Shown: one piece after another, positions 1 to 32,000 of the stretch | Layout of the letters: each line of letters starts with the position of its first letter | Numbering within the stretch: position 1 is the stretch's first letter | Source: Candidatus Saccharimonadota bacterium | GTDB lineage: Bacteria; Patescibacteriota; Saccharimonadia; Saccharimonadales; UBA4665 | Reading direction: 5' to 3' | NCBI GenBank assembly: GCA_016700375.1 | Contig: CP065016.1 | Location: 660,001-692,000, forward strand | Length of the DNA stretch: 32,000 nt | Position numbers and translations under genes: made by a program | The notes under the pieces: generated by a model | What the model was told of the DNA's origin: nothing | Seen by the model: the letters and a program-made list of their open reading frames with translations, nothing else | The model's database searches: none

Positions 1-243
1 TACTCCTGTGATGAAACGGCAAAAGCTACCTACCAAAGTCGATACGACTCCGATTATGCATCAGAAGTGAGTAGACATCAAACTGAAGTACAACGCATAG
101 CCGATTATTGGGCGGCGCGCAACGCGTATAACAGCAGCTGGCGTGAAAACGAAGAGACGGCCGAAAATCAAAAGTTTGCAAGCAATGTTTCACAGCTTCA
201 ATCCACGCTTCGCTACCAGCTTGTTTCGATACATTGCGCCTAG
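1..243 (+). CDS. partial CDS (last 80 codons, open to the left window edge), hypothetical; possibly cargo of the integrated element
   Basis: Frame +1 has no stop from nt 1 to TAG at 241-243. It is missing from the ORF track because there is no ATG in the window. The listed 26..292 minus ORF overlaps it and is the alternative reading. A hairpin plus T-run follows at 347-405. Confidence 0.35.
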   Translation, partial: YSCDETAKATYQSRYDSDYASEVSRHQTEVQRIADYWAARNAYNSSWRENEETAENQKFASNVSQLQSTLRYQLVSIHCA

Positions 244-346
244 TACCTTTATGCAGTAGACTGTATTTGTACTTTTCCAATTGAGCCTGCACCCTGCATT
301 TGTGGGGCTACGCTGCCCTTAGGCGGCATATAACTCTTGAAGTCAT

Positions 347-405
347 AAGAGGATAATGAAGAATTTTGCGCTGTAATGCGCTGTTTTTCGTTATCCTCTT
401 TTTTA
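347..405 (+). terminator. hairpin plus T-run, possible intrinsic terminator
   Basis: aagaggataa (347-356) pairs with ttatcctctt (391-400) and is followed by tttt. The 34-nt loop is long and contains an inner gcgc/gcgc hairpin. Confidence 0.35.
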
Positions 406-433
406 CTTGAGATAGCGAAAAGAAAGCTATCTC

Positions 434-685
434 ATGAGATATCACTGCCTGTATAAACTATCTGGGAATACCCGCTGTAACCGCTCGATACCACGCGGTT
501 ATCTTCTCTGTAAAGAGCACAGAGGTGTGCATACCGTTTTGCCGGTGGTTGAGCCGACAATATCTCAAAACCGGCTTGCTCGAGGCGTAGAAGCAATCTG
601 TGTAGCTCGTACATCAATGGCTGAACCTCACCCAAAGGGCAAGATATTCGTAAGAGATAAAATCGGCCGGTCGGTGCTGCTATGA
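434..685 (+). CDS. small Cys-containing hypothetical protein (phage-like context)
   Basis: 83-aa ORF whose TGA overlaps the ATG of the next gene (ATGA at 682-685), which suggests translational coupling. No family recognised. A 106-aa antisense ORF competes with it. Confidence 0.3.
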   Translation: MRYHCLYKLSGNTRCNRSIPRGYLLCKEHRGVHTVLPVVEPTISQNRLARGVEAICVARTSMAEPHPKGKIFVRDKIGRSVLL

Positions 686-1116
686 CAGCCTCAGGTATCG
701 GTCGGCCGCCACAATTCTCAAATGCCGCACAGTTACAGTTATTGATAGACAATTACTTTTCTTCAGCCACAAAGTCATCACCCGCAAGACCTCTAACTAT
801 AACCGGCCTTATGCTTCACTGCGGGTTTGAGAGTCGGCAGTCATTTTATGACTATGAGAAAAAACCCGAGTTTTCTTACACTATAAAAAGAGCCCGGCTT
901 ATGATTGAAAACGTTTATGAGGAACTCTTGCAGAGCGGTCGAGGAGCGGGCGCAATTTTTGCTCTTAAAAACTTCGGCTGGACGGATAAAAGCGAAGTAA
1001 GTATTGAAAGGGACTCAATAGACTATTCGAGCATGACAGATGAAGAACTTGAATCACGTCTGATAGACAGCATTAAAAGAGATTACGGCGTGACGCTTCC
1101 ACGAAAGATGCTGTAG
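682..1116 (+). CDS. terminase small subunit-like / DNA-packaging HTH protein
   Basis: GRPPQF...LIDNYF...PLTITGL...FYDYEKKPEFSYTIKRARLMIE...GAIFALKNFGWTD matches the conserved pattern of phage small terminase (gp3-type packaging) proteins as I recall it. Confidence 0.7.
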   Translation: MTASGIGRPPQFSNAAQLQLLIDNYFSSATKSSPARPLTITGLMLHCGFESRQSFYDYEKKPEFSYTIKRARLMIENVYEELLQSGRGAGAIFALKNFGWTDKSEVSIERDSIDYSSMTDEELESRLIDSIKRDYGVTLPRKML

Positions 1117-1168
1117 TTTTGGCCTTAAGAAGATATCGCTTGAACTTTTTTCATATGAGATAATAAGA

Positions 1169-2824
1169 GTGATGAATGAGCAAAAACTAACACCAGCTGA
1201 CTTATTTACTAATCTGAAGAATGCTTACCGGCAAGATGACATAGAAGAGCTAGATATAAAAACTTTGCGCTATGTGTTGTATGCCCGCCGCTCTACTACG
1301 AATGATGAGCGGCAAGAACGCTCAATCCCAGACCAAATAGCAGACTGCTACGATCGTGTGATAGTACCGAAAGAGCTGAATATAATCGGTGCTGTACGCG
1401 AAGAAAAAGGCTCGGCGAAAGAGCCGAACACTCGGCCGGCATTTCGAACTATGCTTGAAGATATCAAGTCTGGCAAGATAGACGGTATAGTCGCGTGGCA
1501 CCCCGATAGACTCGCAAGAAATATGATGGACGCAGGCGAGATTATAGACTTGCTAGACAAAGGTATATTGAAAGACATACAGTTTGCTACTTCTTCCTTT
1601 GAAAACAGTCCAACCGGCAAAATGCTGCTCGGCATATCTTTCGTGTTGTCAAAGCAATACTCTGAGCACCTGAGCGAAAATATCAAGCGTGGCAATCGGC
1701 GAATGACAGAGGACGGATTATTTCTAGGCAAGATGAAACATGGCTATCTAATATCAGATGACAGGCTTTTCCCCGATAACTGGTTTACGAATATTAAGAC
1801 AGCATTTCAGATGAGGCTAGAGGGTAGCACGCAAGAAGCCATTGTGCAGGCACTGAACAGGTCTGATTACCGGGTACGCAAAAGAGGTAAAGACCCCGAA
1901 AAATACAAATGGGATAAAGACAGTGTGTCTTCTATGCTTAAAGATCCGGTGTACGCAGGGGTGTTGAAATACGGTAATAACCTAGTGAAGCTAGAAGACC
2001 ACTATGATTTTATGCCGGTAGTCACCGTAGAAGAGTTTATGTCTATAAACAAAATCAGCGACTTAAAGTCGCCCGCACTCGTCTCTTCGATGCTTGTTAA
2101 GGAGTCACGAGATACACTAGCTGACCTCATGCGTGGTAGAGTTTATTGCGGCTTTTGCAATAAGCCGTTTACGTCATCAATCACCTCAAAACGTTCAGGC
2201 GATAACCTAACGCACTACTATTACTACCGCTGCGAGAGTGACGGGTGCGTGTTTAAGAACTCCGCCGTGCGCGCTAGTAAGATGATAGAGTTTGCCGCAA
2301 ATTACCTTGAGCAGCATTCTTTCACTACACAGAGCAATTACGACGAATACGTGACCGATAGTAAGCAATATGCTCATACTCAAAAACGCGACATCACCTC
2401 TTCCATTGCCCGCTACACGAAGATAATAAGTGATAAACAAGGCGAATACGATCGAGCAAAAAAGCTTGTAGCGCAAAAACCTGAGCTTTCAAAGCATTAT
2501 GATCTTGACGCGCTGAGCAAAGAGGTAGAGGTATTCACGCAGGAGCAGCAAGAGCTGCAATCAAAAAGAGACAGTCTGGGGGTTGCGCTGCTTACATATC
2601 AAGAATATCTTGAACTTTTCAGTCAAACAGGGGTAATACTGCGTCAATCTGGTGATATGGCGAAACTAGACGCAGTGCTGCGAAAATTCTTCTTGAACTT
2701 CACTATAAAAGCATACGGCAAAGGTTCAAAACAGAGGTGCGATATTACCTGTACGTTAAACGAACCCTTTGCAGGGTTCGTAAGAACGGGTAATTTCGAA
2801 CATGGTCGGGGTGACAGGACTTGA
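1169..2824 (+). CDS. large serine recombinase (integrase)
   Basis: N-terminal resolvase-type motif YARRSTTNDERQERSIPDQ. Central recombinase domain. Zn-ribbon-like CGFCNKPF...YYYRCES..C. Long coiled C-terminus, 551 aa. The last 22 nt overlap the 3' end of tRNA-Pro. Confidence 0.9.
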   Translation: MMNEQKLTPADLFTNLKNAYRQDDIEELDIKTLRYVLYARRSTTNDERQERSIPDQIADCYDRVIVPKELNIIGAVREEKGSAKEPNTRPAFRTMLEDIKSGKIDGIVAWHPDRLARNMMDAGEIIDLLDKGILKDIQFATSSFENSPTGKMLLGISFVLSKQYSEHLSENIKRGNRRMTEDGLFLGKMKHGYLISDDRLFPDNWFTNIKTAFQMRLEGSTQEAIVQALNRSDYRVRKRGKDPEKYKWDKDSVSSMLKDPVYAGVLKYGNNLVKLEDHYDFMPVVTVEEFMSINKISDLKSPALVSSMLVKESRDTLADLMRGRVYCGFCNKPFTSSITSKRSGDNLTHYYYYRCESDGCVFKNSAVRASKMIEFAANYLEQHSFTTQSNYDEYVTDSKQYAHTQKRDITSSIARYTKIISDKQGEYDRAKKLVAQKPELSKHYDLDALSKEVEVFTQEQQELQSKRDSLGVALLTYQEYLELFSQTGVILRQSGDMAKLDAVLRKFFLNFTIKAYGKGSKQRCDITCTLNEPFAGFVRTGNFEHGRGDRT

Positions 2825-2879
2825 ACCTGCGACCTCACGGCCCCCAGCCGTACGCGCTACCAGGCTGCGCTACACCCCG
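2803..2879 (-). tRNA. tRNA-Pro (anticodon GGG)
   Basis: Minus-strand cloverleaf by eye: CGGGGTG TA GCGC AGCCTGGTA GCGC G TACGG CTGGGGG CCGTG AGGTC GCAGG TTCAAGT CCTGT CACCCCG A CCA. Confidence 0.9.
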
Positions 2880-2884
2880 ACGTC

Positions 2885-3290
2885 AGTTCTATTTTACACC
2901 AGTTTCTTTTGAGCAGATGCCTGAAAATGAATCTCCCACGACTTACGGCCGAGGTATCTTCTTGCCCCGCAACATCGACCGTTGGTCGCTGTTCCGCCCG
3001 TGCAGTGTACATGCCACCGGGATGTACACTGCAGCGTTCGGCTCAACCCCGACCTGACGGTCTGGGTATGCCACGCGTTAGCTAATCAATTATGGCATAT
3101 ACCTGCATCATTACCGAAAGTAGTGCTGGGCGCCAACGTGATTAACCCTGAAAAAAATTCAAGGTGGGTACCCGCACGCTACGACCACAGCCGTAGACAA
3201 ATATTGGGTTCCCGTATGATTAGTATTCAGATAATCATACGTTGGCCACCCCGCCGAAACGAGGCCTACCCAGCCCACTAAGTATACCCT
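2885..3290 (-). ncRNA. unassigned structured-RNA candidate (~400 nt); strand tentative
   Basis: No credible ORF in this stretch. Perfect 12-bp hairpin 3001-3033, 9-bp hairpin 3214-3240, and an imperfect hairpin 3065-3103. Possible minus-strand promoter: TTACAA 3302-3307 and TATACT 3281-3286, but the 15-nt spacer is short. The putative 5' end GGGCTGGGTAGGCCTCGTTTCGGCGGGG resembles a tmRNA 5' end, but no matching 3' tRNA-like end is present. Confidence 0.3.
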
Positions 3291-3336
3291 GATAATCTGT
3301 CTTGTAACAGAGTGATCAAACAGATATACTCGTACT

Positions 3337-3804
3337 ATGACTATACTTTTTGTGCAAACTGGTGGAACTATAGATAAAGACTACCCAGAGAACGACAACA
3401 ACCATGGGTACTACTTTGAAATCGGTGAGCCAAGCTTCCTACGTACTCTCGAACGAGGGAACCCCGACTTTTCATACAGGGTTATGACTGTTCTGCGCAA
3501 AGACAGCTTGGACATGACCGACCTTGACCGTGAGCTAATAAAAAAGGCTGTTAGCGCTGCAAAAGAGGATCGTGTTGTTATTACCCACGGCACAGACACC
3601 ATCCACAAAACCGCACAAGCAATCGCGGGCATAAAAGGAAAAACCATCATACTGACTGGATCGCGCTTACCCGAAAAATTCTATGAATCAGAGGCAGACT
3701 TCAACCTCGGTATGGCCATTGCAGGCGCACAGGTGTTGAAGCATGGAGTCTACATAGCGCTATACGGGCTCATTACTCCCTGGGATAAGTTCAACAACAA
3801 ATAG
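3337..3804 (+). CDS. asparaginase-domain protein (short, N-terminal domain only)
   Basis: Has the TGGTIDK catalytic-threonine motif and the HGTDT motif. At 155 aa it is about half a type I L-asparaginase. Confidence 0.7.
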   Translation: MTILFVQTGGTIDKDYPENDNNHGYYFEIGEPSFLRTLERGNPDFSYRVMTVLRKDSLDMTDLDRELIKKAVSAAKEDRVVITHGTDTIHKTAQAIAGIKGKTIILTGSRLPEKFYESEADFNLGMAIAGAQVLKHGVYIALYGLITPWDKFNNK

Positions 3805-3865
3805 TCCAGCAGCACCGGACCTTGCTTACAGCAAATAGTCATTGTGTTGCGATGAAAAATAGGCT

Positions 3866-4477
3866 CTATAAGATAGCTCGTAAAACAGCTTCGTTCATAT
3901 TCCCAAGCCAGCCGCCAAAACCACCCATAACAACGAGCGCAAGTATTATCACAAACCCATATGGTTCAATTCGCTCCATTACGTCTTGGACTGATTCAGG
4001 TGCGAATGCATACAGTACTCTCGAGCCATCAAGGGGTGGTATAGGAATGAGGTTGAAGACGAACAGACCAACGTTAAGCACTAAGAACATCGTTAGTACA
4101 TCGTACGCCAGACCGCTCAACGCAACTGTCTTCAGCACAAACGCCGCCAACACCGCAAGAGCAAGGTTAGAGAGCGGTCCTGCCGCAGCTATCATGGCAG
4201 CACCATATTCGTCGTACTTTACCCTGCCGGGGTTAAACGGCACCGGCTTCGCCGCCAAAAATAGCACATGAAACACTACCCATGTTATTGCCGGAAGTAC
4301 AACAGTCATAAAAGGGTCTATGTGGTCAAGCGGGTTGAGCGAAACCCTCCCTGCATCTTTCGCAGTGCTATCCCCAAGCTTCATGCCTACGTACGCATGA
4401 GCAAATTCGTGCACCGTCATAGCTACCAGTAGGCAGCCAATAAGTATAATGAAGTTATAGACAGAAATTTCACCCAT
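3866..4477 (-). CDS. site-2 protease family (peptidase M50) membrane metalloprotease
   Basis: HEFAHAY (HExxH) sits in a hydrophobic N-terminus. NPLDHIDPF is typical of the family. Multiple TM segments. Confidence 0.85.
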   Translation of the reverse strand: MGEISVYNFIILIGCLLVAMTVHEFAHAYVGMKLGDSTAKDAGRVSLNPLDHIDPFMTVVLPAITWVVFHVLFLAAKPVPFNPGRVKYDEYGAAMIAAAGPLSNLALAVLAAFVLKTVALSGLAYDVLTMFLVLNVGLFVFNLIPIPPLDGSRVLYAFAPESVQDVMERIEPYGFVIILALVVMGGFGGWLGNMNEAVLRAIL

Positions 4478-4497
4478 TGCCTACTAGTATATCAGCG

Positions 4498-4526
4498 TTG
4501 ACTTCAGACGTGAAAATCTGTACAAT
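4498..4526 (+). promoter_or_regulatory. sigma70-type promoter for rpmB
   Basis: TTGACT (4498-4503), 17-nt spacer, TACAAT (4521-4526). GGAG lies 7 nt before the ATG. Confidence 0.5.
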
Positions 4527-4561
4527 TACACCTTGAATCTAACCCTAACTCGGAGTTTGCA

Positions 4562-4753
4562 ATGCAAAAATGTGATCTTACCGGCAAAGGCAAGCAGTAC
4601 GGCAGCAATGTCAGCTTCTCGCAGCGCCACACCAAAAAAGTTTGGAAGCCAAATCTACAGACCAAAACGGTCGAAGTCGATGGCAAAAAAGTAAAGCTAA
4701 AAATCAGCACCCAAGCCATCCGTACCCTGAAGAAAAAAGGCCTTTTGGCATAG
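4562..4753 (+). CDS. rpmB: 50S ribosomal protein L28
   Basis: MQKCDLTGKGKQYGSNVSFSQRHTKKVWKPNLQ is the canonical L28 N-terminus. 63 aa. Confidence 0.9.
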   Translation: MQKCDLTGKGKQYGSNVSFSQRHTKKVWKPNLQTKTVEVDGKKVKLKISTQAIRTLKKKGLLA

Positions 4754-4801
4754 GCTTAGTAGTTAGCCATTGGTAGTTGGTAGTTTGGACGCAGAGAGTG
4801 T

Positions 4802-5124
4802 ATGCAAGGCTCATATACAAACCTTAAAGCATAGCAGTTTGGATATACCCTGGCGCTTGAAACCTACCAGTCAATAAACACTTTCCCAAGCAATGAAAAG
4901 TTCGGCCTCATCAGCCCCAGATGCAGCAATCTGCCGTATCTATTCCATGTAACATTGCTGAGGGCTATGCTCGAATATCTCAGAAAGAAAAGGTTCAGTT
5001 ATACTCTATTTCAAGGGGTTCTGTTGCCGAGCTCCAAACGCAACTTCTAGTTACCAGATGCTTCTGCCCTATGCCTTTTCGAGAATCACAAGCTGTGTTG
5101 TGTCTGACCCATCTGCCGGCTTAA
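4802..5124 (+). pseudogene. degraded four-helix-bundle protein gene (23S rRNA intervening-sequence protein family)
   Basis: SAVSIPCNIAEGYAR..KEK...SISRGSVAELQTQLLV is the family core. The upstream frame reads MQGSYTNLKA*QFGY...NEKFGLIS, with TAG where W is expected. A frameshift follows at about 4913-4920 (two extra C). The 3' end runs into the convergent gene. Confidence 0.55.
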
Positions 5125-5695
5125 ATTGTAGCTTGGCGGTGGTCTCTTTTGGCTCCATGCCGAATGCTTTCATGGCGTCTTCTAGTGATTGCTGTGGCAC
5201 CTCATAACGTAATGCCTTATCGGCATAATGTGTCGGAATGAATACTTTAGGTTCAACTTCTTTAACAACCTGCAAGGCACCGCTTGGGTCAAGTGTGTAC
5301 CCCGTGCCCCCAACAGGTATAAGCATAACGTCCACTAGCCCAATATCTTCAAGTTTTGAGTCACTTAGCTTTGGATAAATATGACCAATTACCAGAATTC
5401 GCGTTTCGCCAACTGTAATCTTATACATAGTTGCGTTGCGCTCCTGCTCCGTGTCCATGTGTGCCCGCGTTTGAATACCGCGCACATTGACGCCGCTCAC
5501 TTCATACTCGCCCGCCATGTCTATGGTCATCTTGGCGCCCTTTACGGGGTTTTGGTGCGGCATGGTAAATAGGCAAATATCGCCGTCTTTTGTGACTGAT
5601 TTCGCACCCAAAGACTCTAGGTTATCATCAAACACCAGTCGAACCTGCTTATTGCTAAGCACAATACAGTTTGCGCCATAAAATTGTATATCCAT
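5069..5695 (-). CDS. MBL-fold (Lactamase_B_3-like) protein; canonical HxHxDH motif not evident
   Basis: The overall pattern (MDIQFYGANCIVL..., VIGH..., IPVGG, IPTHY) resembles UPF0173/UlaG-like beta-lactamase-fold proteins. Confidence 0.55.
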   Translation of the reverse strand: MDIQFYGANCIVLSNKQVRLVFDDNLESLGAKSVTKDGDICLFTMPHQNPVKGAKMTIDMAGEYEVSGVNVRGIQTRAHMDTEQERNATMYKITVGETRILVIGHIYPKLSDSKLEDIGLVDVMLIPVGGTGYTLDPSGALQVVKEVEPKVFIPTHYADKALRYEVPQQSLEDAMKAFGMEPKETTAKLQFKPADGSDTTQLVILEKA

Positions 5696-5831
5696 AAAGT
5701 AACTTCGCTCCTGGTAGTAGATGTTAGTAGATATTTATTAGAAAACCCGAACCACCGACAGGTCTTAGGTATACTATAGCCCAATTCAAGACTATATGCC
5801 AACGAAAGACAGCCGGGCGCTGCGTAGCGCC

Positions 5832-6473
5832 CTAGCTCAGCAAACCAGGCTTATCAAGTATAACTTGTTTCTTGGAAAGCAAGACGTTAGAAATAAAGCG
5901 GTCTTTTATTTGAACGCGGTACCGGAACTCGTCGAGCGAAAATACGGTGTAGCGAAGATCCTTGCCTTCTTGCTCCTCGAGGTCGGTCACATACTTTTGC
6001 AGCGCATTTCGGTTGACATTACCAACAATAAGCACATCTACCCCGCTGGTTTCGTCGCGAGTGAACTGACCCATAAGAGCAGCAATTTCTACATTTCCCA
6101 GCTGCTTCAGGGCGGCAGGCTCCTCTGGCTCCGAAGGAGCCTGCTGGACAGTTGGCTCGGGCACTGCAGCGACATCTTCGGGGAGAACTGCGGGCTTTTT
6201 TGCCGACCTTTTTGGCTTTTGCCCGCCAAAAATTTCTTGCAAAGGAGCATAATAAGCATACTTCTGGTTTACTTCGTAGTAGACTTTGTTGTTACTAGAA
6301 TCGCTGGTGATGATGCCTATATTTAGTAAATTAGCCAGCTCACGGCGCACAGAGTTTATTTGCTCATCAATCTTGCGGGTAATCTCACGCACATAAAATG
6401 ACCGGTTAGGGTTTTCATAAAAAAGATGCAGCAACTTGACGCGCGTTTTGGAACCAAATAGTTGCTCTACCAC
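5832..6473 (-). CDS. winged-helix transcriptional regulator (ArsR-like N-terminus)
   Basis: LFGSKTRVKLLHLFYENPNRSFYVREITRKIDEQINSVRRELANL is a typical wHTH. The C-terminal domain is unassigned. Confidence 0.55.
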   Translation of the reverse strand: MVEQLFGSKTRVKLLHLFYENPNRSFYVREITRKIDEQINSVRRELANLLNIGIITSDSSNNKVYYEVNQKYAYYAPLQEIFGGQKPKRSAKKPAVLPEDVAAVPEPTVQQAPSEPEEPAALKQLGNVEIAALMGQFTRDETSGVDVLIVGNVNRNALQKYVTDLEEQEGKDLRYTVFSLDEFRYRVQIKDRFISNVLLSKKQVILDKPGLLS

Positions 6474-6533
6474 GGTGCACCTCCTTATTCAATACTCTCT
6501 ATAGTGTAGCAGGTTTGCGTATTGAACAAAAAC

Positions 6534-7433
6534 CTATTTGTTCAGAAATGTTGTCACAATGTCTACGGCAATACTGGGGTCAGCCACCCACTGAATACTA
6601 TTGTTGCGCTTAAACCAGGTGCGCTGTTTCTTAGCGAGCTGCATAGTGGAACGTACAATCCGCTCCTCGGTTTCGTCTAGACTTTGCTGCCCTGAGAAGT
6701 ATTCGCGCCACTCACGGTATCCAATGCTTCTCATGGGTTCGCTGTCCCACCCGTATTTGTCCGATAGCCCTCGTACTTCGTTTTCTAGCCCCGCTACTAA
6801 CATGCGTTCAACCCGTTGTTTAACCCGGGATTCCAGCTCATTCCGTTCTATGTGCATGCCAACAATGCACGTATGTGGTCTCAGCGGAGCACGCGCAGAA
6901 GCTACCCCGCCGTTTTCTATTAGGCGGATTACGCGCCGTTTATTGCGTACATCGACCCCAGAAATATCGAGCCCTCGCGACAATGCAAGCGCAAGCAGTT
7001 CGGAAAGCTCCATTGTATTTAATACATCTCTTTCATCGATGTTAAGTGATGGTTTTAATTCATAGTCATACAGCACACTGTCTATGTACAAACCGCTTCC
7101 ACCCACCAAAATAGGCAGCATTCCCCGGGACCAAATATCACTCATCGCCCCTCTAGCGAGACGCTGGAACGCTGCAACATTAAATCCCTGCGCCGGGTCG
7201 GCAATGTCTAGCAAGTGATGCGGTACTGTCAAACGGTCAGCTTCACTTGGTTTGGCCGTACCAATATTGAACCCCCGATACACCGTCATAGCATCGGCAC
7301 ATATAATTTCGCCGTCAAACCGCCGAGCAATTTCCATTGCCAGCGCAGATTTACCACTGGCTGTTTCTCCCACTATGGCTATGAGTTGCGAATCAGAAAT
7401 TGGTAGTTTGTTATTGGTAGTTAGTAACGTCAT
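6534..7433 (-). CDS. miaA: tRNA dimethylallyltransferase
   Basis: P-loop VGETASGKSALA followed by ADAMTVYRGFNIGTAKPS. 299 aa. Confidence 0.9.
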   Translation of the reverse strand: MTLLTTNNKLPISDSQLIAIVGETASGKSALAMEIARRFDGEIICADAMTVYRGFNIGTAKPSEADRLTVPHHLLDIADPAQGFNVAAFQRLARGAMSDIWSRGMLPILVGGSGLYIDSVLYDYELKPSLNIDERDVLNTMELSELLALALSRGLDISGVDVRNKRRVIRLIENGGVASARAPLRPHTCIVGMHIERNELESRVKQRVERMLVAGLENEVRGLSDKYGWDSEPMRSIGYREWREYFSGQQSLDETEERIVRSTMQLAKKQRTWFKRNNSIQWVADPSIAVDIVTTFLNK

Positions 7434-7468
7434 TACTGCTAAATACTACCGACAAAAGTCCAAATACG

Positions 7469-7792
7469 CTACTCTACTGGCCACCACAGTAGCTTTTCTA
7501 CCTCTACCCGCATATCTTCCGAAACCGCCACACCCTCTGACCGCAGATGCTCAGCGTGAGCAGCTCGGCCGCCCGGATACCCTGCTGCCAGCCCGCCAGA
7601 CTTATTCACCACGCGTTGCCAGGGCAAAGCCGGGTCACCAAAGTGTGCAATCCCTCCCACAATCCGCGCCGCCCGCGCATTCCCACACAAAGCCGCCAGC
7701 TGCCCATATGTCATCACCCGCCCCCGCGGAATCTGCCCCACCACTGCCTCCACCCGCCCCCGAAACCCAGCGTCAGTATCCACGGTAGACAT
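7469..7792 (-). CDS. alkyltransferase-like (Atl) protein, MGMT DNA-binding domain without the acceptor cysteine
   Basis: IPRGRVMTYGQLAA...ARIVG...ALPWQRVVNKSG. The PCHR active site reads PWQR. Start moved to MSTVD (7792), because the longer ORF (7849) would overlap the toxin gene by 77 nt. Confidence 0.7.
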   Translation of the reverse strand: MSTVDTDAGFRGRVEAVVGQIPRGRVMTYGQLAALCGNARAARIVGGIAHFGDPALPWQRVVNKSGGLAAGYPGGRAAHAEHLRSEGVAVSEDMRVEVEKLLWWPVE

Positions 7793-8033
7793 CTTTTCTG
7801 TGTCGCACCTCAACGACAATAACGATAAGTCTCTCATCCTCCACGTCATAGATTACTCTGTAATCCCCCTGGCGAAATCGGTACAGCCGATCGTGTCCCC
7901 TCAGCTTCGCGCAACCCACAGGCCGTGGATCATTCGCAAGCATAGCAATCTTACGCACAATGACGGTTCTATGCGCAATTGGAACCTTGCGTATTTCCTT
8001 TGCGGCACTTTTCGACCATACAATACTGTACAT
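7773..8033 (-). CDS. RelE/ParE family type II toxin
   Basis: 86 aa. LRGHDRLYRFRQGDYRVIYDVEDERLIVIVVEVRHRKDVY is the typical RelE/ParE C-terminal pattern. Confidence 0.85.
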   Translation of the reverse strand: MYSIVWSKSAAKEIRKVPIAHRTVIVRKIAMLANDPRPVGCAKLRGHDRLYRFRQGDYRVIYDVEDERLIVIVVEVRHRKDVYRGY

Positions 8034-8042
8034 GCAGCGTAA

Positions 8043-8267
8043 TTACAGAAGTCCCTCTGCTTTCAGCTCTTTTACCAGCTGCGCATGGGTAATGGTGGGC
8101 TCTTTAAGTCGTCGCTCAAGCTCCTCCATATCATAAGTATCCTCTAACACTTGAACCATGAGCGCGTCTTCAACATATTTCGATACTGTGACCCCAGATT
8201 CAAGTGCACTGCGCCGAACTTGTTTGTACAGTTTGTCATTTATAGTCATAGTGGTTCTCATGTTCAT
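8043..8267 (-). CDS. ribbon-helix-helix type antitoxin
   Basis: 74 aa, located directly upstream of the toxin (9-nt gap). N-terminal MTINDKLYKQVRRSALESGVTVSKYVEDAL is CopG/RHH-like. Confidence 0.7.
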   Translation of the reverse strand: MNMRTTMTINDKLYKQVRRSALESGVTVSKYVEDALMVQVLEDTYDMEELERRLKEPTITHAQLVKELKAEGLL

Positions 8268-8273
8268 AGCTTA

Positions 8274-8321
8274 GCATCAATGCATCAATGCATCAATGCA
8301 TCAAGATGCATCCGCATCAAA
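8274..8321. repeat. tandem octamer GCATCAAT x4 plus two degenerate units; candidate operator of the TA operon
   Basis: gcatcaat gcatcaat gcatcaat gcatcaag atgcatcc gcatcaaa lies immediately upstream of the antitoxin start. Each unit contains the ATGCAT palindrome. The last units overlap the stop of the HAD gene. Confidence 0.5.
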
Positions 8322-8909
8322 ATACTTCGCGACAGCCCGCCAATCTTTACAGTGCTCCATACCATCACGAGCATCAGCATACTCATTAGCCGAGAGGTTG
8401 CCGTACAGAATTGCTTTTATCCCGTGATCTGTCGCACTGACGCAATGTTTTAATTGGTCATCAATCACATATGCAACACGGTAGTCATTAAGCAAGCTTC
8501 CTTTCGATAGTAGATGCCTGCCTTCAACGTTAGGGTCATCCCAAAAACCTGTCAGGATTAGTTTGGAAAAGAGACCCGGAAAATGTTCGTCTAACCACCG
8601 CTGAGTTTCCTGCTCAACACGTTTACGTCTGGATGTTACTACGATCAGTTCATATTTCTCTTTAAGCTGTTTCAAAACCTCTCTACTGCCTGGGGTGACG
8701 TGGTACTGACTAACCACACCTGGTCTATGCAATATTTCTGCCCGCCGCTCTACCTCATCGACATCAACGCCCCAAAACAGATTCCATGCTTCAGTGTAAT
8801 CTTCCAGGGTGTAGCTACCGCCCCAGTACTTGTTTGTATATGCCACGACAAACTCCGCCTCCGCAGCCAGCACGTCATCGATATCAACAGCGATAATGGG
8901 TTTTTTCAC
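8301..8909 (-). CDS. HAD-superfamily hydrolase, 5'(3')-deoxyribonucleotidase-like
   Basis: Motif I VDIDDVL, motif II VVTSRR, motif IV YVIDDQ. 202 aa. Confidence 0.7.
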   Translation of the reverse strand: MKKPIIAVDIDDVLAAEAEFVVAYTNKYWGGSYTLEDYTEAWNLFWGVDVDEVERRAEILHRPGVVSQYHVTPGSREVLKQLKEKYELIVVTSRRKRVEQETQRWLDEHFPGLFSKLILTGFWDDPNVEGRHLLSKGSLLNDYRVAYVIDDQLKHCVSATDHGIKAILYGNLSANEYADARDGMEHCKDWRAVAKYFDADAS

Positions 8910-9172
8910 GCCGCTGCCTTCGCATGCCTAGGTTGCCTTCTTATTCCTCTAATCTCTTCTTCCGCTTTGCAGACAACAAATTCAGCAAGCCGTGCGTGGG
9001 AGCCAATGCGCAATACATTAGACGGTAAACTCTCTGCCTTTATTTCTTTTTCTGGGTCTTCGAATAGTACCACTTGAGAACCTGGAGCAGCAGACGCAAC
9101 TGGGCTCGCATGGCACAGCTCGTCTTCTATATATAGCCAGATTGGAAAGGGGAGACGCGACAGACTGCTTGC

Positions 9173-10242
9173 CACGAGTTTCGCACTCCCCAATTCTTTG
9201 CTAGCCTAGAAGCATGACGTCAGTCATGCTTTTTCGTAAACAAGGAAAATAAACATGTCTCGTTCAAAATGTTCTCGTGAGCTGTACTGCTCATTCCTGG
9301 AGGTCACCTCCTCACGGTATTCTGCGCTCAGCTTGAGCGAAGTAGCCCCAGACAATGCCATGCTCTCTCACGACAGCGTCTCCCGTTGGCTAGCATCTGA
9401 AAAGATACAGCCCAAAGACCTGTGGCAAGCTGCCGCTAAGGAAGTTCGCGCCACTCCTGGCATTTTGGTCTTCGATGATGTCGTCATCGACAAAAGCCGA
9501 AGCGGCAAGATGGAGCTTGTGAACTGGCAGTATGCGGGAAGTAAGCATGACATCACCAGAGGGATTGGCGTTGTAAATGCGTTGTGGCAAGTAGATACAG
9601 AACACTACATTCCTATGGACTACCGCATCTGGAACCCGCCAGAAGACGGCAAGACTAAGAATGATCACTTCCAGGATATGCTGAGTAGCACAAGACAGAG
9701 AGGGCTACGCCCGGAGATGGTTGTTGCGGATAGCTGGTACGGCTCTCTAAAAAACCTTAAGGCAGTTCGCTCTCATGGCTGGGACTGGGTCATGGGGCTG
9801 AGGAGCAACCGGTTAGTCGGTAAGCCACATATCCAGCTCAGAGAGTTAGATATACCAGATACAGGCTTGGTGACATATCTGAAAGGCTATGGGTGGATCA
9901 GAGTCTTCCGGTTTGAGGCCAGTAACGGCCGCACGGATTATGTTGGTACAAGTCGTACTGACCTCACCCGCGAACAAGTCAAGAAATACTTCGAGCGCCG
10001 TTGGAGTGTCGAGGTACTGCATCGAGAGCTCAAACAAACCTGTGGCTTATCCCGCTGTCAGGCCAATCTTGGCCGAGCCCAAAGAAACCACATTGGGTTA
10101 GCTTTGCTTACCTGGGTACGAAAACATAAGAGAAGGCTAATTGACCAAACGACGCTATACCAACAAGATTGGGAGGTCATAAAACCAGGCATCCAGCTTG
10201 CGCTGGCTGCCCGGTTGAATGGGTGAAAGTGCGAAACTCGTG
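9173..10242 (+). mobile_element. IS element, 1070 bp, IS4-superfamily (IS701-like?) with 15-bp terminal inverted repeats and a 5-bp target duplication
   Basis: IRL cacgagtttcgcact (9173-9187) is the perfect reverse complement of IRR agtgcgaaactcgtg (10228-10242). Direct repeat CTTGC occurs at 9168-9172 and 10243-10247. Confidence 0.85.
9255..10226 (+). CDS. DDE transposase
   Basis: 323 aa. VFDDVVIDK and VVADSWYG acidic motifs. C-terminal YFERRWSVEVLHRELK fits the YREK signature of IS4-type transposases. Confidence 0.85.
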   Translation: MSRSKCSRELYCSFLEVTSSRYSALSLSEVAPDNAMLSHDSVSRWLASEKIQPKDLWQAAAKEVRATPGILVFDDVVIDKSRSGKMELVNWQYAGSKHDITRGIGVVNALWQVDTEHYIPMDYRIWNPPEDGKTKNDHFQDMLSSTRQRGLRPEMVVADSWYGSLKNLKAVRSHGWDWVMGLRSNRLVGKPHIQLRELDIPDTGLVTYLKGYGWIRVFRFEASNGRTDYVGTSRTDLTREQVKKYFERRWSVEVLHRELKQTCGLSRCQANLGRAQRNHIGLALLTWVRKHKRRLIDQTTLYQQDWEVIKPGIQLALAARLNG

Positions 10243-10730
10243 CTTGCTTTGGAAATTAAGTGGGCATTTGGAAGCCTCCAGTCCTTTGCGTGCCTTACAT
10301 GACGCATAATCGGCAGATGTACTTCTTTCCAGTGCCTTGTGATTACATGGTTTTCATTCGTGCGTCCGGTCCAGATATCTTTCACGAGACGTATTCCTGA
10401 AGCAACCAGTAGCTCCTCGGCGATTCTGAATGCCTGAATAGACTGCTCTGCTCCTGGGAGAAGTGGCAGATGCGGCATTTCTTCCTCGCAAAATCTTTGC
10501 CAATGGTTACGAGCCTCTTGCATATGGGCGGGTATATCGGGGTTAAACCCAAAGAGCGATGGAATATTTTCTTTGCAACGGAAATAATCGCCACGTTCCA
10601 GCTGGAGGCCTAATACTCTATTACCGAACGACGTAACTGCACCCGCGATATCCGTCCAAACGCCATCAAGATCGCTGACAGCATAGACAACCTCAAGCCT
10701 AGGCAATATTTTTAACATACAACAGTTATA

Positions 10731-12620
10731 TCACAGTGATGTTTTACTCACGCGGGATTTGGATTCGTGAGCGACCGTTTTCAGGAACTCTCCGGCAGTA
10801 TAGCTTTTGGCTTCTTCGTTTACCACCAGATCTTTGCGAATGCGTGGCGTTAGTTCCCCGCCTCCTACTTCTTTCTCCCCGGCCACAATCACGTACGGCA
10901 CCTTCCACATCTCGGCGGTGCGAATTTTTTTGCCGACAGATTCGTTGCTGTTGTCTACGGTTACGCGTAAGCCAAGCGCCCTGCCCTGTTCGCGCAGTTT
11001 CTCTACAAACTCCACCGTTGAGGGTTCCTGGTTAACGCTCAAAATACGCACTTGTTCTGGCGCACACCACACCGGGAACCGACCAGCGGTATGTTCTATG
11101 TATATGCTTAGGAAACGCTCGTGCGAGCCCATTACTGCGCAGTGCAGCATTACTATTCGCTCCGGCTCACCAGCTTCGCCCACGCAAGTTAGGTCAAAGC
11201 CTTCGGGCTGGTTGAAATCTAGCTGGATGGTCGCTACTTGGTGCTCACGCCCCAGCGCATCTCGCCCCATGAAGTCAATTTTAGGGCCGTAAAATGCCGC
11301 CTCACCCACGCCCACATAGTACTTATCACCCACCTTTGACTTCAGAATATTCTCGAGTTGAGCGACCGTGGACCCCCACCTTTCACTCCCCCCAGCGTAT
11401 TTACTCATGTCATCGGGGTCGTGCGTGGAAAGCCGGTACGTTAGGTCATCGAAACCAACAGCCTGATAAAACGTTTCTATAATATCCCACAGCTGTTGTA
11501 CCTCTGCTTCTACCTGGCCAGTGCGACAAAACACATGCGCGTCATCTTGGGTAATGGCCCGTACGCGGCTCAAGCCACCCAGCTCACCACTCTGCTCGTC
11601 CCGGTAGACCATGGTTGATTCTCGGTAGCGAATAGGTAGGTCTCGGTAGCTGCGTGGCTGACTCGCGTAAATCTGGGTGTGGTGTGGGCAGTTCATGGGC
11701 TTCATGGCAAACTCGTGCCCCTCGCGCGTGGTAATGCGAAACAGCTCATCCTTAAACTTCGACCAGTGCCCACTGCGCTCGTAGAGATCCTTTTTGGTTA
11801 TATGCGGCACGCCCACCTGCTGGAAACCTCGTTCGTCGCGTAGCTCCTGCACAAAGGCATCAAGCTGGTTTTTTAGCGTCATACCGCGTGGCGTCCACAG
11901 GGGTAACCCCTGCCCTACTAAGTCAGAGAAGACAAACAGGTCTAGTTCGGTACCAAGTTTACGGTGGTCACGCTTTTTGGCTTCCTCCAGCATATCCAGA
12001 TACTGCCTTAGCTCCTTGGGCGTCTCAAATGCCACACCGTACACCCGTTGCATTTGCGGGTTGGTTTCTTTGCCGCGCCAGTACGCCCCGGCCACACGCA
12101 TAAGCTTGAATGCCCCAACTTTATCGGTCGATTCCACGTGCGGGCCACGGCAGAGGTCGGTAAAATCACCGTTGCGGTAAAAACTCACCTCCGTCACTGC
12201 CTGCGGAGCCGTAGAGCCCACTATGCCCGCCGGTAAACCCATGAGTGCGGCGTTTAGGTCTTTAGCGAGCGTTGTGCCCTCACGCTGTAGGTCATTAAGC
12301 AGTTCTTCTTTATACGGCTGACCATACTGCCGAGCCCATTGTAGCGCCTCTTGCACCGGCATAGTAAACTGCTCAAATGGCTGCGCCGAGCCAATTATTT
12401 CGCGCATTTTCTCCTCTATACGTGGAAAATCGTCTTCGCTGAGTTTTAACTCTGGCCCAAGGTCGATATCGTAATAAAAACCATTCTCTACCACTGGCCC
12501 CACGCCCAGCTTTACCTCTGGCCACAGGTCTTGCACCGCCGTCGCCAGAATATGCGCCAAACTATGCCTCATAGCATACAGATCGTCTTGACTATTACTC
12601 ATTTCTCTCCTTACTTTCAT
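10731..12620 (-). CDS. thrS: threonine--tRNA ligase (no N-terminal TGS domain)
   Basis: RHSLAHILATAVQDLWPEVKLGVGPVVENGFYYD (editing-domain start). Class II motifs (RDEQSGELGGLSRVR, FYGPKIDF). C-terminal anticodon-binding domain. Confidence 0.95.
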   Translation of the reverse strand: MKVRREMSNSQDDLYAMRHSLAHILATAVQDLWPEVKLGVGPVVENGFYYDIDLGPELKLSEDDFPRIEEKMREIIGSAQPFEQFTMPVQEALQWARQYGQPYKEELLNDLQREGTTLAKDLNAALMGLPAGIVGSTAPQAVTEVSFYRNGDFTDLCRGPHVESTDKVGAFKLMRVAGAYWRGKETNPQMQRVYGVAFETPKELRQYLDMLEEAKKRDHRKLGTELDLFVFSDLVGQGLPLWTPRGMTLKNQLDAFVQELRDERGFQQVGVPHITKKDLYERSGHWSKFKDELFRITTREGHEFAMKPMNCPHHTQIYASQPRSYRDLPIRYRESTMVYRDEQSGELGGLSRVRAITQDDAHVFCRTGQVEAEVQQLWDIIETFYQAVGFDDLTYRLSTHDPDDMSKYAGGSERWGSTVAQLENILKSKVGDKYYVGVGEAAFYGPKIDFMGRDALGREHQVATIQLDFNQPEGFDLTCVGEAGEPERIVMLHCAVMGSHERFLSIYIEHTAGRFPVWCAPEQVRILSVNQEPSTVEFVEKLREQGRALGLRVTVDNSNESVGKKIRTAEMWKVPYVIVAGEKEVGGGELTPRIRKDLVVNEEAKSYTAGEFLKTVAHESKSRVSKTSL

Positions 12621-12657
12621 TAATACGTTATCAACTTGCTATCGGTTAATGATCGTT

Positions 12658-13524
12658 TCACGTAATCCTCCCCTTCTCTTCGGCAATCTCTATGTCAGCC
12701 AAAATTATTTGTTTTGTCTTAAAGTAGCCGCGAATAAAAAGTACTGTGACCGTCAAAATATTGATCCATATGCCTATTGGATACGCAGTTTCGATATATT
12801 TTACAGCCAAGCATGGATTATCTGGTGCAACCACCCTTACCTTTGTGATAATCGGAAAACCATAATACTGTTTGAATTCACGCCCATAAGTCACTCCCAT
12901 ACAATCTGCGGGAGAAAGTGTCGTATCGCTACGCAATATGCGGATTGTCTCACCAGGAATATTTATTAAAAATGGCATTGCAGATTTAATATAGGGAGAT
13001 GATGGTGGACTCATGCTGGGCACTACTATGCTAATCCATACGAGACAGCCAAGTACTATATAAATCAAAAGACCAGCAATCGTGTGATTTCTTTCTGCAT
13101 ACCTTGGATTATCCCCTAGTACTCCCATGAACACACGCATAAGCAAAAACCAAACTTTTATCAACCCGACTCCTAGGCATATGCCGACAAGTATATTCGC
13201 GCCCTCACCCATCGGATACAAATATTCATAGCTAAAAGACCCGAATCTGCTGCACGCCGTGTCATCAACCATACTCGTACGAACAAATGGCCAGCCGGCA
13301 TACACTTCTTTTGGCTGGCGGTCACTTTCCGAGCACCACGTTTGCGGAGCAGGGTTTGTAATTACATCTGCATATACTTGGTTACCAAATTTTACAGGAA
13401 GCACACCGGTTTGTATGTGCAATGAAGACAGCCAAGTGCCAATAATAAGACCGATAAGAACAATAAGTACAATGTTGATTACACGCTCTGCAAGAGACTT
13501 CTTAGCTGGATTTACTTTTCCCAT
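12658..13524 (-). CDS. integral membrane protein, unknown function
   Basis: 288-aa ORF with several hydrophobic segments. It overlaps the upstream cupin gene by 13 nt, which looks like an operon. Confidence 0.5.
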   Translation of the reverse strand: MGKVNPAKKSLAERVINIVLIVLIGLIIGTWLSSLHIQTGVLPVKFGNQVYADVITNPAPQTWCSESDRQPKEVYAGWPFVRTSMVDDTACSRFGSFSYEYLYPMGEGANILVGICLGVGLIKVWFLLMRVFMGVLGDNPRYAERNHTIAGLLIYIVLGCLVWISIVVPSMSPPSSPYIKSAMPFLINIPGETIRILRSDTTLSPADCMGVTYGREFKQYYGFPIITKVRVVAPDNPCLAVKYIETAYPIGIWINILTVTVLFIRGYFKTKQIILADIEIAEEKGRIT

Positions 13525-13871
13525 ATCATATCTTCATTACCAGGATCATTTGTACGAATAACCAGAAAGGTAAGTGGCTCTGTTGCAGATAGGTTGATAA
13601 ATTCGTGCACATCCCCAGGCTCACAGAGCACTATATCGTCAGGTGATGTTGCCACCACTTGCCCATTCACTTTTATCTGACCCTCACCAGACACTATCCT
13701 GAAACACTCCGTACGTTGAACGTGATGATGTGGGCGAATAGTTTTCCCAGCAGCCAAGCGCATTAGTTGTAGTTTAGTTGCAGACCCAAAATCATCATCA
13801 TTAAAGAGGATAGCTCTTTCATATCCTTCCCGTGACTCAAATGTTGCGTTTGACAGTTTGCTAACCTTCAT
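13512..13871 (-). CDS. cupin-domain protein
   Basis: GKTIRPHHHVQRTECFRIVSGEG...CEPGDVHEF is a two-motif cupin signature. GGAGAAGG RBS precedes the ATG. Confidence 0.75.
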   Translation of the reverse strand: MKVSKLSNATFESREGYERAILFNDDDFGSATKLQLMRLAAGKTIRPHHHVQRTECFRIVSGEGQIKVNGQVVATSPDDIVLCEPGDVHEFINLSATEPLTFLVIRTNDPGNEDMIWEK

Positions 13872-13884
13872 TGGACCTTCTCCG

Positions 13885-13931
13885 AAAAATTAAAAAACAC
13901 GCTGATTAGACTTATTGTCTTCTCTAGCGTG
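13885..13931 (-). terminator. terminator-like hairpin plus T-run directly upstream of the cupin RBS (attenuator candidate)
   Basis: Minus strand reads CACGCT(13931-13926)...AGCGTG(13903-13898) followed by TTTTTTAATTTTT, then the RBS and ATG. The stem is only 6 bp and the loop is 22 nt. Confidence 0.35.
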
Positions 13932-14094
13932 CCTCGGGTCCGGTGATATCCGGAGGTTCCACCTGGGGCGTTTACTCTTGCAACTGTAGTTATCGTACTC
14001 TGTTGCCACACCGACGAAGCTCTGTGGGTGGTGAATCCACGTCATCACTTGCCTCTCACTATACCACTTCCAGCTTTGGTCGAGAAGAAACAAC

Positions 14095-14136
14095 CTGTAA
14101 ACAAAAATCGGACGCTCTCGCAAAGACGTCCGATTC
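14095..14136 (-). terminator. intrinsic terminator with no annotated upstream gene
   Basis: Minus strand reads AATCGGACG tctttgcgagag CGTCCGATT TTTGTTT, a 9-bp stem. Confidence 0.5.
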
Positions 14137-14237
14137 TTAGTGTGGTAAAACCTCTCGGCAAAACCTCACCTCAGATGCTAGTATACACACACTAGCTGCA
14201 TGATGCTAGTACTTTTTTGGACTTTTTTATATGCAGC

Positions 14238-14255
14238 TGTGGATAAGTGGATAAC
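14238..14255 (-). promoter_or_regulatory. two abutting DnaA-box-like 9-mers
   Basis: Minus strand reads GTTATCCACTTATCCACA. That is TTATCCACA (9/9) preceded by TTATCCACT (8/9). AT-rich runs lie on both sides. Confidence 0.45.
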
Positions 14256-14334
14256 CCACTTTCGCAATTTTTATATCGGCCGTGATATACCCTCAAATTC
14301 GTGAGTGTACAACTGTCATAGCATGCTGTGACGG

Positions 14335-14363
14335 TTGAATTACTCCGTCCCATCTGGTATATT
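14335..14363 (+). promoter_or_regulatory. sigma70-type promoter for tRNA-Val
   Basis: TTGAAT, 17 nt, TATATT. The tRNA starts 22 nt downstream. Confidence 0.5.
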
Positions 14364-14384
14364 TCGTATGTTCCACCCACCCTC

Positions 14385-14461
14385 GGGCGATTAGCTCATT
14401 TGGCTAGAGCGCCACATTGACGTTGTGGAGGTGGTAGGTTCGAATCCTACATCGCCCACCA
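14385..14461 (+). tRNA. tRNA-Val (anticodon GAC)
   Basis: GGGCGAT TA GCTC ATTTGGCTA GAGC G CCACA TTGACGT TGTGG AGGTG GTAGG TTCGAAT CCTAC ATCGCCC A CCA. Confidence 0.9.
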
Positions 14462-14464
14462 TAG

Positions 14465-14490
14465 AAAAACCCCTGAATAGGGGTTTTTCT
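14465..14490 (+). terminator. intrinsic terminator after tRNA-Val
   Basis: aaaaacccc tgaata ggggttttt. Confidence 0.8.
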
Positions 14491-14608
14491 ATGGTGCTGA
14501 CGAGTAGGAGAGCCCTGCATAGCGAGCGATGGTTTGGTGGAAAGGCTACTCCCGCAGGAGCTCGCTCTGGGAAGGCAGCCTTGGAAGAGACGGAGCGGCT
14601 TCTTATAC

Positions 14609-14617
14609 CGCCCACCA
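14609..14617 (+). other. duplicated tRNA-Val 3' end (CGCCCACCA)
   Basis: The 9-mer is identical to the last 9 nt of tRNA-Val and lies 148 nt downstream. It is again followed by a weak hairpin, a T-run and ATGGTGC, as after the intact gene. Confidence 0.45.
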
Positions 14618-14740
14618 AGGTATGAGGCTAACAAAAGCTGGCTTTTTTCATGGTGCAACAAACAAATTACAGACGGATGCGAACTAATGTGATATGAAGC
14701 ATTACCTCTGTTATACTGCTTATGTATACAATGTTTATGC

Positions 14741-14769
14741 TTGACTTGCAAGTCCTTGTTTGCTAGACT
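14741..14769 (+). promoter_or_regulatory. sigma70-type promoter
   Basis: TTGACT (14741-14746), 17-nt spacer, TAGACT (14764-14769). Confidence 0.5.
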
Positions 14770-14775
14770 ATACCA

Positions 14776-14959
14776 CGTTAAACGAGGTGTTTTCACTGAG
14801 TACAAAACAACCAAGCTCGCTTGCGGGCTTCCAGTTGTTTTATGAAGAACTCCCAAGCGTTAAGCGTGTTGTGCGCGTACGCCGGGTAAGGACTGCATAG
14901 GTACCGGTTCCCTTCATAGGACAATGCCCCGGTCTTCGTAAGAAGACCGGGTTTTCGTT
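14776..14959 (+). ncRNA. candidate ~185-nt RNA or leader bounded by a promoter and a strong terminator, upstream of nrdR; class unassigned
   Basis: The promoter is listed above. Internal hairpin ACAAAACAAC...GTTGTTTTAT. Terminator CCCGGTCTT cgta AAGACCGGG TTTTCGTTTT at 14928-14959. No ORF longer than 15 codons. Confidence 0.35.
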
Positions 14960-14986
14960 TTCCACTATTCATGTCATGTTTTCCAC
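14955..14986 (+). promoter_or_regulatory. 11-bp direct repeat GTTTTCCACTA x2, 21 bp apart, in front of nrdR
   Basis: Copies at 14955-14965 and 14976-14986. They lie between the terminator and the nrdR ATG (15022). Confidence 0.35.
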
Positions 14987-15021
14987 TAGTATTTTCGTAA
15001 GCGATATGTCAACATGTAGAC

Positions 15022-15432
15022 ATGGTATGTCTCTATTGTGGCGGTAAGACCGAGGTCGTGAATTCTCGGCCGCAGAAACGCATAAACCAAATATGGCGAC
15101 GGCGTAAGTGTAGTGCTTGCGGTGCCGTGTTTACGACAAACGAACGCATTGACTACTCGGCGACAATAGTCGTAAAACGTAAATCAGGCCTAGAGCCGTT
15201 TGAAAGAGATATACTGCTCGTCAGCCTCGCTACATCACTCGGACACCGCCCGACTGCCGTAGGCGACGCTGCAGCCCTAGCGACTACGGTTACACAAGCA
15301 TTGCTGACCACAGCCGAAAATGGAGTTGTAGAGGTTGCGAACATTACAGCAGAGACATACACCGTGCTCAGCCGCTTTGACGCATTGGCCGCAGCACACT
15401 ACAGGGCCTACCATACCCCTAGCTCGGCATAA
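15022..15432 (+). CDS. nrdR: transcriptional repressor NrdR
   Basis: MVCLYCGGKTEVVNSRP......RRRKCSACGAVFTTNE zinc ribbon followed by an ATP-cone-like region. Confidence 0.85.
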   Translation: MVCLYCGGKTEVVNSRPQKRINQIWRRRKCSACGAVFTTNERIDYSATIVVKRKSGLEPFERDILLVSLATSLGHRPTAVGDAAALATTVTQALLTTAENGVVEVANITAETYTVLSRFDALAAAHYRAYHTPSSA

Positions 15433-15477
15433 ACTCCGGTAGACGAACTCGCTAAGTAACCAACCCACACCGTGGAG

Positions 15478-17220
15478 CTACAGTTTTTTGCTGGTGCTAC
15501 CGTCGGCTGCTCTAGAAACAACTGCTTTATCTGTTACGTCGAACTTTGATATGTATTTCCGAAGCATAAGCCGTGTTTGCGAATACAGCGCAGCAAATGA
15601 ATTAAAAATAAGTGTGGTAAATGGTAAGTAGGCCCACTGAAGCAACATGAAGATATTTCTATGCCGCTTATAGTGGGCTGGCTTTGGGGGCAGGGTCTTT
15701 AGCGCCAAAAACACGGTTACAACCGCAATGAAGATTGCAAACGTCTGTATACGACTAACAATGAGTGGCAACTCTAGGGCGGCATAGCTTTTTGGGTGAA
15801 AAAGTACCGGTATAAATCCACCGAAAAGAACTAGTATGGGCCCGACAGCCCAGGTCACATGCCCCTCGAGAAGCCGCCACGTTTTTGCTATAAGGTCACG
15901 TTTTGGTATGGTATTTTTACGGAAGAACCCCATGTGAACCACGTAGGCAAGGTCAGAGGCGCCGTACGTCCAGCGCCTATACTGCAAAAACTGTGCTTTC
16001 AGCGTTTTCCAGTAGGTGTCTGAGAGCACAGCGTCTTGGTAGATGGGCAAATGGAGCGCCAGCGCCCGGTAGTTCCCTTCAAAACGGAAGTAGGAGCGCC
16101 AGAATTGATGACCATCCTCCACTATGGTGCGCACGCTCCAAAAATCGGTTTTTTGTAGCGCAACCATCGGCTGAGCATGTGCCGAAAAATTCCTAAGCGC
16201 ATGAGACCGAAGTGAAAACACAAGGTGCGATATAGAGTTACCGGTTGCAAGAACGCGCATAGGCGCTGGCGGATCCCAGATATTATTCGAAAAGAGCGCA
16301 ACGGGCTGGAACGATGAGTGTACGGGGTCTGGACAAACAATGTAGGCATAACTGAGCGCTGTTAAATAGTGTTTGTCTGGCCGATTATCGGCATCGAGCG
16401 TTGTGACAACCACTCGCAGCGGGTCAATTTTGTTCTTTTTTAAATAAGTCTCAAGCGCCCGGCCAGCATACGTCACATTACCACCTTTGCCAATTATCTC
16501 TCCAGGTATATTTGAGGGGTGTTTCACCGCAAATGCATCCATAAACCGCGATTGGTACTGCTTCATCAGCTCAGTTGCTTGCAGTTCTGTCGCTTCCCCG
16601 CCGCGTTCTTCGTAGGCAAGTATGCAGATAACTTGCTTCATGTTAAATTCAGACGCCAGCAACGCCTCTATAGTCGGTCCAAGCACATCACGAGATTCTT
16701 TATAGGTAGCAATAATAACGGCGTGCACAACCTGGTCTGGCTCCATAAGCAGCGGCCTCTCTTTGGTGCCCGCAGTAGCATAGTGATGCCACTTTGGTCG
16801 CTTCACGCGAGGGGGTATCACGCCCTGTGCAAGTTCGTTGAGCATGGTCGGCCACGGTAGTTTTTGGTGTTGTTTTAGTGTGCGAAAACCCTGCATAGAG
16901 CGAACCGCACTAGCGGCGCCCCTGGCGAAGTTGATAAGGACATAAATAAACATGAACAAGGCGGCAATTCTAACATCTATAAAGCTCAGTATGAACGGCA
17001 GTGCTAACATGCTCCAGCTGAGTGCGCCGGGCAGAATTTCAAAGAACCTATAGTGCCCCTTCCTGTCCTGCTCGCGTGGGATTTCTAAAGACATCATACT
17101 CTCAATTGCCCCTCTGATTGGCTTTGCAGACGTGCTCTGGATGGTCGTTTTCGTGAGGAGGCATATCCTGGGGATATGGCGACGAATGAAACGGGCATAC
17201 AGGGTGCGTCTGAAAGGCAA
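15478..17220 (-). CDS. family 2 glycosyltransferase, processive membrane synthase type
   Basis: VIIATYKE, TLDADNRP and a QxxRW-type motif (LQYRRWTYGA), with flanking TM segments. The true start may be MMSLE (17097). Confidence 0.8.
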   Translation of the reverse strand: MPFRRTLYARFIRRHIPRICLLTKTTIQSTSAKPIRGAIESMMSLEIPREQDRKGHYRFFEILPGALSWSMLALPFILSFIDVRIAALFMFIYVLINFARGAASAVRSMQGFRTLKQHQKLPWPTMLNELAQGVIPPRVKRPKWHHYATAGTKERPLLMEPDQVVHAVIIATYKESRDVLGPTIEALLASEFNMKQVICILAYEERGGEATELQATELMKQYQSRFMDAFAVKHPSNIPGEIIGKGGNVTYAGRALETYLKKNKIDPLRVVVTTLDADNRPDKHYLTALSYAYIVCPDPVHSSFQPVALFSNNIWDPPAPMRVLATGNSISHLVFSLRSHALRNFSAHAQPMVALQKTDFWSVRTIVEDGHQFWRSYFRFEGNYRALALHLPIYQDAVLSDTYWKTLKAQFLQYRRWTYGASDLAYVVHMGFFRKNTIPKRDLIAKTWRLLEGHVTWAVGPILVLFGGFIPVLFHPKSYAALELPLIVSRIQTFAIFIAVVTVFLALKTLPPKPAHYKRHRNIFMLLQWAYLPFTTLIFNSFAALYSQTRLMLRKYISKFDVTDKAVVSRAADGSTSKKL

Positions 17221-17262
17221 GGCTGGTGCAATTGAGAGTATGCTGTCTTTAAGTCGGTCATG

Positions 17263-17622
17263 CTATCGGAGGAGAAGCAGTGCGTTACTGACAATTATGA
17301 GCAACACCAGCAGTGGTAATGTAAGTGCAAGCACTCCCAAGGAAAGTTCGCGCTTTATTTTGTAGGTGCGATACGCCAGTGCCAACCCAACCGTGAAAAT
17401 AAGAACGGCAGCAACCATAAAACTCACGATATCCCATGCCGTTCCCTGCGTATAGCCATCAAACCCTAGAGATGAACGGAACGACACAATGTAATTAACC
17501 GTTCCCTTGCTGGAATCGAGCTTGAGCGCCACAAGAACTAGGGCCGCCAACGCCAAAAACGCATTGAGGCTCACCAGCAACAACGCCGACCGGTCTTGAA
17601 TAAAATGTTTTTGCGATGACAT
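17263..17622 (-). CDS. small membrane protein, unknown function
   Basis: 119 aa with three hydrophobic helices. Confidence 0.5.
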   Translation of the reverse strand: MSSQKHFIQDRSALLLVSLNAFLALAALVLVALKLDSSKGTVNYIVSFRSSLGFDGYTQGTAWDIVSFMVAAVLIFTVGLALAYRTYKIKRELSLGVLALTLPLLVLLIIVSNALLLLR

Positions 17623-17696
17623 AAATCTAATACTGTATTGTAGCAGAACTATCAGTAATCTTTATAGGTAATCGGTACGTGACTATAAACGGGTTA

Positions 17697-17718
17697 TGGT
17701 GCGGGTGGGGGGAGTCGA
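17697..17718 (-). other. orphan tRNA-Gly 3' fragment (positions 55-76 including CCA)
   Basis: Minus strand TCGACTCCCCCCACCCGCACCA is identical to the last 22 nt of the intact tRNA-Gly 133 nt upstream. Confidence 0.7.
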
Positions 17719-17814
17719 CCTTTCACCTTCGGTGAAACCCTGCTCCCATGGTCGCAGGGCAAGGGCGGCTTAGCGCCACTGGCGCTCGCGTTCGCCTCAC
17801 CCAGCCCAGAACCA

Positions 17815-17845
17815 TACAAAAAACCTTTCCTTTCGGAAAGGCCTT
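17815..17845 (-). terminator. intrinsic terminator after tRNA-Gly
   Basis: Minus strand reads CCTTTCC GAAA GGAAAGG TTTTTTGT. Confidence 0.75.
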
Positions 17846-17850
17846 TTGCC

Positions 17851-17925
17851 TGGTGCGGGTGGGGGGAGTCGAACCCCCGTCTCAGCCTTGGGAAGGCTAC
17901 ATAATAGCCGTTATACGACACCCGC
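17851..17925 (-). tRNA. tRNA-Gly (anticodon CCC)
   Basis: GCGGGTG TC GTAT AACGGCTA TTAT G TAGCC TTCCCAA GGCTG AGAC GGGGG TTCGACT CCCCC CACCCGC A CCA. Confidence 0.9.
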
Positions 17926-18138
17926 TTGCCTGTTATCATAACATAAATGGGGGTTCTACAGGAGTCGACTCACCTTCGGTGGTCACTTTCAGCGACCCCG
18001 ACGCTTCCCTATTGAAAGCGCAGCTTTCATCGAAAGGCGTCCTTGCAATGTGCCACTGGCATATTTCACCCGAAACTTCACGGCAGCAAGCCAGCTTGCT
18101 CCGGAAGATTTCCTTGCGACCCGCCACGGGCGGGTCTC

Positions 18139-18191
18139 ACCCCGTCTCAGCCTTCACGAAGGCTACATAATAGCCGTTATACGACACCCGC
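18139..18191 (-). pseudogene. truncated tRNA-Gly-like 5' fragment (positions 1 to ~53) with the anticodon replaced
   Basis: Identical to the intact tRNA-Gly except that CCC is replaced by CGTG, giving an 8-nt loop TTCGTGAA. It diverges inside the T-stem after GACGGGG. No 3' acceptor strand follows. Confidence 0.7.
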
Positions 18192-18314
18192 GTAATGAGA
18201 CAAACCTACGGTTTTTCTCATCGCTTTGCTTCTCTTTTCCCTTTAGTTAGTTTTGAAAAGCCGGAATAAATCCGTCCTTTCAAAAAACCCTTTAGCCCGG
18301 ACTTTGTCCGGGTG

Positions 18315-18358
18315 CGAAATTCCAATCCAAGGAGCGTAAGCGACTGAATGGAATTTCG
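18315..18358 (-). repeat. conserved hairpin (repeat family R2, copy 1)
   Basis: Minus strand reads CGAAATTCCA TTCAGTCGCTTACGCTCCTTGGAT TGGAATTTCG. See copy 2 at 20425-20467. Confidence 0.6.
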
Positions 18359-18441
18359 TGAGGAGGAACTGTGCGAAGCCCCACCTGACTTTTGGCCACT
18401 TGATTGCCGAAAGTCAGGTGAGGTTGTAACATATTCCGACG

Positions 18442-18517
18442 TGGAGCCACCTGCCAGGATCGAACTGGCGACCTTCTCGTTACGAATGAGATGCTCTACC
18501 AACTGAGCTAAGGTGGC
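18442..18517 (-). tRNA. tRNA-Thr (anticodon CGT)
   Basis: GCCACCT TA GCTC AGTTGGTA GAGC A TCTCA TTCGTAA CGAGA AGGTC GCCAG TTCGATC CTGGC AGGTGGC T CCA. There is one A-C mismatch at positions 31-39. Confidence 0.85.
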
Positions 18518-18564
18518 AACGCTGTAAAGTATAACGGAGTAGGCACGAGGTGTACAACCCCATA

Positions 18565-18592
18565 TAAAAAAGCCCTATTGAGGGGCTTTTTT
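18565..18592 (-). terminator. bidirectional-looking intrinsic terminator after mscL
   Basis: aaaaaagccct attga ggggctttttt. Confidence 0.75.
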
Positions 18593-18609
18593 ATAGTGCA
18601 AAAAGAAAA

Positions 18610-18945
18610 TTAGTCTTTTTTCTTATCCATGCGGTCAAGCTTGGCCATATGGACAATCTGGTAGACCACAAATGCCGTTGCCAAGGGCGTAATCACCGCA
18701 CCAAGGATTGCTCCCCAGCCGAAGATAAGGTCTTCTCCACCGCGGCTAAGCCCGGTGTTCCACTCTAGTCCGTTTAAGTCAGCACCGCCGAGAATAAAAC
18801 CGACTATTGGACTAATAAATTGATCAACAATCTCTTTTACGGCCGCACCTGCCGCAGTACCGATAGCCAAACCGACCGCTAGACCAACGACGCCTTGCTC
18901 GCGAACAAAATCCACAAAACCTTTTACGTGATTTGCTTTTGCCAT
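18610..18945 (-). CDS. mscL: large-conductance mechanosensitive channel
   Basis: MAKANHVKGFVDFVREQGVVGLAVGLAIGTAAG...ISPIVG. Start set at 18945, which has a GGGAGA RBS; the 21 extra codons of the ORF-track version are unlikely. Confidence 0.9.
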   Translation of the reverse strand: MAKANHVKGFVDFVREQGVVGLAVGLAIGTAAGAAVKEIVDQFISPIVGFILGGADLNGLEWNTGLSRGGEDLIFGWGAILGAVITPLATAFVVYQIVHMAKLDRMDKKKD

Positions 18946-19131
18946 ATATATCTCCCTTATTACCTCTGTTGTAATTCGAAGTATACGACACCGAATTTTA
19001 ATGCGCAAGAAGAAATATCACTGGTGTGCATATGTAATTCTATCTGTTACAGAGATATTTATTACAAAAATGAGGTTTTGAGTTCAGCCCCATTTGACTG
19101 CTCGTTGCCTGATGGTCGAAATATCCAAGCA

Positions 19132-19554
19132 TCAGACCCAGGGAGAATACACCTGAAGCCCAGCAAACTGCTCAAAATCTTTGAGGTTGCGCGTAACCAA
19201 TGTCAGGTTATGGGCGAGACACTGTGCGGCCAACATGGCGTCGATAATGGGAGGGGTTCTGCCAGCCTTACTCCCTACAGCCGTCAAATCACCCCACAGT
19301 TTTGCCGCTATCACATCGAGTGAGATGATACGGCCCTCAAAAGCGTCTTGTATATCTTGTAGTTGAGTAGTCAGTTGCCGACGTTTCATGTCGTCTTCTA
19401 GAAGCATAATCCCTTTTTCTATCTCCCCGAGCACCAGGCATGATGTAAAGAGCTCTAGCTCACTCACTTGGGAAAACCAAGCGCTCACTTCGGAGTTCGG
19501 AGCCGGTTTGGCTAATTCGCTAAGGACGTTTGTATCAACCAAATATCCTATCAC
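19132..19554 (-). CDS. vapC: PIN-domain toxin (VapC/FitB type)
   Basis: MIGYLVDTNVLSE, and later LVTRNLKDF. 140 aa. Overlaps the antitoxin stop by 4 nt. Confidence 0.85.
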   Translation of the reverse strand: MIGYLVDTNVLSELAKPAPNSEVSAWFSQVSELELFTSCLVLGEIEKGIMLLEDDMKRRQLTTQLQDIQDAFEGRIISLDVIAAKLWGDLTAVGSKAGRTPPIIDAMLAAQCLAHNLTLVTRNLKDFEQFAGLQVYSPWV

Positions 19555-19805
19555 TGAACCACCCCTTCATCTGTCTGTCGACCTACCACTGCTCTGTCGC
19601 GGGCCAGGTCGAGCCCAGAAAAATCTGCCTTCTTTAGCGCCGTCTTTAGGCGGTGAGCCGGCTGAAGCATACGACGATAGTCGGCGTAACTCACTACTAC
19701 AGCTGTGTTTTTCCCGCGCCGACTTATAATTTGCGGCCCCTGACTGAGAGCTATATCTACGACGCTGCTCAGTTTGTTTTTCGCTTCTTGGAGTTGCCAT
19801 GTCAT
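19551..19805 (-). CDS. Phd/YefM-type antitoxin
   Basis: MTWQLQEAKNKLSSVVDIAL.GPQIISRRGKNTAVVVSYADY is the typical Phd/YefM N-terminus. Confidence 0.8.
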   Translation of the reverse strand: MTWQLQEAKNKLSSVVDIALSQGPQIISRRGKNTAVVVSYADYRRMLQPAHRLKTALKKADFSGLDLARDRAVVGRQTDEGVVQ

Positions 19806-19819
19806 AATCCTATTGTAAT

Positions 19820-19832
19820 CTAGACAGTCTAG
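19820..19832. promoter_or_regulatory. 13-bp perfect palindrome CTAGACAGTCTAG upstream of the antitoxin gene (operator candidate)
   Basis: Lies 15 nt upstream of the ATG at 19805. Confidence 0.4.
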
Positions 19833-19889
19833 CCTGTCAATAGAGATCGTAAGAGATATTTTGTGAATACCGACTTCGCCTTTCCCCCT

Positions 19890-19975
19890 GCGCCCGACCG
19901 GATGAACGCTTTGCTACTGCCCGCGTCGCATGCTCGGAGCGAGCTCCTGCGCGTGCTCCTTGTCATCGAACCGGC
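19890..19975 (-). pseudogene. tRNA-Asp 3' portion (T-arm plus acceptor 3' strand) interrupted in the T-loop by 62 nt
   Basis: Minus strand reads GCCGGTTCGA (19975-19966) + 62 nt (19965-19904) + ATCCGGTCGGGCGC (19903-19890). Deleting the 62 nt recreates GCCGGTTCGAATCCGGTCGGGCGC of the intact gene. No CCA. Confidence 0.6.
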
Positions 19976-20030
19976 AATCTACGTTCGCTGCGCTCACTAA
20001 TCGCCGGCTCAAACCGACGTGCAGACCACT

Positions 20031-20061
20031 AAAAAAGCCCCACCTTTGGTGAGACTTTTTT
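20031..20061 (-). terminator. intrinsic terminator after tRNA-Asp
   Basis: Minus strand reads GTCTCACC AAA GGTGGGGC TTTTTTAG. Confidence 0.7.
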
Positions 20062-20063
20062 AG

Positions 20064-20140
20064 TGGCGCGCCCGACCGGATTCGAACCGGCGATCTCCTC
20101 CGTGACAGGGAGGCGTGATAGGCCTCTTCACTACGGGCGC
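20064..20140 (-). tRNA. tRNA-Asp (anticodon GTC)
   Basis: GCGCCCG TA GTGA AGAGGCCTA TCAC G CCTCC CTGTCAC GGAGG AGATC GCCGG TTCGAAT CCGGT CGGGCGC G CCA. Confidence 0.9.
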
Positions 20141-20215
20141 ATACAGGTGTAATTGTACCAGATTATTTTGTTAATTAGGTCGGCCCGACTAGGACAAACG
20201 CCCTCCTTTGTCGGG

Positions 20216-20277
20216 CTCCTCCCTGCGGTACTCATCAAAAACATGCAAGCATCTTTTTGACTCCGTTCCTCGTCCGC
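20216..20277 (-). repeat. 62-nt conserved module E, copy 1 (fused to the T-loop of the truncated tRNA-Asp-like copy)
   Basis: 57/62 identical to 23488-23549. Contains an 11-bp hairpin. Confidence 0.8.
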
Positions 20278-20336
20278 CGAACCGGCGATCTCCTCCGGAT
20301 CAAACGAGGCGTGATAGGCCTCTTCACTACGGGCGC
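20278..20336 (-). pseudogene. truncated tRNA-Asp-like 5' fragment (positions 1-57) with an altered anticodon arm
   Basis: Identical to tRNA-Asp except that CCCTGTCA is replaced by CGTTTGATC (one nt longer). Identity ends after the TTCG of the T-loop, where module E begins. Confidence 0.7.
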
Positions 20337-20424
20337 TCGTCGCGGCATGGCAATGGTTTCCGCTACAGTGAAACAAGCAAAATGCTTCTTTCACTGAGCT
20401 ACAACCTCAGCCAGCCACTCCTCT

Positions 20425-20467
20425 CAAAACTCCATTCATCCGCTTCGCTCCTTGGATTGGAGTTTTG
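20425..20467 (+). repeat. conserved hairpin (repeat family R2, copy 2, inverted relative to copy 1)
   Basis: Plus strand reads CAAAACTCCA TTCATCCGCTTCGCTCCTTGGAT TGGAGTTTTG. The loop is nearly identical to copy 1. The stem differs at two positions, both compensated. Confidence 0.6.
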
Positions 20468-20592
20468 GAAATCACACTTTGCACAGAGCCGGTAAGGCAA
20501 ATATCAACCCTGGCAGTTCTTTTCCCCTGCTACGCAGTAGACAGAGCGAAACTAACAGAGGTCAGTGTACCAAGCTAGCAATAAAATTGCAA

Positions 20593-21720
20593 CTATTTCG
20601 GGAGTTCTACTTTTATAAACTTTTTGGGTGGATTCTTTTTCTGTAAGGGCTGAACAAAAGATTCTATGGGGGAAAACGTTATTTGTATATGTGCCGCTTT
20701 ATAAGCACCATTTTCTTTGCTCAGCAGTTTTACAACCTCAAACGAAGTTGGAGTTGTGATAATACCCGAAACCGCTCCAGGCTGAAGCTTACCCAGCTCA
20801 CGTACCACCCGGGGTGGAACTTCTTGGCTCTTCATACTGATGGCAGCATCAGTGTACTGGCCACCATTCGCTTTTGTGTTTGCGTCGTCTGAAGATTGGG
20901 CGGCAAGAGCAGCAAAGTCAGTTCCGTTTTTTAGTTGTAACACTACATTTTGGGCTTTTGAGAACGCCACTGTATCAAGCTTAGCCGCAACCTTTTGCGC
21001 CAGAAGCTCGTCACGAAGCTGGCGTCGTAAATCTCCTAATGACCAGCCGAAGAACTTCTGCATAACGGCTTCAAGCTCATCATCGCCTGCTGCAAGCTGG
21101 TTCTGCGTTCGTAGCACGGCTATGGCATCATTTACCTCCTGCTCGGCCACCCGAACGTTGTTCTGTGCGGCCAAATCTTTCACGTATGCAAACGCAATCA
21201 CCTGGTCTAATGCACGCGGTCGATACGTCTCGAGCTGTCGCTTTCCAGTATCTGTCGTAAAGTCTACCTGCTGTTGTGTTTCGTAGTAGTGCATAACACG
21301 CCTTAGCTCAAAAAGATAACTTTCGTACGAGACCCATCTACCCCCCGCTTTTGCGACGGGAAGCGGAAGGACTTGGCTAACGCGGTACATAAACAAAGAG
21401 GTTGACTGGTACCTATACAGACTCAGGCCGGTATAGACAAAAAATCCTATCAGTGCAGCTACCAGCAAGACGGAAGATACTATGACGATACGGTGTTTTG
21501 AATGCTCCAAAGGGTACTTATATTTACGGGCGCCCTTCAGAACCTCTTCCCTATGCTCCGCAACAGTTTCGTTTGTTATACGCGGAACATTGCTCAGAGC
21601 CGCCTCTGTCTGTTGCTGCAGTGTGGGCTTGCGGAAGCGCTGGGCCACCTGCGGCACAATAGTGCGCACTTTTTTTGTGCGACCCGTTTTCACACCCCTC
21701 TTTAGCGACAACTTCTTCAT
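20593..21720 (-). CDS. membrane-anchored parvulin-type peptidyl-prolyl isomerase (SurA/PrsA-like)
   Basis: N-terminal TM segment, SurA-N-like helical region, and a C-terminal PpiC pattern (LKNGTDFAALAAQSSDD...ANGGQY). Confidence 0.7.
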   Translation of the reverse strand: MKKLSLKRGVKTGRTKKVRTIVPQVAQRFRKPTLQQQTEAALSNVPRITNETVAEHREEVLKGARKYKYPLEHSKHRIVIVSSVLLVAALIGFFVYTGLSLYRYQSTSLFMYRVSQVLPLPVAKAGGRWVSYESYLFELRRVMHYYETQQQVDFTTDTGKRQLETYRPRALDQVIAFAYVKDLAAQNNVRVAEQEVNDAIAVLRTQNQLAAGDDELEAVMQKFFGWSLGDLRRQLRDELLAQKVAAKLDTVAFSKAQNVVLQLKNGTDFAALAAQSSDDANTKANGGQYTDAAISMKSQEVPPRVVRELGKLQPGAVSGIITTPTSFEVVKLLSKENGAYKAAHIQITFSPIESFVQPLQKKNPPKKFIKVELPK

Positions 21721-21725
21721 ATGGA

Positions 21726-22301
21726 CTATACCTCGTGTTGCGGCATACCGGCCGCTTCCACCCCTTCTTTGCGCAGTATTTCGAGCAAATGTTTCTGGGT
21801 TTTTGCTGGATGATGTATATAGTGAATCAGCAGGTCCCCCACGAATGTTTGCATCATTATAGTACCATACCCCAGAAGCGTTTCTTGCAGCCCCTTGACT
21901 TCATAATTAACCATCTGTATCTGGTTCAGACCCATATCGACAACACTCCGGTGGAAAAACCCTTTTTGCGTTATCTGAATAAACCGCTCCGTTGTTACTA
22001 TGAACACACTGAAGTGCCAGCTCATCCAGGAGGGGAAAAACAGGAGTGCACTCAGCGCAACACTTGCAAGAAAACTCACGTAAAAAAATGTCATGCTCGG
22101 CGGATTGTTTGGCTGGGTGTATGTCAGTATAAGTGTGTATAGAGGGCCGACAAGCAGGCCAAGTGACCCAATCACAAGTCCTTTCCGCATCACAATCGGG
22201 TGCTTGCGAAACACGTACAGCACCTCTTCGTCATCCATTTGGTCTTCAAAGTATTTTGCGCGACCTGCCGCTGTTAGCTTTGCCAGTTTTTCTTTGGCCA
22301 T
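21726..22301 (-). CDS. bacterial PH-domain (bPH_2, YdbS/YdbT-like) membrane protein
   Basis: EEVLYVFRKHPIVM, two TM helices, then TTERFIQITQKG... Confidence 0.55.
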   Translation of the reverse strand: MAKEKLAKLTAAGRAKYFEDQMDDEEVLYVFRKHPIVMRKGLVIGSLGLLVGPLYTLILTYTQPNNPPSMTFFYVSFLASVALSALLFFPSWMSWHFSVFIVTTERFIQITQKGFFHRSVVDMGLNQIQMVNYEVKGLQETLLGYGTIMMQTFVGDLLIHYIHHPAKTQKHLLEILRKEGVEAAGMPQHEV

Positions 22302-22326
22302 AAGCGTATTGTAGCAGATTTCGCCC

Positions 22327-23244
22327 CTAAGGGAGTTGATTTGCTATGTGCGCAGCCGCTACTTCACAACCATGTGCTACGGCCAATGAAAATGTTTGAC
22401 CCTGTTTCAGGGCAGCTATGAAGCCTGCGTTAAAGGTATCGCCGGCGCCTGTGACGTTACCCGCGTGGATGCCCTTTACGGCAGGTACGGTTTTTACCAT
22501 ACCATCCTCTAGATAGTGCGCTCCACGGGAACCATCTTTAACTACTGTTATGAGCTGCGGTGCTCGCTCCTGCAACATGCGAAGCCCCGCTTCGATACTA
22601 CTGACCTCCCAAGTCTCGAGGAATTCGGCTTTACTCGGTAAATAATAGTCTGCAGCCAACACCACTTCTCTGACTTGTTCGTACCGCTCTGCCAGCACGC
22701 CGGGTGTAATTCTGCCGTGGTCCACTACCATTGTCGTCTGCTGCTTTTTCGCCAGCGCAACAATGTCCATAAAATGAGCCGAAAGTCCGTCTAGCTTGTA
22801 TAACGTACCAAAATACAAGAATGTTTCACTGGTGAGTTCTTTTGCGAGCTCGGGAAGTAGCAATTGAGCCGTTAGAGCTTGGTTTGCGCTCCCCACACTG
22901 AACACCGCATGGTCGCCATCGTTACTAACCATATTTAGACCAACATTTGTCTGAGCACCTTCATCAGAAATAAGGCAAGCGGCTATACGTTCATCTGCAA
23001 GAAGTTGTTCAACCAGCGCTCCGGTAGCATCACCCCCCTTCATGCCAATAAATAAACCCGCTAGCCCAAAACGCTGCAGTCGCCGAACAAAATTAACCCC
23101 AGAACCCCCTGGTAGGGCTACGTATTTACTACCGAGTATCTCAGTTTCGACCGGTATGCCACTGTGGTCAAATGGCAATCCAGAGGTGTTAATATCGAGG
23201 TACAGGCCTCCAAATGCAATAACATCGTATGGTTTTGTATTCAT
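22327..23244 (-). CDS. PfkB-family carbohydrate kinase
   Basis: N-terminal DVIAFGGLYLDI and the C-terminal signature TGAGDTFNAGFIAAL. Confidence 0.85.
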   Translation of the reverse strand: MNTKPYDVIAFGGLYLDINTSGLPFDHSGIPVETEILGSKYVALPGGSGVNFVRRLQRFGLAGLFIGMKGGDATGALVEQLLADERIAACLISDEGAQTNVGLNMVSNDGDHAVFSVGSANQALTAQLLLPELAKELTSETFLYFGTLYKLDGLSAHFMDIVALAKKQQTTMVVDHGRITPGVLAERYEQVREVVLAADYYLPSKAEFLETWEVSSIEAGLRMLQERAPQLITVVKDGSRGAHYLEDGMVKTVPAVKGIHAGNVTGAGDTFNAGFIAALKQGQTFSLAVAHGCEVAAAHIANQLP

Positions 23245-23255
23245 GGTGAGTCGCT

Positions 23256-23330
23256 TGGTACCCCGGAAAGGAATCGAACCTATATCATCTCCTTAGGACG
23301 GAGCTACTCTATCCATTGAGCTACCGGGGC
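23256..23330 (-). tRNA. tRNA-Arg (anticodon CCT)
   Basis: GCCCCGG TA GCTC AATGGATA GAGT A GCTCC GTCCTAA GGAGA ... AGG TTCGATT CCT.. CCGGGGT A CCA. The T-stem is slightly irregular. Confidence 0.85.
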
Positions 23331-23386
23331 GTATATGTATTCTAGCGGGGTCCCCATGAAATCACCAGATTTCATGGGGTGCATTT

Positions 23387-23420
23387 GACGGAGTTATTCT
23401 ATCCGTTGAACTATCGGGAC
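23387..23420 (-). pseudogene. truncated tRNA-Arg-like 5' fragment (positions 1-34)
   Basis: The 34 nt GTCCCGATAGTTCAACGGATAGAATAACTCCGTC are identical to 23605-23572. Identity ends after the first anticodon base. A 12-bp hairpin follows (23352-23379). Confidence 0.65.
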
Positions 23421-23487
23421 ACACCATAATCTTATCATAGCACCGGTTCGCTTCCAGCTACGCCGGGATACGCGCGCTTACAGCGCA

Positions 23488-23549
23488 CTCCTCCCTGCGG
23501 TACTCGTCAAATACATGCAAGCATGTATTTGATTCCGTTCCTCGTCCGC
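23488..23549 (-). repeat. 62-nt conserved module E, copy 2
   Basis: See 20216-20277. It starts directly after the TTCG of the truncated tRNA. Confidence 0.8.
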
Positions 23550-23605
23550 CGAACCAACATCTGCTCCTTAGGACGGAGTTATTCTATCCGTTGAACTATC
23601 GGGAC
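23550..23605 (-). pseudogene. truncated tRNA-Arg(CCT)-like 5' fragment (positions 1-57)
   Basis: GTCCCGA TA GTTC AACGGATA GAAT A ACTCC GTCCTAA GGAGC AGATG TTGG TTCG, then module E. About 80% identical to the intact tRNA-Arg. No TCGGGAC 3' acceptor strand occurs anywhere nearby. TATAAT lies just upstream (about 23625). Confidence 0.7.
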
Positions 23606-23638
23606 TTGTGAGCACAATAAGTGCTCAATTATAAAGGG

Positions 23639-24151
23639 TTACTTAGCCTTTTTGCGCGGCTGCGTGAAGAATTCGTGTACCGTTTCGTAGGCAAAAAGTT
23701 CACTATCACTAAACCAATGATCTATTTCCTTCTCGGCTTCTTCGGTAGTTGCCGAGGCATGTACCAGGTTTGCCACACCAAACCCTGCCGACGCTGCCTG
23801 ACCGTAAGTAACATGGGCGTAATCTCCGCGAATCGTGCCAGGGAGCGCGGTTTTTGGCTGCGTATCGCCAACCATCTTCCGCACAAACTCCACTGCCTCA
23901 ACACCTTCCAGCACCATAGCAATCACCGGACCAACCTCCATAGCTGCAAGCTGGCTTTCAAAAATTTCGTCGCCCTTACGTGTTTTGAGTGTACCAATGC
24001 CTTCGTAATGCCCATGAAAATGGTCATGATCGGGCTGCACCATCTTCATGCCAATTATCTTGAAGCCGGCGCGCTCAAAACGCGTCATAATCTCTCCTAC
24101 CACGCCGCGCATGACGGCATCTGGTTTAAAAACAACGAGGGTTTGTTCCAT
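23639..24151 (-). CDS. ndk: nucleoside-diphosphate kinase
   Basis: MEQTLVVFKPDAV.RG.VGEI..RFE..GFKI.G.K, PGTIRGDYA, NLVHAS. Start set at MEQT (24151). Confidence 0.85.
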   Translation of the reverse strand: MEQTLVVFKPDAVMRGVVGEIMTRFERAGFKIIGMKMVQPDHDHFHGHYEGIGTLKTRKGDEIFESQLAAMEVGPVIAMVLEGVEAVEFVRKMVGDTQPKTALPGTIRGDYAHVTYGQAASAGFGVANLVHASATTEEAEKEIDHWFSDSELFAYETVHEFFTQPRKKAK

Positions 24152-24222
24152 AGAATCCTTTCTTTTCCTAGCATTGTAACAGATGAGCTGTTTGCTGCCA
24201 ACGTCGCACAATCTGGTGTACA

Positions 24223-25140
24223 ATGAAGCGTATGCAGTTTATCAAAGCTAAAACAGATTTTTTAGAATATCTTGAGATTGAACAAAACCGTTCGCAGAAA
24301 ACGATTCGCAATTACGACCACTACCTAACGCGCCTTGCCGACTACGCCGGTGACATCACCGTGCAGGATATAGACCAAGAACTGGTACGTAAATGGCGAT
24401 TGTGGCTGAACCGACTTGGTACCAATGTAAACGATGAGCTACAAAAAACAACGCTAAATTACCACCTCATTGCCCTGCGTAGCTTTCTAAAATTTTGTCA
24501 TAAACGCGAAATGAAGTGCATGGCACCAGATACCATAGAGCTATCCCGGACGAAACGACCCCAAGTGACATTCCTAAATGAAGAAGAACTCCAGCGTCTA
24601 TTTGACCAGCCCGATTCGAACACAGTGGCCGGACTACGCGATAGAGCAATCCTGGAGCTCCTCTTTAGCTCAGGCCTGCGCGTGTCTGAACTTGTAGGGC
24701 TCGACCGCGATCACATTAACCTCAAACGCCGCGAGTTCATGGTACGGGGAAAAGGCCAAAAAGACCGGCCCATTTTCATTAGCGCAGTGGCAGCCGACTG
24801 GCTTCAGCAGTATCTCGACAAGCGTACCGATACAACAAAACCGCTTTTTATGCGCTACGGTGGCCGGAAAACTGTTGACCGCAGCGGTAATTTCCATCGC
24901 CTCACCGCTCGAAGCGTCCAGCGCCTTGTCGCGCACTACGCCCTACTCGCCGGCATCACCAAACACGTCAGCCCACACACCATGCGCCACTCATTTGCAA
25001 CAAATTTGCTCATGAACGGTGCCGATCTGCGCTCAGTTCAAGCCATGCTCGGCCACAGCAACATCTCTACGACGCAAATCTACACCCACGTCACCGACCC
25101 ACACCTAAAAGCCGTCCACGAAAAATTCCACCATATGTAA
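24223..25140 (+). CDS. tyrosine site-specific recombinase, XerC/XerD-like
   Basis: SAM-like N-terminal domain, RVSEL, HTMRHSFAT, LGHSNISTTQIYTHV. Confidence 0.85.
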   Translation: MKRMQFIKAKTDFLEYLEIEQNRSQKTIRNYDHYLTRLADYAGDITVQDIDQELVRKWRLWLNRLGTNVNDELQKTTLNYHLIALRSFLKFCHKREMKCMAPDTIELSRTKRPQVTFLNEEELQRLFDQPDSNTVAGLRDRAILELLFSSGLRVSELVGLDRDHINLKRREFMVRGKGQKDRPIFISAVAADWLQQYLDKRTDTTKPLFMRYGGRKTVDRSGNFHRLTARSVQRLVAHYALLAGITKHVSPHTMRHSFATNLLMNGADLRSVQAMLGHSNISTTQIYTHVTDPHLKAVHEKFHHM

Positions 25141-25251
25141 TATTTCCTTAATCCGAACTTGGCATAACCAGAGGCTATGAATCATCAAAGCCTTCATCGC
25201 GACAAGACAATACAGGAATGGCCTAGCCCACGAGATTCCCACAGAAAAGTG

Positions 25252-26274
25252 CTATGGGCAGAAAGACGCGTACAGTCCCGGCGCAGCCGTAAATCTTTTG
25301 CACACGCTGGATTGGGATTGTATTGCGCCGGGGGGTAATGTCGGGTCTGGCGTGTTTAACCGAGCGCGAACTTTTATTCTACGCAAAACATCAATCGCCT
25401 TACCGGTGGAGTCTATGCTTGCTTGTGCATTTTTGAAATCAAGGGATGTGGCACCATTAAATGCATCAATCGTGACTGTCTCTGCGTCACGATAGTACAT
25501 GGTAAACCGCGCGTTATAATTTGCTACCTGGGAACCAGCACTCAGTGGAATTGATGCCGTACAAGATGCGGTTGCAGCAACACAGGGCGAAGGTATAATA
25601 TACGCGTTCGATGAACCGATGCTATACGAGGCCGGCCCGCCACCAGCTCTTGTAGGTTGCAAGAAAAATGTAGAAGTCAAGGCATTAAGAGATGCAGCGC
25701 CGCCCGAAAAGTTAAACGGTGCTTTGACGATATCCACCCGAAGTAACCCATAATTACAGCTGTAGCTTATGGACGATCTGAATTGACCGCTTCCAAGAGG
25801 ACAACCGGCAGTTGATGTCGGACCACCTTGGGGCTGGGACCACTTGAATGTTAATCTCGTTGTAGCTACTGGATTACCGCCAGCATCAACTGTATCAAAA
25901 GGGAAAACCGTCGAGGACATAGCATTCAGGCCAGTGATAATATCTGGCACAAATGGATCGACAAGAACACAGGTGTATTTGACGGATGGGTTTACGCTCA
26001 ATGATTGTGCGGGGAAAACAACACCGTCACAAATACTCTGTTCTGCAGTTGGACTCGTTCGAAGCACTTTGAGCGCCTCGTTTACGCCAGACTCTGCAGC
26101 ATAGAATGCTTGAGTACTCAACTGGCGATCAAGCGACTCCCTACGGTTACGATTCGAGACCTGCGTAAAGCCAATAACGATGAGCGTGATGACAAGCATC
26201 ATGATGATGGTAATCATGAACGAAACGAGTCCTTTATCGTCCTTTATCACTAAGCTACTCATGGTTACTTTCAT
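25252..26274 (-). CDS. PilX-like pilus assembly protein / large minor pilin
   Basis: N-terminal hydrophobic helix followed by QAFYAAESGVNEAL (PilX-N pattern). Last gene of the pilin cluster. Confidence 0.6.
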   Translation of the reverse strand: MKVTMSSLVIKDDKGLVSFMITIIMMLVITLIVIGFTQVSNRNRRESLDRQLSTQAFYAAESGVNEALKVLRTSPTAEQSICDGVVFPAQSLSVNPSVKYTCVLVDPFVPDIITGLNAMSSTVFPFDTVDAGGNPVATTRLTFKWSQPQGGPTSTAGCPLGSGQFRSSISYSCNYGLLRVDIVKAPFNFSGGAASLNALTSTFFLQPTRAGGGPASYSIGSSNAYIIPSPCVAATASCTASIPLSAGSQVANYNARFTMYYRDAETVTIDAFNGATSLDFKNAQASIDSTGKAIDVLRRIKVRARLNTPDPTLPPGAIQSQSSVCKRFTAAPGLYASFCP

Positions 26275-26295
26275 TGTACACGACCCCCGTGCTTT

Positions 26296-26982
26296 TTACA
26301 CCCTTTTTTGAACAGTTGTCGTCAATCGACTTGTTGCACAAAACTGCGATCCGGTTCTGCCCTTACAGGTAACATCTGGCGAAGCCCGTAGCTGTGCATC
26401 TGTCAGCGTAACAGCTGTTGAATCACAACTCGATGGGTGCGTGGACGGGGCGCACAGAAGATCATTGTCACCATATGCGATTGAGATGCTTATGCTATAC
26501 ATATTTGATACGGCAGGTATCTGTACAACCGAAAGTTGTGTTATGCGCATCCGTTCGCCTAGTAACTGCTGGCCAGAAAGCAAAGACTGATTGTGGCATA
26601 AGCTACCCGCCATCGCTATTCCATCCATTGGCACCATATATACCCCTCTTTGGCCTGCTAAGCCGGTATACATTGCCCCTGTGGTATCAAACATAAATAG
26701 ATTTCCACCAGCGCAAAAATAGTTATTTACCCCGCTTGGGAACACATTTGCGGTACCAAACTGTATAGCCTGGCTTATAGAATCAATGATTGATCGAGCT
26801 GTATTTTGTGTTGTTGATTGGTTTGAGGCTTTATAGTAACGATTGCTGAAAGACACAATACCCATAGAGATAACGAGCAAGATAACAGAAAACACCATCG
26901 TCGCAATCATCATTTCCGTTATCGTAAATCCCCGCAAGTCACTTTGGATAGTACGTAAACGTTTCATCACCCTGCCGTCCAA
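26296..26982 (-). CDS. minor pilin with prepilin-type N-terminal methylation motif (PilW-like)
   Basis: RGFTITEMMIATMVFSVILLV. The start may be the internal MKRLR. Confidence 0.65.
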   Translation of the reverse strand: MDGRVMKRLRTIQSDLRGFTITEMMIATMVFSVILLVISMGIVSFSNRYYKASNQSTTQNTARSIIDSISQAIQFGTANVFPSGVNNYFCAGGNLFMFDTTGAMYTGLAGQRGVYMVPMDGIAMAGSLCHNQSLLSGQQLLGERMRITQLSVVQIPAVSNMYSISISIAYGDNDLLCAPSTHPSSCDSTAVTLTDAQLRASPDVTCKGRTGSQFCATSRLTTTVQKRV

Positions 26983-27401
26983 TAGTATATTGTTACATTC
27001 GAGGTTCCACCTCCTAGCGTCACCCAGTCGATGTTTACCTTGTAGCGCGAACCAGAGTTCGTAATAGATACCCCGTATTTAGCCCCCCCGTTACTCCGTT
27101 CACAAGCCGCACTATGAGGCGCCGAAATAACGAACACATTAGTACTATTAAAACAGCCGCCACCAGACGAAATACTAGTTGAGCGCAATAGTTCGGCTTG
27201 TTGTTCGGCAAGTTTTTGGGCATACATTTGTTCTTGGGTCTCCTGTGATGCGCGAACATTACGATTCGTAACCGCATAGGCGCTCACAAGCACCATACTC
27301 ACAATACCAACCGCTATCAGCACCTCGACAATGGTATCGCCTGCCTGCTTCCTTCGCGCATGAGCTTTAAAAACACGCATTGTTTCAGCACCCAGTCCCA
27401 T
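26967..27401 (-). CDS. minor pilin (PilV-like)
   Basis: GDTIVEVLIAVGIVSMVLVSAY prepilin motif. The start may be MRVFK (27380). Confidence 0.65.
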   Translation of the reverse strand: MGLGAETMRVFKAHARRKQAGDTIVEVLIAVGIVSMVLVSAYAVTNRNVRASQETQEQMYAQKLAEQQAELLRSTSISSGGGCFNSTNVFVISAPHSAACERSNGGAKYGVSITNSGSRYKVNIDWVTLGGGTSNVTIYYWTAG

Positions 27402-28221
27402 TTTTTATGCTCAGCTTCACTTCTAACCCATTGGAAATGGTGATTAGGCCAGACTGATTCGTACCCCCGCTCTTAAAACAAAGTTCAATGCCATTCGCAA
27501 ACGCAGGGTACCTGTTGGCATACGGGTTGTTCATCTCTTTATTGATGTTGTTTACTTCATCGGATGGGTTCCATGCTCCGTATCCAGCAAGTCTTATTTT
27601 CTGGGATCCCCCGGATCCATTTCCAACCGACTGGAAATCAGCAAATGTAGACAACAGAGCAAATGATTGGACATTTGTATTCCAAGCACCAGCACCGACA
27701 GATCTTCCCTTTACGTACTCAATACTATTCGGTATATCAATTTTGTTTGTCAAATCTGGGATGGACGGGTTGGAGCTCGTTGGGGCGACGGCAGTAATTT
27801 TTGCATCAGCCGCATACTTAACCTCTTGACCGCTTATGAGCCTCCGTGCAGCGAGCGAGTAAACAAAAAAGCTATTCGGATGATCTGCCGGGTCAAAAAC
27901 TAGTGTTTTTCCTGCAAAAATACACTCGCCATTTGTCCCCTGTTCTTTGCCCACCGAAGCAGTAATTGTAACATTGTGTGGGCCGCTATCCGTACAGGTA
28001 AAGCCGCCCGCTGATGGGTAGTTTCCGGTTCGTGTTTCGTTTATACTCTGTTGGATTTGCTGCTGGAGACCGCGTATGCCAACGGCGAACTCAGTCTTCT
28101 GCTGCCGACCATTTATTAGTATAGCCGCACTGAGGAACAGTGCGCTTGTCACAGCCAGGACAATAAGCGTTTCAACAACAGTAAAACCCTGTGCCGGTGT
28201 GGTATCGCCACCCCTAATCAT
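27385..28221 (-). CDS. minor pilin with prepilin-type N-terminus
   Basis: MIRGGDTTPAQGFTVVETLIVLAVTSALFL. The ORF-track version (to 28452) extends into the IS and is rejected. Confidence 0.65.
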   Translation of the reverse strand: MIRGGDTTPAQGFTVVETLIVLAVTSALFLSAAILINGRQQKTEFAVGIRGLQQQIQQSINETRTGNYPSAGGFTCTDSGPHNVTITASVGKEQGTNGECIFAGKTLVFDPADHPNSFFVYSLAARRLISGQEVKYAADAKITAVAPTSSNPSIPDLTNKIDIPNSIEYVKGRSVGAGAWNTNVQSFALLSTFADFQSVGNGSGGSQKIRLAGYGAWNPSDEVNNINKEMNNPYANRYPAFANGIELCFKSGGTNQSGLITISNGLEVKLSIKNGTGC

Positions 28222-28264
28222 ACGCCCAGTATAGCATAAGCGATATGGTAATAGACAATTATTC

Positions 28265-29427
28265 TGACCCACACTCACTTTTTTCCTCCTCCCCGTACAT
28301 GAGCCACCGGTATCGGTGGTAGCAGCGGCGTACGTAGTAGCCGTTGCATATACTCCCAGGCTTGCTTGAACCAGCTCAGTCGTTTCTTGGGATGAATCTT
28401 CTGCTGTTGTTTTGGTAGTACTTTGACCGCATAGCGCCACAGTAACCACCAACCGAGGAAGACAAACAGCAGCAAGTTACGGATGACTTGTGGTTTTCTG
28501 ACTCGTTGCCACTCCAATCGTTGCAACCACTTCACATCCTTGAAGGCTTCTTCAATTTCGAACCTTTCTGCGTAACGGTTCAGGACTTGTCTTCTGGTGA
28601 GGGCCTCTGTTCCCTCGCTCGGTAGGTTGGTCAACAAAAACCAGGGCTCCGGATCCTTCATGTTCGGATTGTAATCCGAACGAATAAGTCGGAGCTTATG
28701 TGTATGGTACGTGATGGGTAATTCCTCATGACTAATGTCATGGATGGGTTCCTTCCACCAGCTGGGATCCCAGGGAAGCTGAACGAGCTTGTCGCTCTTG
28801 GTACGAGCGATGAAGTGCACATCGTACAGGGCAAACAAAGTGAACAGTTTGTCACTAGCAAACCAGCGATCCATGACAAGTACCAGTTGCAGATCTGGTG
28901 CATTAACTTGAAGGAAATGGAACAGTCCCTCCAGCGCCACTAGAAGTGGCGCAATGAGAGCTGCTTCGCTGAGGTTCACCTGACACCAAATGGGTATAGC
29001 TCGACCCTTGCGATGCGACACCGCCAAGATGGCGATACAAAACGGGCCGAATTGAGAGTGGTCCAGAGAGCAGTACCACCGACCAGTATGCGAAGCTAAC
29101 GCTTCGCTAACCAACAATCGCTGCAAGCGCACTGGCAGTTCCTCGTCAGTAACTAACCGACGAATGCGGTTTTCTCCAGTCCAGCGATTCAGCCCAAGCT
29201 TTCGACCAGCAGCGTTGAGCGAACAGAACTCCTGAAGGGAAAACTGTTCAACTCCGAGGAAGAAGCGACGAGCCTTAGCTTTTGGGATGTATGTCGCACG
29301 CAGCCGCTTTACAGCAGTTGCCATCTTTTGTAGTGTAGTCATTAGAAAACGACCTTTCTGTTTTAGCTTTTGTAACCAAAACTGTAGGGTCGTTTTTGTT
29401 ATGTGTCAAAAAAGTGAGTGTGGGTCA
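28265..29427 (-). mobile_element. IS4-family insertion sequence, 1163 bp, 20-bp perfect terminal inverted repeats, 11-bp target duplication
   Basis: tgacccacactcactttttt at 28265-28284 is the reverse complement of 29408-29427. Direct repeat GACAATTATTC occurs at 28254-28264 and 29428-29438. Confidence 0.9.
28275..29342 (-). CDS. DDE transposase (IS4 family)
   Basis: 355 aa. LVMDRWF acidic motif. C-terminal YAERFEIEEAFKDVK fits Y-2-R-3-E-6-K. Confidence 0.85.
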   Translation of the reverse strand: MTTLQKMATAVKRLRATYIPKAKARRFFLGVEQFSLQEFCSLNAAGRKLGLNRWTGENRIRRLVTDEELPVRLQRLLVSEALASHTGRWYCSLDHSQFGPFCIAILAVSHRKGRAIPIWCQVNLSEAALIAPLLVALEGLFHFLQVNAPDLQLVLVMDRWFASDKLFTLFALYDVHFIARTKSDKLVQLPWDPSWWKEPIHDISHEELPITYHTHKLRLIRSDYNPNMKDPEPWFLLTNLPSEGTEALTRRQVLNRYAERFEIEEAFKDVKWLQRLEWQRVRKPQVIRNLLLFVFLGWWLLWRYAVKVLPKQQQKIHPKKRLSWFKQAWEYMQRLLRTPLLPPIPVAHVRGGGKK

Positions 29428-29440
29428 GACAATTATTCTT

Positions 29441-30292
29441 TCACAATAGAGAGCTGGTATACCACTCGCCGATACGGTCTGAAAAAAGTACTACCAGAAT
29501 ACAGGCTGCTAAGAGGTATGGCCCAAAAGGTATGTGCTTTTGTAGACCTGCTTTTCCCTGTTTTAGCAAAGGTATGCTGCCTAGAGTGCCCAGCATCGAT
29601 GCGAAGAAAAGCACCAGCAGCGCCTTGATTGGATTGACTGCAATGATACCGAGCGGCAAAGCCAATTTGACATCTCCCCCGCCAATCCCTTGCCCGTCCG
29701 AAATTTGATAAATAAACCAAAACAATCCGAACAATAGTATCCCACCTAGAGCAGGATCAATAAGCAGGCGCCACTCTCGGTGAAGTATACTCATTGCAGC
29801 TGCCTGCAAGATAGCAACCCCGAGTAGAGTAAAGACTAGTTTATCGGGTAGAATGTACCATTTGTAATCATATACCCCTAGTGCAACAAACAGTACGCTA
29901 CAAATGAGCGTAAAGATAAATAAAACCAAACCAATCCCATGAAGTGCAAACGGCCAGCACAAAAACAAACCAACAAATAGCAAGCCGGTGAAACATTCCA
30001 CCAGAGGATACTGGCGAGAAATAGTTTTATGGCAATACCGACATCTCCCATGTAACATCAGCCAGCTAACGAGCGGGATAAGATCTTTAGCAGCCAATAC
30101 ATGGTAACAGCGCGTACACACGCTCCTCCCGGTCCAGATTGATAAGTTTGCGTTCCGATGCCTGGCTGCACGTTTCGAATTATTCTTTCTATGGGTTGGA
30201 TTAATTTGAGCATGCAGCCTCCAAACGAGGGCATTAACAAAACTTCCGCACAATAACCCGAAAAAAAATAAAACGATAACCATTTCAATCAT
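29441..30292 (-). CDS. pilD: prepilin peptidase (A24 family)
   Basis: GSFVNALVWRL, CTRC...CRYC zinc motif, GGGDVKL. Polytopic membrane protein. Confidence 0.9.
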   Translation of the reverse strand: MIEMVIVLFFFGLLCGSFVNALVWRLHAQINPTHRKNNSKRAARHRNANLSIWTGRSVCTRCYHVLAAKDLIPLVSWLMLHGRCRYCHKTISRQYPLVECFTGLLFVGLFLCWPFALHGIGLVLFIFTLICSVLFVALGVYDYKWYILPDKLVFTLLGVAILQAAAMSILHREWRLLIDPALGGILLFGLFWFIYQISDGQGIGGGDVKLALPLGIIAVNPIKALLVLFFASMLGTLGSIPLLKQGKAGLQKHIPFGPYLLAACILVVLFSDRIGEWYTSSLL

Positions 30293-30327
30293 AATAGCAA
30301 GTTTGCTGGCCTGTGGCTATTCACCGC

Positions 30328-30355
30328 ACAAGAGCGTCCCTCAGGACGCTCTTGT
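30328..30355 (-). terminator. 12-bp perfect stem-loop downstream of the major pilin gene (attenuator or stabiliser; no T-run)
   Basis: ACAAGAGCGTCC tgag GGACGCTCTTGT. Confidence 0.4.
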
Positions 30356-30386
30356 AACTACCGACGGATTGCAATTGTAACCGAGG

Positions 30387-30866
30387 CTAACTCTCTGTGC
30401 ACTGACGAGCGACACCGGTGCCACCAGTCTCGACGACATAGGTAGCCGCCACAGCACGAGGTTTGGCGGTAGGTGTATTTGCATTACAGCCGTAGTTTAT
30501 TCGAATATTTATGATACCCGTATCCGCAATGGCCGAGGGATCTGCCCCATTAAACCGAATTTGTGTTCCGGCTCTCACCTTAGATGTCACCGGACTGTCA
30601 GGAGTGTTACCAATGACGACATCTGTCGCGCCGCCGGGATCGGGGATATTTGACGGCATCTTACCATTGTTCGCGGCCTGAAACTCATTCACACCGCTCA
30701 AAACATTGGACGCATCATTCCGAATGGCAGTATTCCGACTATTCCGCTGCAATGCCGGTACCGCCAGGAAGACAATGAGCAGAATAAGACCGGCTATAGC
30801 TAGTACTATCAACACTTCAATAATTGTGAACCCCTGTTGCTTAGATCGCTGTGTAGTTTTTTGCAT
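30387..30866 (-). CDS. pilA: type IV major pilin
   Basis: QQGFTIIEVLIVLAIAGLILLIVFLAV. 159 aa, with its own strong promoter. Confidence 0.8.
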   Translation of the reverse strand: MQKTTQRSKQQGFTIIEVLIVLAIAGLILLIVFLAVPALQRNSRNTAIRNDASNVLSGVNEFQAANNGKMPSNIPDPGGATDVVIGNTPDSPVTSKVRAGTQIRFNGADPSAIADTGIINIRINYGCNANTPTAKPRAVAATYVVETGGTGVARQCTES

Positions 30867-30910
30867 ATAGCAAGTGCCCCTTTGCTTATTTAATTCTACT
30901 TATGCTTCAA

Positions 30911-30939
30911 ATAATACTGAATGGTTTAGCATATTGCAA
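30911..30939 (-). promoter_or_regulatory. sigma70-type promoter for pilA
   Basis: On the minus strand: TTGCAA (30939-30934), 17-nt spacer, TATTAT (30916-30911). Confidence 0.5.
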
Positions 30940-30998
30940 TAGGTGATATTCATGTATTGAGTCTCGCACGCTGCAGTAAGACCGTTCTGTGAAATATC

Positions 30999-32000
30999 TT
31001 ACACACCACCCAACCCATTCTTTCCCGCTAATCCATAGATGGGCAGAAGAACTGCGGCAACTATGATGAATGCGACAATTCCAAGTAACACCATCATGAC
31101 GGGCTCTATGATAGAGGATATGGTTTCCACTTCTGTATCGACTTCTTTTTCGTAATAATCAGCAACTTTTGCCATCATCTGCTCAAGTGCACCCGATTGC
31201 TCGCCAATACGCATCATACTCGGCACCAGCGGGAGAAAGTGCGGATCATTTTCTAAACTATCGGCGAGACTTTTGCCTCCTTTGACTTTTTCCGAAGCTC
31301 TCATGATTGATTTTTCAATATGCACATTGTTGACTGCCTTAGAGGTAATGCTGAGCATCTGCAATAACGGAACACCGGTAGATACTAGCGTTGTGCCCGT
31401 ACGCGCAAATCTGGCCATGTAGACCTTCATAAAAAGGCTTCCTATGGGCCATGCGCTCATTTTCAGTTTATCAATCACCTCTTTGCCTGGGCCAGTGCGC
31501 GCCCAGCGCGTTGTAAAGAAAATTGCGAAACCGAACGCCAAAAGCATAACCCACCAAAAGTGGATGGTAAAATCAGAAATACTTAGTAGGACTCTGGTAA
31601 TTAGCGGTAACTGAGCGTTTTGCATACCGTCGTATATATTTTTTACCTGAGGCAACACCTTCACCACCATAAATCCCACAACTGCCATCATGACTAATAC
31701 AACAACGAGAGGATATATCATTGCACCTTTGATTTTTGCATTCAGGTCAGCTTCTTTCTCTTGTTGTACGGCAAGACGGTCAAGAGCTTGATCGAGCGTT
31801 CCCGATGATTCCCCGGCCGCAATCAACGCAATATAAACAGGGTTGAAAACGCGCGGAAATTTCCCCATAGCGGCCGCAAGCGTGCCACCACCTTCAACAT
31901 CTCCAATGACTTGACTCAACACTACCTTGAGCGGTTTACTCGTCGCCTGGCTGTTTACGCTCCTTAGCGCCTGCAGCAGGGGCAGGCCTGCATTAATAAG
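30999..32000 (-). CDS. pilC: type IV pilus platform protein (GspF/PilC family), N-terminus beyond the window
   Basis: T2SS-F repeat pattern (GESSGTLDQAL..., GEQSGALEQMM...) and three TM segments. The reading frame stays open to nt 32000. Confidence 0.85.
   Translation of the reverse strand, partial: LINAGLPLLQALRSVNSQATSKPLKVVLSQVIGDVEGGGTLAAAMGKFPRVFNPVYIALIAAGESSGTLDQALDRLAVQQEKEADLNAKIKGAMIYPLVVVLVMMAVVGFMVVKVLPQVKNIYDGMQNAQLPLITRVLLSISDFTIHFWWVMLLAFGFAIFFTTRWARTGPGKEVIDKLKMSAWPIGSLFMKVYMARFARTGTTLVSTGVPLLQMLSITSKAVNNVHIEKSIMRASEKVKGGKSLADSLENDPHFLPLVPSMMRIGEQSGALEQMMAKVADYYEKEVDTEVETISSIIEPVMMVLLGIVAFIIVAAVLLPIYGLAGKNGLGGV

Follow-up and report, generated by a model that had tools for sequence, protein, structure and literature searches.

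The stretch of DNA analysed here (32,000 nucleotides, in the following referred to as the window) belongs to the chromosome of a member of Candidatus Saccharibacteria (TM7), and the six tRNA genes it carries lie where the original prediction had placed them. Four of these loci (Val, Gly, Asp and Arg) had been described as flanked by tRNA fragments, always in the order head, module, intact tRNA, terminator, module and tail. The heads or tails at Gly, Asp and Arg are indeed highly significant, while Val possesses no head and only a tail of 9-13 nt; likewise, the full order holds for Gly and Asp only, with terminator, downstream module and tail missing at Arg. The data used for comparison consist of one syntenic region together with loci that were selected by pattern (L numbers below).

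On the forward strand, the intact tRNA-Val(GAC) (14385..14461) is followed by a terminator (14462..14491), a perfect palindrome running on into CCA/TGG, and by a downstream (D-type) unit. The 5' part of this unit (14492..14536) comprises a diverged antisense copy of the tRNA 3' end, a AGCGAGCGA loop and a degenerate sense T-arm piece, and is clearer in the orthologues L001 and L005. It is succeeded by the insert M2i (14537..14604), a structured module whose hairpin CGCAGGAGCTCGCTCTG covaries between loci, by a decayed tail (14605..14617) of which the last 9 nt correspond to the tRNA 3' end, and by a second terminator (14625-14649). The recognisable tail in the window is CGCCCACCA only, which alone is at chance level (E 6.5), and we accept it as genuine only because a tail of 18 nt occupies this position in the orthologous Val locus L001. 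Insert-free sense-antisense-sense arrangements occur at Val in L001, L004 and L008, and in one Val unit of L005 the insert is located after the T-stem.

The other three loci lie on the reverse strand. At Gly, a head corresponding to tRNA-Gly positions 1-51 (18140..18191; E 5e-16) displays an altered 8-nt anticodon loop (TTCGTGAA) and recurs in L001 and L065. It leads into M3 (17970..18139), the insert of the upstream (U-type) unit, which starts with UGAG-hairpin-CGCAAGG, has its insertion point at 52/53 and contains a first hairpin that covaries in L001 and L065. Between M3 and the intact tRNA-Gly(CCC) (17851..17925), direct reading reveals a decayed sense T-loop piece, an antisense T-arm (GAACCCCC) and, directly 5' of the gene, an extended -10-like TGTTATGAT (together 17926..17969), the last being a putative promoter element. 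The downstream unit (17697..17850) consists of a terminator (17815-17850), an antisense copy (17790-17814), a structured insert (17720-17789) and a tail with 22/22 identical nucleotides (17697-17718; E 1e-7), and is kept in L065 with a compensatory change. The window, L001 and L065 carry the Gly units; L004, L005 and L008 lack them.

The Asp head (20278..20336) covers tRNA-Asp positions 1-58; positions 1-31 and 39-58 are identical to the tRNA and the anticodon loop is replaced, this loop being normal in L038 and L065. Adjoining it is a copy of the module M1 (20195..20277; 94.8 bits with the covariance model), laid out as a helix P1, a 10x2 internal loop, a hairpin P2, a AGGGAGGAG spacer and a second hairpin, hp2. 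A decayed tail with a snap-back hairpin and an extended -10-like TGGTACAAT (20141..20194) then precede the intact tRNA-Asp(GTC) (20064..20140); where this tail has decayed in the window, L035 and L038 retain ATCCGGTCGG. The downstream unit (19890..20063) is composed of a terminator (20029-20063), an antisense copy (19999-20028), a loop AGTGAGCGCAGCGAACG (19982-19998), a sense T-arm (19966-19981), an M2i insert (19904-19965) and a tail identical in 14/14 nucleotides (19890-19903), and an imperfect palindrome of 97 nt is located at 20000-20094.

At Arg, two heads, both near-cognate, precede an intact tRNA-Arg(CCT) of a second sequence type, 'GCCCCGGTAG' (23256..23330). Head 1 (23550..23605), which reaches T-loop position 56, corresponds to positions 1-56 of an ancestral 'GTCCCGATAG' tRNA-Arg(CCT) that is the intact gene in L001, L004, L005 and L008. 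It is followed by M1 (23471..23549; 99.4 bits with the covariance model) and by a decayed tail, an antisense T-arm (CTGGAAGCGAACC) and a promoter-like TATGATAAGAT (23421..23470). The head 2 region (23331..23420), with a 34-nt head (23387-23420), a conserved hairpin (23347-23386) and a promoter-like TAGAAT, is the mark of a separate replacement event at anticodon position 34. The upstream regions of Asp and Arg share a 68-nt module with 93% identity that begins directly after the GGTTCG of the head. L008, like the window, has a filled Arg site, which in L004, L005 and L065 is empty, and L045 represents a circular permutation of the Arg locus of the window.

The downstream regions had been predicted to resemble each other in two further respects. 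A 15-mer, CGCAGGAGCTCGCTC, does have exactly two occurrences, one in the Val and one in the Asp downstream module, against 0 expected by chance. The strings following the terminators (TATGGTGCT and relatives) are likewise similar, and are antisense copies of the tRNA 3' end because TGGTG is the reverse complement of CACCA; this copy is statistically clear in some units only (permutation p of 0.0005 for Asp, 0.01 for Gly and 0.09 for Val). The CCA of these tRNAs is encoded in the genome, and its presence in the tails is therefore uninformative on their origin.

M1, with 62 nt plus the second hairpin, is the best-defined insert of the window. True matches amount to five in the genome-collection scan, all from Saccharibacteria, and to 19 in the metagenome scan; the covariance model recovers 24 complete copies at 75-108 bits from Saccharibacteria genomes and metagenomes and also detects decayed copies in L004 and L001. 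M1 replaces T-loop nucleotide 57 of a partial tRNA copy in 24/24 cases, and every such copy is adjoined by the intact cognate tRNA gene, these neighbours belonging to at least 12 tRNA species (Leu-TAA, Leu-CAG, Leu-CAA, Pro-GGG, Pro-CGG, Pro-TGG, Asp, Ser-GGA, Ser-TGA, Cys, Lys, Met and Arg). Since TTCG precedes M1 even beside tRNAs with the T-loop TTCAA, nucleotide 57 is part of the insert. In 12 downstream units M1 is located 69-84 nt past the tRNA, and tails of 12-21 nt match that tRNA. The copy number is low (1-3 per genome, with one pattern match in each of five representative genomes and two copies in the window), no terminal repeats were found on M1 elements, and there is no M1-linked ORF or associated protein gene, the neighbours sharing only syntenic housekeeping genes.

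Five M1 copies adopt the same minimum-energy fold (z-scores -2.2 to -4.5). In the M1 alignment 97% of the cells are paired, compensatory (double) changes occur in 18 of the 27 predicted base pairs, and the observed covariation was reached by none of 500 shuffles. G:U pairs are numerous on the tRNA-sense strand only; for example, U:G is more frequent than any other type at one hp2 pair, and P1 has it six times. M1 thus displays the helix-preserving, strand-specific covariation of structured RNAs in general, and purifying selection acts on the modules as a single-stranded nucleic acid with the sense of the tRNA. The selected form is most simply RNA; alternatively, pairs of the G:U type may stem from G:T pairs in single-stranded DNA. 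A search of Rfam returned no match for M1 (only tRNA passes its gathering threshold, other best scores being 11-35 bits against thresholds of 33-136), which places M1 outside the catalogued RNA families. Neither an Rfam intron match up to E = 10 nor a group I catalytic core was found, and a tRNA intron, whether group I or bulge-helix-bulge, was rejected: upstream units show decay in their 3' parts, the 5' part is missing from downstream units, and an intact tRNA copy always lies next to them.

Every unit duplicates, as DNA, part of the tRNA gene next to it and has a conserved structured module placed within the T-loop or alongside it; M2i and M3, which do not share the exact insertion point of M1, are related or analogous inserts. 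In upstream units the whole tRNA 5' part is retained, and behind it come a short tail in decay, a piece of antisense T-arm and a promoter-like -10 element serving the intact gene. Downstream units, located past the tRNA terminator, comprise a GAACC/GGTTC hairpin, often preceded by the antisense copy of the tRNA 3' end, the insert, a tail from A58 to CCA and a second terminator; no recognisable promoter was found in them, so their transcription is an assumption. Related genomes display empty sites, filled sites, decayed copies (decayed or internally deleted in L001 and L004) and circularly permuted arrangements. Inserts are conserved, with compensatory base-pair changes, across genomes with proteins ~53-72% identical, and such changes separate the window from L065 in M3 and the Gly downstream insert. 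The duplications extend past the mature tRNA ends, with the identity of both copies reaching 8 nt upstream of the tRNA in L038 (at Asp) and L065 and the TAGTAAA after CCA being included in L005, and therefore originated at the DNA level. The units are inherited vertically over long distances, lost by deletion and reshuffled by homologous recombination between tRNA repeats, the last being supported by the permuted locus L045 and by the extended identity of the Asp copies in L038. Over such distances the heads remain near-identical to the tRNA, with anticodon loops differing by lineage; this conservation is poorly explained by gene conversion alone and hints at some function. Direct, inverted and direct copies joined at short palindromes, as in tandem inversion duplications, are confined to the tRNA-derived scaffold.

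The ORF of a serine recombinase (1169-2824) ends inside the T-loop of tRNA-Pro, as predicted, but it is not the only recombinase of the window, which also encodes a Xer-like tyrosine recombinase (24223-25140) and DDE transposase ORFs (9255-10226 and 28275-29342). Genomes with units and genomes lacking them have the Xer-like gene in a syntenic position, and the only Y1 transposase seen, in L008, is flanked by hairpins unrelated to the units. Neither a mobilising enzyme nor an excised form of the units was found in the data examined.

Several known systems resemble the units in part. Islands and prophages at tRNA or tmRNA genes share with them the direct repetition of the tRNA 3' segment from the T-loop, the regeneration of an intact gene beside the insertion, and tandem tails; the units differ by their size of 150-200 bp, the lack of integrase and cargo, the conserved RNA-like module and the duplication of the tRNA 5' part in upstream units. 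Such islands and prophages have attL/attR direct repeats and may accrete in tandem, an example being the ssrA islands of Dehalococcoides (PMC3146451). In the archaeon Caldiarchaeum subterraneum, mobile elements disrupted a tRNA gene, with gain of a tRNA-Thr fragment and an intron (PMC3293823). As in our units, mobile DNA separates a 5' tRNA fragment there from a complete gene downstream, and the arrangement is heterogeneous within the population; however, a recombinase is encoded in the 1.8 kb that lie in between, and the process yields functional tRNAs that are split or carry introns, whereas the interrupted copies of our units are non-functional and their insert has no ORF.

MITEs and palindromic elements of the IS200/IS605 type are small, hairpin-rich and ORF-less, with a short specific target and no classical inverted repeats. 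The units are equally small, ORF-less, hairpin-rich and devoid of classical inverted repeats, and use a short specific insertion sequence, M1 always being placed at nucleotide 57, but they occur in 1-3 copies, their stems vary while single-stranded motifs are conserved, and their orientation follows the tRNA, not replication. Membership in these groups was rejected, as neither many dispersed copies nor a cognate transposase with matching ends were found. Tandem inversion duplications, which according to the Roth laboratory reportedly form in Salmonella by snap-back at quasi-palindromes, show the same sense-antisense-sense order as the tRNA 3' part of the units, with junctions at the terminator and the TTCGAA palindrome, but do not explain the conserved non-tRNA inserts. 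Finally, tmRNA, YrlA and tRNA introns likewise combine tRNA-derived helices with a large non-tRNA domain; the units differ in Rfam scores far below threshold and in an insert in the T-loop instead of the anticodon region, and they have no intact exon pair, with an intact tRNA copy lying beside them in every case.

On balance we are inclined, if only slightly, to regard the window chimeras as members of a family of composite units flanking tRNA genes in the Saccharibacteria lineage, together with the following mechanism. The inserts would be small, non-autonomous, T-loop-directed modules, selfish or domesticated, which could persist only in a redundant tRNA copy. Such copies would be made by palindrome-mediated snap-back duplication (at the terminator and the TTCGAA T-arm) and single-crossover recombination, and the modules would spread between strains with the near-invariant tRNA sequence as portable homology, being presumably transcribed from the adjacent tRNA promoter or by read-through of it. 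Among the origins originally proposed, small non-autonomous T-loop elements are best supported, by the invariant position of M1 beside so many tRNA species with no linked ORF and by orthologous sites that are empty or filled, even though the copy number is low for a selfish repeat and neither terminal repeats nor a mobilising enzyme were found. Alternatively, the units could be host-beneficial non-coding RNA genes on tRNA scaffolds, in which acceptor and T-stem strands with the CCA serve as a handle for tRNA-processing enzymes (RNase P, RNase Z), the insert is functional and different tRNA partners reflect occasional relocation. The strong purifying selection and covariation of M1 speak for this, as do the retention of Gly and Asp units across genomes ~53% identical in PfkB, the tails that in many cases match perfectly as far as CCA, in contrast to the diverged antisense parts, and the terminators framing downstream units. 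Yet upstream units keep M1 intact despite decayed acceptor 3' strands, many close relatives are devoid of units altogether (L004, L005), partner tRNA and side of the gene vary, downstream units have no promoter of their own and the proposal names no function, so that we consider it rather unlikely.

A different origin was seen in scars of integration, i.e. fused attL/attR remnants of T-arm-recombining elements like the tRNA-Pro prophage after internal deletion and tandem accretion. The direct repeats expected from such an origin exist: the inserted DNA is bracketed by direct repeats of the tRNA 3' end, starting at A58 (tails of 12-22 nt, empty and filled sites), tails are arranged in tandem in L001, L005 and L047, comparably to the repeats of the Dehalococcoides ssrA islands (PMC3146451), the post-tail terminator of L001 is orthologous to that directly after tRNA-Val in L004, and the large serine recombinase overlaps the tRNA-Pro T-loop. 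But integrase or cargo between tRNA and tail was found at none of more than 30 loci, the units measuring only ~150-200 bp; compensatory changes in M1, M3 and the Gly downstream insert do not fit neutral remnants, the M1 core is absent from viral contigs, no viral relatives of the recombinase were found, and duplication of the tRNA 5' part is unusual for integrases, which makes this origin improbable. Still less likely is a purely local rearrangement through tandem-inversion duplications at palindromes, with neither element nor function. The direct-inverted-direct order, the junctions at the terminator palindrome and T-arm, and insert-free mini-units in L001 and L004 agree with it, yet such a rearrangement leaves unexplained why one non-tRNA module of 62 nt recurs in many genomes at an identical T-loop nucleotide next to at least 12 tRNA species, and why this module covaries; it is contradicted for M1 and viable only as the source of the tRNA-derived scaffold. 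Chimeras of the cDNA type, arising from reverse transcription with template switches onto tRNA fragments, would account for tails beginning close to position 58-59, where m1A58 classically stops reverse transcriptase, and for a post-terminator antisense copy resembling hairpin-primed synthesis or a primer-binding site. This last proposal is hardly credible, as the duplications carry the non-tRNA flank mentioned above (8 nt in L038 and L065, TAGTAAA in L005) instead of stopping at mature ends, antisense copies run past position 58 into the T-stem, CCA is genomically encoded and a scan of 40 window ORFs yielded no reverse transcriptase.

Beyond the preferred reading of T-loop-directed modules in redundant tRNA copies, there is some chance, although we hold it only tentatively, that M1, M2i and M3 constitute a new class of structured RNA elements that occupy the T-loop of tRNA-derived scaffolds and propagate among the tRNA genes of Saccharibacteria via an RNA- or ssDNA-dependent mechanism. 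Such a class would be the bacterial equivalent of SINEs derived from tRNA, or a mobile RNA of the T-loop that resembles an intron, and might have a biochemical activity of its own; its hosts would be the episymbiotic Saccharibacteria.

The window is part of a chromosome from Candidatus Saccharibacteria (TM7), and homologues of its PfkB-family kinase are annotated as Saccharibacteria. Its genes run from a type IV pilus cluster through a Xer-like recombinase, NDK, tRNA-Arg, PfkB, a SurA-like protein, tRNA-Asp, MscL, tRNA-Thr, tRNA-Gly, NrdR, tRNA-Val and ThrRS to MiaA, an order retained in complete and draft genomes at 53-72% protein identity. ARAGORN and Rfam concordantly identify six tRNA genes. 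The original prediction regarded the serine recombinase at tRNA-Pro as the only intact recombinase, which is incorrect: the window also encodes a Xer-like tyrosine recombinase and two DDE transposase ORFs with IS4-like domains, one at 9255-10226 (+) and one at 28275-29342 (-), overlapped by a long ORF at 27385-28452. The serine recombinase, a large protein of 551 aa without relatives in viral contigs, belongs with a terminase small subunit gene to a prophage-like edge at 682-2879, and the last 22 nt of its gene overlap the 3' end of tRNA-Pro in antisense. Just downstream of tRNA-Pro lies a GAACCC-TGCAAA-GGGTTC hairpin, which resembles the hairpin preceding the insert M1 at other loci. A PIN-domain toxin / Phd-YefM antitoxin pair at 19132-19805 (-), between the Asp downstream unit and mscL, is missing from that position in all related genomes examined.

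Partial copies of tRNA 5' parts (heads) and 3' parts (tails) had been reported beside four tRNA genes. At Gly, Asp and Arg they exceed chance by far, but the Val locus has no head and a tail of only 9-13 nt, which we accept because the orthologous Val locus in L001 (CP064992; L numbers denote related loci from Saccharibacteria genomes and metagenomes) carries an 18-nt tail behind a homologous module, with three more tandem tail-terminator units after it. The Gly head (52 nt) differs from the tRNA in the anticodon loop only and the Gly tail matches at 22/22 positions; the Asp head reaches position 58 with its anticodon loop replaced, and the Asp tail matches at 14/14; the two Arg heads (56 and 34 nt) derive from a second tRNA-Arg(CCT) sequence type. 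Heads are nearly identical to the tRNA, yet their anticodon loops were altered differently between lineages, with TTCGTGAA versus TTCCGGAGG in the Gly head and GTTTGATC versus the normal loop in the Asp head. The 15-mer common to the Val and Asp downstream modules is exact and not expected by chance, and a 68-nt module shared by Asp and Arg is 93% identical. What looks alike after each terminator is the tRNA 3' end copied in antisense, and a long imperfect palindrome is centred on the terminator.

These parts assemble into two kinds of unit, read here on the tRNA-sense strand. Upstream units (Gly, Asp, Arg) consist of the full tRNA 5' part up to the T-loop, an insert, which is M1 in the Asp and Arg units and M3 in the Gly unit, and a short decayed T-loop/T-stem 3' piece, followed by an antisense T-arm piece, which forms a hairpin with the decayed piece, an extended -10-like element and the intact tRNA. 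In downstream units (Val, Gly, Asp) the intact tRNA is followed by the palindromic terminator, a diverged antisense copy of the tRNA 3' part, a loop that often contains two AGYGARC heptamers, a sense copy of the T-stem 5' strand that ends in TTCG, M2i as the insert and a tail spanning about A58 to the acceptor end, in many cases with a second terminator after it; the tandem AGYGARC motif is conserved. The non-tRNA insert lies inside a T-arm copy in both kinds, and therefore both are T-loop-interrupted tRNA copies. The promoters placed just upstream of the intact tRNAs are our own reading, since a simple promoter and terminator scan gave no excess over shuffled controls.

The best-defined insert is M1, a structured module that is both widespread and conserved, found in five species, all Saccharibacteria, in a scan of representative genomes and at 19 further loci in a metagenome scan. 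In every case its 5' neighbour is a T-stem 5' strand with TTC(G), and its 3' side consists of GAU, A58 and the 3' strands of the T-stem and the acceptor of a nearby tRNA. TTCG precedes M1 even in tRNAs with a TTCAA T-loop, so that nucleotide 57 belongs to the insert. This partner tRNA is encoded 59-84 nt away, except at the window's Arg locus (164 nt), because of a second event there, and the distance from tRNA to M1 is constant at about 70-80 nt; partners comprise Leu (three anticodons), Pro (three), Asp, Ser (two), Cys, Lys, Met and Arg. All copies have a common predicted fold, with a helix P1 (GYGGAC/GU-A-CCGC), a 10x2 internal loop with invariant GAGGAACGGA, a helix P2 of 10-13 bp and variable sequence, a spacer AGGNAGGAG and a further hairpin, also variable. 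The covariation is strong, with 97% of cells paired; no shuffled or slid control comes close, and 18 of the 27 pairs show double changes among 23 sequences. Pairs are often G:U or U:G, which on the other strand would be A:C. A covariance model scores the 24 complete copies at 75-108 bits and two degraded copies at 27-49 bits. In close relatives, P2 stems can be near-identical even where the locus differs, as between Asp in the window and Arg in L045.

Nothing similar to M1 exists in Rfam 15, and an Rfam search at permissive thresholds of a 10-kb region and two short stretches returned tRNAs only, plus sub-threshold hairpin noise. The neighbours at 23 loci include no protein family travelling with M1 beyond syntenic housekeeping genes. 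The 21 matches of its core 16-mer in viral contigs were all chance matches in high-GC coding DNA, and searches of the literature on tRNA introns, T-loop insertions and structured RNAs in Saccharibacteria and the candidate phyla radiation (CPR) yielded no description of these units. Likening the internal loop to a k-turn, the sarcin-ricin loop, or hammerhead and other small ribozymes was done by eye only, found no support in Rfam and was dropped. We also rejected a T-box-like or cis-regulatory leader, as the downstream genes vary from locus to locus, and a guide RNA with scaffold, 3' tail as guide and T-loop as adjacent motif, as there is no linked nuclease gene and upstream units lack intact tails.

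M2i, M3 and the Gly downstream insert resemble M1 in behaviour, on fewer data. Conservation of the Asp downstream unit extends over five genomes, and the unit is predicted to fold into an outer helix of antisense part and tail, a 12-bp GAACC/GGTTC helix and a CGCAGG-hairpin, the last covarying as GGAGC/GCUCC, GGUGC/GCACC and GCUGC/GCAGC. Both M3 and the Gly downstream insert are preserved in the window and in L065, and compensatory changes separate the two. M1 and M2i are probably related, judging by direct reading of the M2i copies in L008, L058 and L065, which start with GUGGAGCGAGGAC or GCGGACGCCAAGGAG and all contain CGCAGG; the M1 covariance model finds the window's Asp M2i at E = 1.3 only. 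Insertion points are less uniform than those of M1, with M3 at 52/53 and one Val unit in L005 having its insert after the T-stem.

M4, a 49-nt hairpin module with loop AAGGAGCGAAGCGGAUG, occurs twice in the window, at 20420-20468 (-) and as an inverted copy at 18315-18363, again in L005, L035 and L038, and at 92% identity upstream of tRNA-Leu in L058, an unrelated metagenome locus. The SurA-like gene is followed immediately, at 20337-20592 (-), by a conserved promoter (TTGCAA-17-TACACT) driving a ~220-nt structured leader before the tRNA-Asp head; the leader also precedes intact tRNA-Asp in L005. Between the Val unit and nrdR, at 14740-14960 (+), lies a conserved non-coding stretch of ~200 nt, which has both a sigma-70-like promoter of its own (TTGACT-17-TAGACT) and a strong terminator. 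Four related genomes carry it at 79-89% identity, and Rfam contains no match; it may be a small RNA that has escaped annotation, e.g. a divergent 6S-like RNA, or an nrdR leader.

The region upstream of the window's Asp head corresponds to that upstream of intact tRNA-Asp in L005, and the terminator after the Val tail in L001 directly follows tRNA-Val in L004; the added DNA was therefore inserted within the tRNA 3' region and is bounded by its repeat. L004, L005 and L065 have an empty Arg site, L008 and the window a filled one; Gly units are present in the window, L001 and L065 and absent from L004, L005 and L008; an intact Asp M1 occurs in the window, L035 and L038/L065, one with an internal deletion in L004 and a decayed one in L001, and L005 and L008 have none. 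The tRNA-Asp at L001 13035-13100 is a pseudogene, with CCTGT duplicated in the anticodon loop and a truncated 3' end, so that CP064992 must encode tRNA-Asp elsewhere. Where L005 lacks the M3 upstream unit of other genomes, a small stand-alone GIY-YIG domain ORF (14841-15125) abuts tRNA-Gly. Downstream of the Val unit in L001, at 17460-17700 (-), lies a tandem array of three units of ~63 nt, each composed of the tail ATATCGCCCACCA, a terminator and an antisense tail piece. Tandem downstream units with different inserts, M1 and then an M2-type or other hairpin insert, each closing with another tail, occur at L047 960-1127, L058 4520-4640, L050 about 120-200 and L060 1-50; L060 holds two M1 copies inside 200 nt.

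Rather than decaying as scars do, the inserts are under selection as single-stranded structures formed by the tRNA-sense strand. Their movement over evolutionary time is shown by the range of tRNA identities that they adjoin, on one side of the gene or the other, by empty versus filled orthologous sites and by the near-identical P2 stems at different loci. Among the explanations originally offered, a family of small T-loop elements comes closest, while scars of integrase activity account for the repeat geometry only. Copying of tRNA into cDNA is contradicted by duplications that include flanking sequence. A scan of 40 window ORFs found no reverse transcriptase. In L045 the pieces of the window's Arg locus occur in circularly permuted order, in L038 both Asp copies are identical for 8 nt further upstream, and in L005 TAGTAAA is repeated after CCA. 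All this indicates duplication at the level of DNA, together with gene conversion and recombination between tRNA repeats, rather than copies of mature tRNAs. The breakpoint at position 34 represents one inherited replacement event common to the window, L001, L002 and L045, not a recurrent hotspot.

Since insertion into the T-loop would destroy an essential single-copy tRNA, only insertions in redundant copies are visible. Such copies could arise by snap-back duplication at two natural palindromes, the terminator and TTCGAA, and sense-antisense-sense mini-units without insert are found in L001, L004 and L008. They may also result from single-crossover recombination, where the homology arm used would set the upstream or downstream arrangement. 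The units would be transcribed by read-through, and inserts may spread by transformation with the invariant tRNA as homology. As a mobiliser we considered and rejected a Y1 (IS200/RAYT-like) transposase of L008-L010, because the hairpins flanking it are confined to the surroundings of the transposase and are absent from the window. That gene (L008 3400-4170, also in L009 and L010) has the same 45-nt perfect hairpin (CAAGGAGACTCCCTG...) on both sides and is an insertion polymorphism inside the pilus gene cluster.

Transfer RNA genes are classic landing pads of mobile DNA, and the fragments left behind are commonly written off as scars. What interrupts the T-loop here appears instead to be a conserved RNA module with a predicted fold, which has accompanied a wide variety of tRNA genes in a host-dependent bacterial lineage that is poorly understood. 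Annotation pipelines will miss such units, which could mislead the prediction of tRNA genes, prophages and genomic islands in CPR genomes. If the module is mobile, it would represent a new way to exploit tRNA genes; if it is a host RNA, it would constitute an uncharacterised class of RNA in organisms whose very small genomes make it unlikely that any non-coding DNA retained there is idle.

What the first reader, a model, noticed from the sequence alone, without database searches (positions are those of the whole stretch)
17694..18191. Intact tRNA-Gly(CCC) nested between a 5' fragment and a 3' fragment of an almost identical tRNA, with breakpoints in the T-arm
Reading the minus strand, the order is as follows.
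- 18191-18139: a 53-nt copy of tRNA-Gly positions 1-53. It is identical to the intact gene except that the anticodon CCC is replaced by CGTG, giving an 8-nt loop.
- 18138-17926: a 213-nt ORF-free, hairpin-dense spacer (X1).
- 17925-17851: the intact tRNA, followed by its own terminator.
- 17814-17719: a ~96-nt spacer (X2).
- 17718-17697: a 22-nt exact copy of tRNA positions 55-76 including CCA.

X1 and X2 are related. Both contain a GCCAGTGGC hairpin whose stem differs while keeping pairing (TGCC/GGCA versus AGCGCC/GGCGCT). Both end with CACCGAAGGTGA-(1-3 nt)-GTCGACTCC.

The divergence between the truncated copy and the intact gene is confined to the anticodon. Random decay of a pseudogene would not be expected to look like that.
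Basis: seen in the sequence. Interest (0 to 1): 0.8.

Follow-up and report, generated by a model that had tools for sequence, protein, structure and literature searches.

The report
Dead tRNA copies flanking live tRNA-Gly
An intact glycine tRNA gene of a Saccharibacteria (CPR) bacterium sits between two dead partial copies of itself, each joined at the T-loop to a small hairpin-rich repeat, and the same odd layout recurs at the aspartate, arginine and valine tRNA genes nearby, pointing to an undescribed small element that targets tRNA T-loops rather than to a working split tRNA.

Summary
On the minus strand lie a 52-nt copy of tRNA-Gly positions 1-52 with an 8-nt anticodon loop, X1 (214 nt), the intact tRNA-Gly(CCC), a terminator hairpin, X2, and an exact 22-nt copy of the tRNA's 3' end.

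It is not an assembly artefact. The layout appears in several independent assemblies and in a second species (L106).

It is not a working nested or split tRNA:
- The 5' copy plus X1 is present or absent among strains, with identical flanks.
- One strain carries uncompensated acceptor-stem substitutions.
- Another genome joins X2 to a tRNA-Ser 3' end.
- A third genome keeps only a decayed remnant.

The key new result is that the same architecture recurs in this window at tRNA-Asp, tRNA-Arg and tRNA-Val. The hairpin-rich inserts are related, and the Asp and Arg copies are 93% identical over 68 nt.

Best reading (confidence 0.45): the flanks are remains of tRNA-Gly copies interrupted in the T-loop by a dispersed, non-autonomous "X" element, standing next to a functional copy.

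Unexplained:
- The X hairpins covary.
- X2 is far less polymorphic than synonymous sites.
- The displaced 5' copies repeatedly have their 7-nt anticodon loop replaced by 8 unrelated nucleotides.

No Rfam family matches.

The parts
18140..18191 (-). 5' pseudo-copy of tRNA-Gly (positions 1-52). The anticodon loop TTCCCAA is replaced by the 8-nt TTCGTGAA.
   Evidence: (D1, D4). L106 has TTCCGGAG at the same place.
17926..18139 (-). X1, a hairpin-rich insert joined to the T-stem. Sub-features: Pa 18119-18135; Pb 18072-18112; an extra second module 17997-18068 that is absent from L107, L119 and L121; Pc' 17981-17997; Pc 17971-17981; a T-loop-like GTCGACTCC plus tail 17948-17969; and a spacer 17926-17947 ahead of the live gene.
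   Evidence: No Rfam match at E<=10.
17851..17925 (-). Intact tRNA-Gly(CCC), the functional gene.
   Evidence: ARAGORN. Rfam tRNA 58.4 bits. Invariant among the window-species strain contigs aligned; also identical in L106, and differing only at one D-loop C/T site in L121.
17812..17850 (-). Terminator-type hairpin with a U-run. Its sequence differs in L106, and there are compensatory changes among strains.
   Evidence: Only terminator-like Rfam matches.
17719..17811 (-). X2, made of a leader (17788-17811, containing GGCTG..GGGT|GAG and GCGAACG), Pa 17771-17787, Pb 17738-17759 and Pc 17723-17735.
   Evidence: 4 of 86 sites are variable, against 34 of 121 third-codon sites in the next gene.
17697..17718 (-). 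3' pseudo-copy, an exact copy of tRNA-Gly from T55 to CCA.
   Evidence: (D3). In L120 it is replaced by TCGAATCCCTCTCTCTCCGCCA, which I read as a tRNA-Ser-type 3' end from its close match to the E. coli tRNA-Ser(CGA) 3' end recalled from memory. L121 has a different flank directly after the CCA.
18192..18441 (-). Context: "spacer A", a separate conserved structured element between tRNA-Thr and the 5' pseudo-copy.
   Evidence: 80% identity to L106. 15 of 41 predicted pairs show compensatory changes.
20141..20336 (-). Same architecture at tRNA-Asp. The 5' pseudo-copy is 20278-20336 (loop CCTGTCA replaced by GTTTGATC; it ends at GGTTCG of the T-loop). X1(Asp) is 20141-20277, directly upstream of the intact tRNA-Asp at 20064-20140.
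   Evidence: (D4). L001 and L101 lack it, with an identical flank.
19889..20025 (-). Unit 3 (Asp), made of a leader, then AGATTGCCGGTTCGA, then a ~66-nt insert, then ATCCGGTCGGGCGCA. This is the 3' third of tRNA-Asp with an insert inside its T-loop.
23381..23605 (-). Same at tRNA-Arg. Diverged copy A is 23550-23605 and ends at GGTTCG. The X element is 23470-23549. The 5' fragment copy B is 23381-23420 and breaks in the anticodon loop. All lie upstream of the intact tRNA-Arg at 23256-23330.
   Evidence: (D1; D2 shows 93% identity over 68 nt to X1(Asp)).
14495..14617 (+). Unit 3 (Val), a hairpin-rich segment that ends in CGCCCACCA (the 3' end of tRNA-Val, 14385-14461) and is followed by a second terminator.
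   Evidence: (I3).

Best explanation
The locus holds one working tRNA-Gly(CCC) gene flanked by the wreckage of two further tRNA-Gly copies. Each of those copies was interrupted in its T-loop by a member of a small (about 70-200 nt), hairpin-rich, non-coding repeat family that I call X. This family is dispersed over the tRNA loci of this Saccharibacteria lineage.

- **Upstream copy:** it keeps its 5' part (positions 1-52 plus T54), then X1, then a degenerate T-loop and 3' remnant.
- **Downstream copy:** it has lost its 5' part and keeps X2 plus the exact 3' end.
- **Live gene:** it has its own terminator and supplies the function.

X encodes nothing. I therefore infer that it is a non-autonomous element that is inserted or recombined at the universally conserved T-loop by a factor acting in trans. 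I also infer that an insertion is tolerated, or rescued, only where an intact copy stands next to it, whether through tandem duplication or Campbell-type insertion-duplication. Homologous exchange between the repeated tRNA parts then keeps the fragments looking fresh. That same exchange deletes the 5' copy plus X1 in some strains.

Shown:
- the anatomy;
- recurrence at four tRNA loci;
- presence/absence polymorphism;
- chimeric and decayed variants.

Inferred:
- the mobility of X;
- the catalyst;
- the order of events.
For: 1. **The pieces are not a working pair.** L007 and L101 are exact empty sites for the 5' copy plus X1. L119 has uncompensated acceptor changes. L120 has X2 plus a tRNA-Ser 3' end. 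L117 has a decayed remnant.
2. **X sits inside T-loops with cognate tRNA sequence on both sides.**
   - L108 has a whole tRNA-Asp pseudo-copy: 5' part, insert, then ATCCGGTCGGGCCCGAC.
   - Unit 3 (Asp) is AGATTGCCGGTTCGA | insert | ATCCGGTCGGGCGC.
   - L108 Unit 3 (Val) is CGATAGGTGCG | insert | ATCCTATATCGCCCAC.
3. **The pattern recurs in one 32-kb window** at Gly, Asp, Arg and Val.
4. **X is a dispersed family.**
   - The copies at Asp and Arg are 93% identical over 68 nt and are both joined to GGTTCG (D2).
   - Units at Gly, Asp and Val share the motifs GTGAGCG.AGCGAACG and a hairpin capped by CUUG.
   - A tRNA-Gly whose back-translated anticodon arm reads UCC is followed by the same terminator and X2 (P0128).
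5. **Exchange with the live gene occurs.** All four C/T combinations exist between fragment and gene, and both spacer types occur with and without Unit 1.
6. **Nothing in X1 or X2 matches a known RNA family.** There is no plausible coding gene: the only ORFs over this stretch (63, 81 and 140 aa) run through the tRNA sequence itself.
Against: - No transposase, integrase or TnpA/TnpB lies in or beside the inserts. The window holds only a Xer-type recombinase 6 kb away, a prophage serine recombinase at tRNA-Pro and two DDE transposases.
- The insertion point is not fixed. It falls after T54 in Gly and after G57 in Asp and Arg.
- No terminal inverted repeats or regular target duplications were found.
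- No free or unoccupied copy of X was found in viral, metagenome or genome scans.
- The X hairpins covary, and X2 plus the 3' fragment is much less polymorphic than synonymous sites (4/86 against 34/121, p = 8e-6). That looks like selection, although a recent spread of the cassette would give the same pattern.
- Four independent replacements of the anticodon loop by 8 unrelated nucleotides (Gly in the window, Gly in L106, Asp in the window, Asp in L108) are not explained.
Confidence: 0.45

Rival explanations
1. These are scars of site-specific integration. Miniature integrative elements, or attP-sized relics of larger ones, recombined with the tRNA at a T-loop crossover in the classical Campbell way. 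An element that carries the tRNA 3' part leaves the 22-nt direct repeat downstream. One that carries the 5' part leaves the 52-nt repeat upstream. X1 and X2 would be the att arms.
For: - The 22-nt repeat starts in the T-loop and runs to CCA, which is the textbook att signature. Partial plus complete tRNA copies at the ends of integrated elements are well documented (10.1101/2022.07.05.498093).
- The breakpoints fall in the T-loop and the anticodon loop (Arg copy B). From memory (Williams 2002), these are the usual integrase sublocations.
- X2 is joined to a different tRNA 3' end in L120.
- A variable flank follows directly after the CCA in L121.
- There are precise empty sites.
Against: - The "elements" are only 133-214 bp and carry no integrase.
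- Units at Asp and Val carry the cognate T-stem 5' strand as well as the 3' strand around the insert. An att arm would not be expected to do that.
- Near-identical X occurs with cognate halves of different tRNAs, which a fixed attP cannot produce.
- Hairpin covariation is not a property of att arms.
- No attP-bearing phage was found.
Confidence: 0.22
2. Unit 3 (X2 plus the tRNA 3' end), and perhaps Unit 1, are functional small RNAs. They would be tRNA-end mimics with three hairpins, a T-loop and an ACCA end. One copy would be kept next to each parent tRNA. Possible roles are as a decoy, sponge or regulator for an enzyme that recognises the acceptor/T-arm.
For: - Covariation in Pa, Pb and Pc, with G-U pairs but no A-C pairs, so the tRNA-sense strand is the folded one.
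- Low polymorphism.
- The central 59 nt of X2 is 95-97% identical between species whose spacer A is only 80% identical.
- Units at Asp and Val end in the cognate CCA end followed by their own terminator.
- RNAalifold pairs the leader with the 3' end.
Against: - X2 lies behind a strong terminator and no convincing promoter was found.
- Leader-to-3'-end pairing is not maintained in L106 or L120.
- The unit is lost or decayed in close relatives: L104, L108, L110, L112 and L115 have none, and L117 keeps a remnant.
- Common strain alleles weaken Pc.
- The length of the 3' copy varies from 8 to 22 nt among loci.
Confidence: 0.15
3. This is purely local mutation. Tandem duplication of the tRNA transcription unit was followed by slippage or template switching at the T-arm palindrome. 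Gene conversion from the live gene followed. No mobile element is involved.
For: - X contains T-arm-like pieces and repeats of the junction. GACGGGGT occurs twice in L106 X1. TCGACT and GTCGAAC motifs are present. There is a T-arm-like hairpin in the Asp leader.
- The window's X1 is the L107 X1 plus a second module.
- Quasi-palindrome correction can mimic compensatory change (from general knowledge).
Against: - The 93% identical X at Asp and Arg, and the motifs shared among the Gly, Asp and Val units, need transfer between loci.
- The tail of Unit 1 shows no significant similarity to the flank of Unit 3 (p = 0.59).
Confidence: 0.12
4. This is a working nested or split tRNA. The outer halves pair, or are spliced, to give a tRNA with an 8-nt anticodon loop that reads four bases.
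For: When joined in silico, the halves give a cloverleaf that ARAGORN calls tRNA-?(cgtg) or (ccgg). The MFE fold of the 506-nt region pairs the outer acceptor strands.
Against: - The loops differ between species (CGUG against CCGG), so no decoding function is conserved.
- Unit 1 is absent in many strains.
- L119 breaks the acceptor pairing.
- By eye (no tool run), the start of X1 is not complementary to the end of X2, so I saw no complementary trailer/leader and no obvious bulge-helix-bulge.
- A terminator lies between the halves.
- The Asp 5' copy has no matching complete 3' partner.
Confidence: 0.03

Closest known systems
Partial tRNA gene copies left by integrative elements (prophages, ICEs, genomic islands) at tRNA genes
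   Same: [quoted passage not shown] The repeat starts in the T-loop and runs to the end of the gene. Empty sites exist in related strains (10.1101/2022.07.05.498093).
   Different: - The DNA between the repeats is 133-214 bp, not 9-120 kb, and carries no integrase.
- Both a 5' and a 3' partial copy flank one gene.
- The inserts are related hairpin-rich repeats found at several different tRNAs with cognate halves.
Group I introns in the T-loop of tmRNA genes and in bacterial tRNA anticodon loops
   Same: An intervening sequence sits inside the T-loop of a tRNA-like gene (Williams preprint 10.1101/2020.01.27.920355). At the Gly copies the 5' junction follows a U and the insert ends in G.
   Different: - No Intron_gpI (or any other) Rfam match, even at E<=10 on short stretches.
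- The inserts are 70-200 nt, smaller than the group I introns I know of (about 200 nt or more, from memory).
- The Asp and Arg junctions follow G.
- The interrupted copies lack one half, so splicing could not yield a tRNA.
Split and tri-split tRNA genes of Archaea (Nanoarchaeum, Caldivirga) and non-canonical BHB introns in T-loops (from memory)
   Same: The tRNA is found in pieces, with breakpoints in loops including the T-loop.
   Different: - The organism is a bacterium.
- I saw no complementary leader/trailer (checked by eye only).
- An intact gene for the same tRNA is present.
- The halves are dispensable and decaying.
Miniature non-autonomous elements with subterminal hairpins (IS200/IS605-derived PATEs, REP/RAYT elements; from memory)
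   Same: - Small size and no coding capacity.
- Hairpins near both ends, on one strand only.
- No target-site duplication and no inverted terminal repeats.
- Multiple related copies.
   Different: - No conserved 4-5-nt target next to the left end (GGGGT in Gly against GGTTCG in Asp and Arg).
- No TnpA, TnpB or RAYT gene in the window.
- Exclusive association with tRNA loops.

Membership tests
tRNA att-site duplication by an integrative element | A direct repeat identical to the tRNA end, starting in the T-loop or anticodon loop. | tested here: met
   There is an exact 22-nt repeat from T55 to CCA and a 52-nt repeat of positions 1-52.
tRNA att-site duplication by an integrative element | An integrated element with an integrase (or its remains) lies between the complete and the partial copy. 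| tested here: not met
   Only 133 and 214 bp lie between the copies. No recombinase-sized gene fits there, and the only ORFs (63-140 aa) run through the tRNA sequence itself. The nearest recombinases are unrelated in position.
tRNA att-site duplication by an integrative element | An empty site exists in related genomes. | tested here: met
   L007 and L101 lack the 5' copy plus X1 with identical flanks. L001 and L101 lack the Asp equivalent. No same-species empty site was seen for X2 plus the 3' copy.
Split tRNA gene (archaeal type) | The halves are kept complementary, and leader/trailer pairing forms a bulge-helix-bulge. | tested here: not met
   L119 has acceptor substitutions without compensation. 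By eye, the start of X1 is not complementary to the end of X2. The partner is absent in many strains.
Group I intron in a tRNA or tmRNA | A group I catalytic core detectable with a covariance model. | tested here: not met
   No Intron_gpI match at E<=10 in the 270-nt, 166-nt, 561-nt and 1301-nt scans.
IS200/IS605-type miniature element | A fixed short target 5' of the left end, with a transposase of the family in the genome. | tested here: inconclusive
   The junctions differ between loci. No TnpA or TnpB lies in the 32-kb window. The rest of the genome was not available.
Any curated RNA family (Rfam 15) | A match to a covariance model. | tested here: not met
   Only tRNA, plus terminator-like chance matches.

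The most novel reading that the evidence does not exclude
X is a previously undescribed family of tiny, non-coding elements of Saccharibacteria that home to the T-loops of tRNA genes. They persist because each hit is accompanied by, or rescued through, a duplicated intact gene. The displaced tRNA copies are then disarmed by replacement of the anticodon loop. Alternatively, the X plus tRNA-end units are a new class of tRNA-end-mimicking small RNAs kept beside their parent tRNAs.
Probability: 0.3. Interest if true: 0.75.

Novelty: new variant of a known kind. Interest (0 to 1): 0.58.

Why it matters
Partial tRNA copies are normally read as the footprints of large integrated islands. Here the same footprints surround inserts of only 130-270 bp. 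These inserts carry no genes. They recur at four of the six tRNA genes in 32 kb of a streamlined CPR genome, share sequence between loci and keep their hairpins by compensatory change.

If X is mobile, it would be a new kind of minimal element that exploits the one sequence shared by all tRNA genes. It would also be a driver of tRNA-gene turnover and of rearrangement: the Thr-Gly cassette is inverted in related species. If the units are expressed, they would be a new family of tRNA mimics in bacteria whose biology is barely known.

There is also a practical consequence. Such fragments can mislead tRNA annotation and metagenome assembly in Saccharibacteria.

Tried and rejected
- **Known RNA families.** Rfam showed only tRNAs, at gathering and at E<=10, on the whole window and on five sub-stretches including L106. 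A 15-bit tmRNA_permuted match (E=1.3) and a resemblance of CGCCGAAGG / GGAGCAAGC to glycine-riboswitch motifs (recalled from memory) led nowhere, because no Glycine model hit appeared.
- **Collection scans for the X end motif.**
  - The genome contigs pattern was too loose and returned 90 chance hits in GC-rich coding DNA.
  - Metagenome contigs gave only same-species contigs.
  - Three viral-contig scans gave nothing.
  - BLAST against phages and plasmids hit only tRNA-Gly genes.
- **Tandem duplication including the downstream flank.** The tail of Unit 1 is not significantly similar to the flank of Unit 3.
- **Integron-like attC idea.** The nearby tyrosine recombinase is Xer-type, not IntI. 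X2 does not fold as one long hairpin.
- **Outer halves as a quadruplet-decoding tRNA.** ARAGORN accepts the joined sequence, but comparative data reject function.
- **Protein-space searches with spurious ORFs across the region.** The antisense ORF found L119, L120, L121, P0128 and P0158. The sense-frame query found nothing.
- **MscL look-up.** It gave only a 1-kb contig.
- **L107.** Its flanks match L106 and its cassette matches the window. It may be a recombinant or an assembly chimera at tRNA-Thr, since coverage is about 1.4x. It was therefore used only as a sequence variant of X1.

Full report
**1. The observation**

Read on the minus strand, the window contains the following features in order:
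- tRNA-Thr(CGT), 18517-18442;
- a 250-nt spacer;
- a 52-nt copy of tRNA-Gly positions 1-52, 18191-18140;
- X1, 18139-17926;
- the intact tRNA-Gly(CCC), 17925-17851;
- a terminator-type hairpin, 17850-17812;
- X2, 17811-17719;
- an exact 22-nt copy of the tRNA from T55 to CCA, 17718-17697.

The 5' copy is identical to the gene except that the loop TTCCCAA is replaced by TTCGTGAA. The repeats are far beyond chance. Rfam and ARAGORN call only the intact gene. The host is a Candidatus Saccharibacteria chromosome, judged from ThrRS, MscL, a PIN toxin, type IV pilus genes and the names that sources give to close homologues.

**2. It is real and conserved, but dispensable**

Contigs carrying the identical downstream 119-aa protein fall into three groups:
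- L007 and L101 have the same spacer running directly into the intact gene. They are exact empty sites for the 5' copy plus X1.
- L001 and L002 have a different 113-nt spacer.
- All of them keep the terminator, X2 and the 22-nt copy.

L106 is a MAG whose glycosyltransferase is 85% identical to the window's. It has the full architecture with diverged parts: an 8-nt loop TTCCGGAG, a shorter X1, a different terminator and a similar X2.

L119, L121 and a protein cluster seen on 10 contigs carry a shorter X1, with either spacer type. More distant relatives (L104, L108, L110, L112, L115) have only the plain genes. L117 keeps a decayed remnant of the start of X2.

**3. Why it is not a working split tRNA**

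- Unit 1 is absent in many strains.
- L119 has GCGTGTA in place of GCGGGTG in the acceptor strand, with no compensating change in the 3' copy.
- In L120, X2 is followed by TCGAATCCCTCTCTCTCCGCCA. I read this as a tRNA-Ser-type 3' end from its close match to the E. coli tRNA-Ser(CGA) 3' end, recalled from memory.
- The 8-nt loops differ between species.
- A complete gene and a terminator lie between the halves.

Joined in silico, the halves do make a cloverleaf. Nothing comparative supports its use.

The freshness of the 5' copy is explained by exchange with the neighbouring gene. All four combinations of a C/T site in fragment and gene occur among strains.

**4. What X looks like**

All copies have three hairpins:
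- Pa, with a ..GCC-AGU-GGC.. core;
- Pb, which is variable;
- Pc, with ..CC-GAA-GG.., lying just before a T-loop half-site.

The arms change while pairing is kept. Across the variants there are 90 Watson-Crick, 4 G-U, 0 A-C and 2 other pairs. One Pb pair is U-A, G-C or A-U in three genomes. The G-U/A-C asymmetry says that the tRNA-sense strand is the one that folds.

X2 plus the 3' copy is variable at 4 of 86 sites among strains. The next gene is variable at 34 of 121 third-codon sites (p = 8e-6). This could be selection, or it could be recent spread of the cassette.

No Rfam family matches.

**5. The decisive finding: the pattern recurs**

Searching the ends of every tRNA in the window, and then all repeats, showed the same layout elsewhere.

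*tRNA-Asp*:
- A 59-nt 5' copy lies at 20336-20278. It is exact except that the loop CCTGTCA is replaced by GTTTGATC, and it ends at GGTTCG.
- X1(Asp) follows, then the intact gene and a terminator.
- Downstream is a unit reading AGATTGCCGGTTCGA, then a ~66-nt insert, then ATCCGGTCGGGCGCA. This is the 3' third of tRNA-Asp with an insert inside its T-loop.
- L001 and L101 lack the Asp 5' copy, with an identical flank.

*tRNA-Arg*:
- A diverged copy ending in GGTTCG is followed by an X that is 93% identical over 68 nt to X1(Asp).
- A second 5' fragment is broken in the anticodon loop.

*tRNA-Val*:
- The gene is followed by a terminator, a 123-nt hairpin-rich unit ending in CGCCCACCA, and another terminator.

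*Relatives*:
- L108 has a whole tRNA-Asp pseudo-copy with a T-loop insert.
- L108 also has a tRNA-Val 5' fragment broken in the D-loop and a Val unit ending in ATCCTATATCGCCCAC.
- L117 and L101 have tandem units.

The units at Gly, Asp and Val share GTGAGCG.AGCGAACG and a hairpin capped by CUUG. One protein-space hit back-translates to a tRNA-Gly with a UCC-type anticodon arm, followed by the same terminator and X2.

**6. Interpretation**

The Gly locus is best described as [tRNA-Gly::X1, with a decayed 3' part] - [tRNA-Gly] - [5'-deleted tRNA-Gly::X2]. X is a dispersed, non-coding, hairpin-rich family that ends up inside tRNA T-loops.

I infer that X is a non-autonomous mobile or recombining element acting at the T-loop, which from general knowledge is the most conserved stretch shared by tRNA genes. 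I also infer that interrupted copies survive only beside an intact copy, and that recombination among the repeated parts creates the polymorphism.

The classical integrase-scar reading explains the 22-nt repeat and the empty sites. It does not explain cognate T-stem strands on both sides of the inserts, nor near-identical X with different cognate tRNA halves. Partial tRNA copies from integration are well known (10.1101/2022.07.05.498093), and T-loop introns are known in tmRNA genes (10.1101/2020.01.27.920355). Neither fits fully.

**7. What remains unexplained**

- The catalyst and the mode of movement.
- The apparent constraint on X2.
- Why four independent displaced 5' copies (Gly in the window, Gly in L106, Asp in the window, Asp in L108) have the 7-nt anticodon loop replaced by 8 unrelated nucleotides while the stems stay intact. 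Possible reasons include avoiding titration of anticodon-reading enzymes or breaking homology. Both are speculation.

**8. Verdict**

- The functional nested or split tRNA reading is rejected.
- The locus is one member of a recurrent, apparently undescribed pattern at the tRNA genes of this CPR lineage.
- I rate it a new variant of a known kind (tRNA-gene partial duplications associated with mobile DNA), with moderate-to-high interest.

Noticed in passing
window 18192-18441 (-); related copies near 20420-20480 (inverted) and in L106, L110, L117, L120: "Spacer A" between tRNA-Thr and tRNA-Gly is a conserved structured element. It is 80% identical to L106, and 15 of 41 predicted pairs show compensatory changes. 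No Rfam match was found. In L001, L002 and L121 an unrelated 113-nt spacer takes its place. In L117 it is inverted relative to the tRNAs, and a related piece lies upstream of tRNA-Asp.
   Followed up: partly
L104-L107, L112-L116 compared with window, L108-L111, L117: The tRNA-Thr/tRNA-Gly cassette lies in opposite orientation between the MscL gene and the 119-aa gene in different related species. This indicates repeated inversion or replacement of the cassette.
   Followed up: partly
window 682-2879: A terminase small-subunit-like gene (682-1116) is followed by a large serine recombinase (1169-2824). The 3' end of the recombinase ORF overlaps the 3' end of tRNA-Pro (2803-2879, minus strand). 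This looks like the end of a prophage integrated at tRNA-Pro. No repeat of the tRNA-Pro end lies within the window.
   Followed up: partly
window 19132-19805 (-): A PIN-domain (VapC-like) toxin and an upstream small antitoxin-like ORF sit between the tRNA-Gly and tRNA-Asp loci. VapC toxins are known to cut tRNAs (from memory). No link to the pseudo-copies was tested.
   Followed up: no
L121 ~480-625 (minus-strand reading), directly after the 3' fragment's CCA: About 147 nt of unrelated sequence replaces the 27 nt that follow the 22-nt fragment in the window. The end of the fragment is therefore itself a junction of variable DNA.
   Followed up: no
window 9255-10226 (+) and 28275-29342 (-): There are two DDE (IS4-like) transposase genes. 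The second is flanked by 41-nt inverted repeats (28244-28284 and 29408-29448) inside the type IV pilus gene cluster.
   Followed up: no
window 18156-18230 (+), antisense to the end of spacer A: A 24-codon ORF (MRQTYGFSHRF...) keeps its length in L106 and its first ~17 residues in L117. This may simply reflect conservation of the RNA structure on the other strand.
   Followed up: no
L101 ~6060-6320: An extra Asp-type Unit 3 lies away from tRNA-Asp. It is preceded only by ...GGACCGCCA and a terminator, which suggests that these units also occur without an adjacent intact tRNA.
   Followed up: no

What the first reader, a model, noticed from the sequence alone, without database searches (positions are those of the whole stretch)
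19890..20336. tRNA-Asp locus repeats the same architecture: altered-anticodon 5' copy, intact gene, terminator, then a T-loop-interrupted 3' copy
On the minus strand, 20336-20278 copies tRNA-Asp positions 1-57 exactly, except that 8 nt around the anticodon (CCCTGTCA) are replaced by 9 nt (CGTTTGATC). Identity stops after the TTCG of the T-loop, where the 62-nt module E begins.

About 75 nt later the intact tRNA-Asp starts, with a TACAAT -10 box 12 nt upstream.

After its terminator comes a third piece at 19975-19890. It holds the variable region plus T-stem plus TTCGA, then a 62-nt insert, then ATCCGGTCGGGCGC. Precise removal of the insert restores a perfect T-arm and acceptor 3' strand.

In both the Gly and Asp truncated copies the changed anticodon region is one nucleotide longer than in the functional gene.
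Basis: seen in the sequence. Interest (0 to 1): 0.75.

Follow-up and report, generated by a model that had tools for sequence, protein, structure and literature searches.

The report
Interrupted tRNA copies flanking tRNA-Asp
In this Saccharibacteria genome the tRNA-Asp gene is flanked by broken copies of itself, and the 3' copy carries, in its T-loop, a degenerate member of a conserved folded ~60-nt element found next to at least 11 other tRNA genes in related bacteria and absent from Rfam.

Summary
The window comes from a Candidatus Saccharibacteria (Saccharimonadales) genome, and sister genomes share the architecture.

The 3' piece (19979-19890) belongs to a family. A second metagenome scan found the homologous ~50-66-nt insert between TTCG and ATCC of a partial T-arm. 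It lies 75-120 nt downstream of an intact tRNA with the same 3' end, at 11 anticodon types. The insert has a covariation-supported fold and no Rfam match. A covariance model scores the window copy at 32.7 bits (E about 1e-7), but its outer helix is broken.

The 5' copy plus module E occupies the ancestral tRNA position. A 95%-identical strain has an intact tRNA there. The copy's anticodon region differs between lineages, so I read it as decay, not design.

Both flanking units vary in presence among close strains. One strain holds a restriction-modification island between units.

Best reading (about 0.45): small non-autonomous cassettes recombine at tRNA T-loops as folded single strands, restore the gene and displace the old end.

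Rivals: a functional tRNA-trailer RNA, replication fold-back scars, classical integrase scars, and introns.

The parts
20564..20581 (-). Ancestral tRNA-Asp promoter-like site (TTGCTAGCTTGGTACACT), followed by the conserved leader start GACCTCTGTTAG
   Evidence: Conserved in all sister loci. In L005, L016 and L029 it directly drives an intact tRNA-Asp.
20418..20468 (-). 51-nt hairpin module in the leader, with GAGCGAAGCG in its loop
   Evidence: Its stem covaries in L001, L002, L008 and L015. An inverted copy lies at 18317-18365.
20278..20336 (-). X1: copy of tRNA-Asp positions 1-57 at the ancestral gene position. The anticodon loop is replaced at 20305-20298.
   Evidence: 31 + 20 exact nt. It is collinear with the functional tRNA of strain L029. 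Its anticodon region differs between lineages.
20216..20277 (-). Module E: 62 nt that begin right after T-loop TTCG. The hairpin is at 20260-20235.
   Evidence: Second copy at 23549-23488 (93% identical). Also present in L001, L002, L008, L015 and L017, with compensatory changes in the hairpin.
20170..20215 (-). G+C-rich hairpin, degenerate 3' T-arm/acceptor piece (TCCTAGTCGGGC), and fold-back (CGACCTAATTAAC)
   Evidence: L001, L007, L008 and L015 have ATCCGGTCGG(GC) here, followed by an inverted T-loop GGATTTGAACC.
20152..20160 (-). Extended -10-like box TGGTACAAT of the downstream intact gene
   Evidence: Read directly from the sequence. TGnTAyAAT is found at the same place in L008, L015 and L017. 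Promoter activity is not shown.
20064..20140 (-). Intact tRNA-Asp(GTC) with encoded CCA
20026..20063 (-). Intrinsic terminator hairpin (Tb type)
   Evidence: Inverted repeat I3. 97.5% identical to L001, but differs from the terminator of 98%-related strain L017.
19980..20019 (-). 5' arm and loop of hairpin H1. The arm is an inverted copy of the tRNA-Asp variable-loop/T-arm region (CGTCGGTTTGAGCCGGCGAT).
   Evidence: 12/12 pairs with X3. The inverted T-arm match has p about 0.003 against shuffles, and L015 matches 18 of 19.
19966..19979 (-). X3: variable-loop end, T-stem 5' strand and TTCGA
19904..19965 (-). 62-nt T-loop insert, a degenerate member of the conserved insert family
   Evidence: Model R1 gives 32.7 bits, E 1.5e-7 to 1.8e-8 over 19890-19978. 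The core GAGC..GCAGGAGCTCGCTCCGA..GCGA is retained and helix P1 is broken.
19890..19903 (-). Y3: rest of the T-loop, T-stem 3' strand and acceptor 3' strand (ATCCGGTCGGGCGC)
   Evidence: Exact repeat of 20081-20068. In L001, L008, L015 and L029 it continues through GCCA, and in L001, L015 and L029 a terminator follows.
23331..23605 (-). Arg locus with the same logic: ancestral tRNA-Arg positions 1-56 (23605-23550), E (23549-23488), promoter cassette (23487-23421), a second 5' fragment of positions 1-34 (23420-23387), and a hairpin plus promoter-like site (23386-23331), all upstream of a different intact tRNA-Arg(CCT) at 23330-23256
   Evidence: Strain L012 has the simple ancestral gene. L011 and L017 have only the 1-34 fragment.
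17697..18191 (-). Gly locus with the same logic: 5' copy (18191-18140), 171-nt insert, intact tRNA-Gly (17925-17851), terminator, inverted 3'-half piece (17808-17787), and 3' copy (17719-17697)
   Evidence: Also seen in L002 and L008.

Best explanation
The tRNA-Asp gene sits in an accretion site for small, non-autonomous DNA cassettes that recombine with the T-loop of tRNA genes.

Proposed unit: [tRNA 3' end from position 59 to CCA] - [terminator] - [optional cargo] - [hairpin H1, made of an inverted and a direct copy of the T-stem 5' strand plus TTCG] - [conserved folded insert of 50-66 nt].

Proposed mechanism: the site on the incoming piece is a T-arm whose loop is expanded by the insert. 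It pairs with the intact T-arm of the gene as a folded single strand of the tRNA-sense strand. An integron attC site works in a comparable way. Exchange at the right edge of the insert gives the gene a new 3' end and terminator. It also pushes the old 3' end downstream, behind the insert. That displaced end is the third piece. Repeated events give arrays.

The 5' copy plus module E would be the mirror product. Exchange at the left edge of an insert leaves the old promoter and positions 1-57 upstream. The incoming piece supplies a new promoter-like box and a new 5' part. The displaced copies are pseudogenes that decay. This accounts for the changed anticodon loop and the broken helix P1 of the window's insert.

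Shown: the family, its fold, its fixed position in the T-loop, its association with 11 tRNA anticodon types, presence/absence among strains, an array with cargo, and decay of the 5' copy.

Inferred: that the units move as cassettes, that the folded strand is DNA, and which enzyme acts.
For: 1. Family. 41 metagenome loci matched the insert core and about 27 are genuine. In each genuine locus the insert lies between (G)GTTCG and ATCC. The 19 nt after it match the 3' end, through CCA, of an intact tRNA 76-121 nt upstream, at 13-19 of 19 positions and mostly 17-19. The tRNAs are Asp, Arg-TCG, Arg-CCT, Arg-CCG, Met, Ser-CGA, Ser-GCT, Thr-TGT, Gln, Trp and Asn.

2. Fold. 95% of cells are paired. Nine pairs change on both sides. 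The covariation score is 0.389, against 0.131 in shuffles (0 of 500 reached it) and at most 0.107 for slid partners. Unpaired bases are invariant. G.T outnumbers A.C 9 to 2 in P1 and P2, so the tRNA-sense strand folds. Double-stranded protein-binding arm sites would not covary in this way.

3. The window copy is a member: 32.7 bits.

4. Movement of H1-X3-insert without Y3. L018 (Arg-TCG) and L022/L042 (Arg-CCT) share H1-X3-insert, and L018 and L042 come from the same metagenome. In L018, X3 (GCAGG) mismatches the local T-stem (GTAGG), while Y3 is local.

5. Fresh duplicates. In L015 and L020 the 3' end plus terminator is repeated exactly on both sides of the unit.

6. Polymorphism. L029 is 95% identical to the window over 2 kb. 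It lacks the 5' copy and E, and it has an extra unit between the tRNA and the window-type unit. The Arg locus has three states among strains whose PPIase is about 98% identical to the window's.

7. Cargo. In L029 a 3.8-kb restriction-modification island lies between units, flanked by 73-nt repeats made of CCA, terminator and H1.

8. Exchange between lineages. Window 19967-20325 is 97.5% identical to L001, while flanking genes are about 70% identical.

9. Decay of the 5' copy across lineages.
Against: - No recombinase or transposase lies in or beside any unit. The nearest tyrosine recombinase (24223-25140) is Xer-like and syntenic in every genome, so it is probably housekeeping.
- No circular or excised form was seen, and no copy occurs away from a tRNA.
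- There are no matches in phage, plasmid or viral collections.
- In 18 loci with a called tRNA upstream the gap from tRNA to insert core is a uniform 76-121 nt, with no cargo. A self-contained RNA gene would fit that equally well.
- T-loop position 58 is replaced rather than cleanly split, and no overlap sequence is duplicated at the junctions.
- The inverted T-arm copy (H1) is not predicted by a simple integration model.
- Carrying a tRNA-specific 3' end makes jumps to new tRNA species hard to explain unless the 3' end is copied from the target.
- Template switching can itself create compensatory changes in hairpins (PMC8794818).
Confidence: 0.45

Rival explanations
1. The unit downstream of the tRNA is a functional structured RNA, either a trailer of the tRNA transcript or a small RNA gene. 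It presents a T-arm with an expanded loop, the acceptor 3' strand and CCA. It would act as a mimic or decoy of the 3' end of its cognate tRNA. Alternatively, it would act as a switch in which the inverted T-arm segment pairs either with the tRNA or with the decoy copy. The tRNA-derived parts would be kept identical to the neighbouring gene by selection or gene conversion.
For: - Covarying stems with invariant unpaired bases, and sense-strand G.U bias.
- The well-preserved member L022 folds far better than shuffles (z = -3.5).
- The T-loop motif UUCG(U)A is retained and the insertion sits at position 58/59.
- About half of the units are followed by their own terminator after CCA.
- Distance from the tRNA is uniform.
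- Units are retained in streamlined genomes across a wide clade.
Against: - No promoter is evident between the tRNA terminator and the unit.
- Presence/absence among strains 95-98% related.
- Units occur in tandem arrays and with a restriction-modification island between them.
- The window copy has lost helix P1 and folds no better than shuffles (z = -0.4).
- L018 carries a T-stem strand that does not match its tRNA.
- Most tRNA genes in the window lack a unit.
Confidence: 0.25
2. There is no dedicated element. The pieces are scars of replication template switching (fold-back at the T-arm and terminator hairpins) and unequal recombination at a hairpin-rich, highly transcribed gene. They were later homogenised among loci by gene conversion and spread by natural transformation.
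For: - An inverted copy of the tRNA 3' half lies directly after the terminator.
- Fold-backs after the degenerate 3' piece of the upstream unit.
- Breakpoints lie in hairpin loops: T-loop 57-59, T-stem/loop 53-55 in Gly, and anticodon loop 34/35 in Arg.
- Mosaic identity blocks between lineages.
- Template switching is documented to create and maintain hairpins with apparent compensatory changes (PMC8794818; PMC7202029).
Against: This cannot explain a 45-nt core that is nearly invariant in sequence at 11 different tRNA anticodon types, always at the same T-loop nucleotide. Random scars would differ from locus to locus.
Confidence: 0.15
3. These are remnants of classical prophages or genomic islands that used a tyrosine or serine integrase with attB in the T-loop. 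The insert would be the arm of attP next to the core, and everything else has been deleted.
For: - The 18-19-nt repeat from the T-loop to CCA is the classic identity block of T-loop integrases, for example Ms6 (PMC1762012).
- Variable genes lie next to the tRNA-Asp array.
- A prophage-like element with a large serine recombinase abuts tRNA-Pro in the same window.
Against: - Random deletion would not leave units of uniform size at 18 loci.
- Stems of a double-stranded arm site would not covary.
- No integrase is present in any unit.
- The same insert accompanies many tRNA species.
- No hits in viral, phage or plasmid collections.
Confidence: 0.1
4. The interrupted copies are intron-containing or split tRNA genes whose T-loop intervening sequence is removed from the RNA.
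For: Exact removal of the insert restores a T-arm. Non-canonical T-loop introns and split tRNA genes are known in Archaea (general knowledge).
Against: - The 3' units lack positions 1 to about 43, and an intact gene sits next to each.
- The covariation-supported fold has no bulge-helix-bulge at the junctions.
- The 5' copies are truncated or mutated differently in each lineage.
Confidence: 0.03

Closest known systems
tRNA-targeting integrative elements with attB in the T-loop (e.g. mycobacteriophage Ms6, PMC1762012), and tandem accretion of integrase-less derivatives (cis-mobilizable elements; from general knowledge)
   Same: - Direct repeat of the tRNA segment from the T-loop to CCA.
- The intact gene is kept at one end and a displaced 3' fragment lies at the other.
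- Arrays of fragments, strain polymorphism, and defence cargo nearby.
   Different: - Units are only about 170-190 bp and carry no integrase.
- The sequence next to the repeat is a folded, covarying element.
- An inverted T-arm copy is part of the unit.
- The same element accompanies 11 tRNA anticodon types.
- A mirror-image version displaces the 5' part and supplies a promoter-like box.
tRNA-linked repeats of the E. coli tyrT operon (rtT; Rfam RF00391; recalled from memory, not tested beyond the Rfam scans)
   Same: The last ~19 nt of the tRNA, from the T-loop to CCA, recur downstream of the gene after its end.
   Different: No sequence or model match to rtT. Here a conserved structured insert and an inverted T-arm copy precede the repeat.
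Integron attC sites (general knowledge)
   Same: - Recombination-site-sized elements (about 60-140 nt).
- Stems covary while unpaired bases are conserved.
- One strand is the folded one.
- Promoter-less cargo is arranged in arrays.
   Different: - No R/L boxes (GTTRRRY).
- No integron integrase or attI is present.
- The anchor is a tRNA T-loop.
- Most units carry no cargo.
IS200/IS605-derived miniature elements (PATEs) and other hairpin-bearing MITEs (general knowledge)
   Same: Small size, hairpins, a fixed short sequence (TTCG) at the left junction, and no short target duplication.
   Different: - No copies outside tRNA contexts.
- T-loop position 58 is replaced.
- Each copy is accompanied by direct and inverted duplications of the target.
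- No TnpA was seen in the window.
Non-canonical tRNA introns and split or permuted tRNA genes of Archaea and red algae (general knowledge)
   Same: The tRNA sequence is interrupted in the T-loop, and removing the interruption restores the arm.
   Different: - No bulge-helix-bulge motif.
- The partial copies lack the 5' half.
- A functional gene lies adjacent.
- The insert sequence is conserved across tRNA species.

Membership tests
tRNA-integrating element with site-specific integrase (att scars) | Direct repeat of the tRNA segment from the crossover to the 3' end, flanking inserted DNA | tested here: met
   Y3 (19903-19890) equals 20081-20068. In the family, 13-19 of 19 nt match, mostly 17-19.
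tRNA-integrating element with site-specific integrase (att scars) | Integrase gene inside the inserted DNA | tested here: not met
   No recombinase lies between or beside the units. The Xer-like gene 4 kb away is syntenic in all genomes.
tRNA-integrating element with site-specific integrase (att scars) | Presence/absence between related strains, with precise junctions | tested here: met
   Window compared with L029 and L017. Arg locus in L012, L011 and the window.
tRNA-integrating element with site-specific integrase (att scars) | Overlap (core) sequence present at both junctions | tested here: not met
   The left junction is TTCG|insert and the right junction is insert|ATCC. T-loop position 58 is replaced, and the 7-nt loop is not duplicated.
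Integron cassette / attC | R''-L''...L'-R' boxes with a GTTRRRY core | tested here: not met
   The consensus of 21 inserts shows no such boxes.
Integron cassette / attC | Folded single strand with covarying stems and conserved unpaired bases | tested here: met
Integron cassette / attC | Integron integrase with its specific extra domain next to attI | not tested
   The Xer-like protein scores far below the integron-integrase cut-offs (127 against 265 bits). No structural test was done.
IS200/IS605-type miniature element | Fixed tetra- or pentanucleotide 5' of the left end, and subterminal hairpins | tested here: met
   TTCG precedes the insert in 16 of 21 aligned copies (variants GGTC, GGTCG, GTTAG, GGGCG). 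Helices P1 and P2 are present.
IS200/IS605-type miniature element | Dispersed copies in unrelated contexts, and a TnpA gene in the genome | tested here: inconclusive
   All genuine copies are next to tRNAs. No HUH transposase was found among the window ORFs scanned. The whole genome was not available.
Archaeal-type tRNA intron / split tRNA | Bulge-helix-bulge at the exon-intron junctions of an otherwise complete or complementary tRNA | tested here: not met
   The supported fold has no such motif. The 3' units lack positions 1 to about 43.
Any Rfam 15 family (including rtT, self-cleaving ribozymes, tmRNA) | Covariance-model match | tested here: not met
   Only tRNA reached threshold. Nothing plausible appeared up to E=10 over the units.
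T-loop insert family defined here (model R1) | Insert core with P1/P2 between the T-stem strands of a partial tRNA copy downstream of the matching tRNA | tested here: met
   Window 19890-19978 scores 32.7 bits, E about 1e-7. The core and position are retained, and P1 is degenerate.

The most novel reading that the evidence does not exclude
The ~50-66-nt folded insert at T-loop position 58/59, together with its inverted T-arm hairpin, marks a kind of genetic element not yet described in Saccharimonadia. One possibility is a tRNA-anchored cassette system whose recombination sites are T-arm mimics recognised as folded single strands. That would be analogous to an integron, using tRNA genes as attI. 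The other possibility is a new class of tRNA-3'-end-mimicking structured RNA paired with individual tRNA genes.
Probability: 0.4. Interest if true: 0.85.

Novelty: new variant of a known kind. Interest (0 to 1): 0.7.

Why it matters
Partial tRNA repeats are usually dismissed as integration scars. Here the scar carries a conserved, covarying element that always sits at the same T-loop nucleotide. It lies next to many different tRNA genes in the Saccharimonadia, a class of ultrasmall symbionts with about 1-Mb genomes.

If the units are mobile, they would show how streamlined genomes acquire and shuffle defence cargo (restriction-modification, toxin-antitoxin) without resident integrases. They would also show a way to target an essential single-copy gene safely, by rebuilding it.

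If the units are RNAs, they would be a new class of tRNA mimic tied to single isoacceptors.

On the practical side, the repeats break short-read assemblies at tRNA loci and can mislead tRNA annotation in CPR genomes.

Tried and rejected
- Known RNA families. Rfam at gathering and at permissive E-values over the window units, L002 and L022 gave nothing beyond tRNA.
- Module E as a widespread repeat. Only 2 genome hits and 0 viral hits. The first metagenome scan gave 0 hits. That negative is uninformative, because JGI contig L017 contains E.
- Homology of E to the T-loop insert. They share a GCGGACG-like start and a GC-UU-GC hairpin apex in some variants, but neither nhmmer nor model R1 links them. 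The question is left open.
- A special function for the altered anticodon (frameshift-suppressor-like 8/9-nt loops, decoys for anticodon nucleases). Rejected because the region differs between lineages and is intact in L008.
- Split or trans-spliced tRNA. No complementary sequences follow the 5' copy or precede the 3' copy (sequence inspection).
- Hammerhead or kink-turn reading of UGAUGAG in E. No model support.
- Reverse-transcription origin (3' block of 18-19 nt bounded by position 58). The Gly units break at 53-55 instead, so this was not pursued.
- vapBC as cargo of the unit. Rejected because its insertion point lies in the flank downstream of Y3, relative to L029.
- Variable genes after the array in L001, L003, L009 and L010. 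No mobility domains were found.
- Phage, plasmid and IMG/VR searches for the insert gave no match.
- The consensus promoter/terminator scan was uninformative.
Full report
**Check of the observation.** On the minus strand, tRNA-Asp(GTC) is at 20140-20064. The stretch 20336-20278 repeats its positions 1-57. It has 31 and 20 exact nucleotides on either side of a replaced anticodon loop, where CCTGTCA becomes GTTTGATC. Identity ends after GGTTCG and the 62-nt module E follows (20277-20216). A 93%-identical second copy of E lies at 23549-23488, again directly after GGTTCG, this time of a tRNA-Arg 5' fragment. After the terminator (20063-20026) comes GATTGCCGGTTCGA (19979-19966), a 62-nt insert (19965-19904) and ATCCGGTCGGGCGC (19903-19890). 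The Gly locus has the same layout. The description is therefore accurate.

**Source and sister loci.** The neighbouring peptidyl-prolyl isomerase is 100% identical to a protein on a 1.26-Mb Candidatus Saccharibacteria contig. A genome scan with module E found two Saccharimonadales genomes. Homologues of the isomerase gave further sister loci.
- The simple state occurs in L005, L016 and L029: conserved promoter-like site, short leader, tRNA-Asp, with a terminator visible in L005 and L029.
- The expanded state occurs, with variations, in L001, L002, L003, L007, L008, L015 and L017.

**The 5' copy.** Strain L029 is 95.1% identical to the window over 2 kb. That alignment runs into the window's 5' copy and stops at its T-loop. 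L029 has an intact tRNA at that position. The 5' copy is therefore the old gene position, and the functional gene now lies 196 nt downstream behind a new TGnTAyAAT box.
- The anticodon region of the copy is not conserved. It is normal in L008, CGTTTGATCC in the window, L001 and L017, CTTTTGATCT in L002, and a replacement of equal length in L015. The whole copy is cut to 10 nt in L007 and 6 nt in L003.
- I read this as pseudogene decay.
- After E come a G+C-rich hairpin, a piece of the tRNA 3' part (ATCCGGTCGGGC in L001, L008 and L015; ATCCGGTCGG in L007), and its inverted complement reaching into the T-loop (GGATTTGAACC).
- The upstream unit is thus a nearly whole tRNA copy with an ~80-nt T-loop insertion and a fold-back.
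- The E hairpin keeps its pairing through changes on both sides.
- E is rare: Asp loci of a few genomes, plus the Arg loci of the window and, in part, L001.

**The 3' piece.** Its start is an inverted copy of the tRNA-Asp variable-loop/T-arm region. L015 matches 18 of 19, and the window has p about 0.003 against shuffles. The inverted copy is absent from the simple locus L005. With the direct copy it forms a 12-bp hairpin, H1. In L001, L008, L015 and L029 the final piece runs through GCCA; a terminator follows in L001, L015 and L029. In L015 the 3' end plus terminator is duplicated exactly.

**The family.** The insert of L001, L002, L003 and L015 shares a core. A metagenome scan with GAGCGTGCAGNNGCTTGCNNCGA returned 41 loci, of which about 27 are genuine.
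- In every genuine locus the insert lies between (G)GTTCG and ATCC.
- The 6-14 nt before it and the 19 nt after it, through CCA, match an intact tRNA 76-121 nt upstream on the same strand.
- The tRNAs are Asp, Arg-TCG, Arg-CCT, Arg-CCG, Met, Ser-CGA, Ser-GCT, Thr-TGT, Gln, Trp and Asn.
- One tested contig is Saccharimonadales-like by protein names. Several others share the window's tRNA order.

**Fold of the insert.** An alignment of 21 copies has invariant unpaired bases and covarying stems.
- 95% of cells are paired and nine pairs change on both sides.
- The covariation score is 0.389, against 0.131 in shuffles (0 of 500 reached it) and at most 0.107 with slid partners.
- G.T exceeds A.C nine to two in P1 and P2, so the tRNA-sense strand is the folded one.
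- Rfam has no matching family.

**Where the window copy stands.** A covariance model of the family scores the window's third piece at 32.7 bits (E 1.5e-7 to 1.8e-8). It scores the divergent versions of L008 at 22.7 bits and L010 at 15.8 bits. In the window the core is kept, helix P1 is broken, and the fold is no better than shuffles (z = -0.4). For L022 z is -3.5. The window therefore holds a decaying member.

**Dynamics.**
- L029 has an extra unit between the tRNA and the window-type unit, a third unit 4 kb downstream, and a restriction-modification island between units. The island is bounded by 73-nt repeats of CCA, terminator and H1.
- The window segment 19967-20325 is 97.5% identical to L001, while neighbouring genes are about 70% identical. 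The 98%-related strain L017 has another terminator there.
- The Arg locus has three states among close strains.
- L018 and L042 come from one metagenome. They share H1, the T-stem strand and the insert at two different tRNA-Arg genes. The T-stem strand mismatches the local tRNA in L018, while the 3' block is local.

**Interpretation.** The fixed position in the T-loop, the repeated 3' block, the arrays, the polymorphism and the cargo are what integration at a tRNA gene produces. The T-loop is a known attachment site (PMC1762012).
- Features that do not fit a classical double-stranded att arm or random deletion remnants: the uniform ~180-bp size, the lack of any recombinase gene, the covarying fold, the sense-strand bias and the inverted T-arm copy.
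- I therefore favour small non-autonomous cassettes whose site is a T-arm mimic recognised as a folded single strand. The 5' copy plus E would be the mirror-image product. Confidence is about 0.45.
- A functional trailer RNA that mimics the 3' end of its tRNA remains a serious rival (0.25).
- Fold-back template switching explains the inverted copies and can itself generate compensatory changes (PMC8794818). It does not explain a near-invariant core at 11 tRNA anticodon types (0.15).
- Classical integrase scars (0.1) and introns or split genes (0.03) fit worse.
- The enzyme, the moving form, and whether the folded strand is DNA or RNA are all inferred, not shown.

**Limits.**
- The collection scans were capped, so the Gly-type insert and module E could not be traced in metagenomes.
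- The whole source genome was not available for counting copies.
- No expression data exist here.
- The model's E-values are rough.

Noticed in passing
window 682-2879: A phage DNA-packaging gp3-like gene (682-1116) and a 551-aa large serine recombinase (1169-2824). The recombinase's 3' end overlaps the 3' end of tRNA-Pro(GGG) (2803-2879, minus strand). This looks like a prophage-like element integrated at a tRNA gene, cut by the window edge.
   Followed up: partly
window 20418-20468 (-) and 18317-18365 (+): A 51-nt hairpin module in the tRNA-Asp leader recurs in inverted orientation in the Thr-Gly spacer. It also recurs, with a covarying stem, in the leaders of L001, L002, L008 and L015. Its loop holds GAGCGAAGCG. 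The same RAGCG pentamers recur in the T-loop insert and in the H1 loop.
   Followed up: partly
L002 4194-4290: In the complete genome CP064992, the 'tRNA-Asp' at this locus has a 5-nt CTGTC duplication in the anticodon loop and an aberrant 3' end. ARAGORN and Rfam do not call it. Either the functional gene is elsewhere in that genome or the assembly is wrong here.
   Followed up: no
window 19132-19805: A vapBC pair (Phd/YefM antitoxin plus PIN toxin) with its own TTGACA-17-TACAAT promoter-like site. It is an insertion relative to L002, L008 and L029. Its insertion point lies in the flank downstream of the 3' tRNA piece, not at a unit boundary.
   Followed up: partly
L029 2250-6110: A 3.8-kb island encodes an N6-methylase/HSDR_N fusion and a specificity subunit (restriction-modification). 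It lies between two T-loop-insert units and is flanked by 73-nt direct repeats.
   Followed up: partly
window 23256-23605; L011, L012, L017: The intact tRNA-Arg(CCT) of the window, L011 and L017 has a different sequence (83% identity over a 54-nt comparison) from the ancestral tRNA-Arg found in L012, L001, L002 and L007. The gene has been replaced, not only duplicated.
   Followed up: partly
window 9255-10226 (+) and 28275-29342 (-): Two DDE transposase ORFs. The second lies inside the type IV pilus/pseudopilin gene cluster (25252-31922).
   Followed up: no
L004, L011, L012, L013 (contig ends): Short-read contigs of close relatives end within or just before the 5' tRNA-Asp copy. These repeats break assemblies. 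Separately, the metagenome-contig scan for module E returned nothing although JGI contig L017 contains it, so that negative result is unreliable.
   Followed up: yes
L002 820-1068; window 17969-18139: The insert behind the tRNA-Arg 1-34 fragment in L002 and the Gly-locus insert share a module: GGTGAGAC-hairpin-CAAGG(A/G)AATCTTCCG-hairpin, with different hairpin sequences. This may be another small structured repeat family at tRNA loci.
   Followed up: no

Follow-up and report, generated by a model that had tools for sequence, protein, structure and literature searches.

Structured cassettes in the T-loop of redundant tRNA gene copies in Saccharimonadales genomes

Organization of the tRNA-Arg locus

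The DNA analysed here (the window) is a stretch of 32,000 nucleotides from a Candidatus Saccharimonadota bacterium (contig CP065016.1, positions 660,001 to 692,000). Upstream of an intact tRNA-Arg(CCU) gene lie two tRNA-Arg-like heads, A1 and A2, the first of them followed by a module termed E. Loci with L-numbers (L008, L013 and so on) are related loci set against the window. The features of the Arg locus are as follows:

23628..23633 (-), TATAAT box of the ancestral tRNA-Arg promoter, read directly
23626-23610 (-), leader hairpin 3' of the TATAAT box, read directly
23550..23605 (-), A1, nt 1-57 of a duplicate tRNA-Arg(CCU), A-type allele, with GGTTCG as its 3' limit
23488..23549 (-), E core: S1 (23549-23534), hairpin P2 (23533-23506) and S2 (23505-23488)
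23471..23487 (-), hp2, the cassette's second hairpin (TGCGC-TGTAA-GCGCG-CG), compensatory changes at 7/7 pairs
23443..23470 (-), decayed 3' part of the interrupted tRNA-Arg copy, homologous to the versions in L008 (ATTTCTAGCTCGCTGGAAGCGAACCAG), L013 and L023
23421..23442 (-), spacer with a secondary promoter-like TGnTATGATAAGAT, kept in L008, L013 and L023
23387..23420 (-), A2, stump (nt 1-34) of an A-type tRNA-Arg broken in the anticodon loop, 34/34 identical to A1
23331..23386 (-), block M, a 12-bp hairpin and TAGAAT promoter-like box that came with the replacement tRNA-Arg
23256..23330 (-), intact tRNA-Arg(CCU), N-type allele, functional gene (ARAGORN; Rfam tRNA 55.3 bits)

An earlier note on this DNA had described A1 (23605-23550) as a tRNA-Arg(CCU)-like 5' part with the TTCG of the T-loop at its 3' limit and E directly after it, A2 (23420-23387) as an exact repeat of nt 1-34 of A1 running into a 12-bp hairpin (arms CCCCATGAAATC/GATTTCATGGGG), and the acceptor strand TCGGGAC as missing near the heads, and our reading agrees on all these points. 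The heads had also been taken for independent truncated units, a view that has to be given up: A1+E represents an entire tRNA gene copy into which the cassette was inserted and whose 3' part has decayed. Beyond E the insert runs on into hp2 (23487-23471, and 20215-20199 at the second copy described below), after which come decayed tRNA 3' remnants (23470-23443 and 20198-20178). The remnant at the Arg locus holds CGAACC, the complement of GGTTCG, and the 3' strand of its T-stem, CCGGC, pairs with GTTGG via G-U pairs.

A simple promoter scan found no full -35/-10 match at the Arg locus. A small ORF behind the Shine-Dalgarno-like AGGGAGGAG was considered and rejected, a start codon at usable spacing being absent on direct reading. 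A XerC/D-family recombinase gene (24223-25140) lies beyond ndk, outside the units and about 0.6 kb from the Arg locus.

A second copy of E and related units at tRNA-Asp and tRNA-Gly

The second copy of E in the window (20277-20216) is joined after the GGTTCG of a tRNA-Asp-like head (20336-20278). The Asp and Gly loci carry these features:

20278..20336 (-), tRNA-Asp duplicate, nt 1-58, anticodon loop rewritten to 8 nt
20178..20277 (-), second E cassette and decayed Asp 3' part: E 20277-20216, hp2 20215-20199, 3' part 20198-20178
20064..20140 (-), intact tRNA-Asp(GUC) (ARAGORN, Rfam)
19890..20063 (-), downstream unit of tRNA-Asp, beginning with a terminator hairpin (20063-20026)
20025-19966 (-), in that unit, reduced Asp 5' part without the anticodon arm
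19965-19904 (-), in that unit, a different T-loop cassette, F1
19903-19890 (-), in that unit, tRNA 3' part ATCCGGTCGGGCGC
17949..18191 (-), tRNA-Gly duplicate unit, 5' part 18191-18140 with an 8-nt anticodon loop
18139-17969 (-), Gly cassette G, 171 nt, multi-hairpin
17968-17949 (-), decayed 3' part of the tRNA-Gly duplicate
17697..17850 (-), downstream unit of tRNA-Gly, beginning with a terminator hairpin (17850-17812)
17811-17720 (-), in that unit, a structured insert
17719-17697 (-), in that unit, a perfect tRNA 3' part with CCA

The two E copies are identical at 57/62 positions (blastn-short E = 1e-19), as the earlier note had counted, and this is far above chance. E is a discrete module common to unrelated tRNA sequences and joined to them at one T-loop position, which that note had also recognized. 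All five differences between the copies fall in one hairpin (module positions 17, 23, 25, 38 and 44, minus strand): positions 23/38 exchange T-A for A-T, position 25 gives C-G in one copy against G.G, and positions 17/44 give A.C against G-U. The claim that this hairpin is kept by compensatory change is upheld, with the double change at 23/38. Covariance model scores are 99.8 bits for E at the Arg locus (23488..23549) and 95.9 bits for the Asp-locus cassette.

The Asp-like head matches tRNA-Asp over 31 + 20 identical nt, with the difference confined to the loop. Anticodon loops of 8 nt are found in the window's Asp and Gly copies and in the Arg(GCG) copy of L042, where a relative of cassette G (75% identity) lies upstream of tRNA-Arg(GCG). 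Both Gly units (17949..18191 and 17697..17850) are missing in L008. A Phd/PIN toxin-antitoxin cassette stands directly 3' of the truncated Asp 3' part and is likewise missing in L008.

Distribution and genetic context of the E family

E belongs to a family spread over many loci. Besides the two copies in the window, there are seven from Saccharimonadales genomes and 29 from metagenomes; 34 of the copies are distinct, and covariance model scores run from 77 to 113 bits throughout. The doubt, raised in the earlier note, that E might have no further copies or conservation is decisively dispelled by these 36 additional copies and their strong covariation. A GGTTCG-like T-loop sequence lies directly 5' of E, in the same orientation as the tRNA, in every case (38/38), and about 16 tRNA species are involved (Arg, Asp, Leu x3, Pro x3, Ser x3, Met, Gln, His, Cys, Lys).

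An intact tRNA gene stands beside the E-bearing copy in 25 of the 29 informative cases, while four E units persist without one alongside; among the informative copies, none is an intact E-bearing gene serving as the sole copy of its tRNA. Two types of unit can be distinguished. Upstream-type units occur at tRNA promoters (A1 and Asp in the window, L008, L014 and L039); their 3' parts are decayed and an antisense copy is absent. In A1 and the Asp copy the repeated segment is the head. Downstream-type units lie behind terminators and contain 18-19-nt direct repeats of the tRNA 3' part, many including CCA, identical to the neighbouring tRNA. In most units 3' of an intact tRNA the tRNA 5' part is barely recognizable or not at all, and S1 lies a constant 70-90 nt from the tRNA end. 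Tandem arrangements also exist, L002 having three tRNA 3'-end repeats and L015 two units behind its tRNA-Asp. About 22 of the 29 informative copies are flanked on both sides by strong bidirectional terminator hairpins and lack a visible promoter.

Some units contain an inverted copy of the tRNA 3' third (z > 5 in five units, clear in L042), and antisense copies complementary to the tRNA 3' part occur in L018, L025, L033, L045, L048 and L042. The proposal that all downstream units have, as their reduced 5' part, a reverse complement of the tRNA's 3' third was rejected, as it applies to about a third of them and the rest are not significant.

Secondary structure and strand

Both hairpins of the cassette occur throughout the family, hp2 in every member. 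In the model-fitted alignment of E, pairing extends to 96% of cells (shuffles: 75%), and double-change cells number 161 (shuffles: 42). Controls in which the alignment was slid reach 26-57% pairing. Compensatory changes occur at 19 of the 24 pairs of the two hairpins, and RNAalifold on a MAFFT alignment agrees with these hairpins. The structure belongs to the sense strand (that of the tRNA), on which P2 contains 31 G:U pairs, against 4 on the antisense strand; at one hp2 position U:G is the most frequent pair, and in P2 the prevailing loops are G(CUUG)C and G(CUCG)C. E combines two marks of a structured non-coding element, namely helices supported by compensatory change above the controls and strand specificity. 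However, single-stranded DNA hairpins can also accommodate G:T pairs and stable small loops, so the sense-strand bias does not separate an RNA from a DNA acting through its sense strand.

S1 and S2 are purine-rich strands, invariant among the copies; as copies were found by patterns needing exact S1/S2 words, this family-wide invariance is partly a matter of ascertainment, and orthologous comparisons alone are free of this bias. S2 holds G-AGUA-C and S1 holds G-GAA-C, which by eye form the signature of a bulged-G motif between G-C pairs. The columns concerned never vary and give no covariation, and alternative pairings fit equally well, so that kink-turn and S-turn are both candidate assignments; the likeness of S1/S2 to the sarcin-ricin/loop E motif (S-turn) is one seen by eye. 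Self-cleaving ribozymes were dismissed: by eye the hammerhead, hairpin, twister and pistol cores are unlike E, and Rfam agrees.

History of the loci and conservation in situ

To judge from sequence comparison, a duplicate tRNA-Arg(CCU), of which A1 is the 5' portion, was split between T-loop nt 57 and 58 by a cassette of about 80 nt (E and hp2). A1 is 100% identical over 56 nt to the intact tRNA-Arg of L008, L013 and L023, its identity to the window's own tRNA-Arg being 87.5%. The 3' end of this interrupted duplicate has decayed; L008 keeps a still recognizable 3' part after hp2 (ATTTCTAGCTCG...ACCAG, where the intact gene reads ATTCCAGCTCGGGATACCAG). L014, with one tRNA-Arg only and no cassette at that site, represents the empty state of the site; the same TATAAT box and leader hairpin lie 5' of this single gene and of the E-bearing copy of L008. 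In L013 the head and 5' half of Arg-E are deleted.

On the same comparison, A2 is seen to be the stump of a tRNA-Arg gene still intact in L008, L013 and L023, its site being occupied by the full gene in L008 and L013. The counterpart of the spacer at 23421..23442 lies directly 5' of the intact tRNA-Arg in L008, L013 and L023, and its TGnTATGATAAGAT is a candidate promoter that may have served the formerly intact copy. A2 is unrelated to the action of E: the cut came with replacement by another tRNA-Arg allele bringing its own hairpin and promoter. Window positions 23420-23275 are 100% identical over 146 nt to a block of L023, where it sits upstream of E. An exact-protein look-up (ndk, pfkB) for near-identical strains gave one 1.2-kb contig and otherwise nothing useful.

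Conservation in situ is seen in orthologous loci. The tRNA-Leu(UAA)-E-metG locus is orthologous in L002, L036 and L031 (MetRS 81% and 64% identical in amino acids), and there P2 is only 50-68% identical with S1 and S2 unchanged. Similarly, the Asp-E orthologues of the window, L013 and L014 have identical S1/S2 with an adjoining spacer that cannot be aligned, and L013 and L014 have the same derived 3' part as the window, CGG(G/A)CCGA(C/A)C. Presence is patchy among close relatives, L008 being without Asp-E and L014 without Arg-E, and cassettes have been exchanged: the window and L013 are 97.5% identical up to the GGTTCG of the Asp downstream unit and then contain unrelated cassettes, the orthologous units carrying F3 in L013, F1 in L015 and F2 in L008. 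P2 sequences group by genome, in line with homogenization, and hp2 sequences by locus.

Searches for known families, partners and mobility genes

In Rfam 15, E, F and G had no match even at E <= 10 in the window and at E <= 1 in L042, L045, L018 and L015, where only tRNAs were returned; no group I or II intron was among the matches at the window or these four loci. ARAGORN reported no tmRNA, and a single tmRNA_permuted match of 15 bits (E = 6.4) covers the Gly 3' region. In phages and plasmids the tRNA-Arg head alone matches phage tRNA genes, E being without a match, and the full E pattern has no match in viral contigs; searches of viral, phage and plasmid sequences with S1 or S2 alone gave chance matches plus one weak look-alike in L063.

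Comparing 937 ORFs from the window and 37 loci (38 sequences) all against all with BLASTP revealed no recurrent neighbour protein, only the synteny of close relatives. Of the integrase, reverse transcriptase and transposase genes that the earlier note had proposed to look for beside E copies, none recurs in the 1-14-kb loci read around the copies, and none of these loci holds a transposase. Neither terminal inverted repeats nor target duplications were seen at E junctions, where the inverted-repeat scan of the region lists none. Together with the lack of Rfam, phage and plasmid matches and of a nearby transposase, this speaks against E being a terminus of some known IS or MITE, the outcome by which the earlier note would have been refuted. 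Within the window, the only sequence complementary to S1/S2 is E's own opposite strand. Full-text searching of the literature gave no description of such tRNA-gene cassettes.

What the cassettes might be

Taken together, we tentatively favour, at somewhat less than an even chance, a reading of E as the conserved core of a new cassette family that is structured on the sense strand; its members would probably be small RNAs, with redundant tRNA copies as their carriers. The cassette (about 80-90 nt) consists of S1, S2, the covarying P2 and hp2, placed between T-loop nt 57 and 58 of a redundant tRNA copy that nearly always adjoins a functional tRNA gene; Arg A1+E is an interrupted duplicate at the ancestral promoter, and the Asp-like head with E the same arrangement at tRNA-Asp. 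The cassette would most likely act as RNA, made in tRNA orientation either from the tRNA promoter or through read-through transcription, and would fold into a helix junction whose invariant non-Watson-Crick core (possibly an S-turn or tandem G.A) may bind a conserved partner. For transcription, processing and a closing helix it would rely on the tRNA-derived flanks. The decoding parts of the carrier are disabled, by rewritten 8-nt anticodon loops or by deletion of the anticodon arm. Spread to new tRNA genes would be rare and at the DNA level, possibly with the conserved T-arm GGTTCG | A-N-N-CC as a portable microhomology for copy-choice or gene conversion, and a new insertion would survive only if the target were duplicated in the same event. 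The patchy presence among close relatives counts against this explanation, and so does the promoterless seat between terminators of about 22 of the 29 copies, which is odd for an RNA gene.

This last feature speaks for a different proposal, which we consider rather unlikely: E and its relatives could be non-autonomous selfish DNA acting as single strands and inserted at hairpin tips by a structure-specific recombinase or transposase whose gene lies elsewhere. When a tRNA gene's sense strand becomes single-stranded, in an R-loop or on the template of the lagging strand, it would fold into T-arm and anticodon-arm hairpins, and S1 and S2 would be enzyme recognition sites rather than an RNA core. 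DNA hairpins are targets of IS1111-attC elements and class C group II introns, IS200/IS605 elements and their miniature derivatives are also hairpin-targeting, and IS91 has a GTTC target. Like such elements, the cassettes have strand-specific folds and GTTC at the junction without target duplication. Insertion at 57/58 falls on the tip of the T-arm hairpin, just as the A2 breakpoint (34/35) falls on that of the anticodon hairpin; one precise junction recurs in many different tRNA genes; close relatives differ by presence or absence and by swapped cassettes; most copies seem transcriptionally quiet; copies in one genome are more alike than orthologues; the inverted tRNA 3'-third copies of some units resemble a fold-back signature; and structure on the sense strand only would suit a single active strand. 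Against this, a cognate enzyme is absent from the loci read, transposase, integrase and reverse transcriptase genes recurring near none, no terminal inverted repeats or target duplication were seen at the junctions, P2 and hp2 are dissimilar whereas the ends of IS200/IS605 are alike, no copy exists outside a T-loop context, viral contigs, phages and plasmids have none, and orthologues with an invariant core and compensated stems have long been retained vertically in streamlined genomes of roughly 1 Mb.

The tRNA 3' repeats of the downstream units suggest two further explanations, both improbable. The units might be tRNA-specific regulators or decoys, E acting as a sensor that controls pairing or competition of the 3' (or antisense) segments with the cognate tRNA or its 3'-end enzymes. 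In many downstream units the 3' part equals the neighbouring tRNA over 18-19 nt including CCA, antisense copies are present in six loci (L018, L025, L033, L045, L048, L042), and the spacing of 70-90 nt from tRNA end to S1 is constant, but in upstream-type units the 3' part is decayed and an antisense copy is missing, about half of the downstream units show no significant antisense complementarity, and four units have no neighbouring tRNA. The other explanation, which we hold to be quite improbable, is that heads, 3' parts and E are inert attL/attR scars of larger tRNA-gene integrations, E being a surviving element end. The anticodon loop and T-loop are classical integrase crossover positions, and the breakpoints lie in just these loops; the direct and sometimes tandem repeats of tRNA 3' ends, the Phd/PIN cassette directly after the truncated Asp 3' part and missing in L008, and the XerC/D-family gene about 0.6 kb from the Arg locus also speak for scars. 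However, only 150-200 nt separate the repeats, at more than 20 independent loci with an integrase in none, the Xer-like gene is syntenic in relatives whatever the cassette state of their Arg locus, and neither strand-specific structure nor an invariant core with compensated stems across orthologues is expected of scars. The attachment-site architecture suggested by the earlier note fits in part: the downstream-type units have direct repeats of tRNA 3' ends, but the enclosed segment is short and has no integrase. Integrative elements leave partial tRNA or tmRNA gene repeats (attL/attR), an example being the ssrA-targeting islands of Dehalococcoides (PMC3146451). Such att repeats and the E units share repeated tRNA 3' (and 5') parts beside an intact gene, arrays of 3' parts and breakpoints in the anticodon loop and T-loop; E units differ in having neither integrase nor cargo, in involving many tRNAs, and in the conserved, covarying, strand-specific structure at the junction.

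Archaeal tRNA genes can contain non-canonical introns, some in the T-loop, or be split, and position 57/58 is a gap in the T-loop motif that tolerates insertions. That E is a T-loop intron excised from the transcript so that the interrupted gene gives a functional tRNA, or that heads and 3' parts represent the halves of a split tRNA, is nevertheless very improbable. The T-stem does pair around the insert in most copies, the position structurally tolerates inserts, and heads and 3' parts encoded apart recall the archaeal cases; yet the carrier is defective in every copy (3' part decayed, or anticodon arm deleted or rewritten), an intact copy adjoins in 25 of the 29 informative cases, no bulge-helix-bulge pairing was found by eye at the junctions, Rfam intron matches are absent, sequences flanking heads and 3' parts are not mutually complementary, and the host is bacterial, with a decaying duplicate beside an intact gene. 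The SINE-type origin considered in the earlier note likewise finds no foothold, no reverse transcriptase lying nearby and neither poly-A tail nor target duplication being seen. With the tRNA-derived SINEs of eukaryotes E shares a tRNA-derived head and a common body, but its head is a local copy of the adjacent gene and not part of a moving unit; there is no A-rich or LINE-like tail, and the 3' parts continue into genomic flank or terminator rather than ending at CCA.

Returning to the cassettes as probable small RNAs, tmRNA, YrlA (Y-RNA-like) and mascRNA are tRNA-like non-coding RNAs, and E units resemble them in an acceptor/T-arm scaffold without a decoding anticodon arm, an extra domain and possibly tRNA-like processing; the difference is that the E domain lies in the T-loop instead of replacing the anticodon arm, and that there are many paralogous, neighbour-derived units, which neither ARAGORN nor Rfam recognizes. 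More broadly, it is conceivable, though we would put it below an even chance, that E, F1-F3 and G represent an unrecognized class of cassettes of the Candidate Phyla Radiation (CPR) that colonize T-loops (at 57/58, and at 53/54 for G), spread without protein genes, guided by structure or microhomology, while duplicating part of the target, and are kept for their sense-strand fold, be it as a partnered RNA or as self-propagating DNA.

Conclusions

If real, the cassettes carry a practical warning for annotation, the tRNA "fragments" in these genomes being structured units and not noise. E would offer a candidate RNA motif with an invariant non-canonical core, and site-specific insertion at the T-loop, the "most conserved sequence in biology", might take a route that needs no enzyme or a novel one. 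If E, F1-F3 and G do form such a broader class, tRNA genes would be both landing pads and expression scaffolds for exchangeable non-coding cassettes. Families of conserved folded cassettes inside spare tRNA copies would, if real, add to the genomes of the Candidate Phyla Radiation a feature of a new kind, one that reshapes tRNA loci through duplicates, stumps and allele replacement and that is kept in genomes of about one megabase, from which useless DNA normally goes.

The tRNA-Arg locus and its history

The A1/E/A2 arrangement at the tRNA-Arg locus is real and no chance match. Its features, with the second copy of the module E, are the following:

downstream of the ndk stop codon, minus strand: TATAAT box and 7-bp leader hairpin, ahead of A1
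23605-23550, minus strand: A1, tRNA-Arg(CCU)-like up to GGTTCG
23549-23488, minus strand: first copy of E, directly after A1
23470-23443, minus strand: decayed 3' strand of the split tRNA-Arg copy
23420-23387, minus strand: A2, an exact repeat of A1 nucleotides 1-34
20277-20216, minus strand: second copy of E, after the GGTTCG of a tRNA-Asp-like head (tRNA 5' part)

As the earlier note had described, the two E copies share 57/62 nucleotides (blastn-short E = 1e-19) and A2 repeats A1 exactly over 34 nt. All five differences between the E copies are confined to one hairpin, with a T-A versus A-T swap at E positions 23/38 (the compensatory change reported there), G.G turned into C-G at position 25, and A.C into G-U at positions 17/44. 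The break in A2 falls within the anticodon loop; after it come block M (a 12-bp hairpin and a TAGAAT box) and then a different tRNA-Arg(CCU) allele. Three of the six ordinary tRNA genes in the window (Gly, Asp and Arg) have extra 5' parts upstream, and Gly and Asp have extra 3' parts downstream.

The history of the locus was read from syntenic relatives found in the genome scan, the interval compared being ndk to pfkB:

L014: single tRNA-Arg, cassette absent
L008: promoter, full tRNA-Arg copy with E after GGTTCG, spacer with a new promoter-like box, intact tRNA-Arg with the A1 sequence
L013: intact copy retained, head and 5' half of E deleted

E is followed in L008 by a second hairpin, hp2, and then by ATTTCTAGCTCG...ACCAG, a worn form of the same gene's 3' end ATTCCAGCTCGGGATACCAG. 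Because L008 keeps the full copy, E and this worn end, A1 is the 5' portion of a tRNA gene duplicate split in the T-loop; A2 consists of nucleotides 1-34 of the copy that L008 and L013 retain intact. What had been called truncated heads are rather interrupted and replaced tRNA gene copies. The acceptor 3' strand that had been found missing did once exist and has decayed (23470-23443), and E, correctly seen as a discrete shared module, makes up just the core of a longer cassette that includes hp2.

A 146-nt block (A2 stump, M and the new allele up to GGTTCG; window 23420-23275) is 100% identical in the metagenomic contig L023 (WBZP01168885.1), where it stands upstream of E, and the intact tRNA-Arg of L023 is a chimera of both alleles. 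This position and this chimera show that the Arg locus is subject to repeated recombination, whose breakpoints lie at the anticodon and T hairpin tips. Nearby, a XerC/D-family recombinase gene and the next gene (24231-26205) are 98% identical to L013 6026-8000, as against only 70-82% for the flanking genes, a contrast indicative of a recent tract of recombination between lineages.

Distribution and layout of the E family

The feature is conserved and apparently confined to Saccharimonadales. A gapped pattern search of 185,579 species genomes recovered 7 true E copies, all from Saccharimonadales/Saccharibacteria, along with 12 chance matches in GC-rich genomes; metagenomes, searched with a related but not identical pattern, yielded 29 true copies, and the search of viral contigs yielded none. 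Each of the 34 distinct copies scores 77-113 bits with the covariance model built from them.

Each copy follows a GGTTCG-like T-loop start in the tRNA's orientation. The order is always strand S1, (G)CGGACGAGGAACGGAG; hairpin P2; strand S2, (Y)GAGUACCGCAGGRAGGAG; hp2; CGAU; and the last two T-loop nucleotides with the T-stem 3' strand, the net effect being ~80-90 nt in place of A58. The copies are linked to tRNAs for Arg(CCU), Asp, Leu(UAA, CAG, CAA), Pro(GGG, CGG, UGG), Ser(GGA, GCU, UGA), Met, Gln, His, Cys and Lys. About 7 copies, the window's two among them, are of an upstream type: a promoter and a full head precede the cassette, and a decayed 3' part, a new promoter and the intact tRNA come after it. 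In about 22, of a downstream type, the intact tRNA comes first, followed by a bidirectional terminator hairpin, a reduced 5' part, the cassette, a perfect 3' part that includes CCA, and another terminator; here S1 keeps a constant distance of 70-90 nt from the end of the tRNA. Four units have no adjoining intact tRNA.

Tandem arrays were also seen: two E copies ~130 nt apart after tRNA-Cys (L044, 1-54 and 81-196), two unlike units with cassettes F1 then F2 after tRNA-Asp (L015, 6950-6593), and three tRNA-Leu 3' parts (L002, 3632-3960). A 260-kb IMG/VR contig (L063, 5232-5318) has a weak E-like core, GGACGAGGAACGGAG, 7 nt, AGTACCGGAG, closed by a perfect 9-bp helix; it scores 18 bits (E = 0.014) with the covariance model, has neither a nearby tRNA nor an Rfam match, and may be a chance likeness or a distant relative.

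Other cassettes and neighbouring sequences

Further cassettes and altered tRNA copies occur at these positions:

20063-19890, minus strand: Asp downstream unit, a reduced Asp 5' part without anticodon arm plus the 62-nt T-loop cassette F1
18139-17969: cassette G at the Gly locus, 171 nt, multi-hairpin, joined just 3' of the T-stem 5' strand, ~4 nt upstream of E's junction
20305-20298 (Asp), 18158-18151 (Gly) and L042 ~545-535 (Arg-GCG): 8-nt anticodon loops in three different tRNAs

F1 differs from E. Orthologous Asp downstream units carry F1 in L015, F3 in L013 and F2 in L008; between the window and L013, identity is 97.5% as far as GGTTCG, right after which the two sequences are unrelated. 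The F2 family is recognisably homologous to E, whose model detects it weakly. The Gly locus also has a downstream unit, and L008 lacks both this and G. Around tRNA-Arg(GCG) in L042, G recurs together with a cassette of the F2 family that in one part has 90% identity with F1 of the window.

Full heads bearing cassettes match the neighbouring tRNA throughout, save for a rewritten anticodon loop with one extra nucleotide. The tRNA 5' part of most downstream units is recognisable little or not at all; in about one third the reduced 5' part reads clearly as the tRNA 3' third in reverse complement, giving a sense-antisense-sense order (z > 5 in five units, very clear in L042).

The two Gly-linked inserts (17811-17720 and 18139-17969) have only their ends in common (TGAG... 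and ...CACCGAAGGTGA), and both are dense in short GC hairpins with GNRA- or UNCG-like loops. In several genomes the tRNA loci that bear cassettes are preceded, at a distance of 70-120 nt, by a second conserved hairpin module, AAAACTCCAATCCAAGGAGCGAAGCGGATGAATGGAGTTTTGAGAGGAG (window 20466-20418, minus strand, with an inverted copy at 18317-18365; L013 1489-1439; L014 367-318; L038 4150-4199; L041 2633-2683). Like a REP-type repeat, this module is found in either orientation, and hairpins similar to it stand after ndk in L013 and L014 and after tRNA-Gly in L008. Directly after the truncated Asp 3' part (19890) stands a Phd/YefM antitoxin and PIN-domain toxin pair (19805-19132, minus strand; near-consensus promoter TTGACA-17-TACAAT at 19840-19812), which was inserted at the tRNA fragment, as it is missing from the L008 syntenic site.

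Structure and selection

Pairing statistics were taken from the model-fitted alignment, and RNAalifold on a MAFFT alignment agrees with them. Standard pairs fill 96% of cells, a figure that drops to 75% when columns are shuffled and to 26-57% when partners are slid; double changes number 161 cells against 42 in shuffles, and 19 of 24 pairs have compensatory changes. Sequence variation is limited to P2 and hp2. The five S1:S2 pairs proposed for the core are invariant and so yield no covariation; the F2 family does vary at one such position (A-U in L015 and L042, G-C in L008). To the eye, G-AGUA-C of S2 and G-GAA-C of S1 look like an S-turn, and GGA/GA beside P2 looks like tandem G.A pairs. The structure of E is strand-specific: G:U pairs in P2 number 31 on the tRNA-sense strand versus 4 on the opposite one, and U:G is the most frequent pair at one hp2 position. 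P2 loops are mainly G(CUUG)C or G(CUCG)C.

The tRNA-Leu(UAA)-E-metG locus is orthologous in three genomes (MetRS identity 81% and 64%), with P2 just 50-68% identical and S1 and S2 unchanged. The Asp-E units of the window, L013 and L014 have a derived 3' part in common and identical S1 and S2, with the adjacent spacer diverged beyond alignment. Since S1 and S2 are unchanged across both sets of orthologues, their conservation is not due to ascertainment alone. In clustering, P2 follows genome lineage and hp2 follows locus, which suggests gene conversion between paralogous cassettes.

Nature of the cassettes

The earlier note's sense of something unusual was justified; E is conserved and fits no known element class. 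No Rfam family matches E, F or G, and a full-text literature search found no description of such elements. An IS or MITE was rejected on the grounds that neither terminal inverted repeats nor target duplication were seen at the junctions and that all copies are in T-loops. Near the units, neither an integrase nor a transposase nor a reverse transcriptase was found to recur; the gene for a tyrosine recombinase next to ndk belongs to the XerC/D family and is syntenic in relatives regardless of the cassette state of the Arg locus.

The main competing explanation, a selfish single-stranded-DNA cassette put into hairpin tips by an enzyme encoded elsewhere, has a real though lesser chance of being right. 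It would account for the terminator-flanked positions, the breakpoints at hairpin tips, the inverted copies and the within-genome similarity, but it leaves unexplained both the long vertical conservation and the absence of any enzyme gene. A tRNA-specific decoy or antisense regulator seems improbable, and inert integration scars slightly more so. A spliced intron or split tRNA is the least credible, the interrupted copy being defective in every case and never the sole intact gene.

We tentatively favour, at somewhat under even chances, the reading of E as an RNA module of the sense strand whose carrier is a redundant tRNA copy. Transcription of the cassette would start at the tRNA promoter or result from read-through, with the tRNA-derived helix closing the RNA fold; the decoding parts of the carrier copy have been disabled. 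The cassette would seldom spread, and then as DNA, possibly by copy-choice or conversion with the universal T-arm sequence as microhomology, an event viable only if the target were duplicated. The invariant non-canonical core of this RNA module would then offer a site for a putative conserved binding partner.
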